From Vectrevirus T145P2: 45,051 bases of DNA. The notes beneath the pieces are model-generated. The model did not search any database, was not told where the DNA came from, and saw only the letters and a list, made by a program, of their open reading frames with translations. Shown here one piece after another: positions 1 through 45,051 of this stretch. Made by a program: the position numbers and the translations under genes. The stretch lies in the sequence record OZ035747.1; one strand, 5' to 3'. Numbering within the stretch: the stretch's first letter is position 1; each line of letters opens with the position of its first letter.

Positions 1-46
1 TAATAAGTTCAAGATTTGGAGGGAGAAGCGTGAGCGTACACAATAA
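1..46 (+). CDS. C-terminal fragment of class II holin (5-prime partial; in-frame continuation of the ORF at 44903..45051 if the sequence is circular)
   Basis: Window end leaves 2 nt (ta) that with nt 1 form TAT; reading on gives YNKFKIWREKRERTQ then TAA at 44-46, a basic tail typical of holins. Confidence 0.45.
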   Translation, partial: NKFKIWREKRERTQ

Positions 47-329
47 ACATGCAGCTACAGAGGACGAGGTTGGCATTCTGCATGGTGCTATTACCAAAAT
101 CTTCAATAAGAAAGCACAGGCAATACTGGACACTATAGAAGAAGACCCTGATGCAGCATTACATTTAGTGTCTGGTAAGGATATTGGTGCGATGTGTAAG
201 TGGGTTCTTGATAACGGCATTACCGCCACACCTGCTGCACAGCAGGAAGAGTCCAAGTTATCTAAGCGCCTCAAGGCTATCCGAGAGGCATCCAGTGGCA
301 AGATTATTCAGTTTACAAAAGAGGAGTGA
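30..329 (+). CDS. terminase small subunit (T7 gp18-like), GTG start
   Basis: GGAGG at 21-25 then GTG at 30; 99 aa; position directly upstream of large terminase; loose resemblance to T7 gp18 as I recall it. Confidence 0.5.
   Translation: MSVHNKHAATEDEVGILHGAITKIFNKKAQAILDTIEEDPDAALHLVSGKDIGAMCKWVLDNGITATPAAQQEESKLSKRLKAIREASSGKIIQFTKEE
122..144 (+). promoter_or_regulatory. phage RNAP promoter-like site inside the small terminase gene
   Basis: AATACTGGACACTATAGAAGAAG; matches the genome consensus except at the upstream AT-rich positions. Confidence 0.5.
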
Positions 330-330
330 T

Positions 331-774
331 ATGCATAGATGGTGTGAATCTCAAGGTTATACCATCTTACCTTCTGGTGTCATCCTTTCAAAGGGTGGCA
401 CCCCTCTCAAACCATTCAAGGCGGGTAGGGGTTATTTAGCAGTTAAAATTAAAAATAAAGAAGGTAAATGGCGTAATGTCTATGTTCATCAATTAGTGGC
501 TTATAAGTATTTACCTAAAACTAATAATGAAGTAAACCACAAAGACGGCGATAAGCACAACAATGATGTTAGCAACTTGGAGTGGGTAACAAGAAGCGAG
601 AATAACTATTTAAAATGCAATGGAAATGATAGGAGTGCCTTAAATAGCTATTTAGCAAGATTAAAAGATTGCTTCTTGCAAGGTAAGGGTGTAGCAGAAA
701 CCGCTAGACTTACTGGTAAAAGTGAACCAAGAGTTTCTTCTCTCTTTAAGGAGTGGCGAAATGGCAAAGGCTAG
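331..774 (+). CDS. HNH homing endonuclease with C-terminal HTH-like region
   Basis: ATG 331 after GAGGAG; motif EVNHKDGDKHNNDVSNLEWVTRSEN typical of HNH_3 nucleases; gene visibly AT-rich relative to neighbours; overlaps large terminase start by 14 nt. Confidence 0.8.
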   Translation: MHRWCESQGYTILPSGVILSKGGTPLKPFKAGRGYLAVKIKNKEGKWRNVYVHQLVAYKYLPKTNNEVNHKDGDKHNNDVSNLEWVTRSENNYLKCNGNDRSALNSYLARLKDCFLQGKGVAETARLTGKSEPRVSSLFKEWRNGKG

Positions 775-2659
775 AGAATCACAGGCAGAGGCATTAAAGC
801 GGTGGGAAAACCTTAAAGAACTACAAGACACTTTTAAATATACAGCGGAAGGTTTGCTTCTCTTTGCAGATACAGTTATTCATAACTTAATTGCAGGCAA
901 CCCTCATCTGATTCGTATGCAGGCGGATATCTTGAAGTTCCTATTTTACGGACACAAGTACCGCCTCATCGAAGCGCCTCGTGGTATCGCTAAGACAACA
1001 CTATCAGCAATCTATACGGTATTCCGTATTATTCATGAACCGCATAAGCGTATCATGGTTGTGTCCCAAAACGCCAAGCGAGCAGAGGAAATCGCAGGTT
1101 GGGTAGTTAAAATCTTCCGTGGCTTAGACTTTCTTGAGTTTATGCTGCCGGATATCTACGCTGGGGACCGTGCATCCGTTAAGGCGTTTGAGATTCATTA
1201 CACCCTACGTGGTAGTGATAAGTCTCCTTCTGTATCCTGTTACTCAATCGAAGCAGGTATGCAGGGTGCTCGTGCTGATATTATTCTAGCGGATGACGTA
1301 GAGTCGATGCAGAATGCTCGTACGGCAGCGGGCCGTGCCTTGCTTGAGGAACTGACTAAGGAGTTTGAATCTATCAACCAGTTTGGGGATATCATTTACC
1401 TTGGTACACCTCAGAACGTAAACTCTATCTACAACAACCTACCTGCTCGTGGTTACTCTGTTCGTATCTGGACTGCGCGTTACCCTTCAGTAGAGCAAGA
1501 GCAATGTTATGGCGACTTCCTTGCACCTATGATTGTGCAGGATATGAAGGACAACCCAGCACTGCGCTCAGGGTACGGGTTGGATGGTAATAGTGGTGCA
1601 CCTTGTGCCCCTGAAATGTATGATGATGAAGTCCTGATTGAGAAGGAAATCTCTCAGGGTGCTGCTAAGTTCCAGCTTCAGTTCATGCTTAACACTCGCA
1701 TGATGGATGCTGACAGATACCCATTACGCCTGAACAATCTAATCTTCACCTCGTTTGGTACAGAGGAAGTCCCTGTGATGCCTACGTGGAGTAATGATTC
1801 CATAAACATCATTGGTGATGCACCTAAGTATGGTAACAAGCCTACGGATTTCATGTACAGACCTGTAGCTCGCCCATACGAATGGGGTGCTGTCTCCCGC
1901 AAGATTATGTATATTGACCCTGCGGGTGGCGGTAAGAATGGGGATGAGACGGGTGTGGCTATCGTATTCCTGCACGGCACATTCATTTACGTGTATCAGT
2001 GCTTCGGTGTGCCGGGTGGATACCGCGAATCGTCCCTGAATCGCATTGTGCAGGCCGCAAAGCAGGCGGGTGTTAAAGAGGTATTCATTGAGAAGAACTT
2101 TGGTCATGGCGCGTTTGAGGCGGTAATTAAGCCGTACTTTGAACGAGAGTGGCCTGTAACGCTGGAAGAGGATTACGCCACCGGACAGAAAGAGTTGCGT
2201 ATCATTGAGACGCTGGAGCCGCTCATGGCAGCTCATAGGCTTATCTTCAATACAGAGATGGTGAAGTCAGACTTTGAGTCGGTACAGCACTACCCGCTTG
2301 AACTACGCATGTCCTACAGTCTTTTCAATCAAATGTCGAACATAACGATTGAGAAGAACAGCCTCCGGCACGATGACCGCCTAGACGCCCTGTATGGCGC
2401 TATACGGCAATTAACTTCTCAGATAGACTATGACGAGGTTACACGGATTAATCGCCTCAGAGCGCAGGAGATGCGCGATTACATCCATGCTATGAACACA
2501 CCTCATCTACGCAGGGCAATGCTATATGGAGATTACGGTACTGAGCGAAGAGTGACCAACACTTCCGTAGCGATGCAGCAGCGAGTTTACGGGCAGAACT
2601 ACCGAAATAAATCGGCAAGCAGAAATACACTTTCTGCAAGGATTTCAAGGACTTATTAA
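761..2659 (+). CDS. terminase large subunit (T7 gp19-like)
   Basis: AAGGAG then ATG 761; 632 aa; ATPase region RGIAKTTL...ILADDVESM and nuclease region DPAGGGKNGDETGVAIV. Confidence 0.93.
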   Translation: MAKARESQAEALKRWENLKELQDTFKYTAEGLLLFADTVIHNLIAGNPHLIRMQADILKFLFYGHKYRLIEAPRGIAKTTLSAIYTVFRIIHEPHKRIMVVSQNAKRAEEIAGWVVKIFRGLDFLEFMLPDIYAGDRASVKAFEIHYTLRGSDKSPSVSCYSIEAGMQGARADIILADDVESMQNARTAAGRALLEELTKEFESINQFGDIIYLGTPQNVNSIYNNLPARGYSVRIWTARYPSVEQEQCYGDFLAPMIVQDMKDNPALRSGYGLDGNSGAPCAPEMYDDEVLIEKEISQGAAKFQLQFMLNTRMMDADRYPLRLNNLIFTSFGTEEVPVMPTWSNDSINIIGDAPKYGNKPTDFMYRPVARPYEWGAVSRKIMYIDPAGGGKNGDETGVAIVFLHGTFIYVYQCFGVPGGYRESSLNRIVQAAKQAGVKEVFIEKNFGHGAFEAVIKPYFEREWPVTLEEDYATGQKELRIIETLEPLMAAHRLIFNTEMVKSDFESVQHYPLELRMSYSLFNQMSNITIEKNSLRHDDRLDALYGAIRQLTSQIDYDEVTRINRLRAQEMRDYIHAMNTPHLRRAMLYGDYGTERRVTNTSVAMQQRVYGQNYRNKSASRNTLSARISRTY

Positions 2660-2680
2660 TTACTGGACACTATAGAAGGA
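2658..2680 (+). promoter_or_regulatory. phage RNAP promoter
   Basis: ATTACTGGACACTATAGAAGG immediately after terminase stop; followed by AT-rich leader with TAGGT repeats. Confidence 0.8.
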
Positions 2681-2819
2681 AAGCCCAGATAATAAGATAA
2701 ATAATAGGTAATATATAGGTTAACCTAGGTTATATAGGTATACCTTAGTATGGGTGTACTCCTGTACACCCTATTCCTTACTACCTTACTATATTTACAT
2801 AATAGGAGAGAGAGAGACA

Positions 2820-3098
2820 ATGGCTAATGATTATAGTAGTCAACCATTAACAGGTAAGTCTAAGCGAAAGCAGGTACAACCTGTAAGTGAAGCACTAATG
2901 CTTCCGGTACTCAAAAAAGAGGAAGTTAGTAAGAAAAGCAATGTTATTAATGATGCCACCAAATCAGGTAAACAGAAAGGGGCCATGGTGTGCCTTGAAG
3001 TGGAAGGTGGTGTATTGAAGATTGCTATCGCGGTTGATGGCAAAGAAGATTCAGAGTGGAAGTTAGTAACAGTGGAACCAGCTGTTAACCCAGTTTAA
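2820..3098 (+). CDS. hypothetical protein, paralog A of a tandem pair
   Basis: ATG 2820; 92 aa; shares SGKQKGAMV.LE...IA.A...W motif with next gene. Confidence 0.6.
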   Translation: MANDYSSQPLTGKSKRKQVQPVSEALMLPVLKKEEVSKKSNVINDATKSGKQKGAMVCLEVEGGVLKIAIAVDGKEDSEWKLVTVEPAVNPV

Positions 3099-3116
3099 GA
3101 TAAGGAGGAAGATTAC

Positions 3117-3410
3117 ATGGCTAAATATGGTACTACAGGTTCTGTTACTGGTCAGGCTTTTCGAGTAAAAGCAGTACAAACTATTGCAACGGCAATCCCG
3201 ATGCCTGTTGTTAAAGAAGCAGACCTTAAGAGTAAAGATCACCCTATCAACATCAAACATTTATCAGGTAAACAGAAAGGTGCAATGGTTGCTCTTGAGA
3301 AAAGTGACACAACCTTACATATTGCTGTTGCACGTGGTAGTGAACCAACAGACCCTTGGGATGTAACTGGCATGGAATCGCTCGCTGTCACTCCAGCAGG
3401 TGGAGAATAA
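3117..3410 (+). CDS. hypothetical protein, paralog B of a tandem pair
   Basis: AAGGAGG then ATG 3117; 97 aa; clear similarity to 2820..3098. Confidence 0.65.
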   Translation: MAKYGTTGSVTGQAFRVKAVQTIATAIPMPVVKEADLKSKDHPINIKHLSGKQKGAMVALEKSDTTLHIAVARGSEPTDPWDVTGMESLAVTPAGGE

Positions 3411-3754
3411 TGCTTAACAAATACTTCAAGCGCCGTGAGTTCGCTTGCCGTTGTGGGTGCGGTACATCCACTGTTGATGCTGAATTACTACAAGTAGTCA
3501 CAGATGTGCGTGAGCACTTTGGTTCTCCTGTAGTTATCACTTCTGGGCACCGCTGTGCTAAGCACAATGCTAATGTAGGAGGAGCTAAGAACTCCATGCA
3601 TCTTACTGGTAAGGCTGCTGACATTAAAGTTACTGGTATTGGGCCAATGGAGGTTCGTGCATACCTGTGCAATAAATACCCAGATAAATATGGTATTGGT
3701 GCTTATCCTACTTTCACTCATATTGATGTGAGGGATAATAAAGCACGATGGTAA
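3410..3754 (+). CDS. peptidase M15-family zinc peptidase, probable endolysin
   Basis: ATG 3410 overlapping previous stop; 114 aa; FACRCGCG, SGHRCAKHN, MHLTGKAADI and THID motifs characteristic of LAS/M15 peptidases. Confidence 0.78.
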   Translation: MLNKYFKRREFACRCGCGTSTVDAELLQVVTDVREHFGSPVVITSGHRCAKHNANVGGAKNSMHLTGKAADIKVTGIGPMEVRAYLCNKYPDKYGIGAYPTFTHIDVRDNKARW

Positions 3755-3879
3755 GATGCATTGAATGGTGTGAGCGCATGGTTGCTCAGGCTGCCGAGGA
3801 CGGCAACTATGATGACTGGAAGAACTACTCGGACTTGTTAGCTCAATGGAAAGGGAGATGTGATGAAAAAACTGTTTAA
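3748..3879 (+). CDS. small hypothetical ORF (43 aa)
   Basis: ATG 3748 overlapping endolysin 3-prime end; weak RBS; may be non-coding. Confidence 0.25.
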   Translation: MVRCIEWCERMVAQAAEDGNYDDWKNYSDLLAQWKGRCDEKTV

Positions 3880-4012
3880 GTCTAAGAAAGTGGTAGGTGC
3901 ACTAGTTGCACTGGTAATTGCCCTTGTTTCTGTAGGTCTTGGCGTAGACCTTGGTGAAGGTACGGAAGGTTCCGTCACTGACGTGGTATGCCAAGTAATC
4001 ACCTGTGAATAA
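3863..4012 (+). CDS. small membrane protein in lysis cassette (49 aa; holin/antiholin or spanin component)
   Basis: GGGAG then ATG 3863; MKKLFKSKK then 19-residue hydrophobic segment VVGALVALVIALVSVGLGV. Confidence 0.45.
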   Translation: MKKLFKSKKVVGALVALVIALVSVGLGVDLGEGTEGSVTDVVCQVITCE

Positions 4013-4089
4013 GGTGCTTGAGGTGGTGGCAGGTCTTATCGGCCTGCTGCTTGCCGCTAAGAAGAAGAAGGAAGACAAGGAGGCACAAA

Positions 4090-4299
4090 GTGAAGCGAAT
4101 CATGTTAGTGACAATCCTGCTGATTGGTTCGCTGATCACTTCCGGGTGTCAGCAGGCGTTACCAGAGAAAGCAATGGTGAAACCTCTGAGGCCGACGCTG
4201 ACGGAAGTTTACGAGGTAGACGATAAGGTCTGCTTTAGTAAGCCTGACGCTACAAAATTAGGTTTGTATATTCTTTCGCTAGAACGCGGATATAATTAA
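4090..4299 (+). CDS. outer-membrane lipoprotein, probable o-spanin (Rz1-like)
   Basis: AAGGAGG at 4077-4083 then GTG 4090 (alternative ATG 4102); MKRIMLVTILLIGSLITSGC lipoprotein signal with Cys; short Pro-containing mature part with second Cys. Confidence 0.55.
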   Translation: MKRIMLVTILLIGSLITSGCQQALPEKAMVKPLRPTLTEVYEVDDKVCFSKPDATKLGLYILSLERGYN

Positions 4300-4328
4300 T
4301 ACATAGCTTTATGTATCAGTGTCTTACG

Positions 4329-4351
4329 ATTTACTGGACACTATAGAAGAG
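4329..4351 (+). promoter_or_regulatory. phage RNAP promoter upstream of tailspike genes
   Basis: ATTTACTGGACACTATAGAAGAGG, exact consensus. Confidence 0.85.
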
Positions 4352-4430
4352 GTAAGATAGCGCCGTTCTTTTGAACGGCCTATTACTAGCCAATCTTCAT
4401 AGGGAGGGTTGGGAAGTAATAGGAGGTTTA

Positions 4431-5870
4431 ATGGCTAATATTACCAAACCTGTCACAACTGGTATTATACATGAAGGAAGGCTGCTATCAGATTATCTAA
4501 AACAAGCATGGGATAACACCTTACACGCTGATAACTACTTTGTTAGTGTTAAAGACTTTGGCGCTAAGGGTGATGGCTCTGCTGATGATACTGCTGCATT
4601 CAAAGCTGCACTTGCTTCTGGTAAGAATGTATATATCCCTGTAGGTATTTATATAATTAGTGAGACTTTGTATTTTAAGAATCAGGTTATAAAAGGGGGC
4701 GGAATAGCACCTATTCCGAGTCTTGGTACAATCCTTGCAATCTCACACAGTGAGCCTGCATTGAAATATGATGTAAGTGCAGGTTACTCTATGGGTGGTT
4801 ATTTAGGTGGGTTCTTCATAGATTATGGAGAGAACAAACCAGATAACTATGCAGGCAGAAAAGGCATAGATCTAGGTGATGCCGACCAACAAGCATGGCC
4901 TTCTCAATTTATCATTGAGAACATCATTGTCCGTGGTGCATACTTTGGTTTGCATGATGAAACAGGAGCATTCCAATACTCAATGCGCAATGTGGTTGCT
5001 ATCAATTGCTGGGAGGGGTTCCGTAAGTTCACTGGAACTACAGTCCTTATGGATACATGCTATGCGCTTAATTGCTATCAAGCATATAGACTGGCTAATG
5101 TTTATAATATGACAATGAATAACTGCGCCATGGATGGATGTAATGATATCCAAGGTTTACAGGCATTTGATATTACAAACTGCAAAGGTCTTGTGATAAA
5201 TGGCATGTATAGTGAGAATTGTGAGATCCATCATAGCGGTAATGCTTCTATATTTATTCATGGAGATTCTACAGTAACAATCAACGGTTATACCTTACAC
5301 TCGCATAATGTCGTTGTTGATCCAGCATCTGGAAGTGAAGAAGCATACTTTCTTAGAGCGCACGACAGCTCTAGGGTCAATGTAGATGGAATCTTCTTCG
5401 GTGAGAACCTTAAATCTACTAGTATCTTCACCTACCCAATTATGGCCTCTGGTGAGTCTAGAATTAAGCTAGGAACTACAGCACTTAAGGCATGGGTCGG
5501 TGCTAAGGGTGGTGCATCTATGGCTGCTGTTGAAGATAGTCTCATTGAATATGACAATACCGTATTTAACCCATCACTTACTGTAGGTTGGTGCAGTAAT
5601 AATGGTGTTGTAGCTAAAGGGACACTAGTTGTAAACACAACATTAGAACCTAATGCAGATTTAAATGCAGGAACTATACAATTAGTTGGTGACTATAAAC
5701 CAAATAAAGGTGATGTTCTTACATATGGTTCTACTTTCGATGTTCAATCATGTGCTATTATTCTGAAGCCACAAGGTGATAATAGTTGTAATGTTTACAT
5801 TAAAAACCTAAGTGCAGGTAGTAGTGTTACACTTAACGGAATATTGCACGTACAGGCAATTCGTAGGTAA
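4431..5870 (+). CDS. tailspike 1: beta-helix polysaccharide depolymerase/lyase-like protein (possibly K5-type lyase)
   Basis: AGGAGG then ATG 4431; 479 aa; KDFGAKGDGSADDTAAFKAALASGKNVYIP start of pectate-lyase-like beta-helix; repeated N-x-C turns; lacks T7 gp17-type N-terminal domain. Confidence 0.75.
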   Translation: MANITKPVTTGIIHEGRLLSDYLKQAWDNTLHADNYFVSVKDFGAKGDGSADDTAAFKAALASGKNVYIPVGIYIISETLYFKNQVIKGGGIAPIPSLGTILAISHSEPALKYDVSAGYSMGGYLGGFFIDYGENKPDNYAGRKGIDLGDADQQAWPSQFIIENIIVRGAYFGLHDETGAFQYSMRNVVAINCWEGFRKFTGTTVLMDTCYALNCYQAYRLANVYNMTMNNCAMDGCNDIQGLQAFDITNCKGLVINGMYSENCEIHHSGNASIFIHGDSTVTINGYTLHSHNVVVDPASGSEEAYFLRAHDSSRVNVDGIFFGENLKSTSIFTYPIMASGESRIKLGTTALKAWVGAKGGASMAAVEDSLIEYDNTVFNPSLTVGWCSNNGVVAKGTLVVNTTLEPNADLNAGTIQLVGDYKPNKGDVLTYGSTFDVQSCAIILKPQGDNSCNVYIKNLSAGSSVTLNGILHVQAIRR

Positions 5871-5875
5871 TCACA

Positions 5876-5899
5876 GGCAGTGCGTAAGCACTGCTTTTC
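5876..5899 (+). terminator. intrinsic terminator-like hairpin between the two tailspike genes
   Basis: GCAGTGC-GTAA-GCACTGC perfect 7-bp stem with tetraloop followed by TTTT. Confidence 0.6.
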
Positions 5900-5953
5900 G
5901 CGCAACTTTTCTTAAAGGTTATCATGATGGTAGCCTTTCAGAAAGGAGGTTAC

Positions 5954-8389
5954 ATGATTCAAAGACTAGGTTCTTCATTAGTTAAATTCAAGAGTAAAAT
6001 AGCAGGTGCAATCTGGCGTAACTTGGATGACAAGCTCACCGAGGTTGTATCGCTTAAAGATTTTGGAGCCAAAGGTGATGGTAAGACAAACGACCAAGAT
6101 GCAGTAAATGCAGCGATGGCTTCAGGTAAGAGAATTGACGGTGCTGGTGCTACTTACAAAGTATCATCTTTACCTGATATGGAGCGATTCTATAACACCC
6201 GCTTCGTATGGGAACGTTTAGCAGGTCAACCTCTTTACTATGTGAGTAAAGGTTTTATCAATGGTGAACTATATAAAATCACGGATAACCCTTATTACAA
6301 TGCTTGGCCTCAAGACAAAGCGTTTGTATATGAGAACGTGATATATGCACCTTACATGGGTAGTGACCGTCATGGTGTTAGTCGTCTGCATGTATCATGG
6401 GTTAAGTCTGGTGACGATGGTCAAACATGGTCTACTCCAGAGTGGTTAACTGATCTGCATCCAGATTACCCTACAGTGAACTATCATTGTATGAGCATGG
6501 GTGTATGTCGCAACCGTCTGTTTGCCATGATTGAAACACGTACTTTAGCCAATAACGCACTAACCAATTGTGCATTGTGGGATCGTCCTATGTCTCGTAG
6601 TCTGCACCTTACTGGTGGTATCACTAAGGCTGCAAATCAGCAATATGCAACAATACATGTACCAGATCACGGATTATTCGTGGGCGATTTTGTTAACTTC
6701 TCTAATTCTGCGGTAACAGGTGTATCAGGTGATATGACTGTTGCAACGGTAATAGATAAGGACAACTTCACGGTTCTTACACCTAACCAGCAGACTTCAG
6801 ATTTGAATAACGCTGGAAAGAGTTGGCACATGGGTACTTCTTTCCATAAGTCTCCATGGCGTAAGACAGATCTTGGTCTAATCCCTAGTGTCACAGAGGT
6901 GCATAGCTTTGCTACTATTGATAACAATGGCTTTGTTATGGGATATCATCAAGGTGATGTAGCTCCACGAGAAGTTGGTCTTTTCTACTTCCCTGATGCT
7001 TTCAATAGCCCATCTAATTATGTTCGTCGTCAGATACCATCTGAGTATGAACCAGATGCGTCAGAGCCATGCATCAAGTACTATGACGGTGTATTATACC
7101 TTATCACTCGTGGCACTCGTGGTGACAGACTTGGAAGCTCTTTGCATCGTAGTAGAGATATAGGTCAGACTTGGGAGTCACTGAGATTTCCACATAATGT
7201 TCATCATACTACCTTACCTTTTGCTAAAGTAGGAGATGACCTTATTATGTTTGGTTCAGAACGTGCAGAAAATGAATGGGAAGCAGGTGCACCAGATGAC
7301 CGTTACAGGGCATCTTATCCTCGTACCTTCTATGCACGATTGAATGTAAACAATTGGAATGCAGATGATATTGAATGGGTTAACATCACAGACCAAATCT
7401 ATCAAGGGGACATTGTGAACTCTAGTGTAGGTGTAGGTTCTGTTGTAGTTAAAGACAGCTACATTTACTATATCTTTGGTGGTGAAAATCATTTCAACCC
7501 AATGACTTATGGTGACAACAAAAATAAAGACCCATTTAAAGGTCATGGACACCCTACTGATATATACTGCTATAAGATGCAGATTGCAAATGACAATCGT
7601 GTATCTCGTAAGTTTACATATGGTGCAACTCCTGGTCAAGCTATACCTACTTTCATGGGTACTGATGGGGTACGAAATATCCCTGCACCTTTGTATTTCT
7701 CAGATAACATTGTTACAGAGGATACTAAAGTTGGACACTTAACAATTAAAGCAAGCACAAGTTCCAATATACGATCTGAAGCGCAGATGGAAGGTGAATA
7801 TGGCTTTATTGGCAAGTCTGTTCCAAAGGATAACCCAACTGGTCAACGTTTGATTATTTGTGGTGGAGAAGAGACTTCGTCCTCTTCAGGTGCACAGATA
7901 ACTTTGCACGGCTCTAATTCAAGTAATGCTAATCGTATCACTTATAACGGAAATGAGCACCTATTCCAAGGTGCACCAATCATGCCTGCTGTAGATAACC
8001 AGTTTGCTGCTGGTGGGCCTAGTAACCGATTCACTACCATCTACCTAGGTAGTGACCCTGTTACAACTTCAGATGCTGAACACAAGTACGGCATCTCTAG
8101 TATTAATACCAAGGTGTTAAAGGCTTGGGGTAGAGTTGGTTTTAAACAGTATGGTTTGAATAGTGAAGCAGAGAGGAATCTTGATAGCATACACTTCGGT
8201 GTCTTGGCTCAGGATATTGTAGCTGCTTTTGAAGCTGAAGGATTGGATGCCATTAAGTATGGAATTGTGTCCTTCGAAGAAGGTAGGTACGGTGTGAGAT
8301 ATAGTGAAGTTCTAATCCTAGAGGCTGCCTACACTCGCCATCGTCTTGATAAATTAGAGGAGATGTACGCCGCTAATAAAATCAGTTAA
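5954..8389 (+). CDS. tailspike 2: endo-N-acetylneuraminidase (endosialidase) with C-terminal intramolecular chaperone domain
   Basis: AAAGGAGG then ATG 5954; 811 aa; C-terminal SDAEHKYGISS...LDSIHFGVLAQD region resembles the self-cleaving chaperone domain of K1-phage endosialidases (from memory). Confidence 0.85.
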   Translation: MIQRLGSSLVKFKSKIAGAIWRNLDDKLTEVVSLKDFGAKGDGKTNDQDAVNAAMASGKRIDGAGATYKVSSLPDMERFYNTRFVWERLAGQPLYYVSKGFINGELYKITDNPYYNAWPQDKAFVYENVIYAPYMGSDRHGVSRLHVSWVKSGDDGQTWSTPEWLTDLHPDYPTVNYHCMSMGVCRNRLFAMIETRTLANNALTNCALWDRPMSRSLHLTGGITKAANQQYATIHVPDHGLFVGDFVNFSNSAVTGVSGDMTVATVIDKDNFTVLTPNQQTSDLNNAGKSWHMGTSFHKSPWRKTDLGLIPSVTEVHSFATIDNNGFVMGYHQGDVAPREVGLFYFPDAFNSPSNYVRRQIPSEYEPDASEPCIKYYDGVLYLITRGTRGDRLGSSLHRSRDIGQTWESLRFPHNVHHTTLPFAKVGDDLIMFGSERAENEWEAGAPDDRYRASYPRTFYARLNVNNWNADDIEWVNITDQIYQGDIVNSSVGVGSVVVKDSYIYYIFGGENHFNPMTYGDNKNKDPFKGHGHPTDIYCYKMQIANDNRVSRKFTYGATPGQAIPTFMGTDGVRNIPAPLYFSDNIVTEDTKVGHLTIKASTSSNIRSEAQMEGEYGFIGKSVPKDNPTGQRLIICGGEETSSSSGAQITLHGSNSSNANRITYNGNEHLFQGAPIMPAVDNQFAAGGPSNRFTTIYLGSDPVTTSDAEHKYGISSINTKVLKAWGRVGFKQYGLNSEAERNLDSIHFGVLAQDIVAAFEAEGLDAIKYGIVSFEEGRYGVRYSEVLILEAAYTRHRLDKLEEMYAANKIS

Positions 8390-8589
8390 GCAAGCTGCTG
8401 TACGCCAGAACGCAGAAGAACTTATTCAATCAGGACGTGACCCTAAGCAGGCATACGCCATTGCCAAGGATGTACAACGTCGTGCCTTGAAGAAATCTTC
8501 TGCATCTTCTGCTTAAGCAGGTTAATATCTTAGTGTACACAAGGGCAGACCTAGGTTTGCTCTTAGTGCCATCAAAGGAGGGTGTAGGT

Positions 8590-8697
8590 ATGTTATCTTT
8601 GTTGTGTATACTCAGTGATGTCCTAGGTCGTAAGAGGTACATTCTTAGTGAAGACCAAATAAGGGACGAGAAGATACGGAGGTCGCTCACAAAGTAA
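8590..8697 (+). CDS. small hypothetical ORF (35 aa) at the extreme right end of the gene map
   Basis: GGAGG then ATG 8590 with 8-nt spacing; basic peptide; no homolog recognised. Confidence 0.3.
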   Translation: MLSLLCILSDVLGRKRYILSEDQIRDEKIRRSLTK

Positions 8698-9055
8698 CCA
8701 AAGTCAAAATTTTGATATAGGCGTGTGTGAGGTGTCTCGCCCTCGCCCTCGCCGGATTTCCCCCATATGGGGCCGCGCTGCGGTTGGCTTGGGAGTTGGG
8801 CTGGGCTGGTCCGTCTTCGACGGGTGGCCTAGGGCTTGCCGAGGTCTGCTCTTAGTGGCTGCACAAGGAGAACGCCTAGGAAGCGCTAGGGCACGCCTTA
8901 GTATTGGACAAGGTGATTGCCTTAGTGCAACCGCTTAGGGCTTACACAGGCCGTTTTAGGGCCATTCATGAGCGTTTGACAGGGTGGGCGTGGGTGGGCT
9001 ATCTGTTCGTTTCGCTCCACTACGTTACGCTACACTCACCGCGCTTGTGTATCCT

Positions 9056-9064
9056 TGGTATAAT
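9056..9064 (+). promoter_or_regulatory. candidate host sigma70 extended -10 element
   Basis: TGGTATAAT (TGnTATAAT) in the non-coding terminal region. Confidence 0.35.
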
Positions 9065-9406
9065 CCTGATGGATGGCTTAGGTTAGACTTAGTGGGCTAC
9101 CTTAGTTAAAGCCTTAGTGCTTAGCTTAGTATCAACTTAGTAGTGTACCTTAGTAAGTCTTAGTGTCTTCTCTTAGTGATTGCATAGCTAAAGCTATAAG
9201 ATGCAATTAGGTCGCGGTCGGTAGACCGCTAATAAGAAGTAATAGTAATAAGATGCAGTAGGAGGAACACCAGAAACCTAGCCAACCTAGTCTATCCTAG
9301 CTCTGTATCTATTGCTTTCCTTAGTCTCACATGTTAGACAACCTAGGTTTATCTTAGTAGTTGTGACATGTATCACATAAATAATCTATCTTAGTGCGAT
9401 TTAGTG

Positions 9407-9435
9407 TTGACATAGGCAGTTAACAGGTATACATT
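9407..9435 (+). promoter_or_regulatory. candidate host sigma70 early promoter
   Basis: TTGACA - 17 nt - TACATT. Confidence 0.55.
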
Positions 9436-9658
9436 AGCAATCAGTCGGGAGCGACATTAAACACTCAGGGTGAATGATAGAGAGCGTCCTTAACTATCCG
9501 GCCTAGCTACTGAAGCCGTTAAACAATGTTAGATAGTGGAAGATGGCGCAAGCATAACCTACCACGATAAACCAAGGTTAGCGCAATGCTCTTTAACAAT
9601 TTGCTTAGTGTAACCTGTGTATGCCGTGGTTAATTACTTATTGAATGAGGGATTAACT

Positions 9659-9775
9659 ATGAATTACGAAGAAATGTATGAAGTCTATTTCGACTCATTA
9701 GATGAAGGAGAAGAAGCATTAACCTTCGCTGAGTTTATGGAGGCTTTATGGAGTTTCTATCATGACTCTAAATAA
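9659..9775 (+). CDS. small acidic early protein (38 aa)
   Basis: ATG 9659; first ORF after the host promoter; not in ORF track (<60 aa). Confidence 0.4.
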   Translation: MNYEEMYEVYFDSLDEGEEALTFAEFMEALWSFYHDSK

Positions 9776-9938
9776 CCGTGAACTATCCGTCCTCTTCACT
9801 CTGTTATGCTACATGATTCGTAACAACGAATTACTTACAGATGACGAGTTGGCACTATATCACCGCTTTCTTAACGAAGGTTGGACAGATACAGTTAACC
9901 ATAAACGTGACTTGATGAAGGAGTTAGGCAATGTATAA
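9762..9938 (+). CDS. small early protein (58 aa)
   Basis: ATG 9762; overlaps neighbours by a few nt as is common in T7-like early regions. Confidence 0.4.
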   Translation: MTLNNRELSVLFTLLCYMIRNNELLTDDELALYHRFLNEGWTDTVNHKRDLMKELGNV

Positions 9939-10140
9939 GCATGAGATTTACACGGCTTGCAATAAATCGGCTAAGGTTATCATTGAGATGTACAAGGCAG
10001 AATGTCAGGCGTACAACCTCAATGATGGTACCGAGATGTTTTATCTTCAGTTTGAAAGCAAGTTATCTCACAAACGAGTGATTAGCAGTCTTAATCAACA
10101 CTCTTTAGATTGGGAAGAAGTGAACAGCAATAAACTTTAA
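9931..10140 (+). CDS. early hypothetical protein (69 aa)
   Basis: ORF track; ATG 9931. Confidence 0.55.
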   Translation: MYKHEIYTACNKSAKVIIEMYKAECQAYNLNDGTEMFYLQFESKLSHKRVISSLNQHSLDWEEVNSNKL

Positions 10141-10148
10141 ATTAACTA

Positions 10149-10177
10149 TTGACAACCACGGCATACAAGGTTACATT
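10149..10177 (+). promoter_or_regulatory. candidate host sigma70 early promoter, twin of 9407
   Basis: TTGACA - 17 nt - TACATT, identical hexamers and AGGT before the -10 as at 9407. Confidence 0.55.
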
Positions 10178-10424
10178 AAGCATCAAGACGGCGACGTCTT
10201 TAAAAATCACGCTCTTTAACAATAGAGATTAGGCCGGGAGTATCGGTGTGAGGGATAAGGAGGCTTTCCCACAATTAAACTGGTGGCAAAAGGATTGCCC
10301 AGCTTTATAGCCCAGTTATGGATAGCAATAGCGTAAGGATGGCAGCACACCCGCGAGTCTAATCTCTAGCTCTTTAACAATCTGGCTAGTGCCTTGGTAG
10401 GCTAACTACTTACTAAGGTGAACT

Positions 10425-10637
10425 ATGAACTACTGCGACATCGCTCACGAATTACGCATGGAACGTGAGAAACAAGAAAGGCGGATTATCAAGAAGATGG
10501 CTGTACTGCTTGCACACTATAAGGCAGACAAACAGCCAACACATGATGAGTTCGTTGACTTCTGTAACATGTATCTTAATGTGAGTAAGGCCACTGGTTA
10601 CAGATGGCTTAAAGCACTGAATGATGGAGAATTGTAG
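10425..10637 (+). CDS. early hypothetical protein (70 aa), possible small DNA-binding protein
   Basis: AAGGTGAACT then ATG; C-terminal SKATGYRWLKAL resembles a helix-turn-helix. Confidence 0.55.
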   Translation: MNYCDIAHELRMEREKQERRIIKKMAVLLAHYKADKQPTHDEFVDFCNMYLNVSKATGYRWLKALNDGEL

Positions 10638-10736
10638 TAATAAGCCAGCTTAATAGCTGGCCTATCAAGGCACTAACCTAGCTCTTTAACAATCTGGTTT
10701 GTGTCTTGATAGGCTTACTAACAAAGGTGAACTATC

Positions 10737-10901
10737 ATGACTAACGCACAACGTAAACGCTATGATGCATTGCAAGAGAAACTTGCTGTTGCTTATGCCG
10801 CTTGGCAAGCTAACACAGACAAGAGCAAACACGATAAACTTTATAGTAAAGTGGTTGCAATTAATGCTAAAATAGATAAACTTGTGAATAGTATCTTATA
10901 A
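10737..10901 (+). CDS. small early protein (54 aa), predicted helical
   Basis: ATG 10737 after AAAGGTGA; followed by hairpin 10909-10924. Confidence 0.45.
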   Translation: MTNAQRKRYDALQEKLAVAYAAWQANTDKSKHDKLYSKVVAINAKIDKLVNSIL

Positions 10902-11050
10902 GATAGTTGCTGGCACTAGCCAGCCTATCAAGGCACAAGCCACGCTCTTTAACAATATGGGTAGTCGCTTCTTAGTCTGGATAGGTTAAACCTAGGGTAT
11001 TCTTTTGAGTGCCCTATAATGTAAACTAACTAACTAATGAGGATTAAATC

Positions 11051-11380
11051 ATGGAACGCAACGCTAACGCTTACTACAACCTTCTGGCTGCAACTGTTGA
11101 AGCATTCAACGAGCGCATCAAGTACGATGAGATTCGTGAAGATGATGATTACTCTGATGCACTGCATGAGGTTGTAGATAGCATGGTGCCAGTTTATTAC
11201 AGCGAAATCTTTACTGTGATGGCTGCTGATGGCATTGATGTTGATTTTGAAGATGCTGGTTTGATTCCTGATACGAAGGATGTAACCAAGATTCTACAAG
11301 CTCGCATCTATGAAGCTCTTTATAATGATGTACCAAATGACAGCGATGTAGTTTGGTATGAAGGCGAAGAAGAGGAATAA
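11051..11380 (+). CDS. ocr: Ocr-like DNA-mimic anti-restriction protein (T7 gp0.3 homolog)
   Basis: 109 aa, very acidic; VPVYYSEIFTVMAADGIDVDFEDAGLIPDTKDVTKILQARIYEAL closely parallels the T7 Ocr core as I recall it. Confidence 0.88.
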   Translation: MERNANAYYNLLAATVEAFNERIKYDEIREDDDYSDALHEVVDSMVPVYYSEIFTVMAADGIDVDFEDAGLIPDTKDVTKILQARIYEALYNDVPNDSDVVWYEGEEEE

Positions 11381-11384
11381 TAAG

Positions 11385-11498
11385 ATGGAAAGGCAATATA
11401 ACTTCATATTTTCAGACGGTGTAACCCTGAAATGTTCCTTACGATTTGCGCAGATTCGTGAGGAAGTGCTAGGTACTACATACAAACTATTTAGCTGA
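11385..11498 (+). CDS. small early protein (37 aa)
   Basis: GAGGA then ATG 11385. Confidence 0.35.
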   Translation: MERQYNFIFSDGVTLKCSLRFAQIREEVLGTTYKLFS

Positions 11499-11512
11499 CA
11501 CTATAAGAGAAG
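11489..11512 (+). promoter_or_regulatory. variant phage RNAP promoter-like site
   Basis: ATTTAGCTGACACTATAAGAGAAG; SP6-like upstream half, altered initiation region. Confidence 0.4.
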
Positions 11513-11574
11513 GCTTAACAAGGCGTTGCTACGGTAGCGCCTGATTAAACTTTCACTTACTAGAGGTTAAGATT

Positions 11575-11700
11575 ATGAAACTATCGCCATCCGCTAAAGG
11601 CCTCATTGCAGAACTTAAAGATTCTTTGAGGAATCCAATCATTTGGGCACTTATCTACATACCTTATGGTATCTACCTATTTCACCTCATCACTGAGTAA
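11575..11700 (+). CDS. small hydrophobic early protein (41 aa)
   Basis: AGAGG then ATG 11575; IIWALIYIPYGIYLFHLI hydrophobic segment. Confidence 0.4.
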   Translation: MKLSPSAKGLIAELKDSLRNPIIWALIYIPYGIYLFHLITE

Positions 11701-11763
11701 CTAGCCTATAGCCTACCTGAGTGGGCTATGTGATACTTACTTACACTATATAAGGTGATTACT

Positions 11764-12648
11764 ATGACTACTGAAAACGTCCTCCTGTCTGTTCGTGAAG
11801 CTGCAACCGCTGAAATCAAGCAGCACTTAGACAATATCGGCACTTCTTACATCAAAGTTGGCGCTTGTCTGAATGAATTACGCGGTGATTTCGAAGGTCA
11901 AAAAGACTTTTTAGCTTATGTAGAATCAGAGTTCGGCATCAAGAAGGCACAATGTTACAAGCTGATGAGTGTAGCCCGTGTCTTTGAAGGAGATGATCGC
12001 TTTAAAGGCGTGGCGATGCGTGTAATGCTGGCGCTTGTTCCTTTCGCTGATGAAAATATAATCATGGAGAAGGCCGCAGAACTCGCCGCAGCTGGCAAGC
12101 TGGACACTAATGCCGTAAACGCCCTGATTGAACCTAAGAAAGAGATAAAGACTGAAACGGTACAATCTAAGGCTGAGGCGGTAAAACCGCAGGAGAACGC
12201 TACTGAGGCCGCAGAATCACAGGAAATGCAAGCGCCGCAGGTAGTGCCACCAGCGAGCGAGCAGGAGGCCGACGAATCAGCACCATGGGAAGAGGAAAGC
12301 AAGCCGGAAGCGCCAAAGGCAGCGCCGCTGGATAACACGGCTAATACAGAAAACGCCGCTATGGCTAGCCTCTTAGCACAAATTAAGGCACTGACTGAGC
12401 AATTACAGGCAGCTAATGACCGCATCGCCTCCTTAAGTAGCGCACGCGAAAGCAAGAAGGCAGCCGCACCTATGCTGCCGCAATTCAAATCTTCCTGCTT
12501 CTATGCTCGCTTAGGTTTAAGCGCTGAGGAGGCAATGAAGAAAACAGCAGTTAACAAGGCACGCCGCGAACTGGTTAAGCTAGGCTACGGTGAAGGCCAT
12601 GAAGCATGGCCCTTAATCTCTGAGGCAGTAGAAGAGTTGACTAAGTAA
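11764..12648 (+). CDS. early protein with DUF3102-like N-terminal domain, acidic Ala/Pro-rich linker and small C-terminal domain
   Basis: TAAGG then ATG 11764; 294 aa; LRGDFEGQKDFLAYVESEFGIKKAQCYKLM motif; low-complexity EAAESQEMQAPQ linker. Confidence 0.7.
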   Translation: MTTENVLLSVREAATAEIKQHLDNIGTSYIKVGACLNELRGDFEGQKDFLAYVESEFGIKKAQCYKLMSVARVFEGDDRFKGVAMRVMLALVPFADENIIMEKAAELAAAGKLDTNAVNALIEPKKEIKTETVQSKAEAVKPQENATEAAESQEMQAPQVVPPASEQEADESAPWEEESKPEAPKAAPLDNTANTENAAMASLLAQIKALTEQLQAANDRIASLSSARESKKAAAPMLPQFKSSCFYARLGLSAEEAMKKTAVNKARRELVKLGYGEGHEAWPLISEAVEELTK

Positions 12649-12711
12649 CCTTATCGGTGGCATCTTCTTAGGTGTCACCTATTAAGGTTTCTTTCACTAG
12701 GAGTAAACAAG

Positions 12712-15339
12712 ATGCAAGACCTACACGCTATTCAACTTCAACTTGAAGAAGAAATGTTTAACGGCGGTATCCGTCGCTTTGAAGCTGACCAACAACGCCA
12801 GATTGCATCCGGTAATGAATCAGACACGGCATGGAATCGACGCTTATTGTCCGAACTAATCGCACCTATGGCGGAAGGTATTCAGGCTTACAAGGAAGAA
12901 TACGAAGGCAAGAGAGGTCGTGCACCCCGTGCATTAGCTTTCATTAACTGCGTAGGAAACGAAGTGGCAGCATATATCACCATGAAAATCGTTATGGATA
13001 TGCTGAATACAGACGTTACCTTACAAGCTATCGCTATGAATGTAGCAGACCGCATCGAGGACCAAGTACGTTTTAGCAAGCTGGAAGGTCACGCAGCTAA
13101 GTATTTTGAGAAAGTGAAGAAGTCGCTTAAGGCTAGCAAGACTAAATCTTATCGTCATGCGCACAACGTAGCGGTAGTAGCTGAGAAATCTGTTGCTGAC
13201 CGTGACGCGGATTTCTCCCGTTGGGAGGCATGGCCTAAAGACACCTTGCTGCAAATCGGTATGACCTTGCTCGAAATATTGGAGAATAGTGTATTCTTCA
13301 ATGGTCAACCTGTCTTCCTTCGTACCTTGCGCACTAACGGCGGAAAGCATGGTGTTTACTATTTACAGACCAGTGAACATGTTGGCGAGTGGATAACTGC
13401 ATTTAAGGAACATGTAGCTCAGCTCAGCCCTGCCTATGCACCTTGCGTTATACCTCCCCGCCCTTGGGTATCACCTTTTAACGGTGGGTTTCATACTGAG
13501 AAAGTAGCAAGCCGTATTCGTCTGGTAAAAGGCAATCGTGAGCACGTCCGCAAGCTGACCAAAAAGCAAATGCCAGCCGTTTATAAGGCTGTTAACGCTT
13601 TGCAGGCAACTAAGTGGCAGGTTAATAAAGAGGTTTTACAGGTTGTGGAGGACGTTATACGTCTAGACCTCGGCTATGGTGTGCCTTCCTTTAAACCACT
13701 CATCGACCGTGAGAACAAGCCAGCTAATCCAGTGCCGTTAGAGTTCCAGCACCTGCGAGGCCGTGAACTTAAAGAGATGCTAACGCCGGAACAATGGCAA
13801 GCCTTCATCAACTGGAAAGGCGAATGTACCAAGCTGTATACCGCTGAAACTAAGCGCGGCAGCAAATCGGCGGCGACCGTCCGCATGGTTGGGCAGGCAC
13901 GTAAATACAGCCAGTTTGACGCCATCTACTTCGTGTATGCACTGGACAGCCGCAGCCGCGTCTACGCGCAATCTAGCACGCTCTCTCCGCAATCAAACGA
14001 CTTAGGCAAGGCATTGCTCCGTTTTACCGAAGGGCAGCGCCTCGATAGCGCTGAGGCGCTTAAATGGTTTTTGGTGAACGGGGCTAATAACTGGGGTTGG
14101 GATAAGAAGACTTTTGACGTGCGCACCGCTAACGTGCTGGATAGTGAATTTCAAGACATGTGCCGCGACATTGCAGCGGATCCGCTTACCTTCACTCAAT
14201 GGGTGAATGCCGACTCCCCTTACGGCTTCCTTGCTTGGTGCTTTGAATATGCGCGTTATCTGGATGCACTGGATGAAGGCACGCAAGACCAATTCATGAC
14301 GCACCTCCCCGTCCATCAAGATGGTAGTTGTTCTGGTATCCAGCACTACAGTGCTATGCTACGCGATGCAGTAGGTGCGAAAGCAGTAAACCTTAAGCCC
14401 TCTGATTCTCCTCAAGATATTTATGGTGCCGTTGCGCAGGTAGTAATTCAGAAGAATTATGCATACATGAATGCAGAGGATGCGGAAACCTTCACTTCTG
14501 GCAGCGTGACTTTAACAGGTGCGGAACTGCGTAGCATGGCTAGTGCGTGGGATATGATAGGAATCACTCGCGGCCTGACCAAAAAGCCCGTAATGACACT
14601 ACCTTACGGCAGCACACGTCTAACCTGCCGTGAGTCAGTGATTGATTATATCGTTGATTTGGAAGAAAAAGAGGCCCAACGGGCTATTGCGGAAGGGCGT
14701 ACCGCCAATCCTGTACATCCTTTTGATAATGACCGCAAAGACAGCCTGACACCTAGCGCAGCTTATAACTATATGACAGCTTTAATCTGGCCTTCTATTT
14801 CGGAAGTGGTTAAAGCTCCTATAGTGGCAATGAAAATGATTCGTCAGCTTGCACGTTTCGCAGCTAAAAGAAACGAAGGCTTAGAATATCCCTTACCAAC
14901 TGGCTTCATCTTGCAACAAAAGATAATGGCTACCGATATGCTCCGCGTATCCACTTGCTTGATGGGTGAAATCAAGATGAGTCTCCAGATTGAAACAGAT
15001 GTAGTTGATGAAACGGCAATGATGGGTGCGGCTGCTCCTAACTTCGTCCATGGTCACGATGCTAGCCACCTGATTCTGACTGTATGTGACCTAGTGGATA
15101 AAGGTATTACATCCATTGCAGTCATCCATGATTCTTTCGGTACTCATGCAGGACGTACCGCAGACCTGCGGGATAGCTTAAGGGAAGAAATGGTTAAGAT
15201 GTATCAAAACCATAATGCCCTGCAAAACCTGCTAGATGTGCACGAAGAGCGTTGGTTAGTAGACACCGGAATCCAAGTACCAGAGCAAGGAGAGTTTGAC
15301 CTTAACGAAATCTTAGTTTCAGACTATTGTTTCGCATAA
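12712..15339 (+). CDS. single-subunit DNA-directed RNA polymerase (T7 gp1-like)
   Basis: 875 aa; collinear with T7 RNAP including PFCFLAFCFEY-like [27 protein letters not shown] and IHDSFGTHA motifs. Confidence 0.97.
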
Positions 15340-15347
15340 TATTAATA

Positions 15348-15378
15348 GGCCATTCCTTAGGGAGTGGCCTTTTTCTTT
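15348..15378 (+). terminator. intrinsic terminator after the RNAP gene (candidate early terminator)
   Basis: GGCCATTCC-TTAG-GGAGTGGCC 9-bp stem followed by TTTTTCTTT. Confidence 0.65.
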
Positions 15379-15413
15379 ACCTACTACCTGTAACATTTCA
15401 TTAACATAAAAGT

Positions 15414-15429
15414 GTCTCACATGTGAGAC
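15414..15429. repeat. 16-bp palindrome GTCTCACATGTGAGAC, copy 1
   Basis: Perfect palindrome 3 nt upstream of promoter 15432. Confidence 0.8.
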
Positions 15430-15431
15430 TT

Positions 15432-15454
15432 ATTTACCGGACACTATAGGATAG
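15432..15454 (+). promoter_or_regulatory. phage RNAP promoter (CCGG subclass)
   Basis: ATTTACCGGACACTATAGGATAG. Confidence 0.7.
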
Positions 15455-15605
15455 CCGTCGGAGACGGGAAAGAAAGGGAAGATAAAGGATATAAAGGAAG
15501 TAATAGGTATTAAAGGTTATATAGGTTATCTAGGAATACCTAGGAATACCTATTACCTTCTGCCCTTCCTCTTATTACCACTTAGAGGAAAGGCAGACCT
15601 AGGTT

Positions 15606-15621
15606 GTCTCACATGTGAGAC
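15606..15621. repeat. 16-bp palindrome GTCTCACATGTGAGAC, copy 2
   Basis: Perfect palindrome, preceded by GGCAGACCTAGGTT also found at 8545. Confidence 0.8.
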
Positions 15622-15626
15622 TTCGT

Positions 15627-15649
15627 ATTTACCGGACAGTATAGATAAG
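15627..15649 (+). promoter_or_regulatory. phage RNAP promoter, variant core
   Basis: ATTTACCGGACAGTATAGATAAG. Confidence 0.55.
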
Positions 15650-15675
15650 ACTAACTCACTTTGGAGATTTTAACC

Positions 15676-15804
15676 ATGCGTAACTTTGAGAAGATGACCC
15701 GTAAAGCTAACCGTTTTGACATGGAAGAAGGGCAGACGAAAGGCAAGAAGCTGAATAAACCTGTCCGTGACCGTGCATCTAAACGCGCTGCGTGGGAGTT
15801 CTAA
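15676..15804 (+). CDS. small basic protein, T7 gp1.1-like (42 aa)
   Basis: GGAGA then ATG 15676; MRNFEKMTRKANR...KLNKPVRDRASKR matches my recollection of T7 gp1.1. Confidence 0.65.
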   Translation: MRNFEKMTRKANRFDMEEGQTKGKKLNKPVRDRASKRAAWEF

Positions 15805-15807
15805 GTT

Positions 15808-17796
15808 ATGGCTATTATTCAGAATGTACCGTGTCCCGCCTGTCAAAAGAATGGACATGATATTACTGGCAACCATCTTATGATATTTGAGGATGGCGCT
15901 GGTTACTGTAACCGTGGTCACTTCCATGATAACGGCAAGCCTTATTACCATAAGCCAGAGGGTGGCATCGAGATAACCGAATTACCTATTACTGGCAATA
16001 TCAAATATACACCTTCTCAGTTTAAAGAGATGGAGAAGGAAGGGAAGATTAGCGACCCTAAGCTACGCGCCATCGCACTTGGTGGTATGCGTATGAAAGA
16101 CCGTTGGGAGGTTATGAATGAGCAAGAAAGGGCAGACCAAGAAGCAGAGTGGAAACTTGATGTTGAATGGTTCCTCACGCTTAAGCGTAAGAATCTTGTT
16201 TCCCGACACATTCGCGGCGACATTTGCGCATTGTATGATGTACGTGTCGGACACGATGAAGATGGTAGAGTCTCACGGCATTACTATCCACGCTTCGAGA
16301 AAGGTGAGCTAGTAGGCGCCAAGTGTCGCACATTACCTAAAGACTTTAAGTTTGGTCATTTAGGTAAACTCTTTGGTATGCAAGATCTTTTCGGTATGAA
16401 TACTTTGTCTCACGTGTTAGACAAGGGAAGACGAAAGGATTGCTTGCTTATTGTGGGCGGCGAACTGGATGCACTAGCAGCACAGCAGATGCTCCTTGAT
16501 TCTGCCAAGGGTACTAAGTGGGAAGGCCAGCCTTACCATGTATGGTCTGTCAATAAAGGTGAGTCTTGCCTTGAAGAGATAGTGCAGAACCGTGAGCATA
16601 TCGCCCAATTCAAGAAGATTATATGGGGTTTTGATGGAGATGAGGTGGGGCAGAAGCAGAATCAGCAAGCGGCTCGCCTGTTTCCTGGCAAATCCTATAT
16701 CCTTGAATACCCTTCTGGTTGCAAAGATGCTAACAAGGCATTGATGGCTGGCAAGGCTAAAGAGTTTGTTGATGCTTGGTTTAATGCCAAGTCATCTGAT
16801 GAAGTCTTTGGTAGCCAGATTAAATCTATCGCATCTCAAAGGGATAAGCTCAAGGCTGCACGTCCAGAGCAAGGGTTATCATGGCCTTGGCCTAAGCTGA
16901 ACAAGGTAACGCTAGGTATTCGTAAGAACCAGCTTATCATTGTAGGTGCAGGCTCTGGTGTAGGTAAGACTGAGTTCCTCCGCGAAGTGGTTAAACATCT
17001 TATTGAAGAACACGGTGAATCTGTAGGCATCATTTCTACAGAAGACCCGATGGTCAAGGTGTCCCGTGCTTTTATCGGCAAGTGGATTGATAAGCGTATT
17101 GAGTTACCGCCAACCAACGACCCGAAAGAAGACGGATACCGTGAGGTGTTCGACTACACCGAGGAAGAAGCTAACGCTGCCATTGATTATGTGGCTGATA
17201 CAGGAAAGCTATTTGTGGCTGACCTAGAAGGCGACTATTCTATGGAGAAGGTAGAGCAAACTTGCCTAGAGTTTGAGGCTATGGGCATTTCTAATATCAT
17301 CATTGATAACTTAACGGGGATTAAATTAGATGAGCGTGCTTTTGGTGGGAAGGTTGGTGCACTTGATGAATGCGTCAAACGAATTGGTACTATCAAAGAC
17401 CGACATGCGGTTACGATTTTCCTTGTCTCTCACCTTACACGTCCTCCGGCAAACCGTACCCAACACGAAGAAGGTGGCGAAGTTATCCTTTCTGACTTCC
17501 GAGGCTCAGGCGCTATCGGATTCTGGGCATCTTACGCCTTGGGGATTGAGCGTAATACAAGAGCTGAAACGCTTGATGAAAGGACTACCACGTACATCTC
17601 TTGTGTCAAAGACCGCGACCAAGGTATCTACACAGGAACCAAAGTCATGCTCAAGGGTGACATTCAGACCGGGCGTTTGAGAGAACCACAAGCTAGAACA
17701 AGGTCGTTTGATACAGGCGAAGCAAGGCAACAAGAAGTACCGGATTTACCGGACACTATAGAAGAGACAACCTTTGACGATGAACAGGAGTTTTAA
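15808..17796 (+). CDS. DNA primase/helicase (T7 gp4-like)
   Basis: 662 aa; N-terminal Cys4 zinc motif CPACQKNGHD...YCNRGH; Walker A GAGSGVGKTEF; acidic C-terminus ending DDEQEF. Confidence 0.95.
   Translation: MAIIQNVPCPACQKNGHDITGNHLMIFEDGAGYCNRGHFHDNGKPYYHKPEGGIEITELPITGNIKYTPSQFKEMEKEGKISDPKLRAIALGGMRMKDRWEVMNEQERADQEAEWKLDVEWFLTLKRKNLVSRHIRGDICALYDVRVGHDEDGRVSRHYYPRFEKGELVGAKCRTLPKDFKFGHLGKLFGMQDLFGMNTLSHVLDKGRRKDCLLIVGGELDALAAQQMLLDSAKGTKWEGQPYHVWSVNKGESCLEEIVQNREHIAQFKKIIWGFDGDEVGQKQNQQAARLFPGKSYILEYPSGCKDANKALMAGKAKEFVDAWFNAKSSDEVFGSQIKSIASQRDKLKAARPEQGLSWPWPKLNKVTLGIRKNQLIIVGAGSGVGKTEFLREVVKHLIEEHGESVGIISTEDPMVKVSRAFIGKWIDKRIELPPTNDPKEDGYREVFDYTEEEANAAIDYVADTGKLFVADLEGDYSMEKVEQTCLEFEAMGISNIIIDNLTGIKLDERAFGGKVGALDECVKRIGTIKDRHAVTIFLVSHLTRPPANRTQHEEGGEVILSDFRGSGAIGFWASYALGIERNTRAETLDERTTTYISCVKDRDQGIYTGTKVMLKGDIQTGRLREPQARTRSFDTGEARQQEVPDLPDTIEETTFDDEQEF
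17744..17766 (+). promoter_or_regulatory. phage RNAP promoter inside 3-prime end of the primase-helicase gene
   Basis: ATTTACCGGACACTATAGAAGAG. Confidence 0.7.
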
Positions 17797-17957
17797 TGGA
17801 AATTATTAAACCAGTATTGAATATCGGTATTGAGATCCTATTCATGCTTGTGATCGCAGATTATGCTGCACGATATGGATTCAAGAAAGCTGTGAAACTT
17901 ATCGTTGCATCTGGTTTTATTATGTCAATGTTCTTTATTGTAACACGCCTTATCTAG
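17796..17957 (+). CDS. small membrane protein (53 aa, two hydrophobic segments)
   Basis: AGGAG then ATG 17796 overlapping helicase stop (TAATG). Confidence 0.5.
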   Translation: MEIIKPVLNIGIEILFMLVIADYAARYGFKKAVKLIVASGFIMSMFFIVTRLI

Positions 17958-17974
17958 TGTATTTATCAGGGCTT

Positions 17975-17990
17975 GTCTCACATGTGAGAC
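17975..17990. repeat. 16-bp palindrome GTCTCACATGTGAGAC, copy 3
   Basis: Embedded in GCTTGTCTCACATGTGAGACAGGC, which can form a ~12-bp stem. Confidence 0.8.
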
Positions 17991-18029
17991 AGGCTCTTAT
18001 TAAGTACATTAAATAACTGGAGGTTGATT

Positions 18030-18752
18030 ATGTATAACTTAGTGTTGAATGTAGGTGACTTTGTACGCAACATCAAGAAAGATTCAAGTCGCTATCTTTG
18101 CCGTGGTGTTGTAACCTTTGTAGGTGAGAACCTGTATCATGTAGAATATCACAGTGGTGTTAAGCAGTATTACCACAAGAGGACAGCACATAAATATCTT
18201 GAAAAGATTGTAGAGGTAAACAATCAATGTAAGTGCATACATGATGAGGTTTGCGATAAGTGCAAACGTCAGGCAATTAAAGTCTTTACCTTTGCTCAAC
18301 GCTATGGTTCTATGTATGGTGCTGGTCACAAGACCGTTGCAGAAGCAGCTTGGAAGACATTGCAGTTTGAGAGTTCAAATGGACGACGCACCACACTCAA
18401 GAAAGAGCGTCGCAATGTAATCACTGGTAAGACTCAAAGTGAGATGATTAAGCAATGTGGCACTGCATTAGGTGTTACACAGTTTAATACTCGTGCATTG
18501 GGTAAATCCACAGGACAAGCTATGGTAAAGATTGGCGAAGCCATGATGCATCCAAATGTACCTGTGCGAATCATGGATGTTGACCATGCAATCACAGAAC
18601 ATGGTACACCACGGCGTGTAGCTAATAATCATTTTGCCGACACTATAGAAGGTATTATCCGTAAGCAAGAGTTGAAAGGTCTTCACATCTTGAATGGTGA
18701 AGAGTTACTGTACCTCCCTATCGTTACTGAAGAAACCTACGTGAATATCTAA
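18030..18752 (+). CDS. hypothetical protein with Cys cluster (240 aa)
   Basis: GGAGG then ATG 18030; CKCIHDEVCDKCKRQ zinc-binding-like cluster; no family recognised. Confidence 0.7.
   Translation: MYNLVLNVGDFVRNIKKDSSRYLCRGVVTFVGENLYHVEYHSGVKQYYHKRTAHKYLEKIVEVNNQCKCIHDEVCDKCKRQAIKVFTFAQRYGSMYGAGHKTVAEAAWKTLQFESSNGRRTTLKKERRNVITGKTQSEMIKQCGTALGVTQFNTRALGKSTGQAMVKIGEAMMHPNVPVRIMDVDHAITEHGTPRRVANNHFADTIEGIIRKQELKGLHILNGEELLYLPIVTEETYVNI
18631..18653 (+). promoter_or_regulatory. variant phage RNAP promoter-like site inside the 18030..18752 gene
   Basis: ATTTTGCCGACACTATAGAAGGT. Confidence 0.45.
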
Positions 18753-18762
18753 GGAGTCAATC

Positions 18763-18981
18763 ATGACTAAGGTATTAATTTATATGCGTGGACCTCATAA
18801 ATGCTATGCAGTTGTAGCACCAGATGGTGTTAAGCCCTATGGTACTTCAAAAGGATTGGCATTAATAGGTGCTAGTCGTAGTGCAAGTTTCCAAATGGAA
18901 CTTTCTGGTCATTGGACTGAATGGCAATTCCGTGAGGATTTTAAAGTCATTGGCAGCTTCATGGTGAAATATGCAGAATAA
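18763..18981 (+). CDS. hypothetical protein (72 aa)
   Basis: ORF track; GGAG upstream. Confidence 0.55.
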   Translation: MTKVLIYMRGPHKCYAVVAPDGVKPYGTSKGLALIGASRSASFQMELSGHWTEWQFREDFKVIGSFMVKYAE

Positions 18982-19180
18982 ACATAGTCTTAGAATGTTC
19001 GATGGTCATGAAGACCTGCAAGCCAAGATTACTAACCAAGCCTTCCTGTTCGCACAGTTAACTATGGCTGAGGCCAAGAAGAATAGTCTCACTCGTGAAC
19101 AGGTTATCAAGGAGGCCACTTGGGAACCACACCAAGGTAAATATATGGGCCACAAATTAACTGTAACACGCAGTCGATAA
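18971..19180 (+). CDS. hypothetical protein (69 aa)
   Basis: ORF track; overlaps previous stop. Confidence 0.55.
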   Translation: MQNKHSLRMFDGHEDLQAKITNQAFLFAQLTMAEAKKNSLTREQVIKEATWEPHQGKYMGHKLTVTRSR

Positions 19181-19238
19181 GTCAAGGGTTGTCCAACGTG
19201 TTGGACAGCCTTTCATCATATTGATTGGGAGGTATTAA

Positions 19239-19391
19239 ATGACTAAGTTTACTATGCAAGACCTCATTAAATTACGTGATGAAATAGAATCACCGGAAGT
19301 TAATACAGAGTTTCACTACATTGATCCACGAGATAAACGAGAGATTCCTGATTATCAGATTGAGACGGAGTTAATGTATGAAGATTATTGA
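19239..19391 (+). CDS. small acidic hypothetical protein (50 aa)
   Basis: GGGAGG then ATG 19239; overlaps DNA polymerase start by 14 nt. Confidence 0.4.
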   Translation: MTKFTMQDLIKLRDEIESPEVNTEFHYIDPRDKREIPDYQIETELMYEDY

Positions 19392-21924
19392 TTGGAAGAA
19401 GGAAGCAGAAGGCCGTATCCTAGTGATGGATGCAGAGGCTAAAGGCCTGCTGAATGCTATCCGCTATGGTCATCGTGAAGATGTGCATATCATTTGCTGC
19501 ATGGACTTGCTTACTACCGAGGAGTTTCTCTTCTTTGACCCGTATGAGATGCGTGACCCTGAAGCAAGAGAACACCTGAAGGAATGGGAAGGTCATCAAG
19601 ATGGTGACTTGGTTGATGGTGTTAACTTCCTGAAGCACTGTGAAGCTATTGTGTCGCAGAACTTCCTAGGGTACGACGGCCTTCTATTTGAGAAAGCATT
19701 CCCTGATATCTGGAAAGGCTTTAACTATACCGAGAGACGCGGCAAGGGCAGACTCCGCGCTGACCTGTGTCCGGTACGCGTCATGGATACGCTGGTCATG
19801 AGTCGCCTGTTAAACCCCGATAGACGCCTCCCTCCGCAAGCATACGCCAAAGGCATGGGTAACGTCGCCCCTCACTCAATTGAGGCGCACGGCATCCGTA
19901 TAGGCCGTTATAAGCCGGAGAACGAGGATTGGTCTAAGCTAACTGACCACATGGTTCACCGTGTACGGGAGGACGTGGCGATAGGCCGTGACTTGTTCCT
20001 CTGGCTCTTTAACGGGGAATGGATGGAGCACAAACGCCGTGGCGTGAATAAACGCACTGGCCTAGGTATTGAGACAGCCTTCCACATGGAGTCCATTGTG
20101 GCGCTGGAGATGAGCCGTCAGGCCGAGCGTGGATTCCGTCTGGATATAGATAAAGCATTAGCACGATGCGAGGAATTGGACGCTAAGATTGATGAGACAG
20201 TCGCAGCGTTCCGTCCGCACATGCCTATGCGTATCAAGTCTAAACCTTTTAAACCGGAAGAAAAGAATGAAGTATGCCAACGCGCAAATGAGTATGGAGC
20301 TAGCAACAATATACCTACTGTCCTTGACCCCTCTCACTTTCTTCACGCAGAGAGACGAGGAGATCGCAAGACAGTATGGAGTGTCACTACTAAGTCTGGT
20401 GATTGGTCGGCTAGCGTCAAGAAAGACTTTCCTCACCTTAGAGGAAACCGTAATGACACGCCAAGCATCAAGTGGATTGGCGCTTACTCGCCTGTTACTT
20501 TCGAAGAGATTCCCTTGGGTAACAGGGATACAGTTAAGCAAGTGCTCTATGATTATGGATGGAAAGGTGTTGAATTTAACGATACCGAGCAAGCGCATCT
20601 CGATGAGCATGGCGTATTACCCAAGCCTTGGAGTGGGAAGATAAATGAAAAGTCCCTTACTTTATGGCAAGAGAGAGCCGCACGTGAAGGTAAAACAGTC
20701 CCTGATTGGTGCTTGGGTATCGCTGCATGGTACATACTCGTATCCCGTCGTGGTCAGATCCTCAACCGTGGTGACGTTGAAGCCTTCGACCAGAAGGGGG
20801 TGTGGCCTTCGCAAGCTGGTATACGAAAGTGTCGCGGCCTTGTACCTGTAGCATTTAACAAGGAGTTAGGAATCAATGCGCAGCAATACTACGAAAGGTA
20901 CGGATGCTGGCCTACGTCAGACAAGGATGACGGAGAATGGCGTGTGCCAGCTATTGCTATTAGTATTGGAACTTCTACGTTCCGTATGCGTCATCGTAAC
21001 GTGGTTAATATTCCTGCCCGTGGTTTGTATCCTTTACGTGATTTATTCATAGCAGGTAAAGGTAAGCTAATCCTTGGTTGTGATGGTGCTGGTCTTGAAC
21101 TACGTGTACTGTCTCACTTCATGAATGATCCTGAATATCAAGATATTGTACTGCATGGTGACATTCACACCCATAATCAAATGAAGGCTGGTCTTCCTAA
21201 GCGTGACATGGCGAAGACATTTATATATGCCTTCCTATATGGGTCTGGTATAGCTAACCTTGCAGCAGTATGTGGTGTTACTGAGGAAGAAATGGAGGAA
21301 GTTGTGGCAAGATTTGAGGTTGAACTACCATCTCTTGCACGTCTTCGTGAGAATGTTATCGCACAAGGTAACAAGTTTGGCTACCTACAAGCACCTGATG
21401 GTCATTGGGGTCGCATCCGTATGTCTGGTGGTGAACTTAAAGAGCACACTATGCTTAACGTACTACTCCAGATGACTGGTTCTCTGTGTATGAAATACGC
21501 ATTGGTCAGAGCGTTTGCAGTGATGCGCAAGGAAGGTGTGGCCTTAGATAGCATGGGAAACCCTTGCGGTATAGCTAACGTGCACGATGAAATCCAGATG
21601 GAAGTCCCTGAAGATGAGGTCTTGTATCTCAACTACGACTTGCCTTTCACCTTAGAAGGGTTCGAAACAGAGAAGGCTGCTGTGAAAGCAGTGTTCGATG
21701 CAGAGGAGAAACGTGTTCATGTGGATTCTGAAGGACGTATGTGGTCTGCTGCAAATCTCGTTAGTGTTGATGCTGATGCTGGTGTACTTCATTGCCAGCG
21801 TCGTTATCACCGTGCAGGGCATATCATTGCCGATGCAATGACTTGGGCTGGTCATTATTTGAAGATGCGTTGTCCGATGGCAGGTGAGTATAAGATTGGT
21901 GCAAGCTGGAAGGAAACACACTGA
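19378..21924 (+). CDS. DNA polymerase, family A (T7 gp5-like)
   Basis: 848 aa; GCDGAGLELRVLSHFM...GDIHTHNQ...KTFIYAFLYGSG parallels the T7 DNAP polymerase motifs; N-terminal exonuclease region. Confidence 0.96.
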   Translation: MKIIDWKKEAEGRILVMDAEAKGLLNAIRYGHREDVHIICCMDLLTTEEFLFFDPYEMRDPEAREHLKEWEGHQDGDLVDGVNFLKHCEAIVSQNFLGYDGLLFEKAFPDIWKGFNYTERRGKGRLRADLCPVRVMDTLVMSRLLNPDRRLPPQAYAKGMGNVAPHSIEAHGIRIGRYKPENEDWSKLTDHMVHRVREDVAIGRDLFLWLFNGEWMEHKRRGVNKRTGLGIETAFHMESIVALEMSRQAERGFRLDIDKALARCEELDAKIDETVAAFRPHMPMRIKSKPFKPEEKNEVCQRANEYGASNNIPTVLDPSHFLHAERRGDRKTVWSVTTKSGDWSASVKKDFPHLRGNRNDTPSIKWIGAYSPVTFEEIPLGNRDTVKQVLYDYGWKGVEFNDTEQAHLDEHGVLPKPWSGKINEKSLTLWQERAAREGKTVPDWCLGIAAWYILVSRRGQILNRGDVEAFDQKGVWPSQAGIRKCRGLVPVAFNKELGINAQQYYERYGCWPTSDKDDGEWRVPAIAISIGTSTFRMRHRNVVNIPARGLYPLRDLFIAGKGKLILGCDGAGLELRVLSHFMNDPEYQDIVLHGDIHTHNQMKAGLPKRDMAKTFIYAFLYGSGIANLAAVCGVTEEEMEEVVARFEVELPSLARLRENVIAQGNKFGYLQAPDGHWGRIRMSGGELKEHTMLNVLLQMTGSLCMKYALVRAFAVMRKEGVALDSMGNPCGIANVHDEIQMEVPEDEVLYLNYDLPFTLEGFETEKAAVKAVFDAEEKRVHVDSEGRMWSAANLVSVDADAGVLHCQRRYHRAGHIIADAMTWAGHYLKMRCPMAGEYKIGASWKETH

Positions 21925-22040
21925 TGGACAGGTTTGATGTTGTTTGCCTATTCTCTATCTTCTTTCTTATATTCCTTATGCTTGCTTGCTATGGAAGTAT
22001 GCGATTAGGTATACCTGATGAAGAGGAGGGTTACGATTGA
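21924..22040 (+). CDS. tiny hydrophobic ORF (38 aa)
   Basis: ATG overlapping DNAP stop; VVCLFSIFFLIFLMLACYG. Confidence 0.35.
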   Translation: MDRFDVVCLFSIFFLIFLMLACYGSMRLGIPDEEEGYD

Positions 22041-22138
22041 TGCAAACTGCTTTTATCATTCTTGGGATCATATTATTTATGGTAGTATTCTGGGCTTTCT
22101 CTGGCATTGACCCAGATTGTGATGGTAACTACGACTGA
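22040..22138 (+). CDS. tiny hydrophobic ORF (32 aa)
   Basis: ATG overlapping previous stop; AFIILGIILFMVVFWAF. Confidence 0.35.
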   Translation: MQTAFIILGIILFMVVFWAFSGIDPDCDGNYD

Positions 22139-22206
22139 GTTATACTCAAGGTCACTTACGAGTGGCCTTTATGAATAACTTATTCCTACTTATTTTGTCT
22201 AACATG

Positions 22207-22228
22207 ATTTACTGGACACTATAGAAGG
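22207..22228 (+). promoter_or_regulatory. phage RNAP promoter
   Basis: ATTTACTGGACACTATAGAAGG followed by AT-rich TAGGT-repeat leader. Confidence 0.85.
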
Positions 22229-22293
22229 AAATCCTAGGTAATCTAGGTTTATAAGGTAGTATAGGTAATTAAGTAAATATAGGAGATATAAAT

Positions 22294-22671
22294 ATGTCTA
22301 TGGTAACTACTCTGGTATTCGTGGCTCAATACTTTCGTGGTCTTGCTAATAAGTTCAAGTCCAAGGCTATCAAAGCTATTGAGGCTCGCATCGAAGCAGT
22401 ACAGGCAGAGCAAGTTAAAGTTGAAGAGCATCGTAGTTCTCAAATGATTGACTGTCATAACCGCTACTATGCATCTCGTGATGAACTAAATGCACGTCAA
22501 GTCAAAGAGGTAGAAGATATGCTGGCACGTCACCAGCAAGAGCGTGACAGCCTGAAAGCTGAATTTGAAGAGAACAAGGCATCAATTGCTCTTGTAAATC
22601 AAGCTGCATCTGACAGCCTGAAGAAAGAGATTGTTATGCTGGAAATAGAACTGGACAACTTGACTAAATAA
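22294..22671 (+). CDS. hypothetical coiled-coil protein (125 aa)
   Basis: TAGGAGA then ATG 22294; hydrophobic N-terminus then heptad-rich sequence. Confidence 0.6.
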   Translation: MSMVTTLVFVAQYFRGLANKFKSKAIKAIEARIEAVQAEQVKVEEHRSSQMIDCHNRYYASRDELNARQVKEVEDMLARHQQERDSLKAEFEENKASIALVNQAASDSLKKEIVMLEIELDNLTK

Positions 22672-22676
22672 GGGTT

Positions 22677-22976
22677 ATGATGGAAGAAGTGATTCAAGCT
22701 AAACATGTAGGTATCATCTTTCGTGATTTAGAGCAGCGTAAAGTTGCAGGTCACACTCGTCTGGCTAAAGAAGACGATACAGCAATCACTACTGTGGAAC
22801 AAGCAGATGCATATCGTGGTCCAGAGTTTACTCAAGGTGAAACTTGTCATCAATTGAGCCTTTCACTTTGTGACACTATGGCTAGTGTAAATGTACAAGA
22901 GGTTGAAGATGGTGAATGTGTTAGTTATGTCTACCCTCTCGATACTATTGCACGTATTAAGGTAGTTCATAAGTAA
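22677..22976 (+). CDS. hypothetical acidic protein (99 aa)
   Basis: ORF track; ATGATG start. Confidence 0.55.
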   Translation: MMEEVIQAKHVGIIFRDLEQRKVAGHTRLAKEDDTAITTVEQADAYRGPEFTQGETCHQLSLSLCDTMASVNVQEVEDGECVSYVYPLDTIARIKVVHK

Positions 22977-22997
22977 TTACTGGACACTATAGAACAA
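22975..22997 (+). promoter_or_regulatory. phage RNAP promoter
   Basis: AATTACTGGACACTATAGAACAA overlapping the preceding stop codon. Confidence 0.7.
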
Positions 22998-23053
22998 TAG
23001 GTCGGCTTAGTTCGGCCTATGATTGTGTAGTGTAACAATAGGAGACTAAATAA

Positions 23054-23860
23054 ATGGCACGTGGTGATTTTGATTTTGGTGCTCAGGTTACTAAAGCTGA
23101 AGGTAAAGTATTTAAGAACCCTGAAGTTGGTGATCATGAAGCAGTAATCTCTGGCATCATTCATGTTGGTTCCTTCCAAGATATCTTTAAGAAAGGTAAT
23201 ACCACTGAAGTTAAGAAGCCAGCAAACTTTGTTCTTGTTAAGATTATCCTGATGGGTGACGACGATAAGAATGAAGATGATTCTCGCATGGAACAATGGA
23301 TGGCTGTGCCTCTGAAGTCTGGTGATAAGGCAACACTGACTAAGTTCCTGAATGCAGTTGACCCTAAAGAGTTGCTGGGTGGCTTCGATGATTTTATCGG
23401 TGAATGTCTGACTGCAACTATGGTTGGTTCTGGCGACAAGAATGATGATGGTACTTTCAAGTATGTTAACTGGAAAGGCTTTGGCGGTATGCCTGATAAG
23501 TTGAAGAAGCTTGTACTGGCTCAGGTAGAGGAGGAAGGTCTGTCTATGACAGGTCATATCACCTTCGACAAGCTGACCAAAGAAATCCTTGATGACATCC
23601 CAGCTAACTTGGTACGTCAATACTTCCTGAACGAGACACCTCGTGGTAAGAACCTGTCTGTTGCTGGCTCTCACGTAGAAGCTATTATCAAAGCTGCTCG
23701 TGAAGAAGACCCTGAATGGAAGAAGGCTAAGAAGAAAGACGAGGAAGATGCTACCCCAGCTAATCGTAAATCTCTGGATACTGGTGAGTCTGTTCCACAG
23801 GAAGTACCTGAAGCAGAAGATACTCCTGCACCGGAGATGGATGAGGACGCGGAATATTAA
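23054..23860 (+). CDS. abundant acidic-tailed protein, candidate ssDNA-binding protein (gp2.5-like role)
   Basis: 268 aa; strong codon bias (the opposite strand is stop-free for 1.1 kb); acidic C-terminal tail ending DEDAEY; function is inference. Confidence 0.45.
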   Translation: MARGDFDFGAQVTKAEGKVFKNPEVGDHEAVISGIIHVGSFQDIFKKGNTTEVKKPANFVLVKIILMGDDDKNEDDSRMEQWMAVPLKSGDKATLTKFLNAVDPKELLGGFDDFIGECLTATMVGSGDKNDDGTFKYVNWKGFGGMPDKLKKLVLAQVEEEGLSMTGHITFDKLTKEILDDIPANLVRQYFLNETPRGKNLSVAGSHVEAIIKAAREEDPEWKKAKKKDEEDATPANRKSLDTGESVPQEVPEAEDTPAPEMDEDAEY

Positions 23861-23866
23861 GGATAA

Positions 23867-24088
23867 ATGATGAAAGTACAAATCGTAACCCTGCACTGCA
23901 AGAAAGGAATTACAACTCTTGGCGGCAACACTTTTCACTCCTTCTCTGAAGGGGATACATATGCTGACCTGCACTACATCTGGCGCGACGGACAGCACGT
24001 GGTGAACTACAGCGACCCAGCTACGGGGAAACGCCACGGCGTATCGCTTCCGGCGCATGACATTGCTCAGGTGAACACAGTTTTATAA
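23867..24088 (+). CDS. hypothetical protein (73 aa)
   Basis: ORF track. Confidence 0.55.
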   Translation: MMKVQIVTLHCKKGITTLGGNTFHSFSEGDTYADLHYIWRDGQHVVNYSDPATGKRHGVSLPAHDIAQVNTVL

Positions 24089-24089
24089 A

Positions 24090-24105
24090 GTCTCACGTGT
24101 GAGAC
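24090..24105. repeat. 16-bp near-palindrome GTCTCACGTGTGAGAC, copy 4
   Basis: One central change relative to the other copies; 15 nt upstream of promoter 24121. Confidence 0.7.
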
Positions 24106-24120
24106 AAATCGGTGTCCGGT

Positions 24121-24143
24121 ATTTACTGGACACTATAGAAGAG
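24121..24143 (+). promoter_or_regulatory. phage RNAP promoter
   Basis: ATTTACTGGACACTATAGAAGAG. Confidence 0.85.
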
Positions 24144-24193
24144 AAGAATTTTAATCGGCGATAATGCCATAACCAACAAAAGGAGAATTTAAT

Positions 24194-24565
24194 ATGTTCA
24201 AGATTGAAACTATCGTAAACCGTGTTGTTAAAGGTGCTGCTCTGGTATCCGTTGAGTCTTTCATTATCGTCGATGAAGCTGATCAACTGGTAGCTGGTAC
24301 TAAGGCTTACGATACCCGTGAAGAAGCTCAGGCTAAGATTGACAGCATGGGTAACTTCGCTGCTGGTCTGGAGTTCGCTCGTGCTTGCTTCCCTGAGCAG
24401 GCTGACAAAGCCCAGATCGGGAAGGCTAACATCGTAGCTGAATATCTGGATTGGATTGCTGCTGGTAAACCAGTGAAAGAAGTTAAAGCTACTGAAGAAG
24501 CTGAAGCTCCTGCAGTAGAAGTGTCTGCACCGGAAGCTCCGGTTAGCGAAGAGGAAGAGTTTTGA
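24194..24565 (+). CDS. small acidic protein with C-terminal acidic tail ending in Phe (123 aa), own promoter and terminator
   Basis: ORF track; tail APEAPVSEEEEF; flanked by promoter 24121 and terminator 24625. Confidence 0.7.
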   Translation: MFKIETIVNRVVKGAALVSVESFIIVDEADQLVAGTKAYDTREEAQAKIDSMGNFAAGLEFARACFPEQADKAQIGKANIVAEYLDWIAAGKPVKEVKATEEAEAPAVEVSAPEAPVSEEEEF

Positions 24566-24624
24566 TAATAGCAGGTGTAGCCTCTGTTAGTCCTAGTTGA
24601 CTATCACGCTCACCTCATCTAATG

Positions 24625-24657
24625 CCCTGTCTGCCTTAGTGTAGGCAGGGTCTTTTG
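24625..24657 (+). terminator. intrinsic terminator
   Basis: CCCTGTCTGC / GTAGGCAGGG 10-bp stem (with G-U pairs) followed by TCTTTTG; sequence-related to terminator at 33679. Confidence 0.7.
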
Positions 24658-24682
24658 CGTAATAGTTATTGGAGAATGAATT

Positions 24683-24973
24683 ATGCCGACTATTGAAGAT
24701 CGTTTCCAGATTCACGCATCTTACTCGCCTATGCTTAGAGGTCATCTTATTACCATTAGATTAGATTATGAGTTGTATCTTGTAGATTATTTATATACAG
24801 ACTATGACTGCCAACGTAACATGGTGGGACCGATGAGGTGGGCGGCTGAGTGGGTGCGCGAGCACGTGCTGAAGGAGTGGCCTACATGCGACCAAACTTC
24901 GACTTCGGAGCTACAGTATCGGAAGACAATAATCTCATCCTGTGGCCGACTGAAGGTAATCGAATCGCTTTAA
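24683..24973 (+). CDS. hypothetical protein (96 aa) overlapping the exonuclease gene start
   Basis: GGAGA then ATG 24683; 3-prime 88 nt overlap exonuclease in another frame. Confidence 0.4.
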   Translation: MPTIEDRFQIHASYSPMLRGHLITIRLDYELYLVDYLYTDYDCQRNMVGPMRWAAEWVREHVLKEWPTCDQTSTSELQYRKTIISSCGRLKVIESL

Positions 24974-25914
24974 TAGATGCCGATATGTTGCCTTACATCG
25001 TCGCGTATACAATCAGCGACATGACTTATGTACGAGCCACAACTCGTGTTAAGTCAGGACAAGTCCCATCAATCAAAGATACGCCTGAGTGTAAGCAAGC
25101 GTGTGACCGTGTGAACTCCTTGCTTAACTCTTGGGTGTATGCAGCAGAATGTGATGCAGCTAAGTTATTCATGACGAAATCAGAAGCTAACTTCCGTGTC
25201 CGCCTAGCATTCACCAAGCCTTATAAAGGTCAACGTAAGACCGAGAAGCCTCCATTCTTCTATGAATTGCGAGAGCATCTCTTAGAGGTTCACGGTGCAA
25301 TCTTGGCAGATGGAGAGGAAGCAGACGACCTCATGAGTATCGCACAATGGGACAGCCACCGCCGCTTCCAGCAAGATACAGGTAACGAGTTCCCTATCGG
25401 TAGTCCAGAGCATAAAGCATTCTCTGATACTTGCATCGTTTCCTTGGATAAGGATTTGATGATTGTTCCCGGTTGGCATCTACAGCCGGGTCAAGAGAAG
25501 AAGTGGGTAGAGCCTATGGGCTGGCTTGAGCTACGCCGTAAGGCTAATGGGCAAGTCAAAGATCTAAAAGGTGCTGGCCTCATGTTCCACTATGCACAGA
25601 TGATTATCGGTGATGATATTGATAACTATGCTGGCATACCAGGTCGTGGTGCTAAATATGCCTATGATCTTCTCAAAGGTTGTAAGACAGAGAAAGAATT
25701 GTACATGGCAGTGCTTGGTGCTTACAAAGCTAAGTTCGGTCATGGACAGGTTAAGATTAAGAATTACCGAGGTGGTTATCGGGTGGGCAAAGCCTTTGAC
25801 CTTATGCTTGAATGCGGTCGCTTAGCTCACATGGCTAGGTTCAAAGGTGATATATGGCGAGCCGATAAGAACCCAATCTTGTGGGGAGATGATGCGGAAT
25901 GGTTAGCAAATTAA
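24886..25914 (+). CDS. 5-prime to 3-prime exonuclease (T7 gp6-like, FEN family)
   Basis: AAGGAG then ATG 24886; 342 aa; ALIDADMLPY, DDLMSIAQ, SLDKDLMIVP, GDDIDNYAGIPG parallel T7 gp6 motifs. Confidence 0.9.
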   Translation: MRPNFDFGATVSEDNNLILWPTEGNRIALIDADMLPYIVAYTISDMTYVRATTRVKSGQVPSIKDTPECKQACDRVNSLLNSWVYAAECDAAKLFMTKSEANFRVRLAFTKPYKGQRKTEKPPFFYELREHLLEVHGAILADGEEADDLMSIAQWDSHRRFQQDTGNEFPIGSPEHKAFSDTCIVSLDKDLMIVPGWHLQPGQEKKWVEPMGWLELRRKANGQVKDLKGAGLMFHYAQMIIGDDIDNYAGIPGRGAKYAYDLLKGCKTEKELYMAVLGAYKAKFGHGQVKIKNYRGGYRVGKAFDLMLECGRLAHMARFKGDIWRADKNPILWGDDAEWLAN

Positions 25915-26312
25915 AAGCATCGGAGGTGGCAGCTTATAAGAAGGAATTGCTAGATAAGCAAGGATGGAAATGCCCTCTGTGTGGTGGCAGTCTCAAAGCT
26001 GTCACACCTGTAAACCGTGTACTTGACCATGACCATGAGACAGGATTCTGCCGTGCTGTTGTATGCCGAGGTTGCAATGGTGCGGAAGGGAAGATTAAGG
26101 GTGTTATCTCTGGTTATGGCAAGGCGGGTAATAACCGTTACTTCCAGCTTCAATGGTTAGAGAGATTGTACGAATACTGGAAGTTACATAGTACGCCTCA
26201 GACAGATAAGTTATATCACAAACATCAAACGGAGGCAGAGAAGCGCGAGGCTAAGAACCGTAAGGCACGCCTTGCTTATGCAAGAAAGAAGAAGGAGGTT
26301 AAAGTTGGGTAA
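25899..26312 (+). CDS. recombination endonuclease VII-like Holliday junction resolvase
   Basis: 137 aa; CPLCGG...DHDHETG...CRGCNGAEG zinc/His-Me motif. Confidence 0.8.
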   Translation: MVSKLKASEVAAYKKELLDKQGWKCPLCGGSLKAVTPVNRVLDHDHETGFCRAVVCRGCNGAEGKIKGVISGYGKAGNNRYFQLQWLERLYEYWKLHSTPQTDKLYHKHQTEAEKREAKNRKARLAYARKKKEVKVG

Positions 26313-27312
26313 GCTTCGCAGCTTGTACAAAGACTCCGAGGTACTTGATGCAATCGAGCAAGCTACCGACGAGAAAGGTAATGTTAACTACAACGAGATG
26401 GCACGGGTATTATCGTGTCACCCTGTGGGTAAGAAGATTACCCGCCAGTTGGCTCGATACTGGCATGGTCAATTCAAGAAGACCAAGAAGAATGGTGATT
26501 ACTACCAGACTCTTCTGCAAGAGGATAAGCGTATCAAAGAAGAGCGTAAGCTCAGGACTCCTGACCGCTACGAGGATTTGGCTATTGTACCACTGCCTGA
26601 CTCGCCTCATCGAAGTGTACTGGTAATCCCTGACACTCATGCACCTTACGAGCACCCAGATACCTTAGAGTTTCTGGCAGCGGTGGCAGCACGTTACCGT
26701 CCAGACACTGTAGTTCATCTGGGTGATGAGGCAGATAAACATGCCTTATCGTTCCACGATTCAGACCCCAATCTGGATAGTGCTGGCATGGAGTTAGAGA
26801 AGGCCCGTGTCTTTATGCATAAATTACACAAGATGTTTCCTGTGATGCGCCTGTGTCATTCTAATCACGGCTCTATGCACTTCCGTAAGGCAAGCGCTAA
26901 GGGTATCCCTGTGCAATACTTGCGTACCTATCGAGAAGTCTTCTTTCCGCATGGGGGTGGCGACCAGTGGGATTGGCAGCATACACACGTTCTTGAGTTG
27001 CCGAATGGTGAACAGGTTGCATTTAAGCATCAACCAGCAGGCTCAGTCTTAGCAGATGCAGCGCATGAGCGCATGAACTTAGTGTGCGGTCACTTGCATG
27101 GTAAGATGTCGGTGGAGTATGCACGTAACACACATGAACAGTATTGGGCTGTGCAGGGCGGCTGTTTGATTGATGAGTCATCTCGTGCATTTGCCTATGG
27201 TCGTGAGTCCAAATACAAGCCAGCATTAGGTTGTGTGGTTATTCTGGAGGGTGTGCCGCACATTGTCCCGATGCAGACCAATAGTGACAATCGCTGGATT
27301 GGTAAGATTTAG
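26272..27312 (+). CDS. calcineurin-like metallophosphoesterase (start uncertain: TTG 26272, ATG 26278 or TTG 26305 with strong SD)
   Basis: VIPDTHAPYEHPD ... HLGDEADKH ... GHLHGK metal-binding motifs. Confidence 0.8.
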   Translation: MLMQERRRRLKLGKLRSLYKDSEVLDAIEQATDEKGNVNYNEMARVLSCHPVGKKITRQLARYWHGQFKKTKKNGDYYQTLLQEDKRIKEERKLRTPDRYEDLAIVPLPDSPHRSVLVIPDTHAPYEHPDTLEFLAAVAARYRPDTVVHLGDEADKHALSFHDSDPNLDSAGMELEKARVFMHKLHKMFPVMRLCHSNHGSMHFRKASAKGIPVQYLRTYREVFFPHGGGDQWDWQHTHVLELPNGEQVAFKHQPAGSVLADAAHERMNLVCGHLHGKMSVEYARNTHEQYWAVQGGCLIDESSRAFAYGRESKYKPALGCVVILEGVPHIVPMQTNSDNRWIGKI

Positions 27313-27329
27313 TTGACACTATAGAACAA
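27307..27329 (+). promoter_or_regulatory. phage RNAP promoter, SP6-like subclass
   Basis: ATTTAGTTGACACTATAGAACAA, one mismatch from the SP6 promoter ATTTAGGTGACACTATAGAA. Confidence 0.75.
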
Positions 27330-27380
27330 AGGGTAGGTATTAGCTTACCCTTGATTGTATAGTGAATGGAGGAATTAATT

Positions 27381-27851
27381 ATGTCAAAGATTTATATTGG
27401 CGAATACGTCGTACGCCGTGCAGCTTACCGAGATGCCATCTGGAATAAACTGTGTGAAAGCCTAGACAAGAAACCAGATGGGGTATTCAAAGTATCCCGT
27501 GCAGAACCTAATTATAACTCTATTATGTTAGAAGGTGTTGAGAAGCGCGAATGGTATGCACCTTACTTCAAGGTTGTTGACTCATTGCAAGATGAAGATC
27601 CTAGCACGTTGGACAACAATATGGTTACTAAGCCTAAGCACTATGAGTTCTTCGATGGGGTAGAGGCAATCACTATCATTGCTCGTAGTATGACCGAGAA
27701 GCAATTTGCTGGATATTGCATGGGTAACGCTTTGAAGTATCGTCTGCGTGCAGGTAAGAAATTCAATACTGAAGAAGACCTGAAGAAAGCAGACTACTAT
27801 AAAGAGTTATTCCAGAAACATCGTCACGAATGTATTGATGAGGATATTTGA
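27381..27851 (+). CDS. DUF3310-like protein (family of T7 gp1.7 nucleotide kinase)
   Basis: AGGAGG then ATG 27381; KPKHYEFFDGVEAITII...QFAGYCMGNALKYRLRAGKK motif. Confidence 0.55.
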   Translation: MSKIYIGEYVVRRAAYRDAIWNKLCESLDKKPDGVFKVSRAEPNYNSIMLEGVEKREWYAPYFKVVDSLQDEDPSTLDNNMVTKPKHYEFFDGVEAITIIARSMTEKQFAGYCMGNALKYRLRAGKKFNTEEDLKKADYYKELFQKHRHECIDEDI

Positions 27852-27852
27852 T

Positions 27853-27969
27853 ATGACTTGTCCTAATTGTGGAAGTGAAGAAACAGAACATGTAGTTATG
27901 TCAGATACTTATCATTTCTATTTCTGTCATAACTGCGACACTACCATTGAAGAGGAAGAAGCTGTATGA
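27853..27969 (+). CDS. small zinc-ribbon protein (38 aa)
   Basis: CPNCG ... CHNCD pair of CxxC; overlaps neighbours. Confidence 0.4.
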   Translation: MTCPNCGSEETEHVVMSDTYHFYFCHNCDTTIEEEEAV

Positions 27970-28913
27970 ATATCTTTGAGTTCCTAGGTCTTCCAGAAGA
28001 TCACCGCAATCACCCATTCATGCTAGTGAAACATCGCGGTGAAGTCCCTGAGAAGAAACTTACTTTTCCATGTTATGGACAGGTGAAACGAGATGGTATC
28101 TTTTCTGCTGTTGTTGTTCGCACTGATGGTGTCGTTGGCGTTTTTGGTCGCACTGGTAAGAAACTGGCAAACACTGAAGTCCTCGAACAAACATTTGCTA
28201 CCTTTCCGGTTGGCATTTATCTTGGTGAGCTTCAGTCTATGGCCGTTGATATCTACCTTGAAGCTCTATCAGGGGTGGTAAATCCTAATCGTACAGAGCC
28301 GCTTGACTTTATAGGCCAGCAGATTAAAGACAACCTGTATATCGACTTCTTCGATATGTTAACCATTAAGGCATTCCATGATGGATTCACTGATGTTTCT
28401 TATCTCAAACGTTACGATGCTTTACATCGTCGCATCGGCGCTCATCTTAGCGGGTACAACGCTATCCTTCCTATTACTCCTTGCCATAATGAGCGAGAAG
28501 TTGAAGCGTTTGCGCAAGAGCAAATAGACGCAGGCCGAGAGGGTGCTGTGTTTAAACTGGACTGTGATTATGAAGCAGGCCACAAAGGTTATCGTCAGAC
28601 TAAAGAAGTCCGTAAGGTAACTTATGACCTTACTTGTATTGGCTTTGAAGAAGGCAAAGGTAAGTACAAAGGTAAGGTAGCTAACCTCATTTTCAAATGG
28701 AAAGGAGGCAAGACAATCAAAGCTATGTTAGGTAAAGGGTGGACTCATGCAGATGCAGAACAGATGTTCCACGATATTAAACATGGTGGACGATTGAATG
28801 TCATTGGTAAAATCTTTGAAGTAAAAGGTCTTCAGGATTCAAGCAAGGGCAACATTCGTCTGCCCAAAGCGGGAGAATTAAGACATGACAAAGATGAACC
28901 AGATTTCTTTTGA
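27966..28913 (+). CDS. ATP-dependent DNA ligase
   Basis: 315 aa; motif I KRDG; C-terminal RLPKAGELRHDKD resembles ligase motif VI. Confidence 0.85.
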   Translation: MNIFEFLGLPEDHRNHPFMLVKHRGEVPEKKLTFPCYGQVKRDGIFSAVVVRTDGVVGVFGRTGKKLANTEVLEQTFATFPVGIYLGELQSMAVDIYLEALSGVVNPNRTEPLDFIGQQIKDNLYIDFFDMLTIKAFHDGFTDVSYLKRYDALHRRIGAHLSGYNAILPITPCHNEREVEAFAQEQIDAGREGAVFKLDCDYEAGHKGYRQTKEVRKVTYDLTCIGFEEGKGKYKGKVANLIFKWKGGKTIKAMLGKGWTHADAEQMFHDIKHGGRLNVIGKIFEVKGLQDSSKGNIRLPKAGELRHDKDEPDFF

Positions 28914-29100
28914 TAGCATGAAGGCGACTCGTGCAGTTGAGGTAGCAGAAGCTATCTTTGAAACTTTATCCTGTGGCATGGAATTGCCGTATACTTTACT
29001 GGCTGATGCAGAAGAGCTTGGTCTTTCTGTAGAAGCTATCCAAGAGAAGGTTGACGAATTATATGGTACAGACGAAGAAGAAACCGACGATTTCATTTGA
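28885..29100 (+). CDS. acidic hypothetical protein (71 aa)
   Basis: GGGAGA then ATG 28885. Confidence 0.5.
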   Translation: MTKMNQISFDSMKATRAVEVAEAIFETLSCGMELPYTLLADAEELGLSVEAIQEKVDELYGTDEEETDDFI

Positions 29101-29233
29101 AGGAATGGAAATGCTTGAGATGATTCTCAAGCCCTCTTCTCCTAAGGTGACTAAGACTCATGAAGAGTTAATCGTTGATGAAGTTAAGCGTTACATCATG
29201 GATTGTGTCAGAGCACAACTGGTGGTCCAATGA
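29063..29233 (+). CDS. hypothetical protein (start uncertain)
   Basis: Track ORF 29051..29233 uses TTG; ATG candidates at 29063 and 29105. Confidence 0.35.
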   Translation: MVQTKKKPTISFEGMEMLEMILKPSSPKVTKTHEELIVDEVKRYIMDCVRAQLVVQ

Positions 29234-29691
29234 TACGTCCAGCTTCCTTCCTAGATATTCCTGAGATTATAAACCTTGGGAATAAATATGTGGAAGAGGA
29301 AGTCAAGGTTGTAGCCCACCACTCAGCCTCATGGAATGCAGAACAAAGTGCACATAACCTTTGTGCATCTCTTAGTAGAGAAGATTTATTCCTATGGGTT
29401 GCTGTAGATGAAGGGCAGATTGTAGGGTTCCTGTGGGCTGGCTATCACGAGTTGGCCCCTTGGACACCTGTAAGAGTTGCCTCTGACATTCTCTTTTATA
29501 TTATACCAGAGAGGCGAGGAACACTACTTGGTATGCGTCTCATCAAAGCCCTAAAGCAATGGGCTAGTGATAATGAATGCTCTGAGGTTCGCCTGTCTAT
29601 CGCCTCTGGTATTAATGAAGAACGTGTCGGACGTATGTATAAGCGACTTGGCTTTGAACCGTTTGGCACTGTGTATAACCTGAAGTTCTAA
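29230..29691 (+). CDS. GNAT-family N-acetyltransferase
   Basis: ATG 29230; IVGFLWAG ... RRGTLLGMRLIKAL ... RMYKRLGFEP acetyl-CoA-binding core. Confidence 0.7.
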   Translation: MIRPASFLDIPEIINLGNKYVEEEVKVVAHHSASWNAEQSAHNLCASLSREDLFLWVAVDEGQIVGFLWAGYHELAPWTPVRVASDILFYIIPERRGTLLGMRLIKALKQWASDNECSEVRLSIASGINEERVGRMYKRLGFEPFGTVYNLKF

Positions 29692-29700
29692 GGAGATAAC

Positions 29701-29910
29701 ATGAGTGTTGTAAAGAAAGCATTTAAGGCTATCGGTCTTGCTCAAGATGCACCACGTATTGAAGCCAAAGTCCCAGCACAGCAGCTTGAGCGTAAGCCTG
29801 AGACTGAAGCTGAAGATATTCAAATTGGTGCAGGTGGTGATGATGCGACTGCATCTGCAAAAGGTAAGCGCGGCCTTGTCCGTCCGGTAGCTTCTAGCTT
29901 GAAGGTGTAA
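29701..29910 (+). CDS. small virion-associated protein, possibly gp6.7-like
   Basis: 69 aa; position immediately before portal. Confidence 0.4.
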   Translation: MSVVKKAFKAIGLAQDAPRIEAKVPAQQLERKPETEAEDIQIGAGGDDATASAKGKRGLVRPVASSLKV

Positions 29911-29911
29911 T

Positions 29912-31462
29912 ATGAAACAGAGCACAGATTTGGAGTATGGAGGTAAGCGGTCTAAGATACCTAAGCTATGGGAGAAGTTCTCCACTAAACGTAGCTCTTT
30001 CCTTGATAGGGCGAAGCATTACTCCAAATTAACCTTGCCCTATCTGATGAATGACAAAGGTGATAACGAGACTTCGCAGAATGGATGGCAAGGTGTAGGT
30101 GCTCAGGCAACTAATCATCTAGCCAACAAGCTAGCGCAAGTACTATTCCCTGCACAGCGTTCCTTCTTCCGTGTAGACTTAACTGCACAAGGTGAGAAGG
30201 TTCTTAATCAGCGTGGCCTGAAGAAGACAGAGCTAGCTACCATCTTCGCTCAAGTGGAAACACGGGCAATGAAAGAGTTAGAGCAACGTCAATTCCGTCC
30301 TGCTGTAGTGGAAGCATTCAAGCATCTTATTGTTGCTGGTAGCTGTATGCTATACAAGCCGAGCAAAGGTGCAATCAGTGCTATCCCAATGCATCACTAT
30401 GTAGTTAACCGTGATACCAATGGCGACCTGTTAGACATTATCTTACTGCAAGAGAAAGCCTTACGCACCTTTGACCCAGCTACACGTGCTGTAGTAGAGG
30501 TTGGCCTGAAAGGTAAGAAGTGCAAGGAAGATGACAGCGTTAAGCTGTACACACATGCTAAGTATCTTGGTGATGGATTTTGGGAACTCAAGCAATCTGC
30601 TGATGATATCCCTGTGGGTAAGGTGAGTAAAATCAAATCAGAAAAGCTACCTTTCATCCCATTAACTTGGAAGCGAAGCTATGGTGAGGATTGGGGTCGC
30701 CCTCTTGCAGAGGATTACTCCGGTGATTTATTCGTTATCCAATTCTTATCTGAAGCGGTTGCCCGTGGTGCTGCGCTGATGGCAGATATCAAGTACCTGA
30801 TTCGTCCGGGTGCTCAAACTGATGTTGACCACTTTGTTAACTCTGGCACTGGTGAGGTTGTCACTGGTGTAGAAGAAGACATCCATATTGTACAGTTAGG
30901 TAAGTACGCAGACCTCACACCTATTAGCGCGGTTCTAGAGGTATACACTCGCCGTATCGGTGTTGTCTTCATGATGGAGACAATGACACGCCGTGACGCC
31001 GAACGTGTTACTGCTGTAGAAATCCAGCGAGATGCGTTAGAGATTGAGCAGAACATGGGTGGGGTATACTCCCTCTTTGCTACTACTATGCAATCGCCAG
31101 TAGCGATGTGGGGTCTGCTGGAGGCAGGGGAGTCCTTCACTAGTGACTTAGTGGACCCTGTGATTATCACAGGTATTGAAGCTTTAGGACGCATGGCTGA
31201 GTTGGATAAACTGGCTAACTTTGCTCAGTATATGTCACTGCCATTACAATGGCCTGAGCCTGTCCTAGCTGCTGTGAAATGGCCTGACTATATGGATTGG
31301 GTGCGTGGTCAAATCTCTGCTGAACTGCCGTTCCTTAAATCAGCGGAAGAGATGGCACAAGAACAGGAAGCACAGATGCAAGCACAGCAAGCACAGATGC
31401 TTGAAGAAGGTGTGGCTAAGGCCGTGCCGGGTGTAATTCAACAAGAACTTAAGGAGGCGTAA
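29912..31462 (+). CDS. portal (head-tail connector, gp8-like)
   Basis: 516 aa; position and size in canonical structural module. Confidence 0.92.
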   Translation: MKQSTDLEYGGKRSKIPKLWEKFSTKRSSFLDRAKHYSKLTLPYLMNDKGDNETSQNGWQGVGAQATNHLANKLAQVLFPAQRSFFRVDLTAQGEKVLNQRGLKKTELATIFAQVETRAMKELEQRQFRPAVVEAFKHLIVAGSCMLYKPSKGAISAIPMHHYVVNRDTNGDLLDIILLQEKALRTFDPATRAVVEVGLKGKKCKEDDSVKLYTHAKYLGDGFWELKQSADDIPVGKVSKIKSEKLPFIPLTWKRSYGEDWGRPLAEDYSGDLFVIQFLSEAVARGAALMADIKYLIRPGAQTDVDHFVNSGTGEVVTGVEEDIHIVQLGKYADLTPISAVLEVYTRRIGVVFMMETMTRRDAERVTAVEIQRDALEIEQNMGGVYSLFATTMQSPVAMWGLLEAGESFTSDLVDPVIITGIEALGRMAELDKLANFAQYMSLPLQWPEPVLAAVKWPDYMDWVRGQISAELPFLKSAEEMAQEQEAQMQAQQAQMLEEGVAKAVPGVIQQELKEA

Positions 31463-32382
31463 TGTCTTTCTCATTTACTGAACCGTCAACCACTCACCCT
31501 ACTGCTGAAGAGGGTACGGTAGAAACCAAGGAGGTAACAACTGATGCTGCTACTACTGATGCTCCTGCTGACGCTGGCACTGCTGTACAAGATGACAATG
31601 CTGGTGCACAACCTACTGAAGACACCGGAGGAGAAGCTTCTGGACAGCCTTCAGAAGAAGGAGACAATGGCGGAGAGAATGGTGAATCTAAGCCAGATGA
31701 TACCGCGACCGACACTGAGGAAGTGCAGTACTTCTTCGGAGAATATGAAGTAACAGTAGATATACCACAGGATGTTACTGATAGCCTTAAAGAGAAAGGT
31801 ATTGATGCTAAGCAGGTTGCCAAGGAACTCTATGCCAAAGATGGCAAGTTTGAATTGTCCGATGCAACCAAGCAGAAGCTGTATGATGCCTTTGGCAAGT
31901 TTGCAGTAGACGCCTACTTGTCTGGCCTGAAAGCGCAGAATGAAGCCTTCTTCCTGAAGGAAGCCAATGCTGCAAAGGAACTTGAAGCAGCTAACACTCA
32001 GCGCTTCTCTGATGTTTCTAAGGAAGTTGGTGGCGAAGAAGGTTGGTCCCGTCTTGAGGCGTGGGCGCTGGAAGCGCTGTCCGATGACGAACTCACGGCA
32101 TTCAATGCGGTGATGGAGTCTGGCAACCAATACCTCCAGCAATATGCTGTGCGTGAACTAGAAAGCCGCCGTAAAGCTGCACAGGGTGATGACAAGCCAA
32201 ACTTGATTGAGCCATCTGCACCTGCTGCCGCATCTGAGGATAATGGACCCCTGTCTCGCGATCAGTATCTCCGTGAGATGATGACGCTGGGTTCCCGCTT
32301 CGGTACAGACAAGAAAGCTGCTGCTGAGTATCAGGCTAAGCTGGATGCTCGCCGCCGTGCTGGCATGGCTCGCGGTATCTAA
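31462..32382 (+). CDS. capsid assembly scaffolding protein (gp9-like)
   Basis: 306 aa; acidic N-terminus; start overlaps portal stop (TAATG). Confidence 0.85.
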   Translation: MSFSFTEPSTTHPTAEEGTVETKEVTTDAATTDAPADAGTAVQDDNAGAQPTEDTGGEASGQPSEEGDNGGENGESKPDDTATDTEEVQYFFGEYEVTVDIPQDVTDSLKEKGIDAKQVAKELYAKDGKFELSDATKQKLYDAFGKFAVDAYLSGLKAQNEAFFLKEANAAKELEAANTQRFSDVSKEVGGEEGWSRLEAWALEALSDDELTAFNAVMESGNQYLQQYAVRELESRRKAAQGDDKPNLIEPSAPAAASEDNGPLSRDQYLREMMTLGSRFGTDKKAAAEYQAKLDARRRAGMARGI

Positions 32383-32388
32383 TTCAGT

Positions 32389-32411
32389 ATTTACTGGACA
32401 CTATAGAAGGG
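32389..32411 (+). promoter_or_regulatory. phage RNAP promoter upstream of the capsid gene
   Basis: ATTTACTGGACACTATAGAAGGG. Confidence 0.85.
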
Positions 32412-32461
32412 AGAAAAGCTCTCCCTAGTTATCAATTTGATTTATAAGGAGATTATAATAC

Positions 32462-33670
32462 ATGTCTACACCGAATACTCTGACTAACGTTGCTGTATCT
32501 GCATCCGGTGAGGTTGACAGCCTTCTCATTGAGAAGTTTAATGGTAAGGTCAATGAGCAGTACCTGAAAGGTGAGAACATTCTGTCCTACTTTGATGTAC
32601 AAACTGTTACTGGCACTAACACAGTGAGCAACAAATATTTGGGCGAAACTGAGTTGCAGGTGCTAGCACCGGGTCAGTCTCCTAATGCCACCCCTACTCA
32701 GGCGGATAAAAACCAGTTGGTAATTGATACCACTGTCATTGCTCGTAACACTGTGGCTCACATCCACGATGTACAAGGTGACATCGATAGCCTGAAACCA
32801 AAACTGGCTATGAACCAAGCCAAGCAACTGAAACGTCTGGAAGACCAGATGGCAATTCAGCAGATGCTGTTAGGCGGTATTGCTAACACCAAGGCCAAAC
32901 GTAACAAGCCGCGTGTTAAAGGGCATGGCTTCTCTATCAACGTTAACGTAACTGAGAGTGAAGCACTGGCTAACCCTCAGTATGTTATGGCTGCGGTAGA
33001 GTATGCTCTGGAGCAACAGCTTGAGCAGGAAGTGGACATCTCTGATGTAGCTATCATGATGCCGTGGAAGTTCTTCAATGCTCTGCGTGATGCAGACCGA
33101 ATTGTAGATAAGACTTACACTATCAGCCAGTCTGGTGCAACCATTAATGGCTTCGTTCTCTCTTCTTATAACTGCCCTGTGATCCCGTCTAACCGATTCC
33201 CTACCTTCGCTCAGAATCAGGCTCACCACCTGTTGTCTAATGAAGATAACGGCTATCGTTATGACCCTATCGCAGAGATGAATGGTGCAGTTGCTGTTCT
33301 GTTCACTGCCGACGCACTGCTGGTGGGTCGTACCATTGAAGTGACTGGTGACATCTTCTATGAGAAGAAAGAGAAGACTTATTACATTGACACCTTCATG
33401 GCTGAGGGTGCAATCCCTGACCGTTGGGAAGCAGTGTCTGTAGTTACCACTAAACGTAATGCAACTACTGGTGCTGCTGAAGGTTCTGGTGATGATCACG
33501 CAACCGTACTGGCTCGTGCACAGCGTAAGGCTGTATATGTCAAAACCGAAGGTGCTGCGGCTGCATTCTCTGCTGCCCCAGCAGGTATCCAAGCGGAAGA
33601 CCTTGTAGCGGCGGTACGTGCTGTAATGGCAAATGACATCAAGCCGACTGCAATGAAACCTACTGAGTAA
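32462..33670 (+). CDS. major capsid protein (gp10-like)
   Basis: 402 aa; strong codon bias; followed by terminator. Confidence 0.93.
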   Translation: MSTPNTLTNVAVSASGEVDSLLIEKFNGKVNEQYLKGENILSYFDVQTVTGTNTVSNKYLGETELQVLAPGQSPNATPTQADKNQLVIDTTVIARNTVAHIHDVQGDIDSLKPKLAMNQAKQLKRLEDQMAIQQMLLGGIANTKAKRNKPRVKGHGFSINVNVTESEALANPQYVMAAVEYALEQQLEQEVDISDVAIMMPWKFFNALRDADRIVDKTYTISQSGATINGFVLSSYNCPVIPSNRFPTFAQNQAHHLLSNEDNGYRYDPIAEMNGAVAVLFTADALLVGRTIEVTGDIFYEKKEKTYYIDTFMAEGAIPDRWEAVSVVTTKRNATTGAAEGSGDDHATVLARAQRKAVYVKTEGAAAAFSAAPAGIQAEDLVAAVRAVMANDIKPTAMKPTE

Positions 33671-33678
33671 TACCTATG

Positions 33679-33711
33679 CCCTATCTACCTTGCGTAGGTA
33701 GGGTTCTTTTT
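33679..33711 (+). terminator. intrinsic terminator after the capsid gene (T-phi-like position)
   Basis: CCCTATCTAC / GTAGGTAGGG 10-bp stem followed by TTCTTTTT. Confidence 0.75.
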
Positions 33712-33724
33712 GTTAGGAGGATTC

Positions 33725-34462
33725 ATGCCTGTAATTAGACAAACCAGTAAAGTAGGACATATGATGGAAGATGTGGCCTTCCAGATTATTGATAGTAAGC
33801 TGGAAGCGGTAAACTTGTGTATGCGAGCTATTGGTCGTGAGGGTGTGGATTCTCTCGACTCAGGTGACTTGGACGCAGAAGATGCAAGCAAGATGATCGA
33901 CATCGTATCCCAGCGATTCCAGTACAACAAAGGAGGTGGCTGGTGGTTCAATCGTGAACCGAACTGGCAACTTGCACCAGACACTAACGGTGAAGTTAAT
34001 TTACCTAACAACTGCCTAGCAGTATTGCAGTGTTATGCTTTAGGTGAAAAGAAAGTACCTATGACTATGCGAGCAGGTAAGCTCTACTCTACATGGAGTC
34101 ATACCTTTGATATGCGTAAGCATGTGAATGCTAATGGTATGATTCGTCTTACCTTACTTACCTTACTTCCATATGAGCATCTACCTACTAGTGTAATGCA
34201 GGCTATTGCCTATCAAGCTGCTGTAGAGTTTATTGTGTCTAAGGATGCAGATCAGACTAAGCTAGCCACTGCGCAGCAGATAGCCACTCAGCTTCTTATG
34301 GATGTACAATCTGAGCAAATGTCACAGAAGCGATTAAACATGCTGGTACATAACCCCACTCAGCGTCAGTTTGGTATCATGGCTGGTGGCTCTCAGAATG
34401 TACCTGCTTACTCTCATTCACCTTATGAGAGTTGGGCGCTCCGTCCGTGGGAGGATCGTTAA
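33725..34462 (+). CDS. tail tubular protein A (gp11-like)
   Basis: AGGAGG then ATG 33725; 245 aa. Confidence 0.9.
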   Translation: MPVIRQTSKVGHMMEDVAFQIIDSKLEAVNLCMRAIGREGVDSLDSGDLDAEDASKMIDIVSQRFQYNKGGGWWFNREPNWQLAPDTNGEVNLPNNCLAVLQCYALGEKKVPMTMRAGKLYSTWSHTFDMRKHVNANGMIRLTLLTLLPYEHLPTSVMQAIAYQAAVEFIVSKDADQTKLATAQQIATQLLMDVQSEQMSQKRLNMLVHNPTQRQFGIMAGGSQNVPAYSHSPYESWALRPWEDR

Positions 34463-36864
34463 TGGAAGTACAAGGTTCATTAGGTAGACAAATCCAAGGG
34501 ATTAGCCAGCAGCCGCCAGCGGTACGCTTGGATGGTCAGTGCACAGCTATGGTTAATATGATACCTGATGTAGTGAATGGTACTCAATCACGCATGGGTA
34601 CAACTCATATTGCAAAGATACTTGATGCGGGGACTGATGACATGGCCACTCATCATTATCGCAGAGGTGATGGTGATGAAGAGTATTTCTTCACGTTGAA
34701 GAAAGGACAAGTTCCTGAGATATTTGATAAGTATGGGCGCAAATGTAATGTGACTTCACAAGATGCACCTATGACCTACCTCTCTGAGGTTGTTAATCCA
34801 AGGGAAGATGTGCAATTCATGACGATAGCTGATGTTACTTTCATGCTTAATCGTAGGAAAGTAGTTAAAGCTAGTAACAGGAAGTCACCTAAAGTTGGAA
34901 ACAAAGCCATTGTGTTTTGTGCGTATGGTCAATATGGTACATCTTATTCCATTGTAATTAATGGGACCAACGCTGCTAGTTTTAAAACACCGGATGGTGG
35001 AAGTGCAGACCATGTTGAACAAATTCGAACTGAACGTATCACTTCTGAATTGTACGCTAAGTTGCAGCAATGGAGCGGTGTGAGTGACTATGAAATACAA
35101 AGAGACGGTACTAGTATATTTATCGAGAGACGGGATGGTGCTAGCTTTACAATAACAACCACCGATGGTGCAAAAGGTAAGGATTTAGTGGCTATCAAGA
35201 ATAAAGTTAGCTCTACTGACCTACTCCCTTCTCGTGCGCCTGCTGGTTATAAAGTGCAAGTGTGGCCTACTGGCAGCAAACCTGAGTCTCGTTACTGGCT
35301 GCAAGCTGAGCCTAAAGAGGGAAACCTTGTGTCTTGGAAAGAAACAATAGCTGCTGATGTATTACTTGGGTTTGATAAAGGCACAATGCCTTACATTATT
35401 GAACGTACAGGTATCATCGACGGCATAGCTCAATTCAAGATAAGACAAGGTGATTGGGAAGATCGTAAAGTAGGTGATGACTTGACTAACCCTATGCCTT
35501 CTTTTATTGATGAGGAAGTACCCCAGACAATAGGTGGAATGTTCATGGTGCAGAACCGCCTATGCTTTACAGCAGGTGAAGCGGTTATTGCTTCTCGTAC
35601 ATCATACTTCTTCGATTTCTTTCGTTATACGGTTATCTCTGCATTGGCAACTGACCCATTTGATATTTTCTCAGATGCTAGTGAAGTCTACCAGCTAAAA
35701 CATGCAGTGACCTTAGATGGCGCTACCGTGTTGTTCTCTGATAAGTCACAATTCATACTGCCAGGCGATAAGCCTTTAGAGAAGTCAAATGCACTGCTTA
35801 AGCCTGTTACAACATTTGAAGTGAACAATAAGGTGAAGCCAGTAGTAACTGGTGAATCGGTAATGTTTGCCACTAATGATGGTTCTTACTCTGGTGTACG
35901 AGAGTTCTATACAGACTCTTATAGTGACACTAAGAAGGCACAAGCAATCACAAGTCATGTGAATAAGCTTATCGAAGGTAACATTATCAACATGGCAGCA
36001 AGTACCAATGTCAACCGATTGCTTGTCACTACCGATAAATATCGTAACATAATTTACTGCTATGATTGGTTATGGCAAGGTACAGACCGTGTACAATCAG
36101 CATGGCATGTATGGGAGTGGCCTATGGGTACAAAGGTGCGAGGTATGTTTTATTCTGGTGAATTACTTTATCTACTCCTTGAGCGAGGCGATGGCGTCTA
36201 TCTGGAGAAGATGGACATGGGTGATGCACTAACCTATGGTTTGAATGACCGCATCAGAATGGATAGGCAAGCAGAGTTGATCTTCAAGCATTTTAAAGCA
36301 GAAGATGAATGGATATCTGAACCACTTCCTTGGACTCCTACTAACCCAGAACTTTTGGATTGCATCTTAATAGAAGGGTGGGATTCATATATTGGAGGTT
36401 CTTTCCTGTTCAAATATAACCCTAGTGATAACACCTTGTCTACAACCTTTGACATGCATGATGATAACCACGTAAAAGCGAAGGTTATTGTTGGTCAGAT
36501 TTACCCTCAAGAGTTTGAACCAACACCTGTAGTTATCAGAGATAGGCAAGACCGTGTATCCTATATTGATGTACCTGTTGTGGGGTTGGTTCACCTTAAT
36601 CTTGATATGTATCCTGATTTCTCCGTGGAAGTTAAGAATGTGAAGAGTGGTAAAGTACGCAGGGTGCTAGCGTCAAACCGTATAGGTGGTGCTCTCAACA
36701 ACACAGTAGGTTATGTTGAACCAAGGGAGGGTGTCTTCAGATTCCCACTGAGGGCTAAGAGCACGGATGCTGTTTATCGTATTATTGTAGAATCACCTCA
36801 TACATTCCAGCTTCGCGATATTGAGTGGGAAGGGAGCTACAATCCAACCAAAAGGAGGGTCTAA
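34462..36864 (+). CDS. tail tubular protein B (gp12-like)
   Basis: GGGAGGA then ATG 34462; 800 aa; N-terminal GISQQPP as in T7 gp12. Confidence 0.93.
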   Translation: MEVQGSLGRQIQGISQQPPAVRLDGQCTAMVNMIPDVVNGTQSRMGTTHIAKILDAGTDDMATHHYRRGDGDEEYFFTLKKGQVPEIFDKYGRKCNVTSQDAPMTYLSEVVNPREDVQFMTIADVTFMLNRRKVVKASNRKSPKVGNKAIVFCAYGQYGTSYSIVINGTNAASFKTPDGGSADHVEQIRTERITSELYAKLQQWSGVSDYEIQRDGTSIFIERRDGASFTITTTDGAKGKDLVAIKNKVSSTDLLPSRAPAGYKVQVWPTGSKPESRYWLQAEPKEGNLVSWKETIAADVLLGFDKGTMPYIIERTGIIDGIAQFKIRQGDWEDRKVGDDLTNPMPSFIDEEVPQTIGGMFMVQNRLCFTAGEAVIASRTSYFFDFFRYTVISALATDPFDIFSDASEVYQLKHAVTLDGATVLFSDKSQFILPGDKPLEKSNALLKPVTTFEVNNKVKPVVTGESVMFATNDGSYSGVREFYTDSYSDTKKAQAITSHVNKLIEGNIINMAASTNVNRLLVTTDKYRNIIYCYDWLWQGTDRVQSAWHVWEWPMGTKVRGMFYSGELLYLLLERGDGVYLEKMDMGDALTYGLNDRIRMDRQAELIFKHFKAEDEWISEPLPWTPTNPELLDCILIEGWDSYIGGSFLFKYNPSDNTLSTTFDMHDDNHVKAKVIVGQIYPQEFEPTPVVIRDRQDRVSYIDVPVVGLVHLNLDMYPDFSVEVKNVKSGKVRRVLASNRIGGALNNTVGYVEPREGVFRFPLRAKSTDAVYRIIVESPHTFQLRDIEWEGSYNPTKRRV

Positions 36865-37610
36865 TGGCTATAGGTTCAGCCGTTATGGCTGGTATGTCTT
36901 CTATTGGTAGTATGTTTGCAGGTAGCGGTGCAGCAGCCGCTGCTGGTGGTACTGCCGCAGCAGCAGGAGGGACAGCCGCCGCAGGTGGCGGAGGTTTGCT
37001 TGGCTCCCTTGGTAGTTTCTTAGGAGGTTCTTCTGCTGGCTTCTCTAATGCAGGACTGCTTAGTGCAGGTATGCAAGGTCTTGGTCTTCTAGGCAATCTT
37101 TTTGGTGGAAGTGATGAAGCCAAAGCTATGAAGAAAGCTCAGGAGGAGCAATGGCGGCAGCAGTTAATTGCTACACAAGAAGCATATAAGACAGTGGCAG
37201 ATGCAGAACGCTCTGCTGCTAAACAGTATCATGCGGATGCAATAAGCAATCAGGCTTCACTACTGCAGCAGAGAGCACAGGTTGCATTGCTTGCTGGTGC
37301 TACTGGTACTGGTGGTAGCTCTGTGTCTTCTATGCTGAATGACTTAGCAGCAGAAGGCGGAAGGAACCAGAGTACAATTATCGATAACTATGAGAATCAG
37401 AAGATTAACTTCACAAACCAGCTTAAGTCCATCCAACGTGGTGGTCAGATGCAGATGCGTGAGTTTAAGAAACCTTCTGCCGTGAGCACCTTGGTGCAAG
37501 GTATACCGAGTCTGGCATCTGCCTATGTAACAGGTAGTAAGTCCGGCATGGCTTTAGGTAAAGCTTTAACTGATTCTCGTACCTATTCATCTGGAACAAG
37601 AGGTATTTAA
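36864..37610 (+). CDS. internal virion protein A (Gly/Ala-rich N-terminus)
   Basis: AAAGGAGGG then ATG 36864; 248 aa. Confidence 0.75.
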   Translation: MAIGSAVMAGMSSIGSMFAGSGAAAAAGGTAAAAGGTAAAGGGGLLGSLGSFLGGSSAGFSNAGLLSAGMQGLGLLGNLFGGSDEAKAMKKAQEEQWRQQLIATQEAYKTVADAERSAAKQYHADAISNQASLLQQRAQVALLAGATGTGGSSVSSMLNDLAAEGGRNQSTIIDNYENQKINFTNQLKSIQRGGQMQMREFKKPSAVSTLVQGIPSLASAYVTGSKSGMALGKALTDSRTYSSGTRGI

Positions 37611-40558
37611 TGGCAATTGAGCGACAAGCAGTACAAGGTCTGCCACAAGTGCAGGCCACTTCTCCTAATGTCATGACCTTTGCACCTCAGCGAGTTGGAG
37701 GTGTGGAGGCTGGCGTAGCTTCTACCTCCGGTAGTCGATTTATCGAAGACCTTATTCGAGCAGCCAGTAGTGTAGCTGATGTAACCACTGGTATCCTTAA
37801 TCAAAAGATTGAGGAAGATAAGGTTGTTCAAATGGAACGGGCATATAACGGATTAATGCCTTCTGAGGATGCAACTCGTGGTGGCGCTCGTGCTAACATG
37901 CTTGTCAAAGCTCAACTGCTAGCTAATGATGAAGCAGCACGAATGAAAGACATGGCTACTCGTTTCCAAGGAACGGATGACGAGTGGACACAGCTTATGG
38001 TTGACTCTCGTAATGAGATGCAGAATAAGCTGTTCCAGCAATACCCTGAGTTGCAAGGTGACAAAGATACTATGCGTATGGTCACTAATGTCTTCCAAGA
38101 ACAGCAGCCTCAGATTTGGGCTACACGAACCCAGCATAAACTTGACCGTGAACAAGCAGACCGTGAGGATACCTTTGACGGGCGAGTGGCTTCTACTTGG
38201 GATTCTAATATTGACCCTGAAGCCTCTGGATATGCTTTACAGGAACGGATCCGCGAAGGTCTTACTCAAGGATTACTACCTGAACAGATGCACAAGAAGT
38301 TAGTCCAGCGAGCAATTTCACTTGCACAAGGCGGTGATGTTAGCATGGCTGAAGCCCTGAAGTATGTGAAGGACGATAAGGGTGTTTCTGTTTATGCTAA
38401 GAATCCACAGCTTATCACAGCCATCACTAGTGGTAATGCAGTTTGGGCTAGGAATAATGTAGCTGATGTAACTCGTATGTCTTTCGAAGTTAAAGAATCA
38501 TACCTTGCAGGCGATTTAACTGATGAAGAATTGTTGGAACGAGCACAGCACATTAATAATCTGACAGGTAACTCTGTCTTCTCTAACCCAGAACTAGAGG
38601 CACTGATGCGCCAACGAGCTAAGCAGAATGCAGAGCTAGGTGCAATGCAGGATATGCGCCGTGAGCTTTACTCCGACCGCCTGACTGGCTTCCAAGGTAA
38701 GACTGATAAAGAGAAGAAGGCTTACATTGATGTTATCAAACAAGATAGCCAACTTTATGCAGACCAGCAAATCAAACAACGTGGCTTGGACCCTTACAGT
38801 CAAGAGGCTGAAGCTATTCGTGGTGCAGTGGAAGTGCAGCGCCTACAATTCATGAACTCCAAAGGCTTAGTGGATGATACCTTTGAGTCTCGTATCAAAG
38901 CCATGGAATCTATGCTATCGCCTGAGCACTTTGCCAAGGGCGAACCACAAGAGTTGATGACTATTCGCCAGTTGTGGGAACAGTTGCCAGAAGAGAGCCG
39001 AGGTGTCTTTGGTGACACGGTGAATGGCTACATGGATAACTACAACACTGCACTACAAATGGGGGAGACACCTTTGCAGGCTGCAAGGTTTGCGCGTAAA
39101 GCACAGCAGAAATTCTCTCGTACTGAGAAGGAAACCAAGAAGTTCAACTCAGCTATTGGAGATGCACTGGATGAGGTATCTGGTGCTGGCTGGTTTGATG
39201 GTAAAACCGAAGTGTCAGACTTAGGTAAAGCTATTGCGGAAGAAGAGTTACGAGCTAAGGCCAATATGTTGTGGTCTAGTGGTATGCGTAACATGGATTC
39301 CATCAAGAAGGCTTTAATTACTTGGGGCAATAAACGCTACACTCAATCAGAGGATGCAAAGACTTCCGGTGGCTATTTCATTAAAGGTGATTACACTTCT
39401 GCATCTGATATGCTTATGTCAGTTGGGAAAGGCGTAAACCCTACCGATGTACCTCTGGCGCTTGGTAGGTATGTAGAAACACAGATGCCAGAATTGAAGA
39501 AGGAGCTTCAAGAGGGGGAAACTAAAGATGATATATACATTGATTACAATGAACAGAAAGGTACTTTCGTGATTCGTGCTGGTGCAGCAGGTCGCCCTCT
39601 TTCTGGGGTAATCCCTGTAACCTCTTTAGATACCACTTCACTACTAGATTCTGCCTACCAGAAGAAAGTAGAGGAACGAGATAAAGGCGAGTATGTTCAC
39701 CCGTATCGTACAGGTATTGGTGCACAAGAGCCTATGCCAGCTAAACCAACTGCCAAAGATATTGGTAAATTTGGACTAGCTAACTTCCTCATGTCTTCTG
39801 CTTTTGCTTCTGGTGAGAATCTGCCTTCTAACTTCGAGATTAACTATCGAGGTAATATGCAACAATTCTATGACAAGCTAGCTATGGATGAGAATAAAGA
39901 TAAAGTTGGCTTTAATAAGGCAACTGGAACCTTTACTCCATATAAAGACGCTCACGGTGAGTCTATCGGTTACGGTCATTTCTTAACGGAAGAAGAGAAG
40001 CGAAACGGGTATATTAAGATTGGCGATGAACTAGTTCCCTATCGAGGGTCTATGTCTCAGCTTACAGAGAGCAAGGCTCGCGCTCTTATGGAGCAAGATG
40101 CTAAGAAGCATGTGCCTCCTACTCGTGACTGGAAGATTCCGTTTGACCAGATGCATCCTGCACAGCAACGTGGCTTAATGGATTTAACCTACAATTTAGG
40201 TAAAGGTGGAATCCAGAACTCACCGCGTGCTCTTGCTGCATTCAAAGCTGGTAAGCTTACGGAGGGTTTTATCGAAATGCTGGGCACTGCATCAAGTGAA
40301 GGTAAGCGTATTCCTGGCCTACTGAAGCGACGCGCTGAGGCATACAATATGGCATCTGCTGGTGGTGTGCCTAAGATTACCGAAGTGGAGACTCGTGAAG
40401 ATGGCTCCATGTGGGTTAGGTTTGGTGGACCTATGCCAGCAGGTTCTGTCTCGGCATGGACTCATAAACGTATTGGCGCGGATGGCTGGTATCAGGTTTA
40501 TGAGGCTGCACCTACAAAGTTAGCTAAAGGTTCTAAGGTAGGTAAAGTTAAGTTGTAG
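37610..40558 (+). CDS. internal virion protein B with C-terminal lysozyme-like (GH24-type) domain
   Basis: 982 aa; HGESIGYGHF ... LMDLTYNLGKGG near 39900-40380 resembles phage lysozyme motifs. Confidence 0.85.
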   Translation: MAIERQAVQGLPQVQATSPNVMTFAPQRVGGVEAGVASTSGSRFIEDLIRAASSVADVTTGILNQKIEEDKVVQMERAYNGLMPSEDATRGGARANMLVKAQLLANDEAARMKDMATRFQGTDDEWTQLMVDSRNEMQNKLFQQYPELQGDKDTMRMVTNVFQEQQPQIWATRTQHKLDREQADREDTFDGRVASTWDSNIDPEASGYALQERIREGLTQGLLPEQMHKKLVQRAISLAQGGDVSMAEALKYVKDDKGVSVYAKNPQLITAITSGNAVWARNNVADVTRMSFEVKESYLAGDLTDEELLERAQHINNLTGNSVFSNPELEALMRQRAKQNAELGAMQDMRRELYSDRLTGFQGKTDKEKKAYIDVIKQDSQLYADQQIKQRGLDPYSQEAEAIRGAVEVQRLQFMNSKGLVDDTFESRIKAMESMLSPEHFAKGEPQELMTIRQLWEQLPEESRGVFGDTVNGYMDNYNTALQMGETPLQAARFARKAQQKFSRTEKETKKFNSAIGDALDEVSGAGWFDGKTEVSDLGKAIAEEELRAKANMLWSSGMRNMDSIKKALITWGNKRYTQSEDAKTSGGYFIKGDYTSASDMLMSVGKGVNPTDVPLALGRYVETQMPELKKELQEGETKDDIYIDYNEQKGTFVIRAGAAGRPLSGVIPVTSLDTTSLLDSAYQKKVEERDKGEYVHPYRTGIGAQEPMPAKPTAKDIGKFGLANFLMSSAFASGENLPSNFEINYRGNMQQFYDKLAMDENKDKVGFNKATGTFTPYKDAHGESIGYGHFLTEEEKRNGYIKIGDELVPYRGSMSQLTESKARALMEQDAKKHVPPTRDWKIPFDQMHPAQQRGLMDLTYNLGKGGIQNSPRALAAFKAGKLTEGFIEMLGTASSEGKRIPGLLKRRAEAYNMASAGGVPKITEVETREDGSMWVRFGGPMPAGSVSAWTHKRIGADGWYQVYEAAPTKLAKGSKVGKVKL

Positions 40559-40575
40559 TACCTAACTCAAGGCTT

Positions 40576-40591
40576 GTCTCACATGTGAGAC
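40576..40591. repeat. 16-bp palindrome GTCTCACATGTGAGAC, copy 5
   Basis: Same extended context GCTTGTCTCACATGTGAGACAGG as copy 3. Confidence 0.8.
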
Positions 40592-40622
40592 AGGTCTTTA
40601 TGATAGGCACTATGGAGGAATT

Positions 40623-43600
40623 ATGGAACAAGACATTAAGACGAATTGGGCTGGATATGTCCAGTCTACTCCTGAGCCGTTTTCTATTGAGGCGGCTCCG
40701 GTATCGGCTCCTACGATACGCCAGCGTAATGAGTTACAAGAGCAAGTTCTTGAAGCTAAAGCTGACGCTGATATTTTAGGTGCTGTAGGTGCTGCCTTCC
40801 AGAATGAGTGGTTGGCATTCGGAGGCAAGCGGTGGTATGACCGTGCCACTGCTGATTTCACACCTCAACCAGACTTTGAGATACAACCTGAGCAACGTGA
40901 AGCACTACGTTTCAAATATGGTACGGATATGATGCAGACAATCACTGAGGGTGTTCGTTCTGAGGATGAATTGAACTTCCGTATTCAGAATGCTGATGAA
41001 GACCTTGAGCGCAATAAGCGCATTGCTCAGGCTGGCTGGGTTGGCTCTGTGGCGACGATTGGCGCTGCTGTGCTTGACCCTGTGGGATGGGTTGCCTCTA
41101 TTCCAACCGGTGGTGCCGCTAAAGTTGGGCTCGTAGGCCGTGCTGTGCGTGGCGCTATCGCCGCTGGCGTGAGTAATGCCGCTATTGAATCCGTATTGGT
41201 CCAAGGTGACATGACTCGTGATTTGGATGACATTATGGTAGCACTAGGTTCCGGTATGGCGATGGGTGGCGTTATTGGCGCTGTAGCGCGTGGTAGGGCC
41301 ACTAAGCTCAGTGAGCAAGGGGATGACAGGGCTGCGAGCATTGTGCGCAGTGCAGACGCAGGGGACCGCTATGTGCGTGCTGTTGCTGATGATAGTATCG
41401 GTGCGATGCGTGTTAAGGGTGAAGAGGTACTCACGGAGGGTGCATTTGATGTCTCTAGCAAAGGTGAAGATTTGCTGAAAACCCTACAGCGGGAAGGTAA
41501 TGCAATTGATATGACCCCTCGCCGCTGGGCCGGAACTCTGTCTGCCCTTGGTACTGTCGTACATTCCTCTCAGGATGCAAGTGTACGCGGCCTTGGTGCT
41601 CGCCTGTTTGAGTCCCCCCAAGGCTTAGGTATGCAGAAGGCATCTGCTAGTCTCATGCAGAATACTAACTTGAACCGTCTGAAATCTGCTGATATGAACC
41701 GTTTCAATGACGGGTTTGACTTATGGCTCAAAGAAAATAATATCAATCCAGTTTCAGGCCATACTAACTCTCACTATGTGCAGCAATATAATGAGAAGGT
41801 ATGGGAAGCTGTACGCATCGGTATGGATGAGTCTACGCCTAAGTCTATCCGTATGGCAGCAGAGGGGCAGCAAGCTATGTATCGTGAAGCATTAGCATTA
41901 CGTCAACGCTCTGGTGAAGCTGGGTTTGAAAAGGTTAAAGCAGATGATAAGTACATGCCTGATATTTTTGACAGTATGAAGGCTCGTCGTCAATTCAGTA
42001 TGCACGATAAAGAGGACATCATTGAGTTATTCTCTCGTGCATACCAGAATGGTTCTCGTAAGGTTCCAAAGGAAGTGGCTGATGATATTGCACGAGCACA
42101 AGTAAACCGCGTTGCTGATGCCACCTTGACCGGACAGCTTAGCTTTGAAAAGGCTATGTCTGGTCAAACCAAAGCAGAATATGAAGCACTCATGCGCAAA
42201 GCAGGCTTTAGTGATGAAGAGATTGAAAAGATGGTAGAAGCTCTGGATAATAAAGAAACCAGAGATAATATCTCTAACCGAGCTAAGATGAGTTTAGGCT
42301 TAGATGTTACTCAAGAGTACAATGGTATTCGTATTCGTGACTTTATGAACACTAACGTGGAAGAGTTAACAGATAACTACATGAAGGAAGCGGCAGGTGG
42401 TGCTGCCTTGGCTCGTCAAGGTTTCTCTACCTATCAGGCTGCACTTAATGCAATTGATCTTGTAGAGCGAAATGCACGAAATGCAGCTAAAGATACAAAA
42501 GCACACGCACAATTTGAAGCGGAGTCGGCTAAGATCCGTCAATCAGAGCCTGATTACAAGAAGGCACAAGAGAAGATTGAAGAGTTAAAGAAGCGACTTA
42601 AATTGAAAGAGAAAGATGAAGCAGCAGGTCTGGCTATTGATGAAGAAATCCGTCAGATGCGAGAGGGGCTTCGCTTGATTATGGGTAAATCTATCGATTC
42701 AAACCCACAAGATTTGTCTACTAAAATGCTGCGTCGTGGGCGTGACATTACAGGCGTACTTCGCTTAGGTCAGATGGGCTTCGCACAGCTAGGTGAACTT
42801 GCTAACTTCATGGGTGAGTTTGGTATTGCTGCCACCACTATGGCTTTAGGTAAGCAATTCCGCTTCACCTCTAAGGCGTTGCGTAATGGCGATGGCTTCT
42901 TTCGAGATAAGAATTTAGCTGAGGTTGAGCGAATGGTAGGTTACATTGGTGAAGACAACTGGCTAACAACTAAGGGTGCGCGTCCAGATGAGTTTGGTGA
43001 TGTAACCACAGTGCGAGGTATGATGGCCCATTTTGACCAGTCCATGAACTCTATACGACGTGCTCAGACAAACCTATCCCTCTTCCGCATGGCACAGGGT
43101 TCTCTGGAGCGAATGACCAATAGGCAAATAGCTTTGTCTTTCATTGACCACCTTGAAGGCAAGAAGATTATTCCTCAGAAGAAACTGGAGGAACTTGGTC
43201 TTACTCAGGAGTTCATGACTAACCTACAGAAGCACTATGATGCTAACTCTAAAGGTTCTGGCTTGCTTGGCTTTGATACAATGCCTTATGACATGGGTGA
43301 AACTTTAGCTAATGCTATTCGTCGTAAGTCAGGTCTAATTATCCAACGTAACTTCATTGGTGATGAAGGTATCTGGATGAACAAAGCACTAGGTAAGACA
43401 TTTGCACAGCTTAAGTCGTTCTCTCTTGTATCTGGTGAGAAGCAATTTGGTCGAGGGATTCGCCACGATAAAATTGGTCTTGCTAAGAAGACAGCTTACG
43501 GTTTTGCTTTGGGTTCAATAGTGTATGCGGCAAAAGCCTATGTGAACTCTATTGGTCGAGAAGACCAAGATGAATATTTGGAAGAGAAGTTATCGCCTAA

Positions 43601-43931
43601 AGGGTTGGCCTTTGGTGCAATGGGTATGATGAGTACAACTGCTGTATTTAGTCTAGGTGGAGATTTCTTAGGTGGCCTAGGTGTTCTACCTTCTGAGTTA
43701 GTACAATCCCGTTATGAGGCTGGCTTTCAGACTAAGGGTTTGATAGACCAAATACCACTAGTAGGTGTTGGTCAAGATGCATATCGTTTAGCAGATTCTA
43801 TAACTAGATACGCAGAGGGTGATACAGAAGGTGTAGATGTGGCACGTAGGGCTTTACGCTTAGTGCCTCTAGCTAATGTAATAGGAATCCAGAACGCATT
43901 GCGTTATGGCTTAGATGAACTGGAGGATTAA
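40623..43931 (+). CDS. internal virion protein C (gp16-like, 1102 aa)
   Basis: Size and position; GGAGG upstream. Confidence 0.85.
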   Translation: MEQDIKTNWAGYVQSTPEPFSIEAAPVSAPTIRQRNELQEQVLEAKADADILGAVGAAFQNEWLAFGGKRWYDRATADFTPQPDFEIQPEQREALRFKYGTDMMQTITEGVRSEDELNFRIQNADEDLERNKRIAQAGWVGSVATIGAAVLDPVGWVASIPTGGAAKVGLVGRAVRGAIAAGVSNAAIESVLVQGDMTRDLDDIMVALGSGMAMGGVIGAVARGRATKLSEQGDDRAASIVRSADAGDRYVRAVADDSIGAMRVKGEEVLTEGAFDVSSKGEDLLKTLQREGNAIDMTPRRWAGTLSALGTVVHSSQDASVRGLGARLFESPQGLGMQKASASLMQNTNLNRLKSADMNRFNDGFDLWLKENNINPVSGHTNSHYVQQYNEKVWEAVRIGMDESTPKSIRMAAEGQQAMYREALALRQRSGEAGFEKVKADDKYMPDIFDSMKARRQFSMHDKEDIIELFSRAYQNGSRKVPKEVADDIARAQVNRVADATLTGQLSFEKAMSGQTKAEYEALMRKAGFSDEEIEKMVEALDNKETRDNISNRAKMSLGLDVTQEYNGIRIRDFMNTNVEELTDNYMKEAAGGAALARQGFSTYQAALNAIDLVERNARNAAKDTKAHAQFEAESAKIRQSEPDYKKAQEKIEELKKRLKLKEKDEAAGLAIDEEIRQMREGLRLIMGKSIDSNPQDLSTKMLRRGRDITGVLRLGQMGFAQLGELANFMGEFGIAATTMALGKQFRFTSKALRNGDGFFRDKNLAEVERMVGYIGEDNWLTTKGARPDEFGDVTTVRGMMAHFDQSMNSIRRAQTNLSLFRMAQGSLERMTNRQIALSFIDHLEGKKIIPQKKLEELGLTQEFMTNLQKHYDANSKGSGLLGFDTMPYDMGETLANAIRRKSGLIIQRNFIGDEGIWMNKALGKTFAQLKSFSLVSGEKQFGRGIRHDKIGLAKKTAYGFALGSIVYAAKAYVNSIGREDQDEYLEEKLSPKGLAFGAMGMMSTTAVFSLGGDFLGGLGVLPSELVQSRYEAGFQTKGLIDQIPLVGVGQDAYRLADSITRYAEGDTEGVDVARRALRLVPLANVIGIQNALRYGLDELED

Positions 43932-44893
43932 TGAGTTATACTTTCACAGAACATATAGCCAACGGTACGCAAGTAACCTATCCCTTTAGCTTTGCTGGTA
44001 GGGATAAAGGTTATCTTCGTGCCTCAGATGTGATAGTGGAGTCTCTTCAAGGTAACACTTGGATTGAGGTTACATCTGGCTGGCAACTAACTGGCACGCA
44101 CCAGATTACTTTTGATGTAGCACCAGTTGCAGGTTTGAAGTTCCGTATTCGAAGGGAAGTACAAAAGGAGTATCCATACGCTGAGTTTGACCGTGGTGTT
44201 ACCTTGGATATGAAGTCTTTAAATGGTTCTTTCATTCATATACTGGAGATTACACAGGAGTTACTTGACGGGTTTTATCCAGAAGGATACTTCATTAAAC
44301 AGAATGTAAGCTGGGGCGGCAATAAGATTACTGATTTGGCTGATGGCACAAATCCTGGAGATGCAGTAAATAAAGGGCAGCTTGATGCCATCGACAAGAA
44401 GCATACAGATTGGAACGCCAAACAGGACATTGAGATTGCTGGCCTTAAGGCTGGTATGACCTCTGGTATTGCGCACAGAACTGTTCCTTGGTACACGATA
44501 GCCCAAGGTGGTGAGATTTCCGTAAAACCACCTTATGAATTTCAAGATGCACTAGTTTTCCTTAATGGGGTATTGCAGCACCAAATTGTAGGCGCATACT
44601 CTATAAGCAACAACACTATCACTTTCGCAGAGCCGCTTGTGGCGGGTACAGAGGTGTATGTGCTGATTGGTAGTCGTGTGGCTACATCTGAACCTAATAT
44701 TCAGTTAGAGTTGAACTTTGACTTAGTAGAAGGACAACAAGTAGTACAGATTGGCTCTGCATTTAAGTACATTGAGGTCTACCTTGATGGATTATTACAA
44801 CCTAAACTTGCTTATCAGGTAGACGGTGACATTGTTACTTTCTCAGAAAGAGTACCAGAATGCCGGATGACTGCTAAGATTATCACAGCATAA
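43931..44893 (+). CDS. tail fibre adaptor protein (T7 gp17 N-terminal domain-like, no receptor-binding domain)
   Basis: 320 aa; resembles the N-terminal tail-attachment part of T7 gp17 only. Confidence 0.85.
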   Translation: MSYTFTEHIANGTQVTYPFSFAGRDKGYLRASDVIVESLQGNTWIEVTSGWQLTGTHQITFDVAPVAGLKFRIRREVQKEYPYAEFDRGVTLDMKSLNGSFIHILEITQELLDGFYPEGYFIKQNVSWGGNKITDLADGTNPGDAVNKGQLDAIDKKHTDWNAKQDIEIAGLKAGMTSGIAHRTVPWYTIAQGGEISVKPPYEFQDALVFLNGVLQHQIVGAYSISNNTITFAEPLVAGTEVYVLIGSRVATSEPNIQLELNFDLVEGQQVVQIGSAFKYIEVYLDGLLQPKLAYQVDGDIVTFSERVPECRMTAKIITA

Positions 44894-44902
44894 GGGGGTG
44901 GG

Positions 44903-45051
44903 ATGATTAACTCCGAACTGGTAGATAGTGGTGTGAAGCTTGCGCCACCTGCACTCGTATCAGGTGGGTACTTCCTCGGTATCAGTTGGGATAATTGGGT
45001 GTTAATAGCAACATTCATTTATACCGTGTTGCAAATTGGGGACTGGTTTTA
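44903..45051 (+). CDS. class II holin (T7 gp17.5-like), 3-prime partial at window end
   Basis: AAGGGGG then ATG 44903; GYFLGISWDNWVLIATFIYTVLQIGDWF parallels T7 gp17.5; ORF runs off the window. Confidence 0.7.
   Translation, partial: MINSELVDSGVKLAPPALVSGGYFLGISWDNWVLIATFIYTVLQIGDWF

Follow-up and report, generated by a model that had tools for sequence, protein, structure and literature searches.

The two genes lying 3' of the primase-helicase gene in the window (the whole 45,051-nt stretch of DNA analysed here) are gp9.5 and then gp10, and they are best explained jointly as accessory genes, of which gp10 would encode a nucleic-acid-binding adaptor and gp9.5 an inner-membrane protein, a reading to which we assign a probability of about 0.35. 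Both belong to the middle region, the DNA-metabolism block, of a Vectrevirus genome of the K1E/K1-5 type that is 98% identical to phage ULINTec4, and both ORFs are genuine K1E-type phage genes. All the sequence features named in an earlier note on this DNA are present in the window. The note had described the two ORFs as unassigned, and this holds for function: Pfam, NCBIfam and PADLOC give nothing meaningful for either protein, their PHROGs matches are to families of unknown function only, a literature search returned nothing on them, and the profile and structure searches led to no characterised family. The ORFs are not new: the K1E record AM084415 already annotates both genes, which by homology are the catalogued hypothetical proteins K1E gp9.5 and K1E gp10, the latter equivalent to SP6 gp11.

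Phages SP6, K1-5 and K1E serve in capsule-targeted therapy and supply RNA polymerases, and most of their middle genes are without an assigned function. Few small genes keep a fixed position throughout the Molineuxvirinae, and gp10/SP6 gp11 is among them. To our knowledge, these phages have no homologues of T7 gp0.7, gp2 or gp5.7, so that the partner of gp10, once identified, could show how SP6-like phages take over the host. The genes of the window are near-identical to annotated hypothetical proteins and nothing in the window itself is new; what is useful is the domain dissection of gp10, the evidence on its dispensability, the map of promoters and hairpins, and the recognition of gp9.5 as a clean indel.

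gp10 is a conserved three-module gene of SP6-like phages

18030..18752, plus strand: gp10 (K1E/K1-5 gp10 = SP6 gp11, PHROG 6703), 240 aa
18030..18215, plus strand: N-terminal SH3/Tudor/KOW-like beta-barrel, gp10 aa 1-62, varying between phages
18228..18263, plus strand: Cys4 knuckle CKCIHDEVCDKC, gp10 aa 67-78, opening a variable helical linker (aa 63-120)
18390..18749, plus strand: C-terminal alpha/beta domain, gp10 aa 121-240, conserved, pLDDT ~90

The gp10 gene starts at ATG 18030, preceded by GGAGG at 18019-18023; the program-made ORF list begins the same frame at TTG 18024. The protein matches PHROG 6703 with an E of 1.6e-115 (residues 1-240 to profile positions 1-228 of 229), and a first search retrieved 332 homologues. 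It is 100% identical to a ULINTec4 protein and homologous over its full length to K1E/K1-5 gp10 (80-84% identity) and to SP6 gp11 (41%), which occupy the same place after the primase-helicase. The K1E and K1-5 proteins represent a 227-aa form with a different linker, 13 aa shorter, whereas the window encodes the 240-aa form. The family is found in 138 phage records, all SP6-like, and the records sampled all belong to the Molineuxvirinae. In 29 of the 29 loci inspected, spanning Vectrevirus, Zindervirus, Acadevirus, Eracentumvirus, Axomammavirus and Tuodvirus, gp10 lies directly 3' of the helicase, the small membrane ORF aside, and the order helicase, gp10-like gene, small genes, DNA polymerase is kept. 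On these comparisons the SP6 gp11 family, including gp10, is a three-module signature gene of SP6-like phages (Molineuxvirinae).

The AlphaFold model of gp10 has a mean pLDDT of 83, with both domains at about 90-96 and the linker region at 42-72. The N-domain is modelled as a Tudor-like five-stranded barrel, which shares 15-24% identity with NdhS and with the Spt5/NusG KOW, CarD and UvrD/PcrA C-terminal barrels, with no family-level sequence match. The SH3-like barrel is a generic fold with many unrelated functions, and any docking partner of gp10 would be a guess. With pN/pS values of 0.46 for the N-domain and 0.14 for the C-domain, the former evolves fast and has a mosaic appearance, and the latter is strongly conserved.

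The CxC...CxxC spacing that had been reported for the 240-aa protein was found as C67-x-C69-x5-C75-x2-C78, a candidate zinc knuckle. The label of a Cys-cluster protein, however, falls on its least conserved part, as the CxCx5CxxC motif occurs in only 26 of 57 diverse family members, while 5 retain just CxC and 26 lack the motif altogether; the region is modelled at low confidence. The conserved parts of gp10 are the SH3/Tudor-like N-domain and the C-domain, not the Cys4 knuckle.

Residues 117-165 are very basic (pI 11.5), and the C-domain contains the motif R155-x-x-G158-[KR]-[ST]-T161-x-x-A164 ... P175 ... D185-H186, followed by the tail PIVTEETYV; R155, G158, T161, A164 and P175 are near-invariant among the 57 members. 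No Foldseek match in the PDB was obtained for this domain at E <= 0.001, and no match to Pfam, NCBIfam or PADLOC models. BFVD contains C-domain-like stand-alone phage proteins of about 100 aa. In phage Draal01 the gene follows those for primase, helicase and ligase, in Barbavirus it precedes PhoH, and in Drulisvirus it comes after the capsid gene. The Drulisvirus copy sits among late structural genes, a position that fits poorly with a purely replication-linked role.

In the mechanism that we favour, gp10 would be a non-essential accessory adaptor. Its C-domain would bind nucleic acid, probably through the phosphate backbone, the contact being made by the helix N-cap motif R-x-x-G-[KR]-[ST]-T inside the pI 11.5 segment, and the variable barrel would dock onto a component of the transcription or replication machinery, encoded by either the host or the phage. 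Searches of the C-domain against DNA- and RNA-binding families returned no homology or fold match, including none to the Pfam HTH families, and sequence searches of solved structures with two profiles gave chance-level hits only (titin, retroviral Pol, FitA and a designed protein).

Probable dispensability of gp10 and a possible role in counter-defence

In the reference SP6 genome, a 29-aa in-frame deletion in gp11 removes the core motif of the C-domain, and split or truncated copies of gp10 are found at loci L010 and L015 and in the K1E record KY435490. Phage KAW1A4500 has a 143-aa protein that probably represents a further truncation, and some of the split database copies could be sequencing errors. 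Given the SP6 deletion and the split copies in several phage genomes, gp10 is probably dispensable in the laboratory.

Such dispensability in laboratory strains would also suit a counter-defence (anti-immunity) protein, whose N-terminal barrel would track a variable component of host defence while the C-domain would supply an inhibitory or decoy activity, and which would matter only on hosts carrying that defence. The fast-diverging, mosaic-looking N-domain next to a conserved C-domain, and the shuffling of the C-domain among unrelated phage genomes and gene neighbourhoods, are in line with this possibility. Nevertheless we regard it as unlikely, as each of the 138 SP6-like records has gp10, always at the same position, which resembles a core-lineage gene more than a swappable anti-defence gene. 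In addition, it has no similarity to PADLOC models, which represent defence and not anti-defence proteins; at E <= 0.1 the same library had no match for gp9.5, gp10.5, gp11, gp13.5 or gp14 either.

gp9.5 is an accessory cassette of Vectrevirus

17796..17957, plus strand: gp9.5 (K1E gp9.5, PHROG 15806), 53 aa, predicted two-segment inner-membrane protein

The small membrane ORF was found as previously described, with a 53-aa product, two hydrophobic segments, a TAATG overlap and a good ribosome-binding site. Its ATG at 17796 and the helicase stop have one A in common, an overlap by which gp9.5 is predicted to be translationally coupled to the helicase, and AGGAG (17786-17790) lies 5 nt before the start. 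The hydrophobic segments comprise residues ~6-21 and ~33-53, with Kyte-Doolittle maxima of 2.46 and 2.51, and are separated by the basic loop RYGFKK. The protein aligns with the PHROG 15806 profile over its full length (residues 1-53 of 53, E 4.3e-38) and is 98% identical to K1E gp9.5 across its 53 residues; the K1E gene has the TAATG overlap too, and there is no material difference between them.

A homologue search restricts gp9.5 to Vectrevirus, in 33 clusters every one of which is at least 75% identical; the gene is present in 50 phage records, compared with 80 records that match the region and 138 that have gp10. Its presence or absence corresponds to a clean indel, a 159-bp cassette lying between the helicase stop and a conserved hairpin. 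The gene is under purifying selection: across 9 loci the frame is kept, substitutions are conservative and pN/pS is ~0.3-0.6. In sequence terms, gp9.5 is a Vectrevirus-only accessory cassette predicted to encode a two-segment membrane hairpin protein. Proteus phages have an unrelated 58-aa two-segment ORF in the same slot, and BLASTP gave no alignment between it and gp9.5. We know of no small membrane protein at the equivalent position in T7.

Our best guess is that gp9.5 is an accessory inner-membrane protein; its membrane insertion, topology and expression are predictions only. The protein would insert into the inner membrane, its basic loop facing the cytoplasm, and would alter a property of the envelope with a benefit on some hosts only. 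Class II holins have two transmembrane segments and a charged hydrophilic C-terminal tail and are encoded in the lysis cassette; a holin of this class was rejected for gp9.5, as its C-terminus is hydrophobic (...FFIVTRLI) with no charged tail, and the gene is located in the replication block.

The earlier note had suggested superinfection exclusion or envelope targeting, either of which would be a guess for gp9.5. As an exclusion protein, gp9.5 would block the entry of DNA from secondary phages. T4 Imm and other exclusion-linked small phage membrane proteins are small, membrane-embedded and made before lysis, and gp9.5, predicted to be a small accessory two-segment membrane protein made before lysis, recalls T4 Imm in size and membrane location. 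It shares these traits with T4 Imm and similar proteins but no sequence relationship, and is a genus-restricted orphan with no homology to any known exclusion protein; moreover, counteracting membrane-bound abortive infection, lysis timing and replisome anchoring would fit gp9.5 equally well. Exclusion is a rather improbable role.

A bolder joint reading, which we hold to be quite doubtful, takes the gp10 C-domain as an undescribed fold and the junction between helicase stop and hairpin as an insertion slot. The C-domain (core R-x-x-G-x-[ST]-T ... P, ~100 aa) would then be a phage-specific module for binding nucleic acid or phosphate, spread over the Autographiviridae and some myophages, and its fusion to a fast-evolving Tudor-like barrel in SP6-like phages would make a new adaptor for host takeover or counter-defence. 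The junction, for its part, would be a slot dedicated to the insertion and exchange of mini membrane proteins that are unrelated to one another.

Other affinities considered for gp10

The resemblance of the barrel to RNA polymerase-binding domains raises the idea that gp10 shuts off or redirects host transcription, with the Tudor-like barrel binding the beta subunit of host RNAP as the CarD, Mfd and UvrD/PcrA domains bind RNAP, and gp10 filling the role of T7 gp2/gp5.7. The gene does lie in the middle region, where the host-shutoff genes of T7 are also found. However, NdhS, PsaE, ribosomal proteins and chromatin Tudor domains are among the fold matches of the barrel and match it equally well or better, which marks the fold as generic. 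The Pfam model CarD_TRCF_RID matches none of the 57 gp10 members at E <= 0.1, and if a shutoff factor were conserved throughout the subfamily, its deletion in SP6 would be unexpected. Altogether, this role is distinctly improbable.

By eye, the segment TRALGKSTGQA looks like the deviant Walker A of terminases, and single members gave weak Pfam matches to AAA_10 (E 0.012) and Terminase_6N (E 0.066), which would make the C-domain a degenerate P-loop NTPase or a fragment of a terminase-like ATPase. These matches are at chance level for 57 queries, and at the position of the Walker lysine 34 of the 57 members have R, 16 have K and 7 have some other residue. The model places a helix, not a strand, ahead of the motif, 120 aa is too small for a RecA-like fold, and hhalign against the window's own large terminase gave a probability of 0.07%, so that this reading is already largely refuted and its chances are very slim.

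Ribbon-helix-helix (RHH) proteins share with gp10 a resemblance at the level of a motif only. In FitA, Arc, Mnt and CopG the alpha1-loop-alpha2 unit, whose loop contacts DNA phosphate, aligns with the gp10 helix, G-[KR]-S-T loop and following helix, but in gp10 there is one helix more and the alpha/beta domain is larger. The FitA match has an E of 0.54 over 36 residues, hhalign gave a probability of 0.3% against a hand-assembled alignment of Arc, Mnt, CopG and ParD sequences, and no RHH protein is among the fold-search matches listed; a relationship was rejected. T7 gp4.7 and gp5.3, whose genes flank the T7 DNA polymerase gene, were likewise rejected as homologues of the C-domain (hhalign probability <= 0.2%). 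An I-TevI-like zinc finger with helix-turn-helix was dropped because no such structure is among the fold-search matches listed and the Cys motif is optional.

That one or both ORFs are untranslated chance ORFs is hardly credible given the strong Shine-Dalgarno sequence, conserved frame and purifying selection in both genes, and the confidently predicted fold of gp10 with homologues as low as ~33% identity.

Promoters and hairpin around the two genes

17744..17764, plus strand: predicted phage-RNAP promoter ATTTACCGGACACTATAGAAG with exact core, lying in the primase-helicase gene at its 3' end
17968..17997, plus strand: conserved 13-bp stem/tetraloop hairpin, then CUCUUAUU, between gp9.5 and gp10
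18631..18651, plus strand: internal variant phage promoter ATTTTGCCGACACTATAGAAG, inside gp10 codons F-A-D-T-I-E-G

The 13-nt core of the phage promoter, GACACTATAGAAG, has 10 matches in the window at <= 1 mismatch, compared with 0.06 expected. The promoter at 17744, which encodes helicase residues D-T-I-E, has one mismatch to the window consensus, and its core is invariant in 9 of 9 aligned loci, SP6-like and Proteus-phage loci included. Transcription of gp9.5 and gp10 is predicted to begin at this promoter, from a putative start site at about 17761 that is placed by analogy with the SP6 promoter.

The variant promoter that the earlier note had placed at 18631 is also present, with a perfect 13-nt core and four upstream positions that differ from the window consensus (ATTTACTG...). 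Of 15 Vectrevirus-type sequences, 14 keep its core unchanged at synonymous positions, a rare ATA codon among them, and L011 lacks it; SP6-like gp10 homologues have the same core shifted by 4 codons. The promoter inside gp10 is probably real, and gp10.5 and gp11 are its predicted targets, with a putative start site at about 18648.

The core palindrome of the hairpin, GTCTCACATGTGAGAC, lies at 17975-17990 and occurs in 7 copies in the window compared with 0.03 expected; with an outer 8-bp stem, the 55-nt fold reaches -25.8 kcal/mol (z -7.5). In phage R4596 the hairpin is annotated as a terminator, and it may represent a partial terminator or RNA element; transcripts may end or be processed at 17997, and likewise at 19212. 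Compared between phages, the stem varies in a compensatory manner, and single genomes contain two such variants side by side. This favours a structured RNA over a site recognised by sequence and makes it unlikely that gp10 binds the GTCTCACATGTGAGAC palindrome as a site-specific dimer.

Small genes after the DNA polymerase

21924..22040, plus strand: gp13.5 (PHROG 15860), 38 aa, one hydrophobic segment and an acidic tail
22040..22138, plus strand: gp14 (PHROG 4539), 32 aa, one hydrophobic segment and an acidic tail

The two tiny hydrophobic ORFs that had been noticed after the DNA polymerase are present. BLASTP gave no alignment between them, and each is joined to the preceding gene by a TGATG overlap, gp13.5 with the stop of the DNA polymerase and gp14 with that of gp13.5.

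Two catalogued genes behind the primase-helicase

The primase-helicase gene of the window is followed by two reading frames that the K1E record annotates, without function, as gp9.5 and gp10. Both are already catalogued hypothetical proteins and the copies in the window are essentially identical to published ones, while a literature search found no mention of either protein. The surrounding 1.5-kb stretch is 98% identical to Escherichia phage ULINTec4, one of whose proteins is identical to gp10, and 88-95% identical to K1E, ACG-C91, CrRp3 and other Vectrevirus (Autographiviridae, Molineuxvirinae). Every feature described in the earlier note was found in the sequence, and the analysis establishes what the two genes are, how they are distributed, their domain structure and pattern of selection, and that they are probably dispensable.

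Genes and promoter copy around gp9.5 and gp10 (gene assignments marked Pfam rest on Pfam matches)
722-2659, T7-type large terminase (Pfam)
12712-15339, T7-type RNA polymerase (Pfam)
15808-17796, DnaB-type primase-helicase (Pfam)
17744-17764, promoter copy in the final helicase codons, just upstream of gp9.5
17796-17957, + strand, gp9.5, 53 aa
18030-18752, + strand, gp10, 240 aa
18971-19180, homologue of K1E gp11, 69 aa, PHROG 5754 (function unknown), core ...QAFLFAQLTMAEAKKNSLTREQVIK...
19378-21924, family A DNA polymerase (Pfam)
21924-22040, gp13.5, TGATG overlap with the DNA polymerase stop
22040-22138, gp14, TGATG overlap with the gp13.5 stop

Conservation of the gp11 homologue is strong across L004-L020, the loci examined, and the gene is always found a short way 3' of gp10. 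The two tiny frames that the earlier note placed after the DNA polymerase are also present and carry the names gp13.5 and gp14 in the K1E record. Each has a single hydrophobic segment and then an acidic tail with the terminal residues G-(N)-Y-D, and the two are not similar by BLASTP. Their TGATG overlaps link them to the DNA polymerase gene by the same coupling that joins gp9.5 to the helicase.

A slot for small predicted membrane proteins

The 53-aa frame overlaps the helicase stop as had been noticed, its ATG at 17796 sharing the last A of that stop (TAATG), with a good ribosome-binding site (AGGAG) 5 nt upstream; in its product the basic loop RYGFKK lies between two hydrophobic stretches. 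It belongs to PHROG 15806, of unknown function, and only 33 relatives were recovered in a search of 5.8 billion protein clusters, all of them at least 75% identical, nearly all 53 aa long and most on contigs of about 44-45 kb, like these phage genomes. Among phage collection records, gp9.5 occurs in 50, a DNA-level match to the region in 80 and gp10 in 138. Substitutions in gp9.5 are conservative (V/I/L, E/D, M/A), with the reading frame intact throughout and pN/pS at about 0.3-0.6; the gene is accessory and under selection.

When loci that carry gp9.5 are aligned with loci that lack it, a clean indel is seen: the helicase gene ends in ...GAGTT in all aligned loci and the common sequence restarts at TAGTGTATTTATCAGGG, so that the cassette is essentially the ORF itself. 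Exactly the same slot is filled in Proteus phages by a 58-aa ORF with two hydrophobic segments and the same TAATG overlap (L017:3753-3929, Pm5460-type; L021:3004-3180, PM 116, where it is unannotated), which has no similarity to gp9.5 by BLASTP. SP6 has only a 17-codon ORF there, again with the TAATG overlap (L027 ~2355-2410, read by eye), and in four other genera the gap measures merely 63-75 nt. The junction therefore repeatedly hosts small membrane ORFs, and gp9.5 may be an accessory hairpin protein of the inner membrane, useful on some hosts only.

Distribution and domain structure of gp10

The 240-aa frame starts at ATG 18030 behind GGAGG, and its product aligns with PHROG 6703 from end to end (E 1.6e-115). 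When 1.84 billion representative proteins were searched exhaustively with a profile, only 54 cluster representatives were recovered, and the 138 phage records identified by tblastn, each covering at least 80% of the query, come from phages of Escherichia, Klebsiella, Proteus, Salmonella, Pectobacterium, Citrobacter, Lelliottia and Raoultella; every record whose taxonomy was checked belongs to Molineuxvirinae. In SP6 the homologue is gp11. At each of the 29 loci inspected gp10 lies directly 3' of the primase-helicase, with the small membrane ORF intervening where present. Salmonella phage vB_SalP_SE29 carries a partial tandem duplication of the region (record 9217-10897), in the order gp10 N-terminal fragment, second copy of the helicase C-terminus (annotated hypothetical) and full gp10 homologue.

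With a shallow alignment, AlphaFold modelled the N-terminus alone well; an alignment of 57 diverse sequences raised the mean pLDDT to 83. Residues 1-62 are predicted to form a five-stranded barrel (pLDDT ~96) and residues 121-240 an alpha/beta domain (pLDDT ~90), while the Cys knuckle and helices of residues 63-120 are still of low confidence. Searched as part of the whole gp10 model, the C-domain has no recognised structural relative; among predicted viral structures (BFVD) it matches uncharacterised proteins of 89-151 aa (target-normalised TM-score 0.5-0.8) from Citrobacter phage CR8, Proteus phage RS1pmA, Pectobacterium phage Peat1, Ralstonia phages RsoP1EGY and RSB3, and Pseudomonas phage MPK7. 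Stand-alone versions occur in three different gene contexts, namely behind the genes for primase, helicase and ligase in Pseudomonas phage Draal01, between those for capsid and tail tubular A in Klebsiella Drulisvirus, and upstream of PhoH in 80-kb Rheinheimera phages. The link of this domain to replication genes is common, not universal.

Constraint is concentrated in the same domain. Among Vectrevirus loci it is 93% identical (pN/pS 0.14), as against 65-68% (pN/pS 0.39-0.46) for barrel and linker. Across the 57 members G158 and P175 are invariant and R155, T161, A164, D185, H186, G217 and P230 nearly so; residues 117-165 have a pI of 11.5. The CxC...CxxC spacing emphasised in the earlier note does exist (C67-x-C69-x5-C75-x2-C78), but the emphasis was misplaced: only 26 of the 57 have the complete Cys4 motif, which is an optional linker feature, not the defining one.

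Probable dispensability and possible roles

Reference SP6 gp11 (L027:2501-3112) carries a 29-aa in-frame deletion that removes the equivalents of residues 132-160, including R155 and G158; a near-identical homologue associated with Salmonella is intact. T-G stands on either side of the deletion in the protein alignment. Split or truncated copies are found in L010, L015 and K1E KY435490 (two pieces), BFVD lists a 68-aa K1E fragment, and the 143-aa protein of phage KAW1A4500 in that database is probably another truncated copy. Because of the SP6 deletion and these broken copies, gp10 is probably dispensable for growth on laboratory hosts, with the proviso that some split copies may be sequencing errors.

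We infer that gp10 may act as an accessory adaptor, in which the constrained, basic C-domain would bind nucleic acid and the fast-evolving barrel would dock onto a protein partner. Counter-defence or host RNA polymerase shutoff for gp10 and superinfection exclusion for gp9.5 would each account for parts of the data, and computation cannot tell these readings apart. A P-loop NTPase is ruled out, since 34 of 57 members have R at the lysine position of the Walker-A-like GKST, 16 have K and 7 another residue; leads to terminase/P-loop proteins, T7 gp4.7/gp5.3 and ribbon-helix-helix proteins were likewise tested and failed. The C-domain is a reasonable target for structural and functional work, but no surprise.

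Embedded promoters and a hairpin family

The promoter core GACACTATAGAAG has ten matches in the window at no more than one mismatch, against 0.06 expected, and the full consensus is ATTTACTGGACACTATAGAAG. The variant copy previously noted inside gp10 at 18631 spans 18631-18651, with a perfect core and four mismatches in the upstream half. This core (GAC ACT ATA GAA, with a rare ATA codon) encodes D-T-I-E, as does the helicase-tail promoter; it does not vary in 14 of 15 Vectrevirus-type sequences and is missing from L011, while nearby synonymous positions vary, and SP6-like homologues have it four codons further on (R-D-T-I-G; L012-L016 around 4580). The kept core amid synonymous variation, the rare codon and the shifted SP6-like position support a functional internal promoter for gp10.5 and gp11. 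Since the core in SP6-like gp11 sits four codons along, conservation seems to act on the promoter and not on the residues. Embedded promoters impose D-T-I-E or D-T-I-G on the helicase tail and gp10.

The gap separating gp9.5 from gp10 contains a hairpin whose stem is 13 bp long, annotated as a terminator in one phage record; its 55-nt fold, including an outer 8-bp stem, reaches -25.8 kcal/mol (z -7.5). It belongs to a family with two stem variants, GTCTCAC-NN-GTGAGAC and GTCCAAC-NN-GTTGGAC, which show compensatory differences and both occur in the window. A literature search found no mention of the sequence.

Hairpin copies in the window
15414-15429, 15606-15621, 17975-17990, 19191-19206, 24090-24105, 40576-40591, hairpin copies
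17968-17997, 19184-19212, 40569-40597, extents of the three of these copies that have 13-bp stems
9324, 16407, degenerate copies

The copies are intergenic, often a few nt upstream of phage promoters, and the GTCCAAC variant dominates in SP6-like loci. One copy lies within the primase-helicase coding sequence (16407-16422, degenerate with two mismatches) and is perfect in SP6-like loci (L011:2376, L012:2539, L013:2542, L018-L020:2530); it could, for example, act as a signal inside the gene where the primase part gives way to the helicase part.

In ULINTec4 (L002 5609-9229) an HNH homing endonuclease gene lies just upstream of the DNA polymerase gene, which is itself in two pieces around a putative endonuclease gene, whereas the polymerase of the window is uninterrupted. 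Compared with the K1E record, the window (1-9300 versus 9300-45051) seems to be circularly permuted: it opens with the terminase gene and other large ORFs, and its early region begins near 9300.

Follow-up and report, generated by a model that had tools for sequence, protein, structure and literature searches.

A conserved, already annotated GNAT acetyltransferase gene of a Vectrevirus genome lies in the genomic slot of the phage acetyltransferase Rac

Acetyltransferase genes located shortly before the structural module are already known from SP6-like phages. Gene 27 of phage K1-5 (YP_654128), gene 28 of SP6 (AAP48767) and dozens of other records had been annotated as 'acetyltransferase' before. 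In our literature search, no experimental study of SP6 gp28, K1-5 gp27 or any member of the protein family PHROG 1249 was found. When SP6 gp28 and K1-5 gp27, the functions of other phage GNATs and T7 gene 7 were searched together, the only relevant paper was that on Rac, which is gp28 of phage LUZ19 (PMC7552054). When Rac alone was expressed, the RNA polymerase of P. aeruginosa lost the C-terminal domain of its alpha subunit (PMC7552054). Rac expressed in this way was toxic, uridine incorporation was decreased by 76%, and a general increase in lysine acetylation was found (PMC7552054). Alanine substitutions in the acetyl-CoA pocket abolished the effect, and neither the protease nor the direct acetylation target was identified by the authors (PMC7552054). 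A homologue encoded by phage LKA1 at the same location as Rac did not give alpha cleavage (PMC7552054). Therefore, the function exerted from this location is lineage-specific. The gene order in LUZ19 is gp27-gp28-gp29-gp30(portal)-gp31, and this slot, between a small upstream ORF and a small virion protein followed by the portal and scaffold genes, is the one which is compared below.

The window, that is the whole stretch of 45,051 bp analysed here (OZ035747.1, Vectrevirus T145P2), is a complete genome, circularly permuted relative to the K1-5 map. The genome is 97–98% identical to those of K1E and K1-5. The 3.6 kb around the GNAT gene are 97–98.5% identical to Escherichia phages KAW1A4500, K1E and K1-5 and to many records named 'Vectrevirus'. 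K1-5 gene 27 is the same gene with identical neighbours, and its identity outside an insertion is 99%. This insertion is an in-frame partial duplication of 22 aa in the alpha1-alpha2 loop of the K1-5 reference copy, and it is absent from the GNAT studied here. SP6 gene 28 is also the same gene with identical neighbours, at 75% identity. A protein record of Vectrevirus T145P2 is 100% identical to the GNAT. There is nothing new in the gene itself, because the identical protein has already been deposited and annotated. The features of the region used in the following are given below.

27307..27327, + strand: SP6-type phage RNA polymerase promoter ATTTAGTTGACACTATAGAAC, with 2 mismatches to the SP6 consensus
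27966..28913, + strand: ATP-dependent DNA ligase, the last recognisable DNA-metabolism gene
29105..29233, + strand: upstream small ORF of 42 aa, homologue of K1-5 gene 26 and SP6 gene 27, PHROG 6507
29221..29225, + strand: GGTGG, a weak Shine-Dalgarno-like motif read from the sequence, 4 nt 5' of the GNAT ATG
29230..29691, + strand: GNAT acetyltransferase CDS of 153 aa, orthologue of K1-5 gene 27 and SP6 gene 28, PHROG 1249
29701..29910, + strand: T7 gp7.3-like small ORF of 69 aa (PHROG 9033, E 1.1e-12; PHROG 1320, E 9.7e-12)
29912..31462, + strand: portal (head-tail adaptor) of 516 aa, the first large structural gene, 220 nt past the GNAT stop
31462..32382: scaffold
32462..33670: major capsid
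33678..33704, + strand: strong terminator-like hairpin (11-bp stem and T run) after the major capsid gene, the first strong one downstream of the GNAT gene
4329, 11489, 17744, 18631, 22207, 24121, 27307 and 32389, + strand: SP6-type promoters

The GNAT ORF runs from the ATG at 29230 to the TAA stop at 29689–29691. An in-frame TTG at 29203 would extend the protein by 9 residues. However, the ATG at 29230 is the right start because the homologues all begin with MIRPA. The protein matched the Pfam models PF00583 (Acetyltransf_1; 40.6 bits against a cutoff of 20.7, E 3.4e-10), PF13508 (Acetyltransf_7; 38.1 bits against a cutoff of 27, E 2.1e-9) and PF13673 (Acetyltransf_10; E 1.6e-5). The 'acetyltransferase' profile of PHROG 1249 covered residues 1–151 with E 2.4e-53. 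The assignment to the GNAT superfamily is far beyond chance. An AlphaFold2 model built with 20 homologues had a mean pLDDT of 89.4 and a pTM of 0.85, and its topology was complete (b1-a1-a2-b2-b3-b4-a3-b5-a4-b6-b7). The initial annotation had described positions 29230–29691 as a complete GNAT encoded just before the structural module. Both statements were borne out: the coordinates are exact, the Pfam, PHROG 1249 and AlphaFold2 results agree, the ligase gene lies upstream, and the gp7.3-like ORF, portal, scaffold and capsid genes follow.

The residues conserved in 142 representatives of the family are R3, D9, E23, G66, A84, D86, Y90, P93, R96 and G97, together with A/G101, L104, W111, A112, G127, Y137, G141 and G146. 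A putative motif A loop is formed by P93-E-R-R96-G97-T-L-L-G101. Its spacing is 1–2 residues off the textbook Q/R-x-x-G-x-G/A, and the Pfam alignment spans the loop. R96 is conserved in 139/142 sequences, G97 in 125/142 and A/G101 in 128/142. From the established knowledge on GNAT structure and function, we take R96-G97...G101 to be the acetyl-CoA pyrophosphate loop. Motif B is present in alpha4 as N129-E-E-R132-V-G-R-M-Y137-K-R-L-G141-F142. Position 137 carries Y in 102 of the 142 sequences and F in another 17, and position 141 is G in 137 of them. Y137 presumably serves as the general acid, which is the usual role of this residue in GNATs. D86 lies midway along beta4, where the general base of GNATs is usually located, and is assumed here as a candidate only. 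As judged from its sequence, the protein is a minimal single-domain GNAT acetyltransferase with its predicted catalytic residues intact.

The gene is widespread in this group of phages. Seventy-seven records matched the 3.6-kb region at a nucleotide identity of at least 80%, and the same number (77) carried the GNAT at an amino acid identity of at least 80%. The ORF was intact, with 150–164 aa, in 31/31 IMG/VR loci, which were gathered with the close-relative alignment and are mostly SP6-like. An HMM search of the whole library gave 5,897 relatives at E<=1e-3, of which 1,237 reached E<=1e-10. Among the 150 relatives listed, nearly all were about 150 aa long, and several of the 10 relatives checked were on contigs of 37–46 kb, which is the range of podophage genomes. 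The dN/dS value of the GNAT gene was 0.065 against Citrobacter phage CrRp3 and 0.127 against SP6, compared with 0.04–0.05 for the portal gene and 0.15 for the ligase gene; dS was near saturation, so that these ratios are rough, and their direction is clear. The ratios indicate that the gene is under purifying selection. Its GC content is 44.6%, against 44.9% for the genome. A recent horizontal acquisition as a moron was considered and rejected, since the GC content is that of the genome, the position is fixed, and the identity declines with taxonomic distance. The GNAT is present in phages of very different hosts, among them Escherichia, Vibrio, Pseudomonas and Roseobacter. The overall result is that the GNAT is a core gene of SP6-like phages, which is inherited vertically. 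It is kept at a fixed position and under strong purifying selection in a large set of podophages of the therapeutic type, whose hosts include K1 E. coli, Klebsiella, Salmonella, Proteus, Erwinia and Vibrio.

The small ORF upstream of the GNAT gene has two possible starts, the ATG at 29105 (42 aa) and a TTG at 29051 (60 aa). Its TGA and the ATG of the GNAT gene lie within a 4-nt overlap (ATGA, 29230–29233). This overlap is kept in 30/31 IMG/VR loci and suggests translational coupling of the GNAT to the small ORF. The 69-aa ORF downstream matched PHROG 1320, the 'host range and adsorption protein' family of T7 gp7.3. An antisense ORF at 29551–29985 (144 aa) was judged spurious, since the recognised genes and promoters are all on the + strand and the ORF has no counterpart in the K1-5 annotation. 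The genome contains 8 matches to the SP6-type promoter, where 0 were expected, and all of them are on the + strand. The promoter at 27307 is the closest one upstream of the GNAT gene and the next promoter is at 32389. In the scanned range of 24000–35000, the only strong terminator-like hairpins were at 24624–24651 and 33678–33704. Besides the GNAT gene and the gp7.3-like ORF, the interval from the promoter at 27307 to the hairpin at 33678 contains the genes for a DUF3310 protein and the ligase, two small ORFs, and the portal and scaffold genes. This placement suggests that the GNAT is made mid-to-late by the phage RNA polymerase.

The order small ORF, GNAT, gp7.3-like or small virion protein, portal and scaffold was found in all 31 IMG/VR loci, in which the portal gene starts 174–244 nt after the GNAT stop. 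The same order was found in the Molineuxvirinae (K1-5, SP6 and CrRp3), the Colwellvirinae (uligo and phi-A318) and the Krylovirinae (LUZ19 and phiNV3), as well as in J8-65 (Bonnellvirus) and M1.1 (Ghunavirus, Studiervirinae). Overlaps of 1 or 4 nt with the upstream ORF recur in the other subfamilies. In phiKMV-like and gh-1-like phages, the occupant of the slot belongs to the Rac family. The initial annotation had stated that the position at the replication/structural boundary gives no clue to the function. This was too pessimistic, because the slot upstream of the gp7.3-like and portal genes is conserved and holds Rac in phiKMV-like phages. Rac (PHROG 3986) and the GNAT studied here are both proteins of the GNAT superfamily of about 150 aa. 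Both genes overlap a small upstream ORF and are followed directly by genes for a small virion protein, portal and scaffold.

By sequence and fold, on the other hand, the GNAT falls outside the Rac family. BLASTP of the GNAT against Rac gave no alignment, and the GNAT had no match to PHROG 3986 at E<=0.01. PHROG 3986 contains Rac, M1.1 gp33, J8-65 gp30 and phiNV3 gp28, and PHROG 1249 contains the GNAT studied here and uligo gp27. In the reverse direction, Rac, J8-65 gp30 and phiNV3 gp28 matched PHROG 1249 at E 1.5e-5 to 4.9e-4, matches that were no better than those to the generic Pfam GNAT models, and M1.1 gp33 gave no match to PHROG 1249. Against a profile of 142 sequences of the PHROG 1249-type GNAT family, Rac scored 15 bits only. 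Therefore, a designation as Rac orthologue by sequence was dropped. The Rac-family proteins matched only the N-terminal two-thirds of the GNAT profiles and are without motif B, whereas the GNAT studied here has this motif. When the two families were compared by hhalign, the probability was 88.6% with E 2.6e-6, over only 81 columns from beta2 to beta5. In a BFVD fold search, the model of the Rac-like protein of phiNV3 was at rank 30 among the viral neighbours with a TM of 0.45, behind many unrelated phage GNATs. When an HMM of the Rac/gp7 family was run against the 414 six-frame ORFs of the genome, the GNAT was the sole match (13.5 bits, E 0.0012). The GNAT and Rac belong to the same superfamily and occupy the same slot, and the GNAT is possibly either an ancient orthologue diverged beyond recognition or the product of an in-situ replacement.

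The known GNATs did not give a substrate. The solved minimal GNATs with which the protein was compared are archaeal Ard1/Naa10 (4r3k), Naa60 (5icw), BH1408 (4e0a), PAT/BAR/ArsN (5t7d and 5jtf), AAC(6')-Iy (1s3z) and Dpa (8a9o), and no subfamily stands out among them. The best NCBIfam equivalog score (RimI, AAC(6'), ArsN1 and MshD) was 27.7 bits against cutoffs of 86–325, so that none passed; the scores were 5- to 20-fold under the cutoffs. The substrate is not transferable from the solved GNATs because the identity is just 14–25%, no subfamily stands out, and the equivalog scores are below the cutoffs. Domain fusions were also searched for as Rosetta-stone clues in 150 distant representatives, and tandem GNAT-GNAT proteins only were found. 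The candidate substrates were not told apart by any search result. The initial annotation had named a host protein, a phage protein or a small molecule as possible substrates. This is upheld, and the fold and profile searches place the GNAT in no substrate-defined subfamily.

The reading which we tentatively prefer, with a rough probability of 0.4, is that the GNAT is an enzyme which stays out of the virion, is expressed from a phage promoter and would acetylate one or more host proteins mid-to-late in infection as a part of host takeover. It is proposed because Rac, the sole characterised occupant of the slot, acts that way. In the proposed mechanism, the phage RNA polymerase would transcribe the gene from the promoter at 27307 in mid-to-late infection, and translation may be coupled to the small upstream ORF. 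The enzyme would then acetylate amino groups on host proteins in an acetyl-CoA-dependent manner, and in this way host functions would be reprogrammed or shut off. The GNAT is probably not a virion component, because gp7 of phiPsa17, which is the equivalent in this slot, was absent from the virion proteome. In a comparison of the early genes with PHROGs, the sole recognised function was an Ocr-like protein. The gp0.7 kinase and a gp2-type RNA polymerase inhibitor were not recognised in this comparison, which leaves room for a host-shutoff factor. As a caveat, the connection with Rac is one of position and superfamily only. Cleavage of RNA polymerase alpha as the specific outcome is unlikely, because this activity is genus-specific even among the relatives of Rac. 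The finding is correct and ordinary, an annotated and conserved phage GNAT, and its value is the testable hypothesis given by the slot. The slot in common with Rac is the only new lead, as Rac is the sole phage acetyltransferase of the virus family with a known host-shutoff role, and it gives a concrete hypothesis on the role of the GNAT which can be directly tested in E. coli.

Two other readings were considered somewhat improbable, to a similar degree. One is that the GNAT modifies the virion or its assembly by acetylating the N-terminus or lysines of co-transcribed phage structural proteins. Its targets would be the gp7.3-like protein, the portal, the scaffold or internal proteins, and the enzyme itself, unpackaged, would tune assembly or infectivity. 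The co-transcription with the portal and scaffold genes is in line with this, and N-terminal acetyltransferases are among the nearest folds of the GNAT model. Moreover, the GNAT gene tracks the start of the structural module whatever precedes it, which is the ligase gene in SP6-like phages and Colwellvirinae, the RNA polymerase gene in phiKMV-like phages and J8-65, and an exonuclease gene followed by small ORFs in the gh-1-like M1.1. In SIO1, a phage of a different family, the GNAT gene is located among the tail genes. However, gene order is generally conserved in the phage family, so that the linkage is weak evidence. The occupant of the slot in T7 is labelled 'host range' and lies beside gp7.3, labelled 'host range and adsorption', which would agree with this reading, but the 'host range' of T7 is an annotation label. 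In addition, Rac expressed alone acts on the host, and a report of acetylated virion proteins was not found. In the other reading, the enzyme acts on a small molecule, for example a polyamine, an analogue of an amino acid or a metabolite resembling an aminoglycoside. Its acetylation would adapt the metabolism of the host to the packaging or replication of DNA, or would serve detoxification. The best PDB sequence matches can be cited for it, and they are weak and mixed: the polyamine acetyltransferase Dpa (8a9o, E 2.7e-5), SSAT2, AAC(6') and phosphinothricin acetyltransferases. The best NCBIfam models after the generic GNAT model were ArsN1 and AAC(6'), and Foldseek gave a TM of 0.78–0.81 to PAT/BAR/ArsN. 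These matches are, however, far under the family cutoffs (27 bits against 124–210), and small-molecule GNATs (polyamine, phosphinothricin/ArsN and AAC(6')) score level with protein acetyltransferases against the GNAT. No metabolic partner gene is nearby. As the gene is conserved in phages of very different hosts, a toxin or antibiotic particular to one host is less likely as the substrate, but this does not speak against a universal metabolite, for example spermidine.

The remaining readings are less probable. Anti-defence genes are usually early, variable and patchy in their distribution. The GNAT gene, in contrast, is inferred to be mid-to-late and is a core gene that keeps its position, evolves under strong purifying selection and occurs in phages of many unrelated hosts. 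It is therefore improbable that the enzyme acetylates and inactivates a host immune protein. A precedent for a phage-borne GNAT of this kind is the anti-CRISPR AcrVA5, which disables Cas12a (cited in PMC7552054), and the 'host range' label on the T7 occupant would be consistent with it. The core and fixed location of the GNAT gene is unlike that of typical anti-defence genes. Hardly probable at all is a toxin of the TacT/AtaT/KacT type, which would arrest host translation by acetylation of charged tRNA with the overlapping upstream ORF as an antitoxin-like partner. Its layout is that of a GNAT toxin-antitoxin pair, with the ATGA overlap in nearly all of the IMG/VR loci and the shorter or equal overlaps elsewhere, and Rac is toxic when expressed alone. 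However, a toxin-like role is disfavoured because the upstream ORF carries no antitoxin (DUF1778/RHH) domain and TacT-like folds were not matched: the structures of TacT, AtaT and KacT were not among the top 50–60 fold matches. The upstream ORFs also fall into unrelated PHROGs, subfamily by subfamily, and with the missing antitoxin domain this led us to reject the toxin-antitoxin idea for the overlapping ORF. In addition, a block of translation during late protein synthesis would harm the phage.

The equivalent slot in T7 is occupied by the product of gene 7, next to gene 7.3. T7 gene 7 encodes 133 aa annotated as 'host range', lies directly upstream of gene 7.3 and defines PHROG 2746. Direct similarity between T7 gp7 and the GNAT studied here is not detectable, and T7 gp7 had no Pfam GNAT match. 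T7 gp7 matched the Rac family PHROG 3986 weakly (E 0.025). J8-65 gp30 matched Pfam GNAT at E 1.4e-7, the Rac family at E 2.9e-44 and PHROG 2746 at E 2.2e-12, and phiNV3 gp28 matched PHROG 2746 at E 1.4e-6.

These profile matches suggest that T7 gene 7, which occupies the same slot, is a degenerate Rac relative. A broader reading, which we consider rather unlikely, is that the slot holds one ancient GNAT-derived lineage across the T7 supergroup, all members of which act on a common class of targets. The lineage may then exist in three forms, PHROG 1249 in SP6-like phages and Colwellvirinae, Rac (PHROG 3986) in phiKMV-like and gh-1-like phages, and the degenerate gene 7 (PHROG 2746) in T7. The targets may belong to the transcription machinery of the host, or they may be the small ejected virion proteins encoded next to the slot. 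If this broader reading were true, K1-5 gp27, Rac and T7 gene 7 would be one functional system. The link to T7 gene 7, if true, would give a molecular handle on a gene which is annotated as 'host range' only. The authors who described phiPsa17 named its Rac-like gene 'gp7'.

Three loci from other phages bear on the relation of T7 gene 7 to the Rac/GNAT family.

L007:1631-2029, T7 gene 7, annotated 'host range' (PHROG 2746), in the slot upstream of gene 7.3
L004:2390-2806, cited alongside T7 gene 7 for the Rac/GNAT-family relation
L005:2474-2902, cited for the same relation

In the PHROG search, J8-65 gp30, a GNAT by Pfam, matched both PHROG 3986, to which Rac belongs (E 2.9e-44), and PHROG 2746 (E 2.2e-12). 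T7 gp7 itself matched PHROG 3986 with an E value of 0.025, and its Pfam search gave no match. On these sequence matches, T7 gene 7, which occupies the same slot, appears to be a degenerate relative of the Rac/GNAT family.

The following loci hold individual copies or homologues of the gene, or a neighbour in the same record.

L002:4266-4790, K1-5 gene 27, set against 29230-29688 of the window
L013:2501-2962, GNAT annotated in two fragments, Escherichia phage vB_Eco_Sem2 (PV775413)
L013:4733-5459, scaffold gene of the same record, also in pieces
L010:2974-3435, distant homologue (27% identity), Roseobacter phage SIO1 (Zobellviridae)
L039:4001-4495, longer GNAT of 164 aa, IMG/VR UViG_2706795706

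The K1-5 reference protein, 175 aa long, carries an in-frame 22-aa insertion in its alpha1-alpha2 loop, HHSASWNAEQSAITFVHLLIET, amounting to a partial tandem duplication. This segment was found neither in the window GNAT nor in any other aligned homologue, and it may have originated as a lab-stock mutation or as a sequencing artefact. If it is real, it suggests that the GNAT gene tolerates disruption in culture. The split GNAT of vB_Eco_Sem2 points to frameshift sequencing errors rather than to a true loss of the gene, because the essential scaffold gene is fragmented in the same record. In SIO1, a phage outside Autographiviridae, the homologue lies among tail genes, flanked by 'tail appendage' and gp26.1/gp26, again inside the structural region. 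The GNAT of UViG_2706795706 (61% identity) is the sole longer case in the 31 IMG/VR loci. It starts with ATGG instead of ATGA and at its 3' end runs into the beginning of the gp7.3-like ORF. The locus probably represents a Proteus-phage-like lineage.

The window spans an entire Vectrevirus genome, circularly permuted relative to the K1-5 map, and no terminal repeat common to its two ends was found.

722-2659, terminase large subunit
2754-3098 (+) and 3117-3410 (+), a tandem pair of small paralogous ORFs, 3' of the terminase
4371-8389, two tailspikes
9762-12648, early region, upstream of the RNA polymerase
11051-11380, Ocr-like anti-restriction protein
12712-15339, RNA polymerase
29551-29985 (-), antisense ORF of 144 aa, overlapping the GNAT 3' end and the gp7.3-like gene

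The Ocr-like gene is the only recognisable one in the early region, where PHROG detected neither a T7 gp0.7 kinase nor a gp2-type host RNA polymerase inhibitor. The antisense ORF is probably spurious, since every recognised gene and promoter of the window is on the + strand and the K1-5 annotation has no counterpart of it. Both tandem small ORFs matched the N-terminal 100 positions of PHROG 2725, which is named 'acetyl-CoA acetyltransferase', a name also copied in RefSeq K1-5. Their size, under 100 aa, rules out thiolases; therefore the name looks like a propagated misannotation.

Follow-up and report, generated by a model that had tools for sequence, protein, structure and literature searches.

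Podovirus ejectosomes need a murein-cutting activity, and the ejection protein that carries it differs by lineage: an SLT domain is found at the N-terminus of gp16 in T7, and a GH24 domain at the C-terminus of the protein in the gp15 position in the SP6, K1-5, and phiKMV lineages. The movement of the muralytic domain between ejection proteins has been described previously (PMC8954989; bioRxiv 10.64898/2026.05.18.726046), and the lysozyme activity borne by gp16 in T7 has been placed on gp35 in K1E and K1-5 (PMC8954989). In a survey of 205 Autographivirales genomes, a muralytic domain was assigned to an ejection protein in 127 and was N-terminal on gp16 in 86 of these, C-terminal on the tunnel protein in 31, and central in 10; in the same work, cryo-EM of a phiKMV-like phage shows its gp15-like tunnel protein to carry a lysozyme domain (bioRxiv 10.64898/2026.05.18.726046). 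Table 2 of PMC5380687 includes "K1-5 Gp38 YP_654136.1, 109 kDa, Lysozyme" and "SP6 Gp36" among the virion-associated lysins, citing Moak and Molineux (2004), and gives the activity type of both without its mark for experimental confirmation; its entry for SP6 gp36 names an internal head protein that has lysozyme activity. The muralytic activity of SP6 and K1-5 virions is credited in PMC5380687 and PMC8954989 to Moak and Molineux (2004), and, going by the table, a zymogram of virions appears to have been done already. The C-terminus of SP6 gp36 has also been described as similar to lysozymes, and an M15_3 protein that is present in K1E and K1-5 as well has been suggested to be the endolysin (PMC4837284).

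The window analyzed here is a stretch of 45,051 nt from Vectrevirus T145P2 (OZ035747.1). A megablast search using the open reading frame at 37610..40558 as a query matched 64 GenBank phage records with a query coverage of at least 80% each, 53 of them at an identity of at least 95%, and the matched records are named Vectrevirus or Escherichia phage. Gene 35 of K1-5 is 98.7% identical to this open reading frame at the nucleotide level, and the encoded protein is identical to K1-5 YP_654136.1 at 977 of 982 aa. Two of the five substitutions with respect to K1-5, T860S and G974D, lie in the C-terminal region, and none of the five affects a catalytic position proposed below. The product of K1-5 gene 35 and K1E gp35 are, in essence, the same 982-aa protein as that of the window, and the gene order is shared. 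Given the near-identity to K1-5 gene 35, we read the window from its sequence as a circularly permuted genome of a K1-5/K1E-like coliphage (Vectrevirus; Autographiviridae, Molineuxvirinae). The RefSeq annotation of K1-5 gene 35 (YP_654136.1), which lies between "internal virion protein" and gene 36, is "lysozyme domain-containing protein," and PHROG 4290, which carries the same description, covers the 982-aa protein end to end. The sequence-only reading, which proposed a lysozyme-like domain on an ejected protein of this phage, was right, and the virion lysozyme of K1-5-like phages is already known, annotated, and published; the gain for the window is a correct annotation together with the residue candidates E761, D780, and S785 for mutagenesis. 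The genes of the ejection-protein region are as follows.

36825..37610, plus strand: gp14-family internal virion protein of 261 aa (outer-membrane component of the ejectosome), immediately upstream of the gene 35 homologue (PF24072 T7_gp14, E = 2.2e-32).
37610..40558, plus strand: gene 35 homologue, an ejection (internal virion) protein of 982 aa that bears a lysozyme domain in its C-terminal part (open reading frame list, K1-5 identity, PHROG 4290).
40623..43931, plus strand: gp16-like internal virion protein of 1102 aa, downstream, without an N-terminal SLT domain (PHROG 342, BLASTP to T7 gp16).

Both of the phage lysozyme-type motifs that had first drawn attention to the 982-aa protein are present in the translation of the open reading frame at 37610..40558, HGESIGYGHF at aa 782-791 (nt 39953-39982) and NLGKGG at aa 862-867 (nt 40193-40210). 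The Pfam model PF00959 (Phage_lysozyme, GH24) matches aa 776-910 with an E value of 2.2e-10 and 41.4 bits, and the C-terminal fragment alone scores 43.8 bits, against a gathering score of 22.3 bits. A single-sequence phmmer search of PDB matched T4 lysozyme weakly (E = 5.6e-4). The C-terminal region was found by tblastn in 173 phage records, mostly podoviruses related to K1-5 and SP6, that include Escherichia, Klebsiella, Salmonella, Proteus, Erwinia, Pectobacterium, and Vibrio phages, among others, and a word-indexed search in which the C-terminal 273 aa were compared with a large protein database returned three matches, a number too small to support a good model of the structure. From the tblastn matches we built a family profile of nine homologues from Escherichia, Salmonella, Proteus, Klebsiella, Pectobacterium, Erwinia, and Vibrio phages that are 32-64% identical to the window protein, and this profile matched T4 lysozyme chains in PDB with an E value of about 1e-7 over T4 lysozyme residues 17-135. 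The local hhalign probability to T4 lysozyme is 89.8%, and a global alignment reaches the N-terminal helix of T4 lysozyme. At the level of sequence, the similarity of the 982-aa protein to lysozymes is confirmed as real and far above chance. An AlphaFold model of aa 710-982 (273 residues, from a four-sequence alignment) has a mean pLDDT of 67.6, with values below 50 around the hairpin, and the best PDB matches of this low-confidence model in Foldseek are mostly T4 lysozyme, its fusions, and T4 gp5 at non-significant scores (best E = 0.026, TM at most 0.48).

The domain had been placed at 39900-40380 and at the C-terminus of the protein. A GH24 domain does lie there, but it begins upstream of 39900, at approximately aa 750 (nt 39857), with the helix that contains E761, and it occupies the C-terminal quarter of the protein rather than its very end, which is formed by a conserved tail (aa 918-982). 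We delimit the following features within the gene.

39857..40354, plus strand: predicted GH24 (T4-lysozyme-type) muralytic domain, approximately aa 750-915 (PF00959, profile against PDB, hhalign).
39890..39892, plus strand: E761, putative catalytic Glu equivalent to T4 lysozyme E11 (family invariance, global hhalign).
39947..39964, plus strand: D780 to S785 in the YKDAHGES beta-hairpin, putatively matching D20 and T26 of T4 lysozyme, with the IGYGH motif after them (phmmer, hmmsearch, hhalign).
40361..40555, plus strand: C-terminal tail of approximately 65 aa (aa 918-982), predicted to be beta-rich, after the lysozyme domain (conserved in all aligned family members).

The catalytic domain is homologous to T4 lysozyme (gpe) and to the lysozyme domain carried by T4 gp5, and equivalents of the T4 lysozyme residues E11, D20, and T26 can be proposed in the window protein. 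Its identity to T4 lysozyme is about 23%, it has Ser in place of T26, and 10 additional residues are inserted between the helix of the Glu and the beta-hairpin. Like the window protein, T4 gp5 is a virion-borne entry lysozyme; the domain of the window is fused to an internal ejection protein, whereas the T4 versions are free or on the tail spike. D780 aligns with T4 lysozyme D20 and S785 with T26. Across the family, the Asp is kept or, in distant members, shifted into a "DSD" motif, and the position equivalent to T26 is S, T, or N, with Asn in one aligned member. Owing to the 10-residue insertion, neither the local alignments to T4 lysozyme nor those to the Pfam profile reach back to the catalytic Glu, and the assignment of this residue is therefore based on family invariance and on a global hhalign alignment in which T4 lysozyme residues 1-12 (MNIFEMLRIDEG) are paired with QQFYDKLAMDEN and E11 falls on E761, where local confidence is low. 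The Glu-Asn ("EN") dipeptide at E761-N762 is invariant in all nine family sequences, down to 32% identity. From these alignments, we propose with moderate confidence that E761 is the equivalent of the catalytic Glu.

Hydrolase and transglycosylase chemistry are inseparable by sequence alone, and a domain with a lysozyme fold could act as a lytic transglycosylase that leaves 1,6-anhydro-muramyl ends, which would make it functionally identical to the N-terminal domain of T7 gp16. Lysozyme-like folds include transglycosylases, for example R of phage lambda, and a single T26H change makes T4 lysozyme a transglycosidase; the unmarked activity type of the K1-5 protein in Table 2 of PMC5380687 also leaves room for this chemistry. 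However, the best matches of the domain are GH24 hydrolases (T4 lysozyme) and not SLT domains, and the family retains the Glu/Asp/Ser-Thr triad characteristic of hydrolysis by the T4-type mechanism, so that we regard transglycosylase chemistry as unlikely.

The divergence of the domain, the 10-aa insertion next to the catalytic helix, the Asn at the T26 position in one member, and the low confidence of the structure model would fit a catalytically inactive relic that the periplasmic tunnel retains as a module for structure or for binding peptidoglycan. It is also in line with such a loss that the muralytic domain of T7 is needed only with highly cross-linked peptidoglycan and is dispensable in standard laboratory conditions (PMC8954989). 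On the other hand, across genera and at 32-64% identity to the window protein, E761 never varies and the Asp is conserved. The C-terminal domain of phiKMV gp36, which is analogous, is an active lysozyme. An activity of approximately 4800 U/mg for that domain is cited in PMC5380687, and for SP6 and K1-5 virions the reviews assign the muralytic activity to this protein (PMC8954989; PMC5380687). We consider an inactive relic very unlikely and the domain most probably an active hydrolase.

The gene for the 982-aa protein lies between those for the gp14-family protein and the gp16 homologue, which is the position of gp15, the periplasmic tunnel protein (internal virion protein C). A BLASTP search using the N-terminal 737 aa against T7 gp15 revealed no detectable similarity (best E = 0.83), and these 737 aa have no Pfam match; T7 gp15 is likewise without a Pfam family. 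Homologues of internal virion protein C are described in the literature as having diverged beyond recognition and are assigned by synteny. Synteny, size, and published assignments are our grounds for equating the 982-aa protein with gp15. Its earlier designation as internal virion protein B holds insofar as it is an internal virion protein; "B" is gp14, and the protein sits at the position of internal virion protein C, a difference of naming only.

A similar arrangement is seen in SP6 and in phiKMV-like phages. SP6 gp36 (numbered 35 in AY370673) is approximately 63% identical to the window protein over the C-terminal 273 aa, matches PF00959 with 37.7 bits, and shares the EN...YKDAHG.S.GYGH motifs, the 10-aa insertion, and the C-terminal tail; SP6 differs in its host and in the size of its gp16 homologue, which is 1270 aa compared with 1102 aa in the window. 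In phiKMV gp36 (gp36C) and Ar-KM gp42, as in the window, an ejection protein of approximately 900 aa in the gp15 position carries a T4-lysozyme-like domain near its C-terminus (aa 740-881 in Ar-KM gp42) and lies between gp14-like and gp16-like proteins. Among these analogous proteins, only the phiKMV-like gp42 has a cryo-EM structure. Between phiKMV gp36 and the window protein, BLASTP detects only the 15-residue YKDA.G.S.G.GH motif, at the equivalent position, and phiKMV gp36 has no Pfam score at an E value of 0.01 or less. Unlike the window protein, it has the canonical 9-residue spacing between Glu and Asp and lacks a long beta-rich tail.

In T7, the SLT domain (PF01464) occupies aa 15-127 of gp16 (E = 1.7e-31). 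In the 1102-aa gp16 homologue of the window, the match to PHROG 342 begins only at profile position 162 of 1235, and in a BLASTP comparison of this homologue with T7 gp16 its aa 89-574 align with 275-794 and its aa 922-1048 with 1100-1253; a Pfam search at an E value of 1 or less found neither an SLT nor a lysozyme match in it. The suggestion that an ejected protein of this phage bears a lysozyme domain where T7 instead has a transglycosylase at the gp16 N-terminus is thus borne out. With no SLT domain on the gp16 homologue and a GH24 domain on the 982-aa protein, the muralytic function would reside on the gp15-position protein instead of gp16. The role is the same as that of the T7 SLT domain, a muralytic domain that rides on an ejected core protein and clears a way through the murein for the DNA conduit, but the fold family (GH24 versus SLT/GH23-type), the carrier, and the terminus at which the domain is attached all differ.

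We conclude, with a probability of roughly 90%, that the GH24 domain (approximately aa 750-915) on the gp15-position ejection protein is a virion-associated lysin for entry. The 982-aa protein would be packed into the internal capsid core and, by analogy with T7 and phiKMV-like phages, would be ejected after the gp14-like protein to form the part of the trans-envelope DNA conduit that spans the periplasm. The lysozyme domains of the protein, placed at the cell wall by the same analogy and facing outward, would then cut glycan strands locally, with E761 as the putative general acid and D780 and S785 positioning the water. Such local cutting of the murein would give the tunnel and the gp16-like protein access to the inner membrane, and the GH24 domain would in this way replace the SLT domain that T7 has at the gp16 N-terminus. 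Lysis at exit would be left to a separate M15 peptidase, acting with the holin and the spanin.

That a separate M15 peptidase endolysin accompanies the ejected lysozyme had also been claimed, and the corresponding gene is present in the window.

3410..3754, plus strand: Peptidase M15_3 endolysin of 114 aa from the ATG, exit-stage cell-wall hydrolase (PF08291, E = 1e-32).

The likely true start of the endolysin is the ATG at 3410, which has GGAG in front of it; the protein translated from there aligns with YP_654144.1, the "endolysin" of K1-5. The open reading frame at 2754..3098 was considered as the counterpart of the K1-5 RefSeq "endolysin" and rejected, as the translation leads to the M15 gene at 3410..3754. 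Since the dedicated endolysin is a small M15 peptidase that a glycosidase would complement chemically, the lysozyme domain might be thought to act mainly at exit, as a second endolysin supplied by unassembled protein. The domain is, however, fused to a 109-kDa protein whose gene is flanked by those of the gp14 and gp16 homologues in the operon for ejection proteins, and in K1-5 the holin, the M15 endolysin, and the spanin are annotated as a lysis cassette of their own. Published models, moreover, put such domains at the height of the cell wall in the ejectosome (bioRxiv 10.64898/2026.05.18.726046). A main role at exit is extremely unlikely on this evidence, and we retain the assignment of the GH24 domain to entry and of the M15 peptidase to exit.

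The tail at aa 918-982, like the N-terminal 737 aa, has no Pfam match. Within the 273-residue model its region has block-mean pLDDT values of approximately 79-92, and when modelled alone (mean pLDDT 73) it gave no significant fold match in PDB, with every E value at 3 or above. Together with the 10-residue insertion, the tail appears to be specific to the SP6/K1-5 lineage (Molineuxvirinae) and to be absent from phiKMV gp36 and T4 lysozyme. Tentatively, and at rather long odds, the tail and the insertion might constitute an undescribed regulatory or docking module, which could silence the encapsidated enzyme or tether it to the murein or the gp16-like protein.

Two stretches of the 982-aa internal virion protein (encoded on the plus strand at 37610-40558), which carries a T4-lysozyme-type domain, have no counterpart in phiKMV gp36, its analogue with a C-terminal T4-lysozyme-like domain:

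39896-39934 (aa 763-775), a 10-residue insertion between the putative catalytic-Glu helix and the first beta-hairpin
40361-40555 (aa 918-982), a conserved tail of ~65 residues C-terminal to the lysozyme domain

The insertion is also absent from T4 lysozyme, and because of it the putative catalytic glutamate (E761, paired with E11 of T4 lysozyme) was missed by local alignments and by the Pfam match. The tail is predicted to be beta-rich and is kept in the aligned homologues from SP6 and from Proteus, Klebsiella, Pectobacterium, Erwinia, and Vibrio phages. A Pfam search of this tail gave no match, and a PDB fold search with it returned nothing significant.

Two further proteins of the window differ in length from their K1-5 annotations:

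36825-37610, ORF of the gp14-family protein, 261 aa from a GTG as given by the ORF lister
40623-43931, gp16 homologue, 1102 aa (K1-5 counterpart NC_008152 31062-34247)

The gp14-family protein is annotated as about 240 aa in both K1-5 and K1E, compared with the 261 aa of the window ORF. Its true start probably lies downstream of the GTG, where it would directly adjoin the tail tube B stop codon. The gp16 homologue has the same length as that given for K1E gp36 (1102 aa), whereas the RefSeq K1-5 gene is annotated as 3186 nt (1061 aa), suggesting that another start codon was chosen in the K1-5 record.

Other genes lie elsewhere in the window:

2754-3098, small ORF 5' of the endolysin (K1-5 counterpart region NC_008152 37756-38343)
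4371-5870 and 5924-8389, two adjacent tailspike genes

No Pfam domain was found in the small ORF. Small proteins at this position are labelled "acetyl-CoA acetyltransferase" in the K1-5 RefSeq record, as is the phage protein family PHROG 2725. The two K1-5 proteins are about 92-96 aa, far below the size of that enzyme, and the label is therefore probably a propagated misannotation. One tailspike, of the K5-lyase type, has a pectate-lyase-like beta-helix, and the other is a complete endosialidase with a chaperone domain (End_beta_propel, E = 2e-223), the same arrangement as that described for the dual K5/K1 specificity of K1-5.

Follow-up and report, generated by a model that had tools for sequence, protein, structure and literature searches.

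A holin gene divided between the two ends of a Vectrevirus genome record indicates a rotated sequence with a single copy of the terminal repeat

The 45,051-nt sequence deposited as OZ035747.1 (Vectrevirus T145P2), which we call the window and by which we mean the whole stretch of DNA analyzed, begins and stops within one and the same gene. When base 45051 is joined to base 1, the resulting open reading frame is, as judged from its sequence, that of a T7-family holin, intact in the real molecule. The evidence gathered here supports the window being a rotated complete genome of a Vectrevirus phage of E. coli (K1-5/K1E-like and SP6-related; Autographiviridae, Molineuxvirinae). The explanation that we favor, with a probability of roughly 0.95, is that the virion DNA has fixed ends and a short repeat, and that in the record the repeat has been collapsed, the sequence closed on itself and then opened inside codon 50 of the holin gene. 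Nothing in this is new: for phages of this type, the literature amply documents both the collapse of terminal repeats and an arbitrary start base, and annotated proteins with the very same sequence as the holin exist.

The two parts of the holin gene are located as follows:

44903..45051, + strand: 5' part of the holin gene, codons 1 to 49 and positions 1 and 2 of codon 50
1..46, + strand: 3' part, comprising the third base of codon 50, 14 codons and the stop TAA at 44-46

The gene starts at ATG 44903, with the ribosome-binding site GGGGGTGGG ahead of it. As the initial annotation had pointed out, and as we saw on joining the ends and translating, the final 149 bases of the window (44903-45051) are an open frame that leaves over two nucleotides, TA at 45051, and continues in frame with base 1. 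That base (T) completes codon 50 as TAT (Tyr), and the joined reading frame runs uninterrupted over 44903..45051 and 1..43 to the TAA at 44-46. The same annotation had counted 15 more codons and a protein of 65 aa; its stop position stands, but the product, MINSELVDSGVKLAPPALVSGGYFLGISWDNWVLIATFIYTVLQIGDWFYNKFKIWREKRERTQ, is 64 aa long (49 + 1 + 14), as codon 50 is completed and followed by 14 others. The 5' part codes for the N terminus and the hydrophobic segment(s), and the 3' part of the gene provides the basic tail, NKFKIWREKRERTQ. Kyte-Doolittle hydropathy peaks at residues ~31-49, with a weaker maximum at ~12-27, and the last 15 residues include six K/R and two E. The product thus has the makeup of a small membrane protein of this type (~60-70 aa, hydrophobic segment(s), and charged C-terminal tail).

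By our own arithmetic, an open continuation of 14 codons would arise by chance with a probability of ~0.5, (61/64)^14, so the continuation is not significant alone and its significance comes from homology. The joined sequence, the only form to which the following profile matches refer, aligned with Pfam PF10746 (Phage_holin_2_2) at 95.5 bits over model positions 1-61 of 61 (cut-off, 25.4 bits) and with the PHROG 920 holin family at 5.8e-28. It is identical (64/64) to the annotated holins of mutPK1A2 (p47) and Mt1B1_P10 and differs little from K1-5 gp38 (63/64) and K1E gp38 (58/64), all four being 64 aa long as well. The residues encoded from the window start coincide, 15 out of 15, with the C terminus of the orthologues in mutPK1A2 and Mt1B1_P10. 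The proposal of a T7-type holin with a basic tail is therefore borne out by PF10746, PHROG 920 and the full identity to annotated holins. By its predicted function, the holin would insert in the inner membrane via its hydrophobic core and would then trigger endolysin release, with the basic tail on the cytoplasmic side, presumably working with the endolysin and the spanin encoded 3-4 kb downstream.

The holin locus lies between the adaptor gene (43931-44893) and the small terminase gene (30-329), an order that is the same in K1-5, K1E, mutPK1A2 and Mt1B1_P10. The neighboring packaging and lysis genes are the following:

43931..44893, + strand: tail fiber/adaptor gene (gp37-like; PHROG 2710, 1.6e-148), directly upstream of the holin gene
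30..329, + strand: small terminase subunit, GTG start (PHROG 891, 9.5e-26; PF11123, 3.6e-16)
331..774, + strand: HNH homing-endonuclease gene (PHROG 59, 1.3e-29; PF13392), positioned between the two terminase genes
761..2659, + strand: large terminase subunit, T7 type (PHROG 17672, 2.3e-238; PF22530)
within 3356..3754, + strand: endolysin of the M15-peptidase type, the lysis partner of the holin (PHROG 894, 7.5e-46)
within 4018..4299, + strand: Rz-like spanin (PHROG 8971, 5.6e-39; homologous residues 28-93 of the reading frame)

The counterpart of the first of these is annotated as the gp37 adaptor in K1E. For the small terminase, the start at position 30 given in the initial annotation agrees with a GTG codon there and with both profile matches. 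The gene overlaps the 3' end of the holin gene by 17 nt, exactly like genes 38 and 39 of K1-5, and the start codon of K1-5 gene 39 is also GTG. The true start of the large terminase is likely ATG 761 (MAKARESQ..., as in K1-5 gp40), going by the sequence of the N terminus.

HNH genes occupy different slots within the group. The slot in the window (331-774) and in Mt1B1_P10 is between the two terminase genes, that in ACG-C91 (489-875) is between the genes for the holin (74 aa there) and the small terminase, and that in K1E (38777-39310) is inside the large terminase gene; K1-5 is without an HNH gene. Two adjacent reading frames (2754-3098 and 3117-3410), located after the large terminase gene and before the endolysin, both match PHROG 2725, and the pair looks like a tandem duplication. 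Reading frames of the PHROG 2725 type are annotated as "acetyl-CoA acetyltransferase" in relatives, a doubtful and inherited name.

After rotation, the window is collinear over its whole length with K1E and mutPK1A2, and collinear blocks with 86-98% identity to K1E, mutPK1A2 and Mt1B1_P10 extend over the whole rotated window. For the first 8.7 kb, the best matches in the phage collection were OZ035802 (96.8% identity over 94%) and Mt1B1_P10 (93.9% over 100%). Besides this similarity and collinearity, the window shares with Vectrevirus a single-subunit RNA polymerase with its own promoters and genes on one strand; the polymerase is an 875-aa reading frame at 12712-15339 that aligns with the K1E gp7 region at 97.7%. 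The initial annotation had described a complete T7-like genome, and this holds for the rotated sequence and its collinearity with relatives, but a second copy of the terminal repeat (266-267 bp) is absent. No terminal repeat was detected at the window ends (exact lengths of 10-399 nt were tested), nor any k-mer overlap, and a search of the window for a second, diverged copy gave only an unrelated 62-nt family from the early region.

The repeats of four relatives provided the position of the predicted ends:

K1-5: exact repeat of 234 bp; left end at window 8737, right end at ~9001
K1E: exact repeat of 288 bp; left end at window 8735, right end at 9001
mutPK1A2: exact repeat of 286 bp; left end at window 8736, right end at 9001
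Mt1B1_P10: exact repeat of 267 bp; left end at window 8736, right end at 9001
8736..9001 of the window, + strand: predicted direct terminal repeat, single copy, 266 bp (267 bp if counted from 8735), to which the repeats of the relatives map

The left and right repeats of each reference map to the same window segment; the ends of K1-5 map less completely than those of K1E, mutPK1A2 and Mt1B1_P10, and left-end calls among the relatives vary by 1-2 nt. Identity over the terminal region was 96.8% for Mt1B1_P10 and 82-89% for K1-5, K1E and mutPK1A2. Both boundaries are kept in 5/5 aligned sequences, the left one, at 8735, reading GGCGTGTGTGAGGTG before and TCTCGCCCTCGCCCTCGCCGG after the cut, and the right one, at 9001, GGGCTA before and TCTGTTCG after it (in longer context, GTGGGTGGGCTA followed by TCTGTTCGTTTCGCT). 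The earlier suggestion of physical termini within the window is in line with this, the ends of the four relatives mapping to 8735-8737 and 9001 by homology only. In this isolate, the true ends would accordingly be placed, from the alignments, at about 8736 (+/-1) and 9001, and with one repeat copy in the window, the predicted packaged molecule would extend over 8736..45051 and 1..9001, a total of ~45,317 bp. Among relatives, the termini of Mt1B1_P10 were determined by applying PhageTerm to sequencing reads (PMC10470868), and those of the SP6-like UAB_Phi78 were examined by Bal31 digestion, with 179-bp repeats reported (PMC4837284).

Of the other explanations, headful (pac) packaging fares best and is still very improbable. 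Under it, virion DNA would be truly circularly permuted without fixed ends, and any linear form of the sequence would be equally valid; phages of this kind also give circularly closing assemblies (PMC5557969). However, the large terminase belongs to the T7-type family (PF22530 Terminase-T7 RNaseH-like, 1.6e-35; PHROG 17672, 2.3e-238), as expected for T7-type packaging, the closest relative, Mt1B1_P10, has fixed, PhageTerm-defined ends with a 267-bp repeat, and the window retains the repeat as well as the sequences at its two boundaries. Relatives without defined ends, which would suit headful packaging, were not what we found, as the closest ones carry exact terminal repeats at fixed positions.

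A short motif is overrepresented around the predicted terminal repeat. The heptamer CTTAGTG is present 21 times in the window versus 7.7 expected, with one dense cluster:

8529..9610, + strand: CTTAGTG cluster, 11 copies in 1.1 kb, flanking and inside the terminal repeat

Looser CTTAGT variants are found at 9080-9180. Short-repeat arrays adjoin the terminal repeat of T7, and the CTTAGTG cluster looks similar; its copies may be packaging or concatemer-processing signals.

Turning to the join itself, a 781-nt query across it was contiguous in 26 phage records, with up to 99.4% identity, and a 306-nt query centered on the junction was contiguous in 56 deposited Vectrevirus genomes, with 100% identity in VEc3 and AAPEc6. 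In reverse complement, positions 19267-36347 of Mt1B1_P10 align with window 27966-45051 and positions 36348-45359 with window 1-9001, without a gap at the join. Since 36347 passes directly to 36348 there, an independently assembled genome reads through the junction without an indel, and the join was likewise crossed without an indel in the alignments to mutPK1A2, K1-5, VEc3 and AAPEc6. The initial annotation had named a frame or stop interruption at this point as evidence against its reading; none was seen, the 56 relatives being contiguous and the alignments free of indels.

That the window ends are the true ends of packaged DNA, with a holin that is genuinely split or truncated, corresponds to the record as given, which is linear and begins and stops there. 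This is scarcely credible against the 56 relatives that read through the junction, the two halves whose joined product agrees with intact holins at 64/64 residues, and the real ends of the relatives, which map 8.7-9.0 kb into the window. There is also no repeat at the window ends, whereas every end-defined relative has one, and a cut at this place would leave the small terminase gene without anything upstream of -29. An assembly or editing error, with bases missing or duplicated at the ends and a fortuitous in-frame continuation, could draw on the roughly even chance of a 14-codon open run taken alone, but the indel-free alignments over the join to all five genomes (Mt1B1_P10, mutPK1A2, K1-5, VEc3 and AAPEc6) and the lack of any remaining k-mer overlap at the ends reduce it to a negligible option.

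The rotated record with a collapsed repeat remains our reading, and the choice of its first base can be compared with other deposits. OZ035802, also from Vectrevirus T145P2, agrees with the window throughout its first 60 and final 160 nt, so that its holin is split in the same codon. Among the matches listed, nine "Vectrevirus" records of the OZ0357xx/OZ0358xx series have the exact homologue of window position 1 as their own position 1, and the alignments of three further OZ records begin at record position 18, which is in register with that start; start points agreed in 12/12 of those listed, 17 such records having matched in all. Going by this shared start, the window may come from the same ENA project as these records. 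As the start point recurs throughout the project records that were listed, the cut looks like a project-wide convention and not like biology, and a start that is shared and not random implies deliberate rotation to a common anchor. Coordinate 1 is then arbitrary as a start point, as had been claimed, with the refinement that it seems to follow a convention of the project and not to have been drawn at random.

The project used Nextera libraries and SPAdes, with ambiguities resolved with Bandage (bioRxiv 10.1101/2023.11.22.567924); the methods of its preprint name SPAdes, Bandage and Prokka only and describe no rotation step (bioRxiv 10.1101/2023.11.22.567924). Other deposits start at the GTG of the small terminase (PQ476009, PQ476011 and OL362272) or at the ATG of the holin (OL362273). 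The opening point of the window lies 29 nt ahead of the start codon of the small terminase, not at that codon, and no reading frame or start codon begins at its base 1. Positions 1-6 read TAATAA, a double stop in the third frame, which is neither that of the holin nor that of the small terminase. Assemblers are described as assigning the first base of terminal-repeat phages randomly, with T7 as a described case (PMC5557969), and the terminus signal is lost in transposase libraries (PMC5557969). A physical origin of the cut, through a secondary terminase cleavage or nick site that biases assembly breaks, or else termini in this isolate unlike those of its relatives, has next to no probability in our estimation; a putative secondary site of this sort could lie near the holin/small-terminase overlap.

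The favored sequence of events, collapse of the repeat followed by rotation, begins with the DNA in the cell. Replication in the T7 group produces concatemers joined through one repeat copy, and the T7-type terminase cuts at fixed sites, packaging duplicating the repeat so that one copy stands at each virion end. Short-read assembly would merge the two copies, by which the contig would close on itself, and the depositor would pick the first base, here 29 nt upstream of the small terminase start. Because the holin gene ends inside the small terminase gene, such a cut falls in holin codon 50. We infer this collapse-then-rotate history for the record as a whole.

In practical terms, a linear annotation of the record misses the holin or calls it truncated, and the lysis cassette then seems incomplete. 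The stated length is also without one copy of the terminal repeat, ~266 bp. For synteny and other comparative work, the sequence should first be rotated to ~8736; the missing repeat copy should also be restored and the holin gene annotated. The feature is an ordinary record-keeping artifact without new biology, and the value of recognizing it is practical only.

Further observations concern transcription and the tailspikes. The SP6-type promoter core GGACACTATAGAAGA has 13 matches on the + strand, scattered over the window, versus 1.4 expected, and these are absent from 4350 to 11496, a gap that fits a host-transcribed early region starting from the predicted left end. A scan for sigma-70 promoters downstream of that end gave two hits versus 2.5 expected from shuffles; as there is no enrichment, it lends no independent support to the predicted left end. 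One GGACACTATAGAAGA match, at 128-142, is located inside the small terminase gene, ~100 nt past the junction.

In the early region, CTCTTTAACAAT has five exact copies on the + strand at 9589-10956 versus 0.37 expected. A strong hairpin (10654-10715, -29 kcal/mol, z = -6) carries one of them in its loop, whereas folding is weak for the other copies; three of the five are members of a 62-nt repeat family. These sites are candidate RNase III-type processing sites of the early mRNA. An Rfam scan of 8300-12800 returned only a subthreshold microRNA match, attributable to chance, and nothing for the CTCTTTAACAAT sites.

Two tailspike genes (4371-5870 and 5924-8389) are found just before the right end. 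The product of the first, with 499 aa, takes the place that the K5 lyase has in K1-5; it matches PHROG 8649 (unknown function) best, together with tailspike N-terminal adaptor motifs. The second codes for an 821-aa endosialidase-type spike whose DNA is 96.5% identical to the K1E gp47 region. Judged by sequence, the pair suggests K1-capsule specificity plus a second, uncharacterized receptor-binding activity.

Compared with known systems, the record resembles the artifact described in the PhageTerm paper in having one repeat copy, a self-closing contig and a start unrelated to the termini. It differs in that the listed deposits of the project share its start, either exactly or in register. With T7 and its holin gp17.5, the likeness extends to a full-length match to the PF10746 model, a similar size (the T7 holin has 67 aa), a hydrophobic core with a charged tail after it at the C terminus, and a position of the gene just upstream of the small terminase gene. 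Unlike in T7, an M15-type endolysin and an Rz-like spanin are encoded after the terminase genes in the window, as in SP6 and K1-5 (PMC4837284).

The closest system is Mt1B1_P10 (MT496971; Vectrevirus), which is collinear over the whole genome with 93-97% identity and has the same holin (64/64), an HNH gene in the same slot and a 267-bp repeat that aligns to window 8736-9001. It was deposited from PhageTerm-defined ends, with both repeat copies and in reverse orientation, and it also differs in several segments of the early and middle regions, which appear as alignment gaps. The reference Vectrevirus genomes K1-5 (AY370674) and K1E (AM084415) have the same order of gp37, gp38 and gp39 (17-nt overlap, GTG), and this order continues as in the window through the large terminase, the lysis genes, two tailspike positions and the terminal repeat. 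They differ from the window in the length of that repeat, 234 bp in K1-5 and 288 bp in K1E versus ~266 bp, and in the first tailspike, which is the K5 lyase in K1-5, the small gp46 in K1E and the 499-aa protein in the window.
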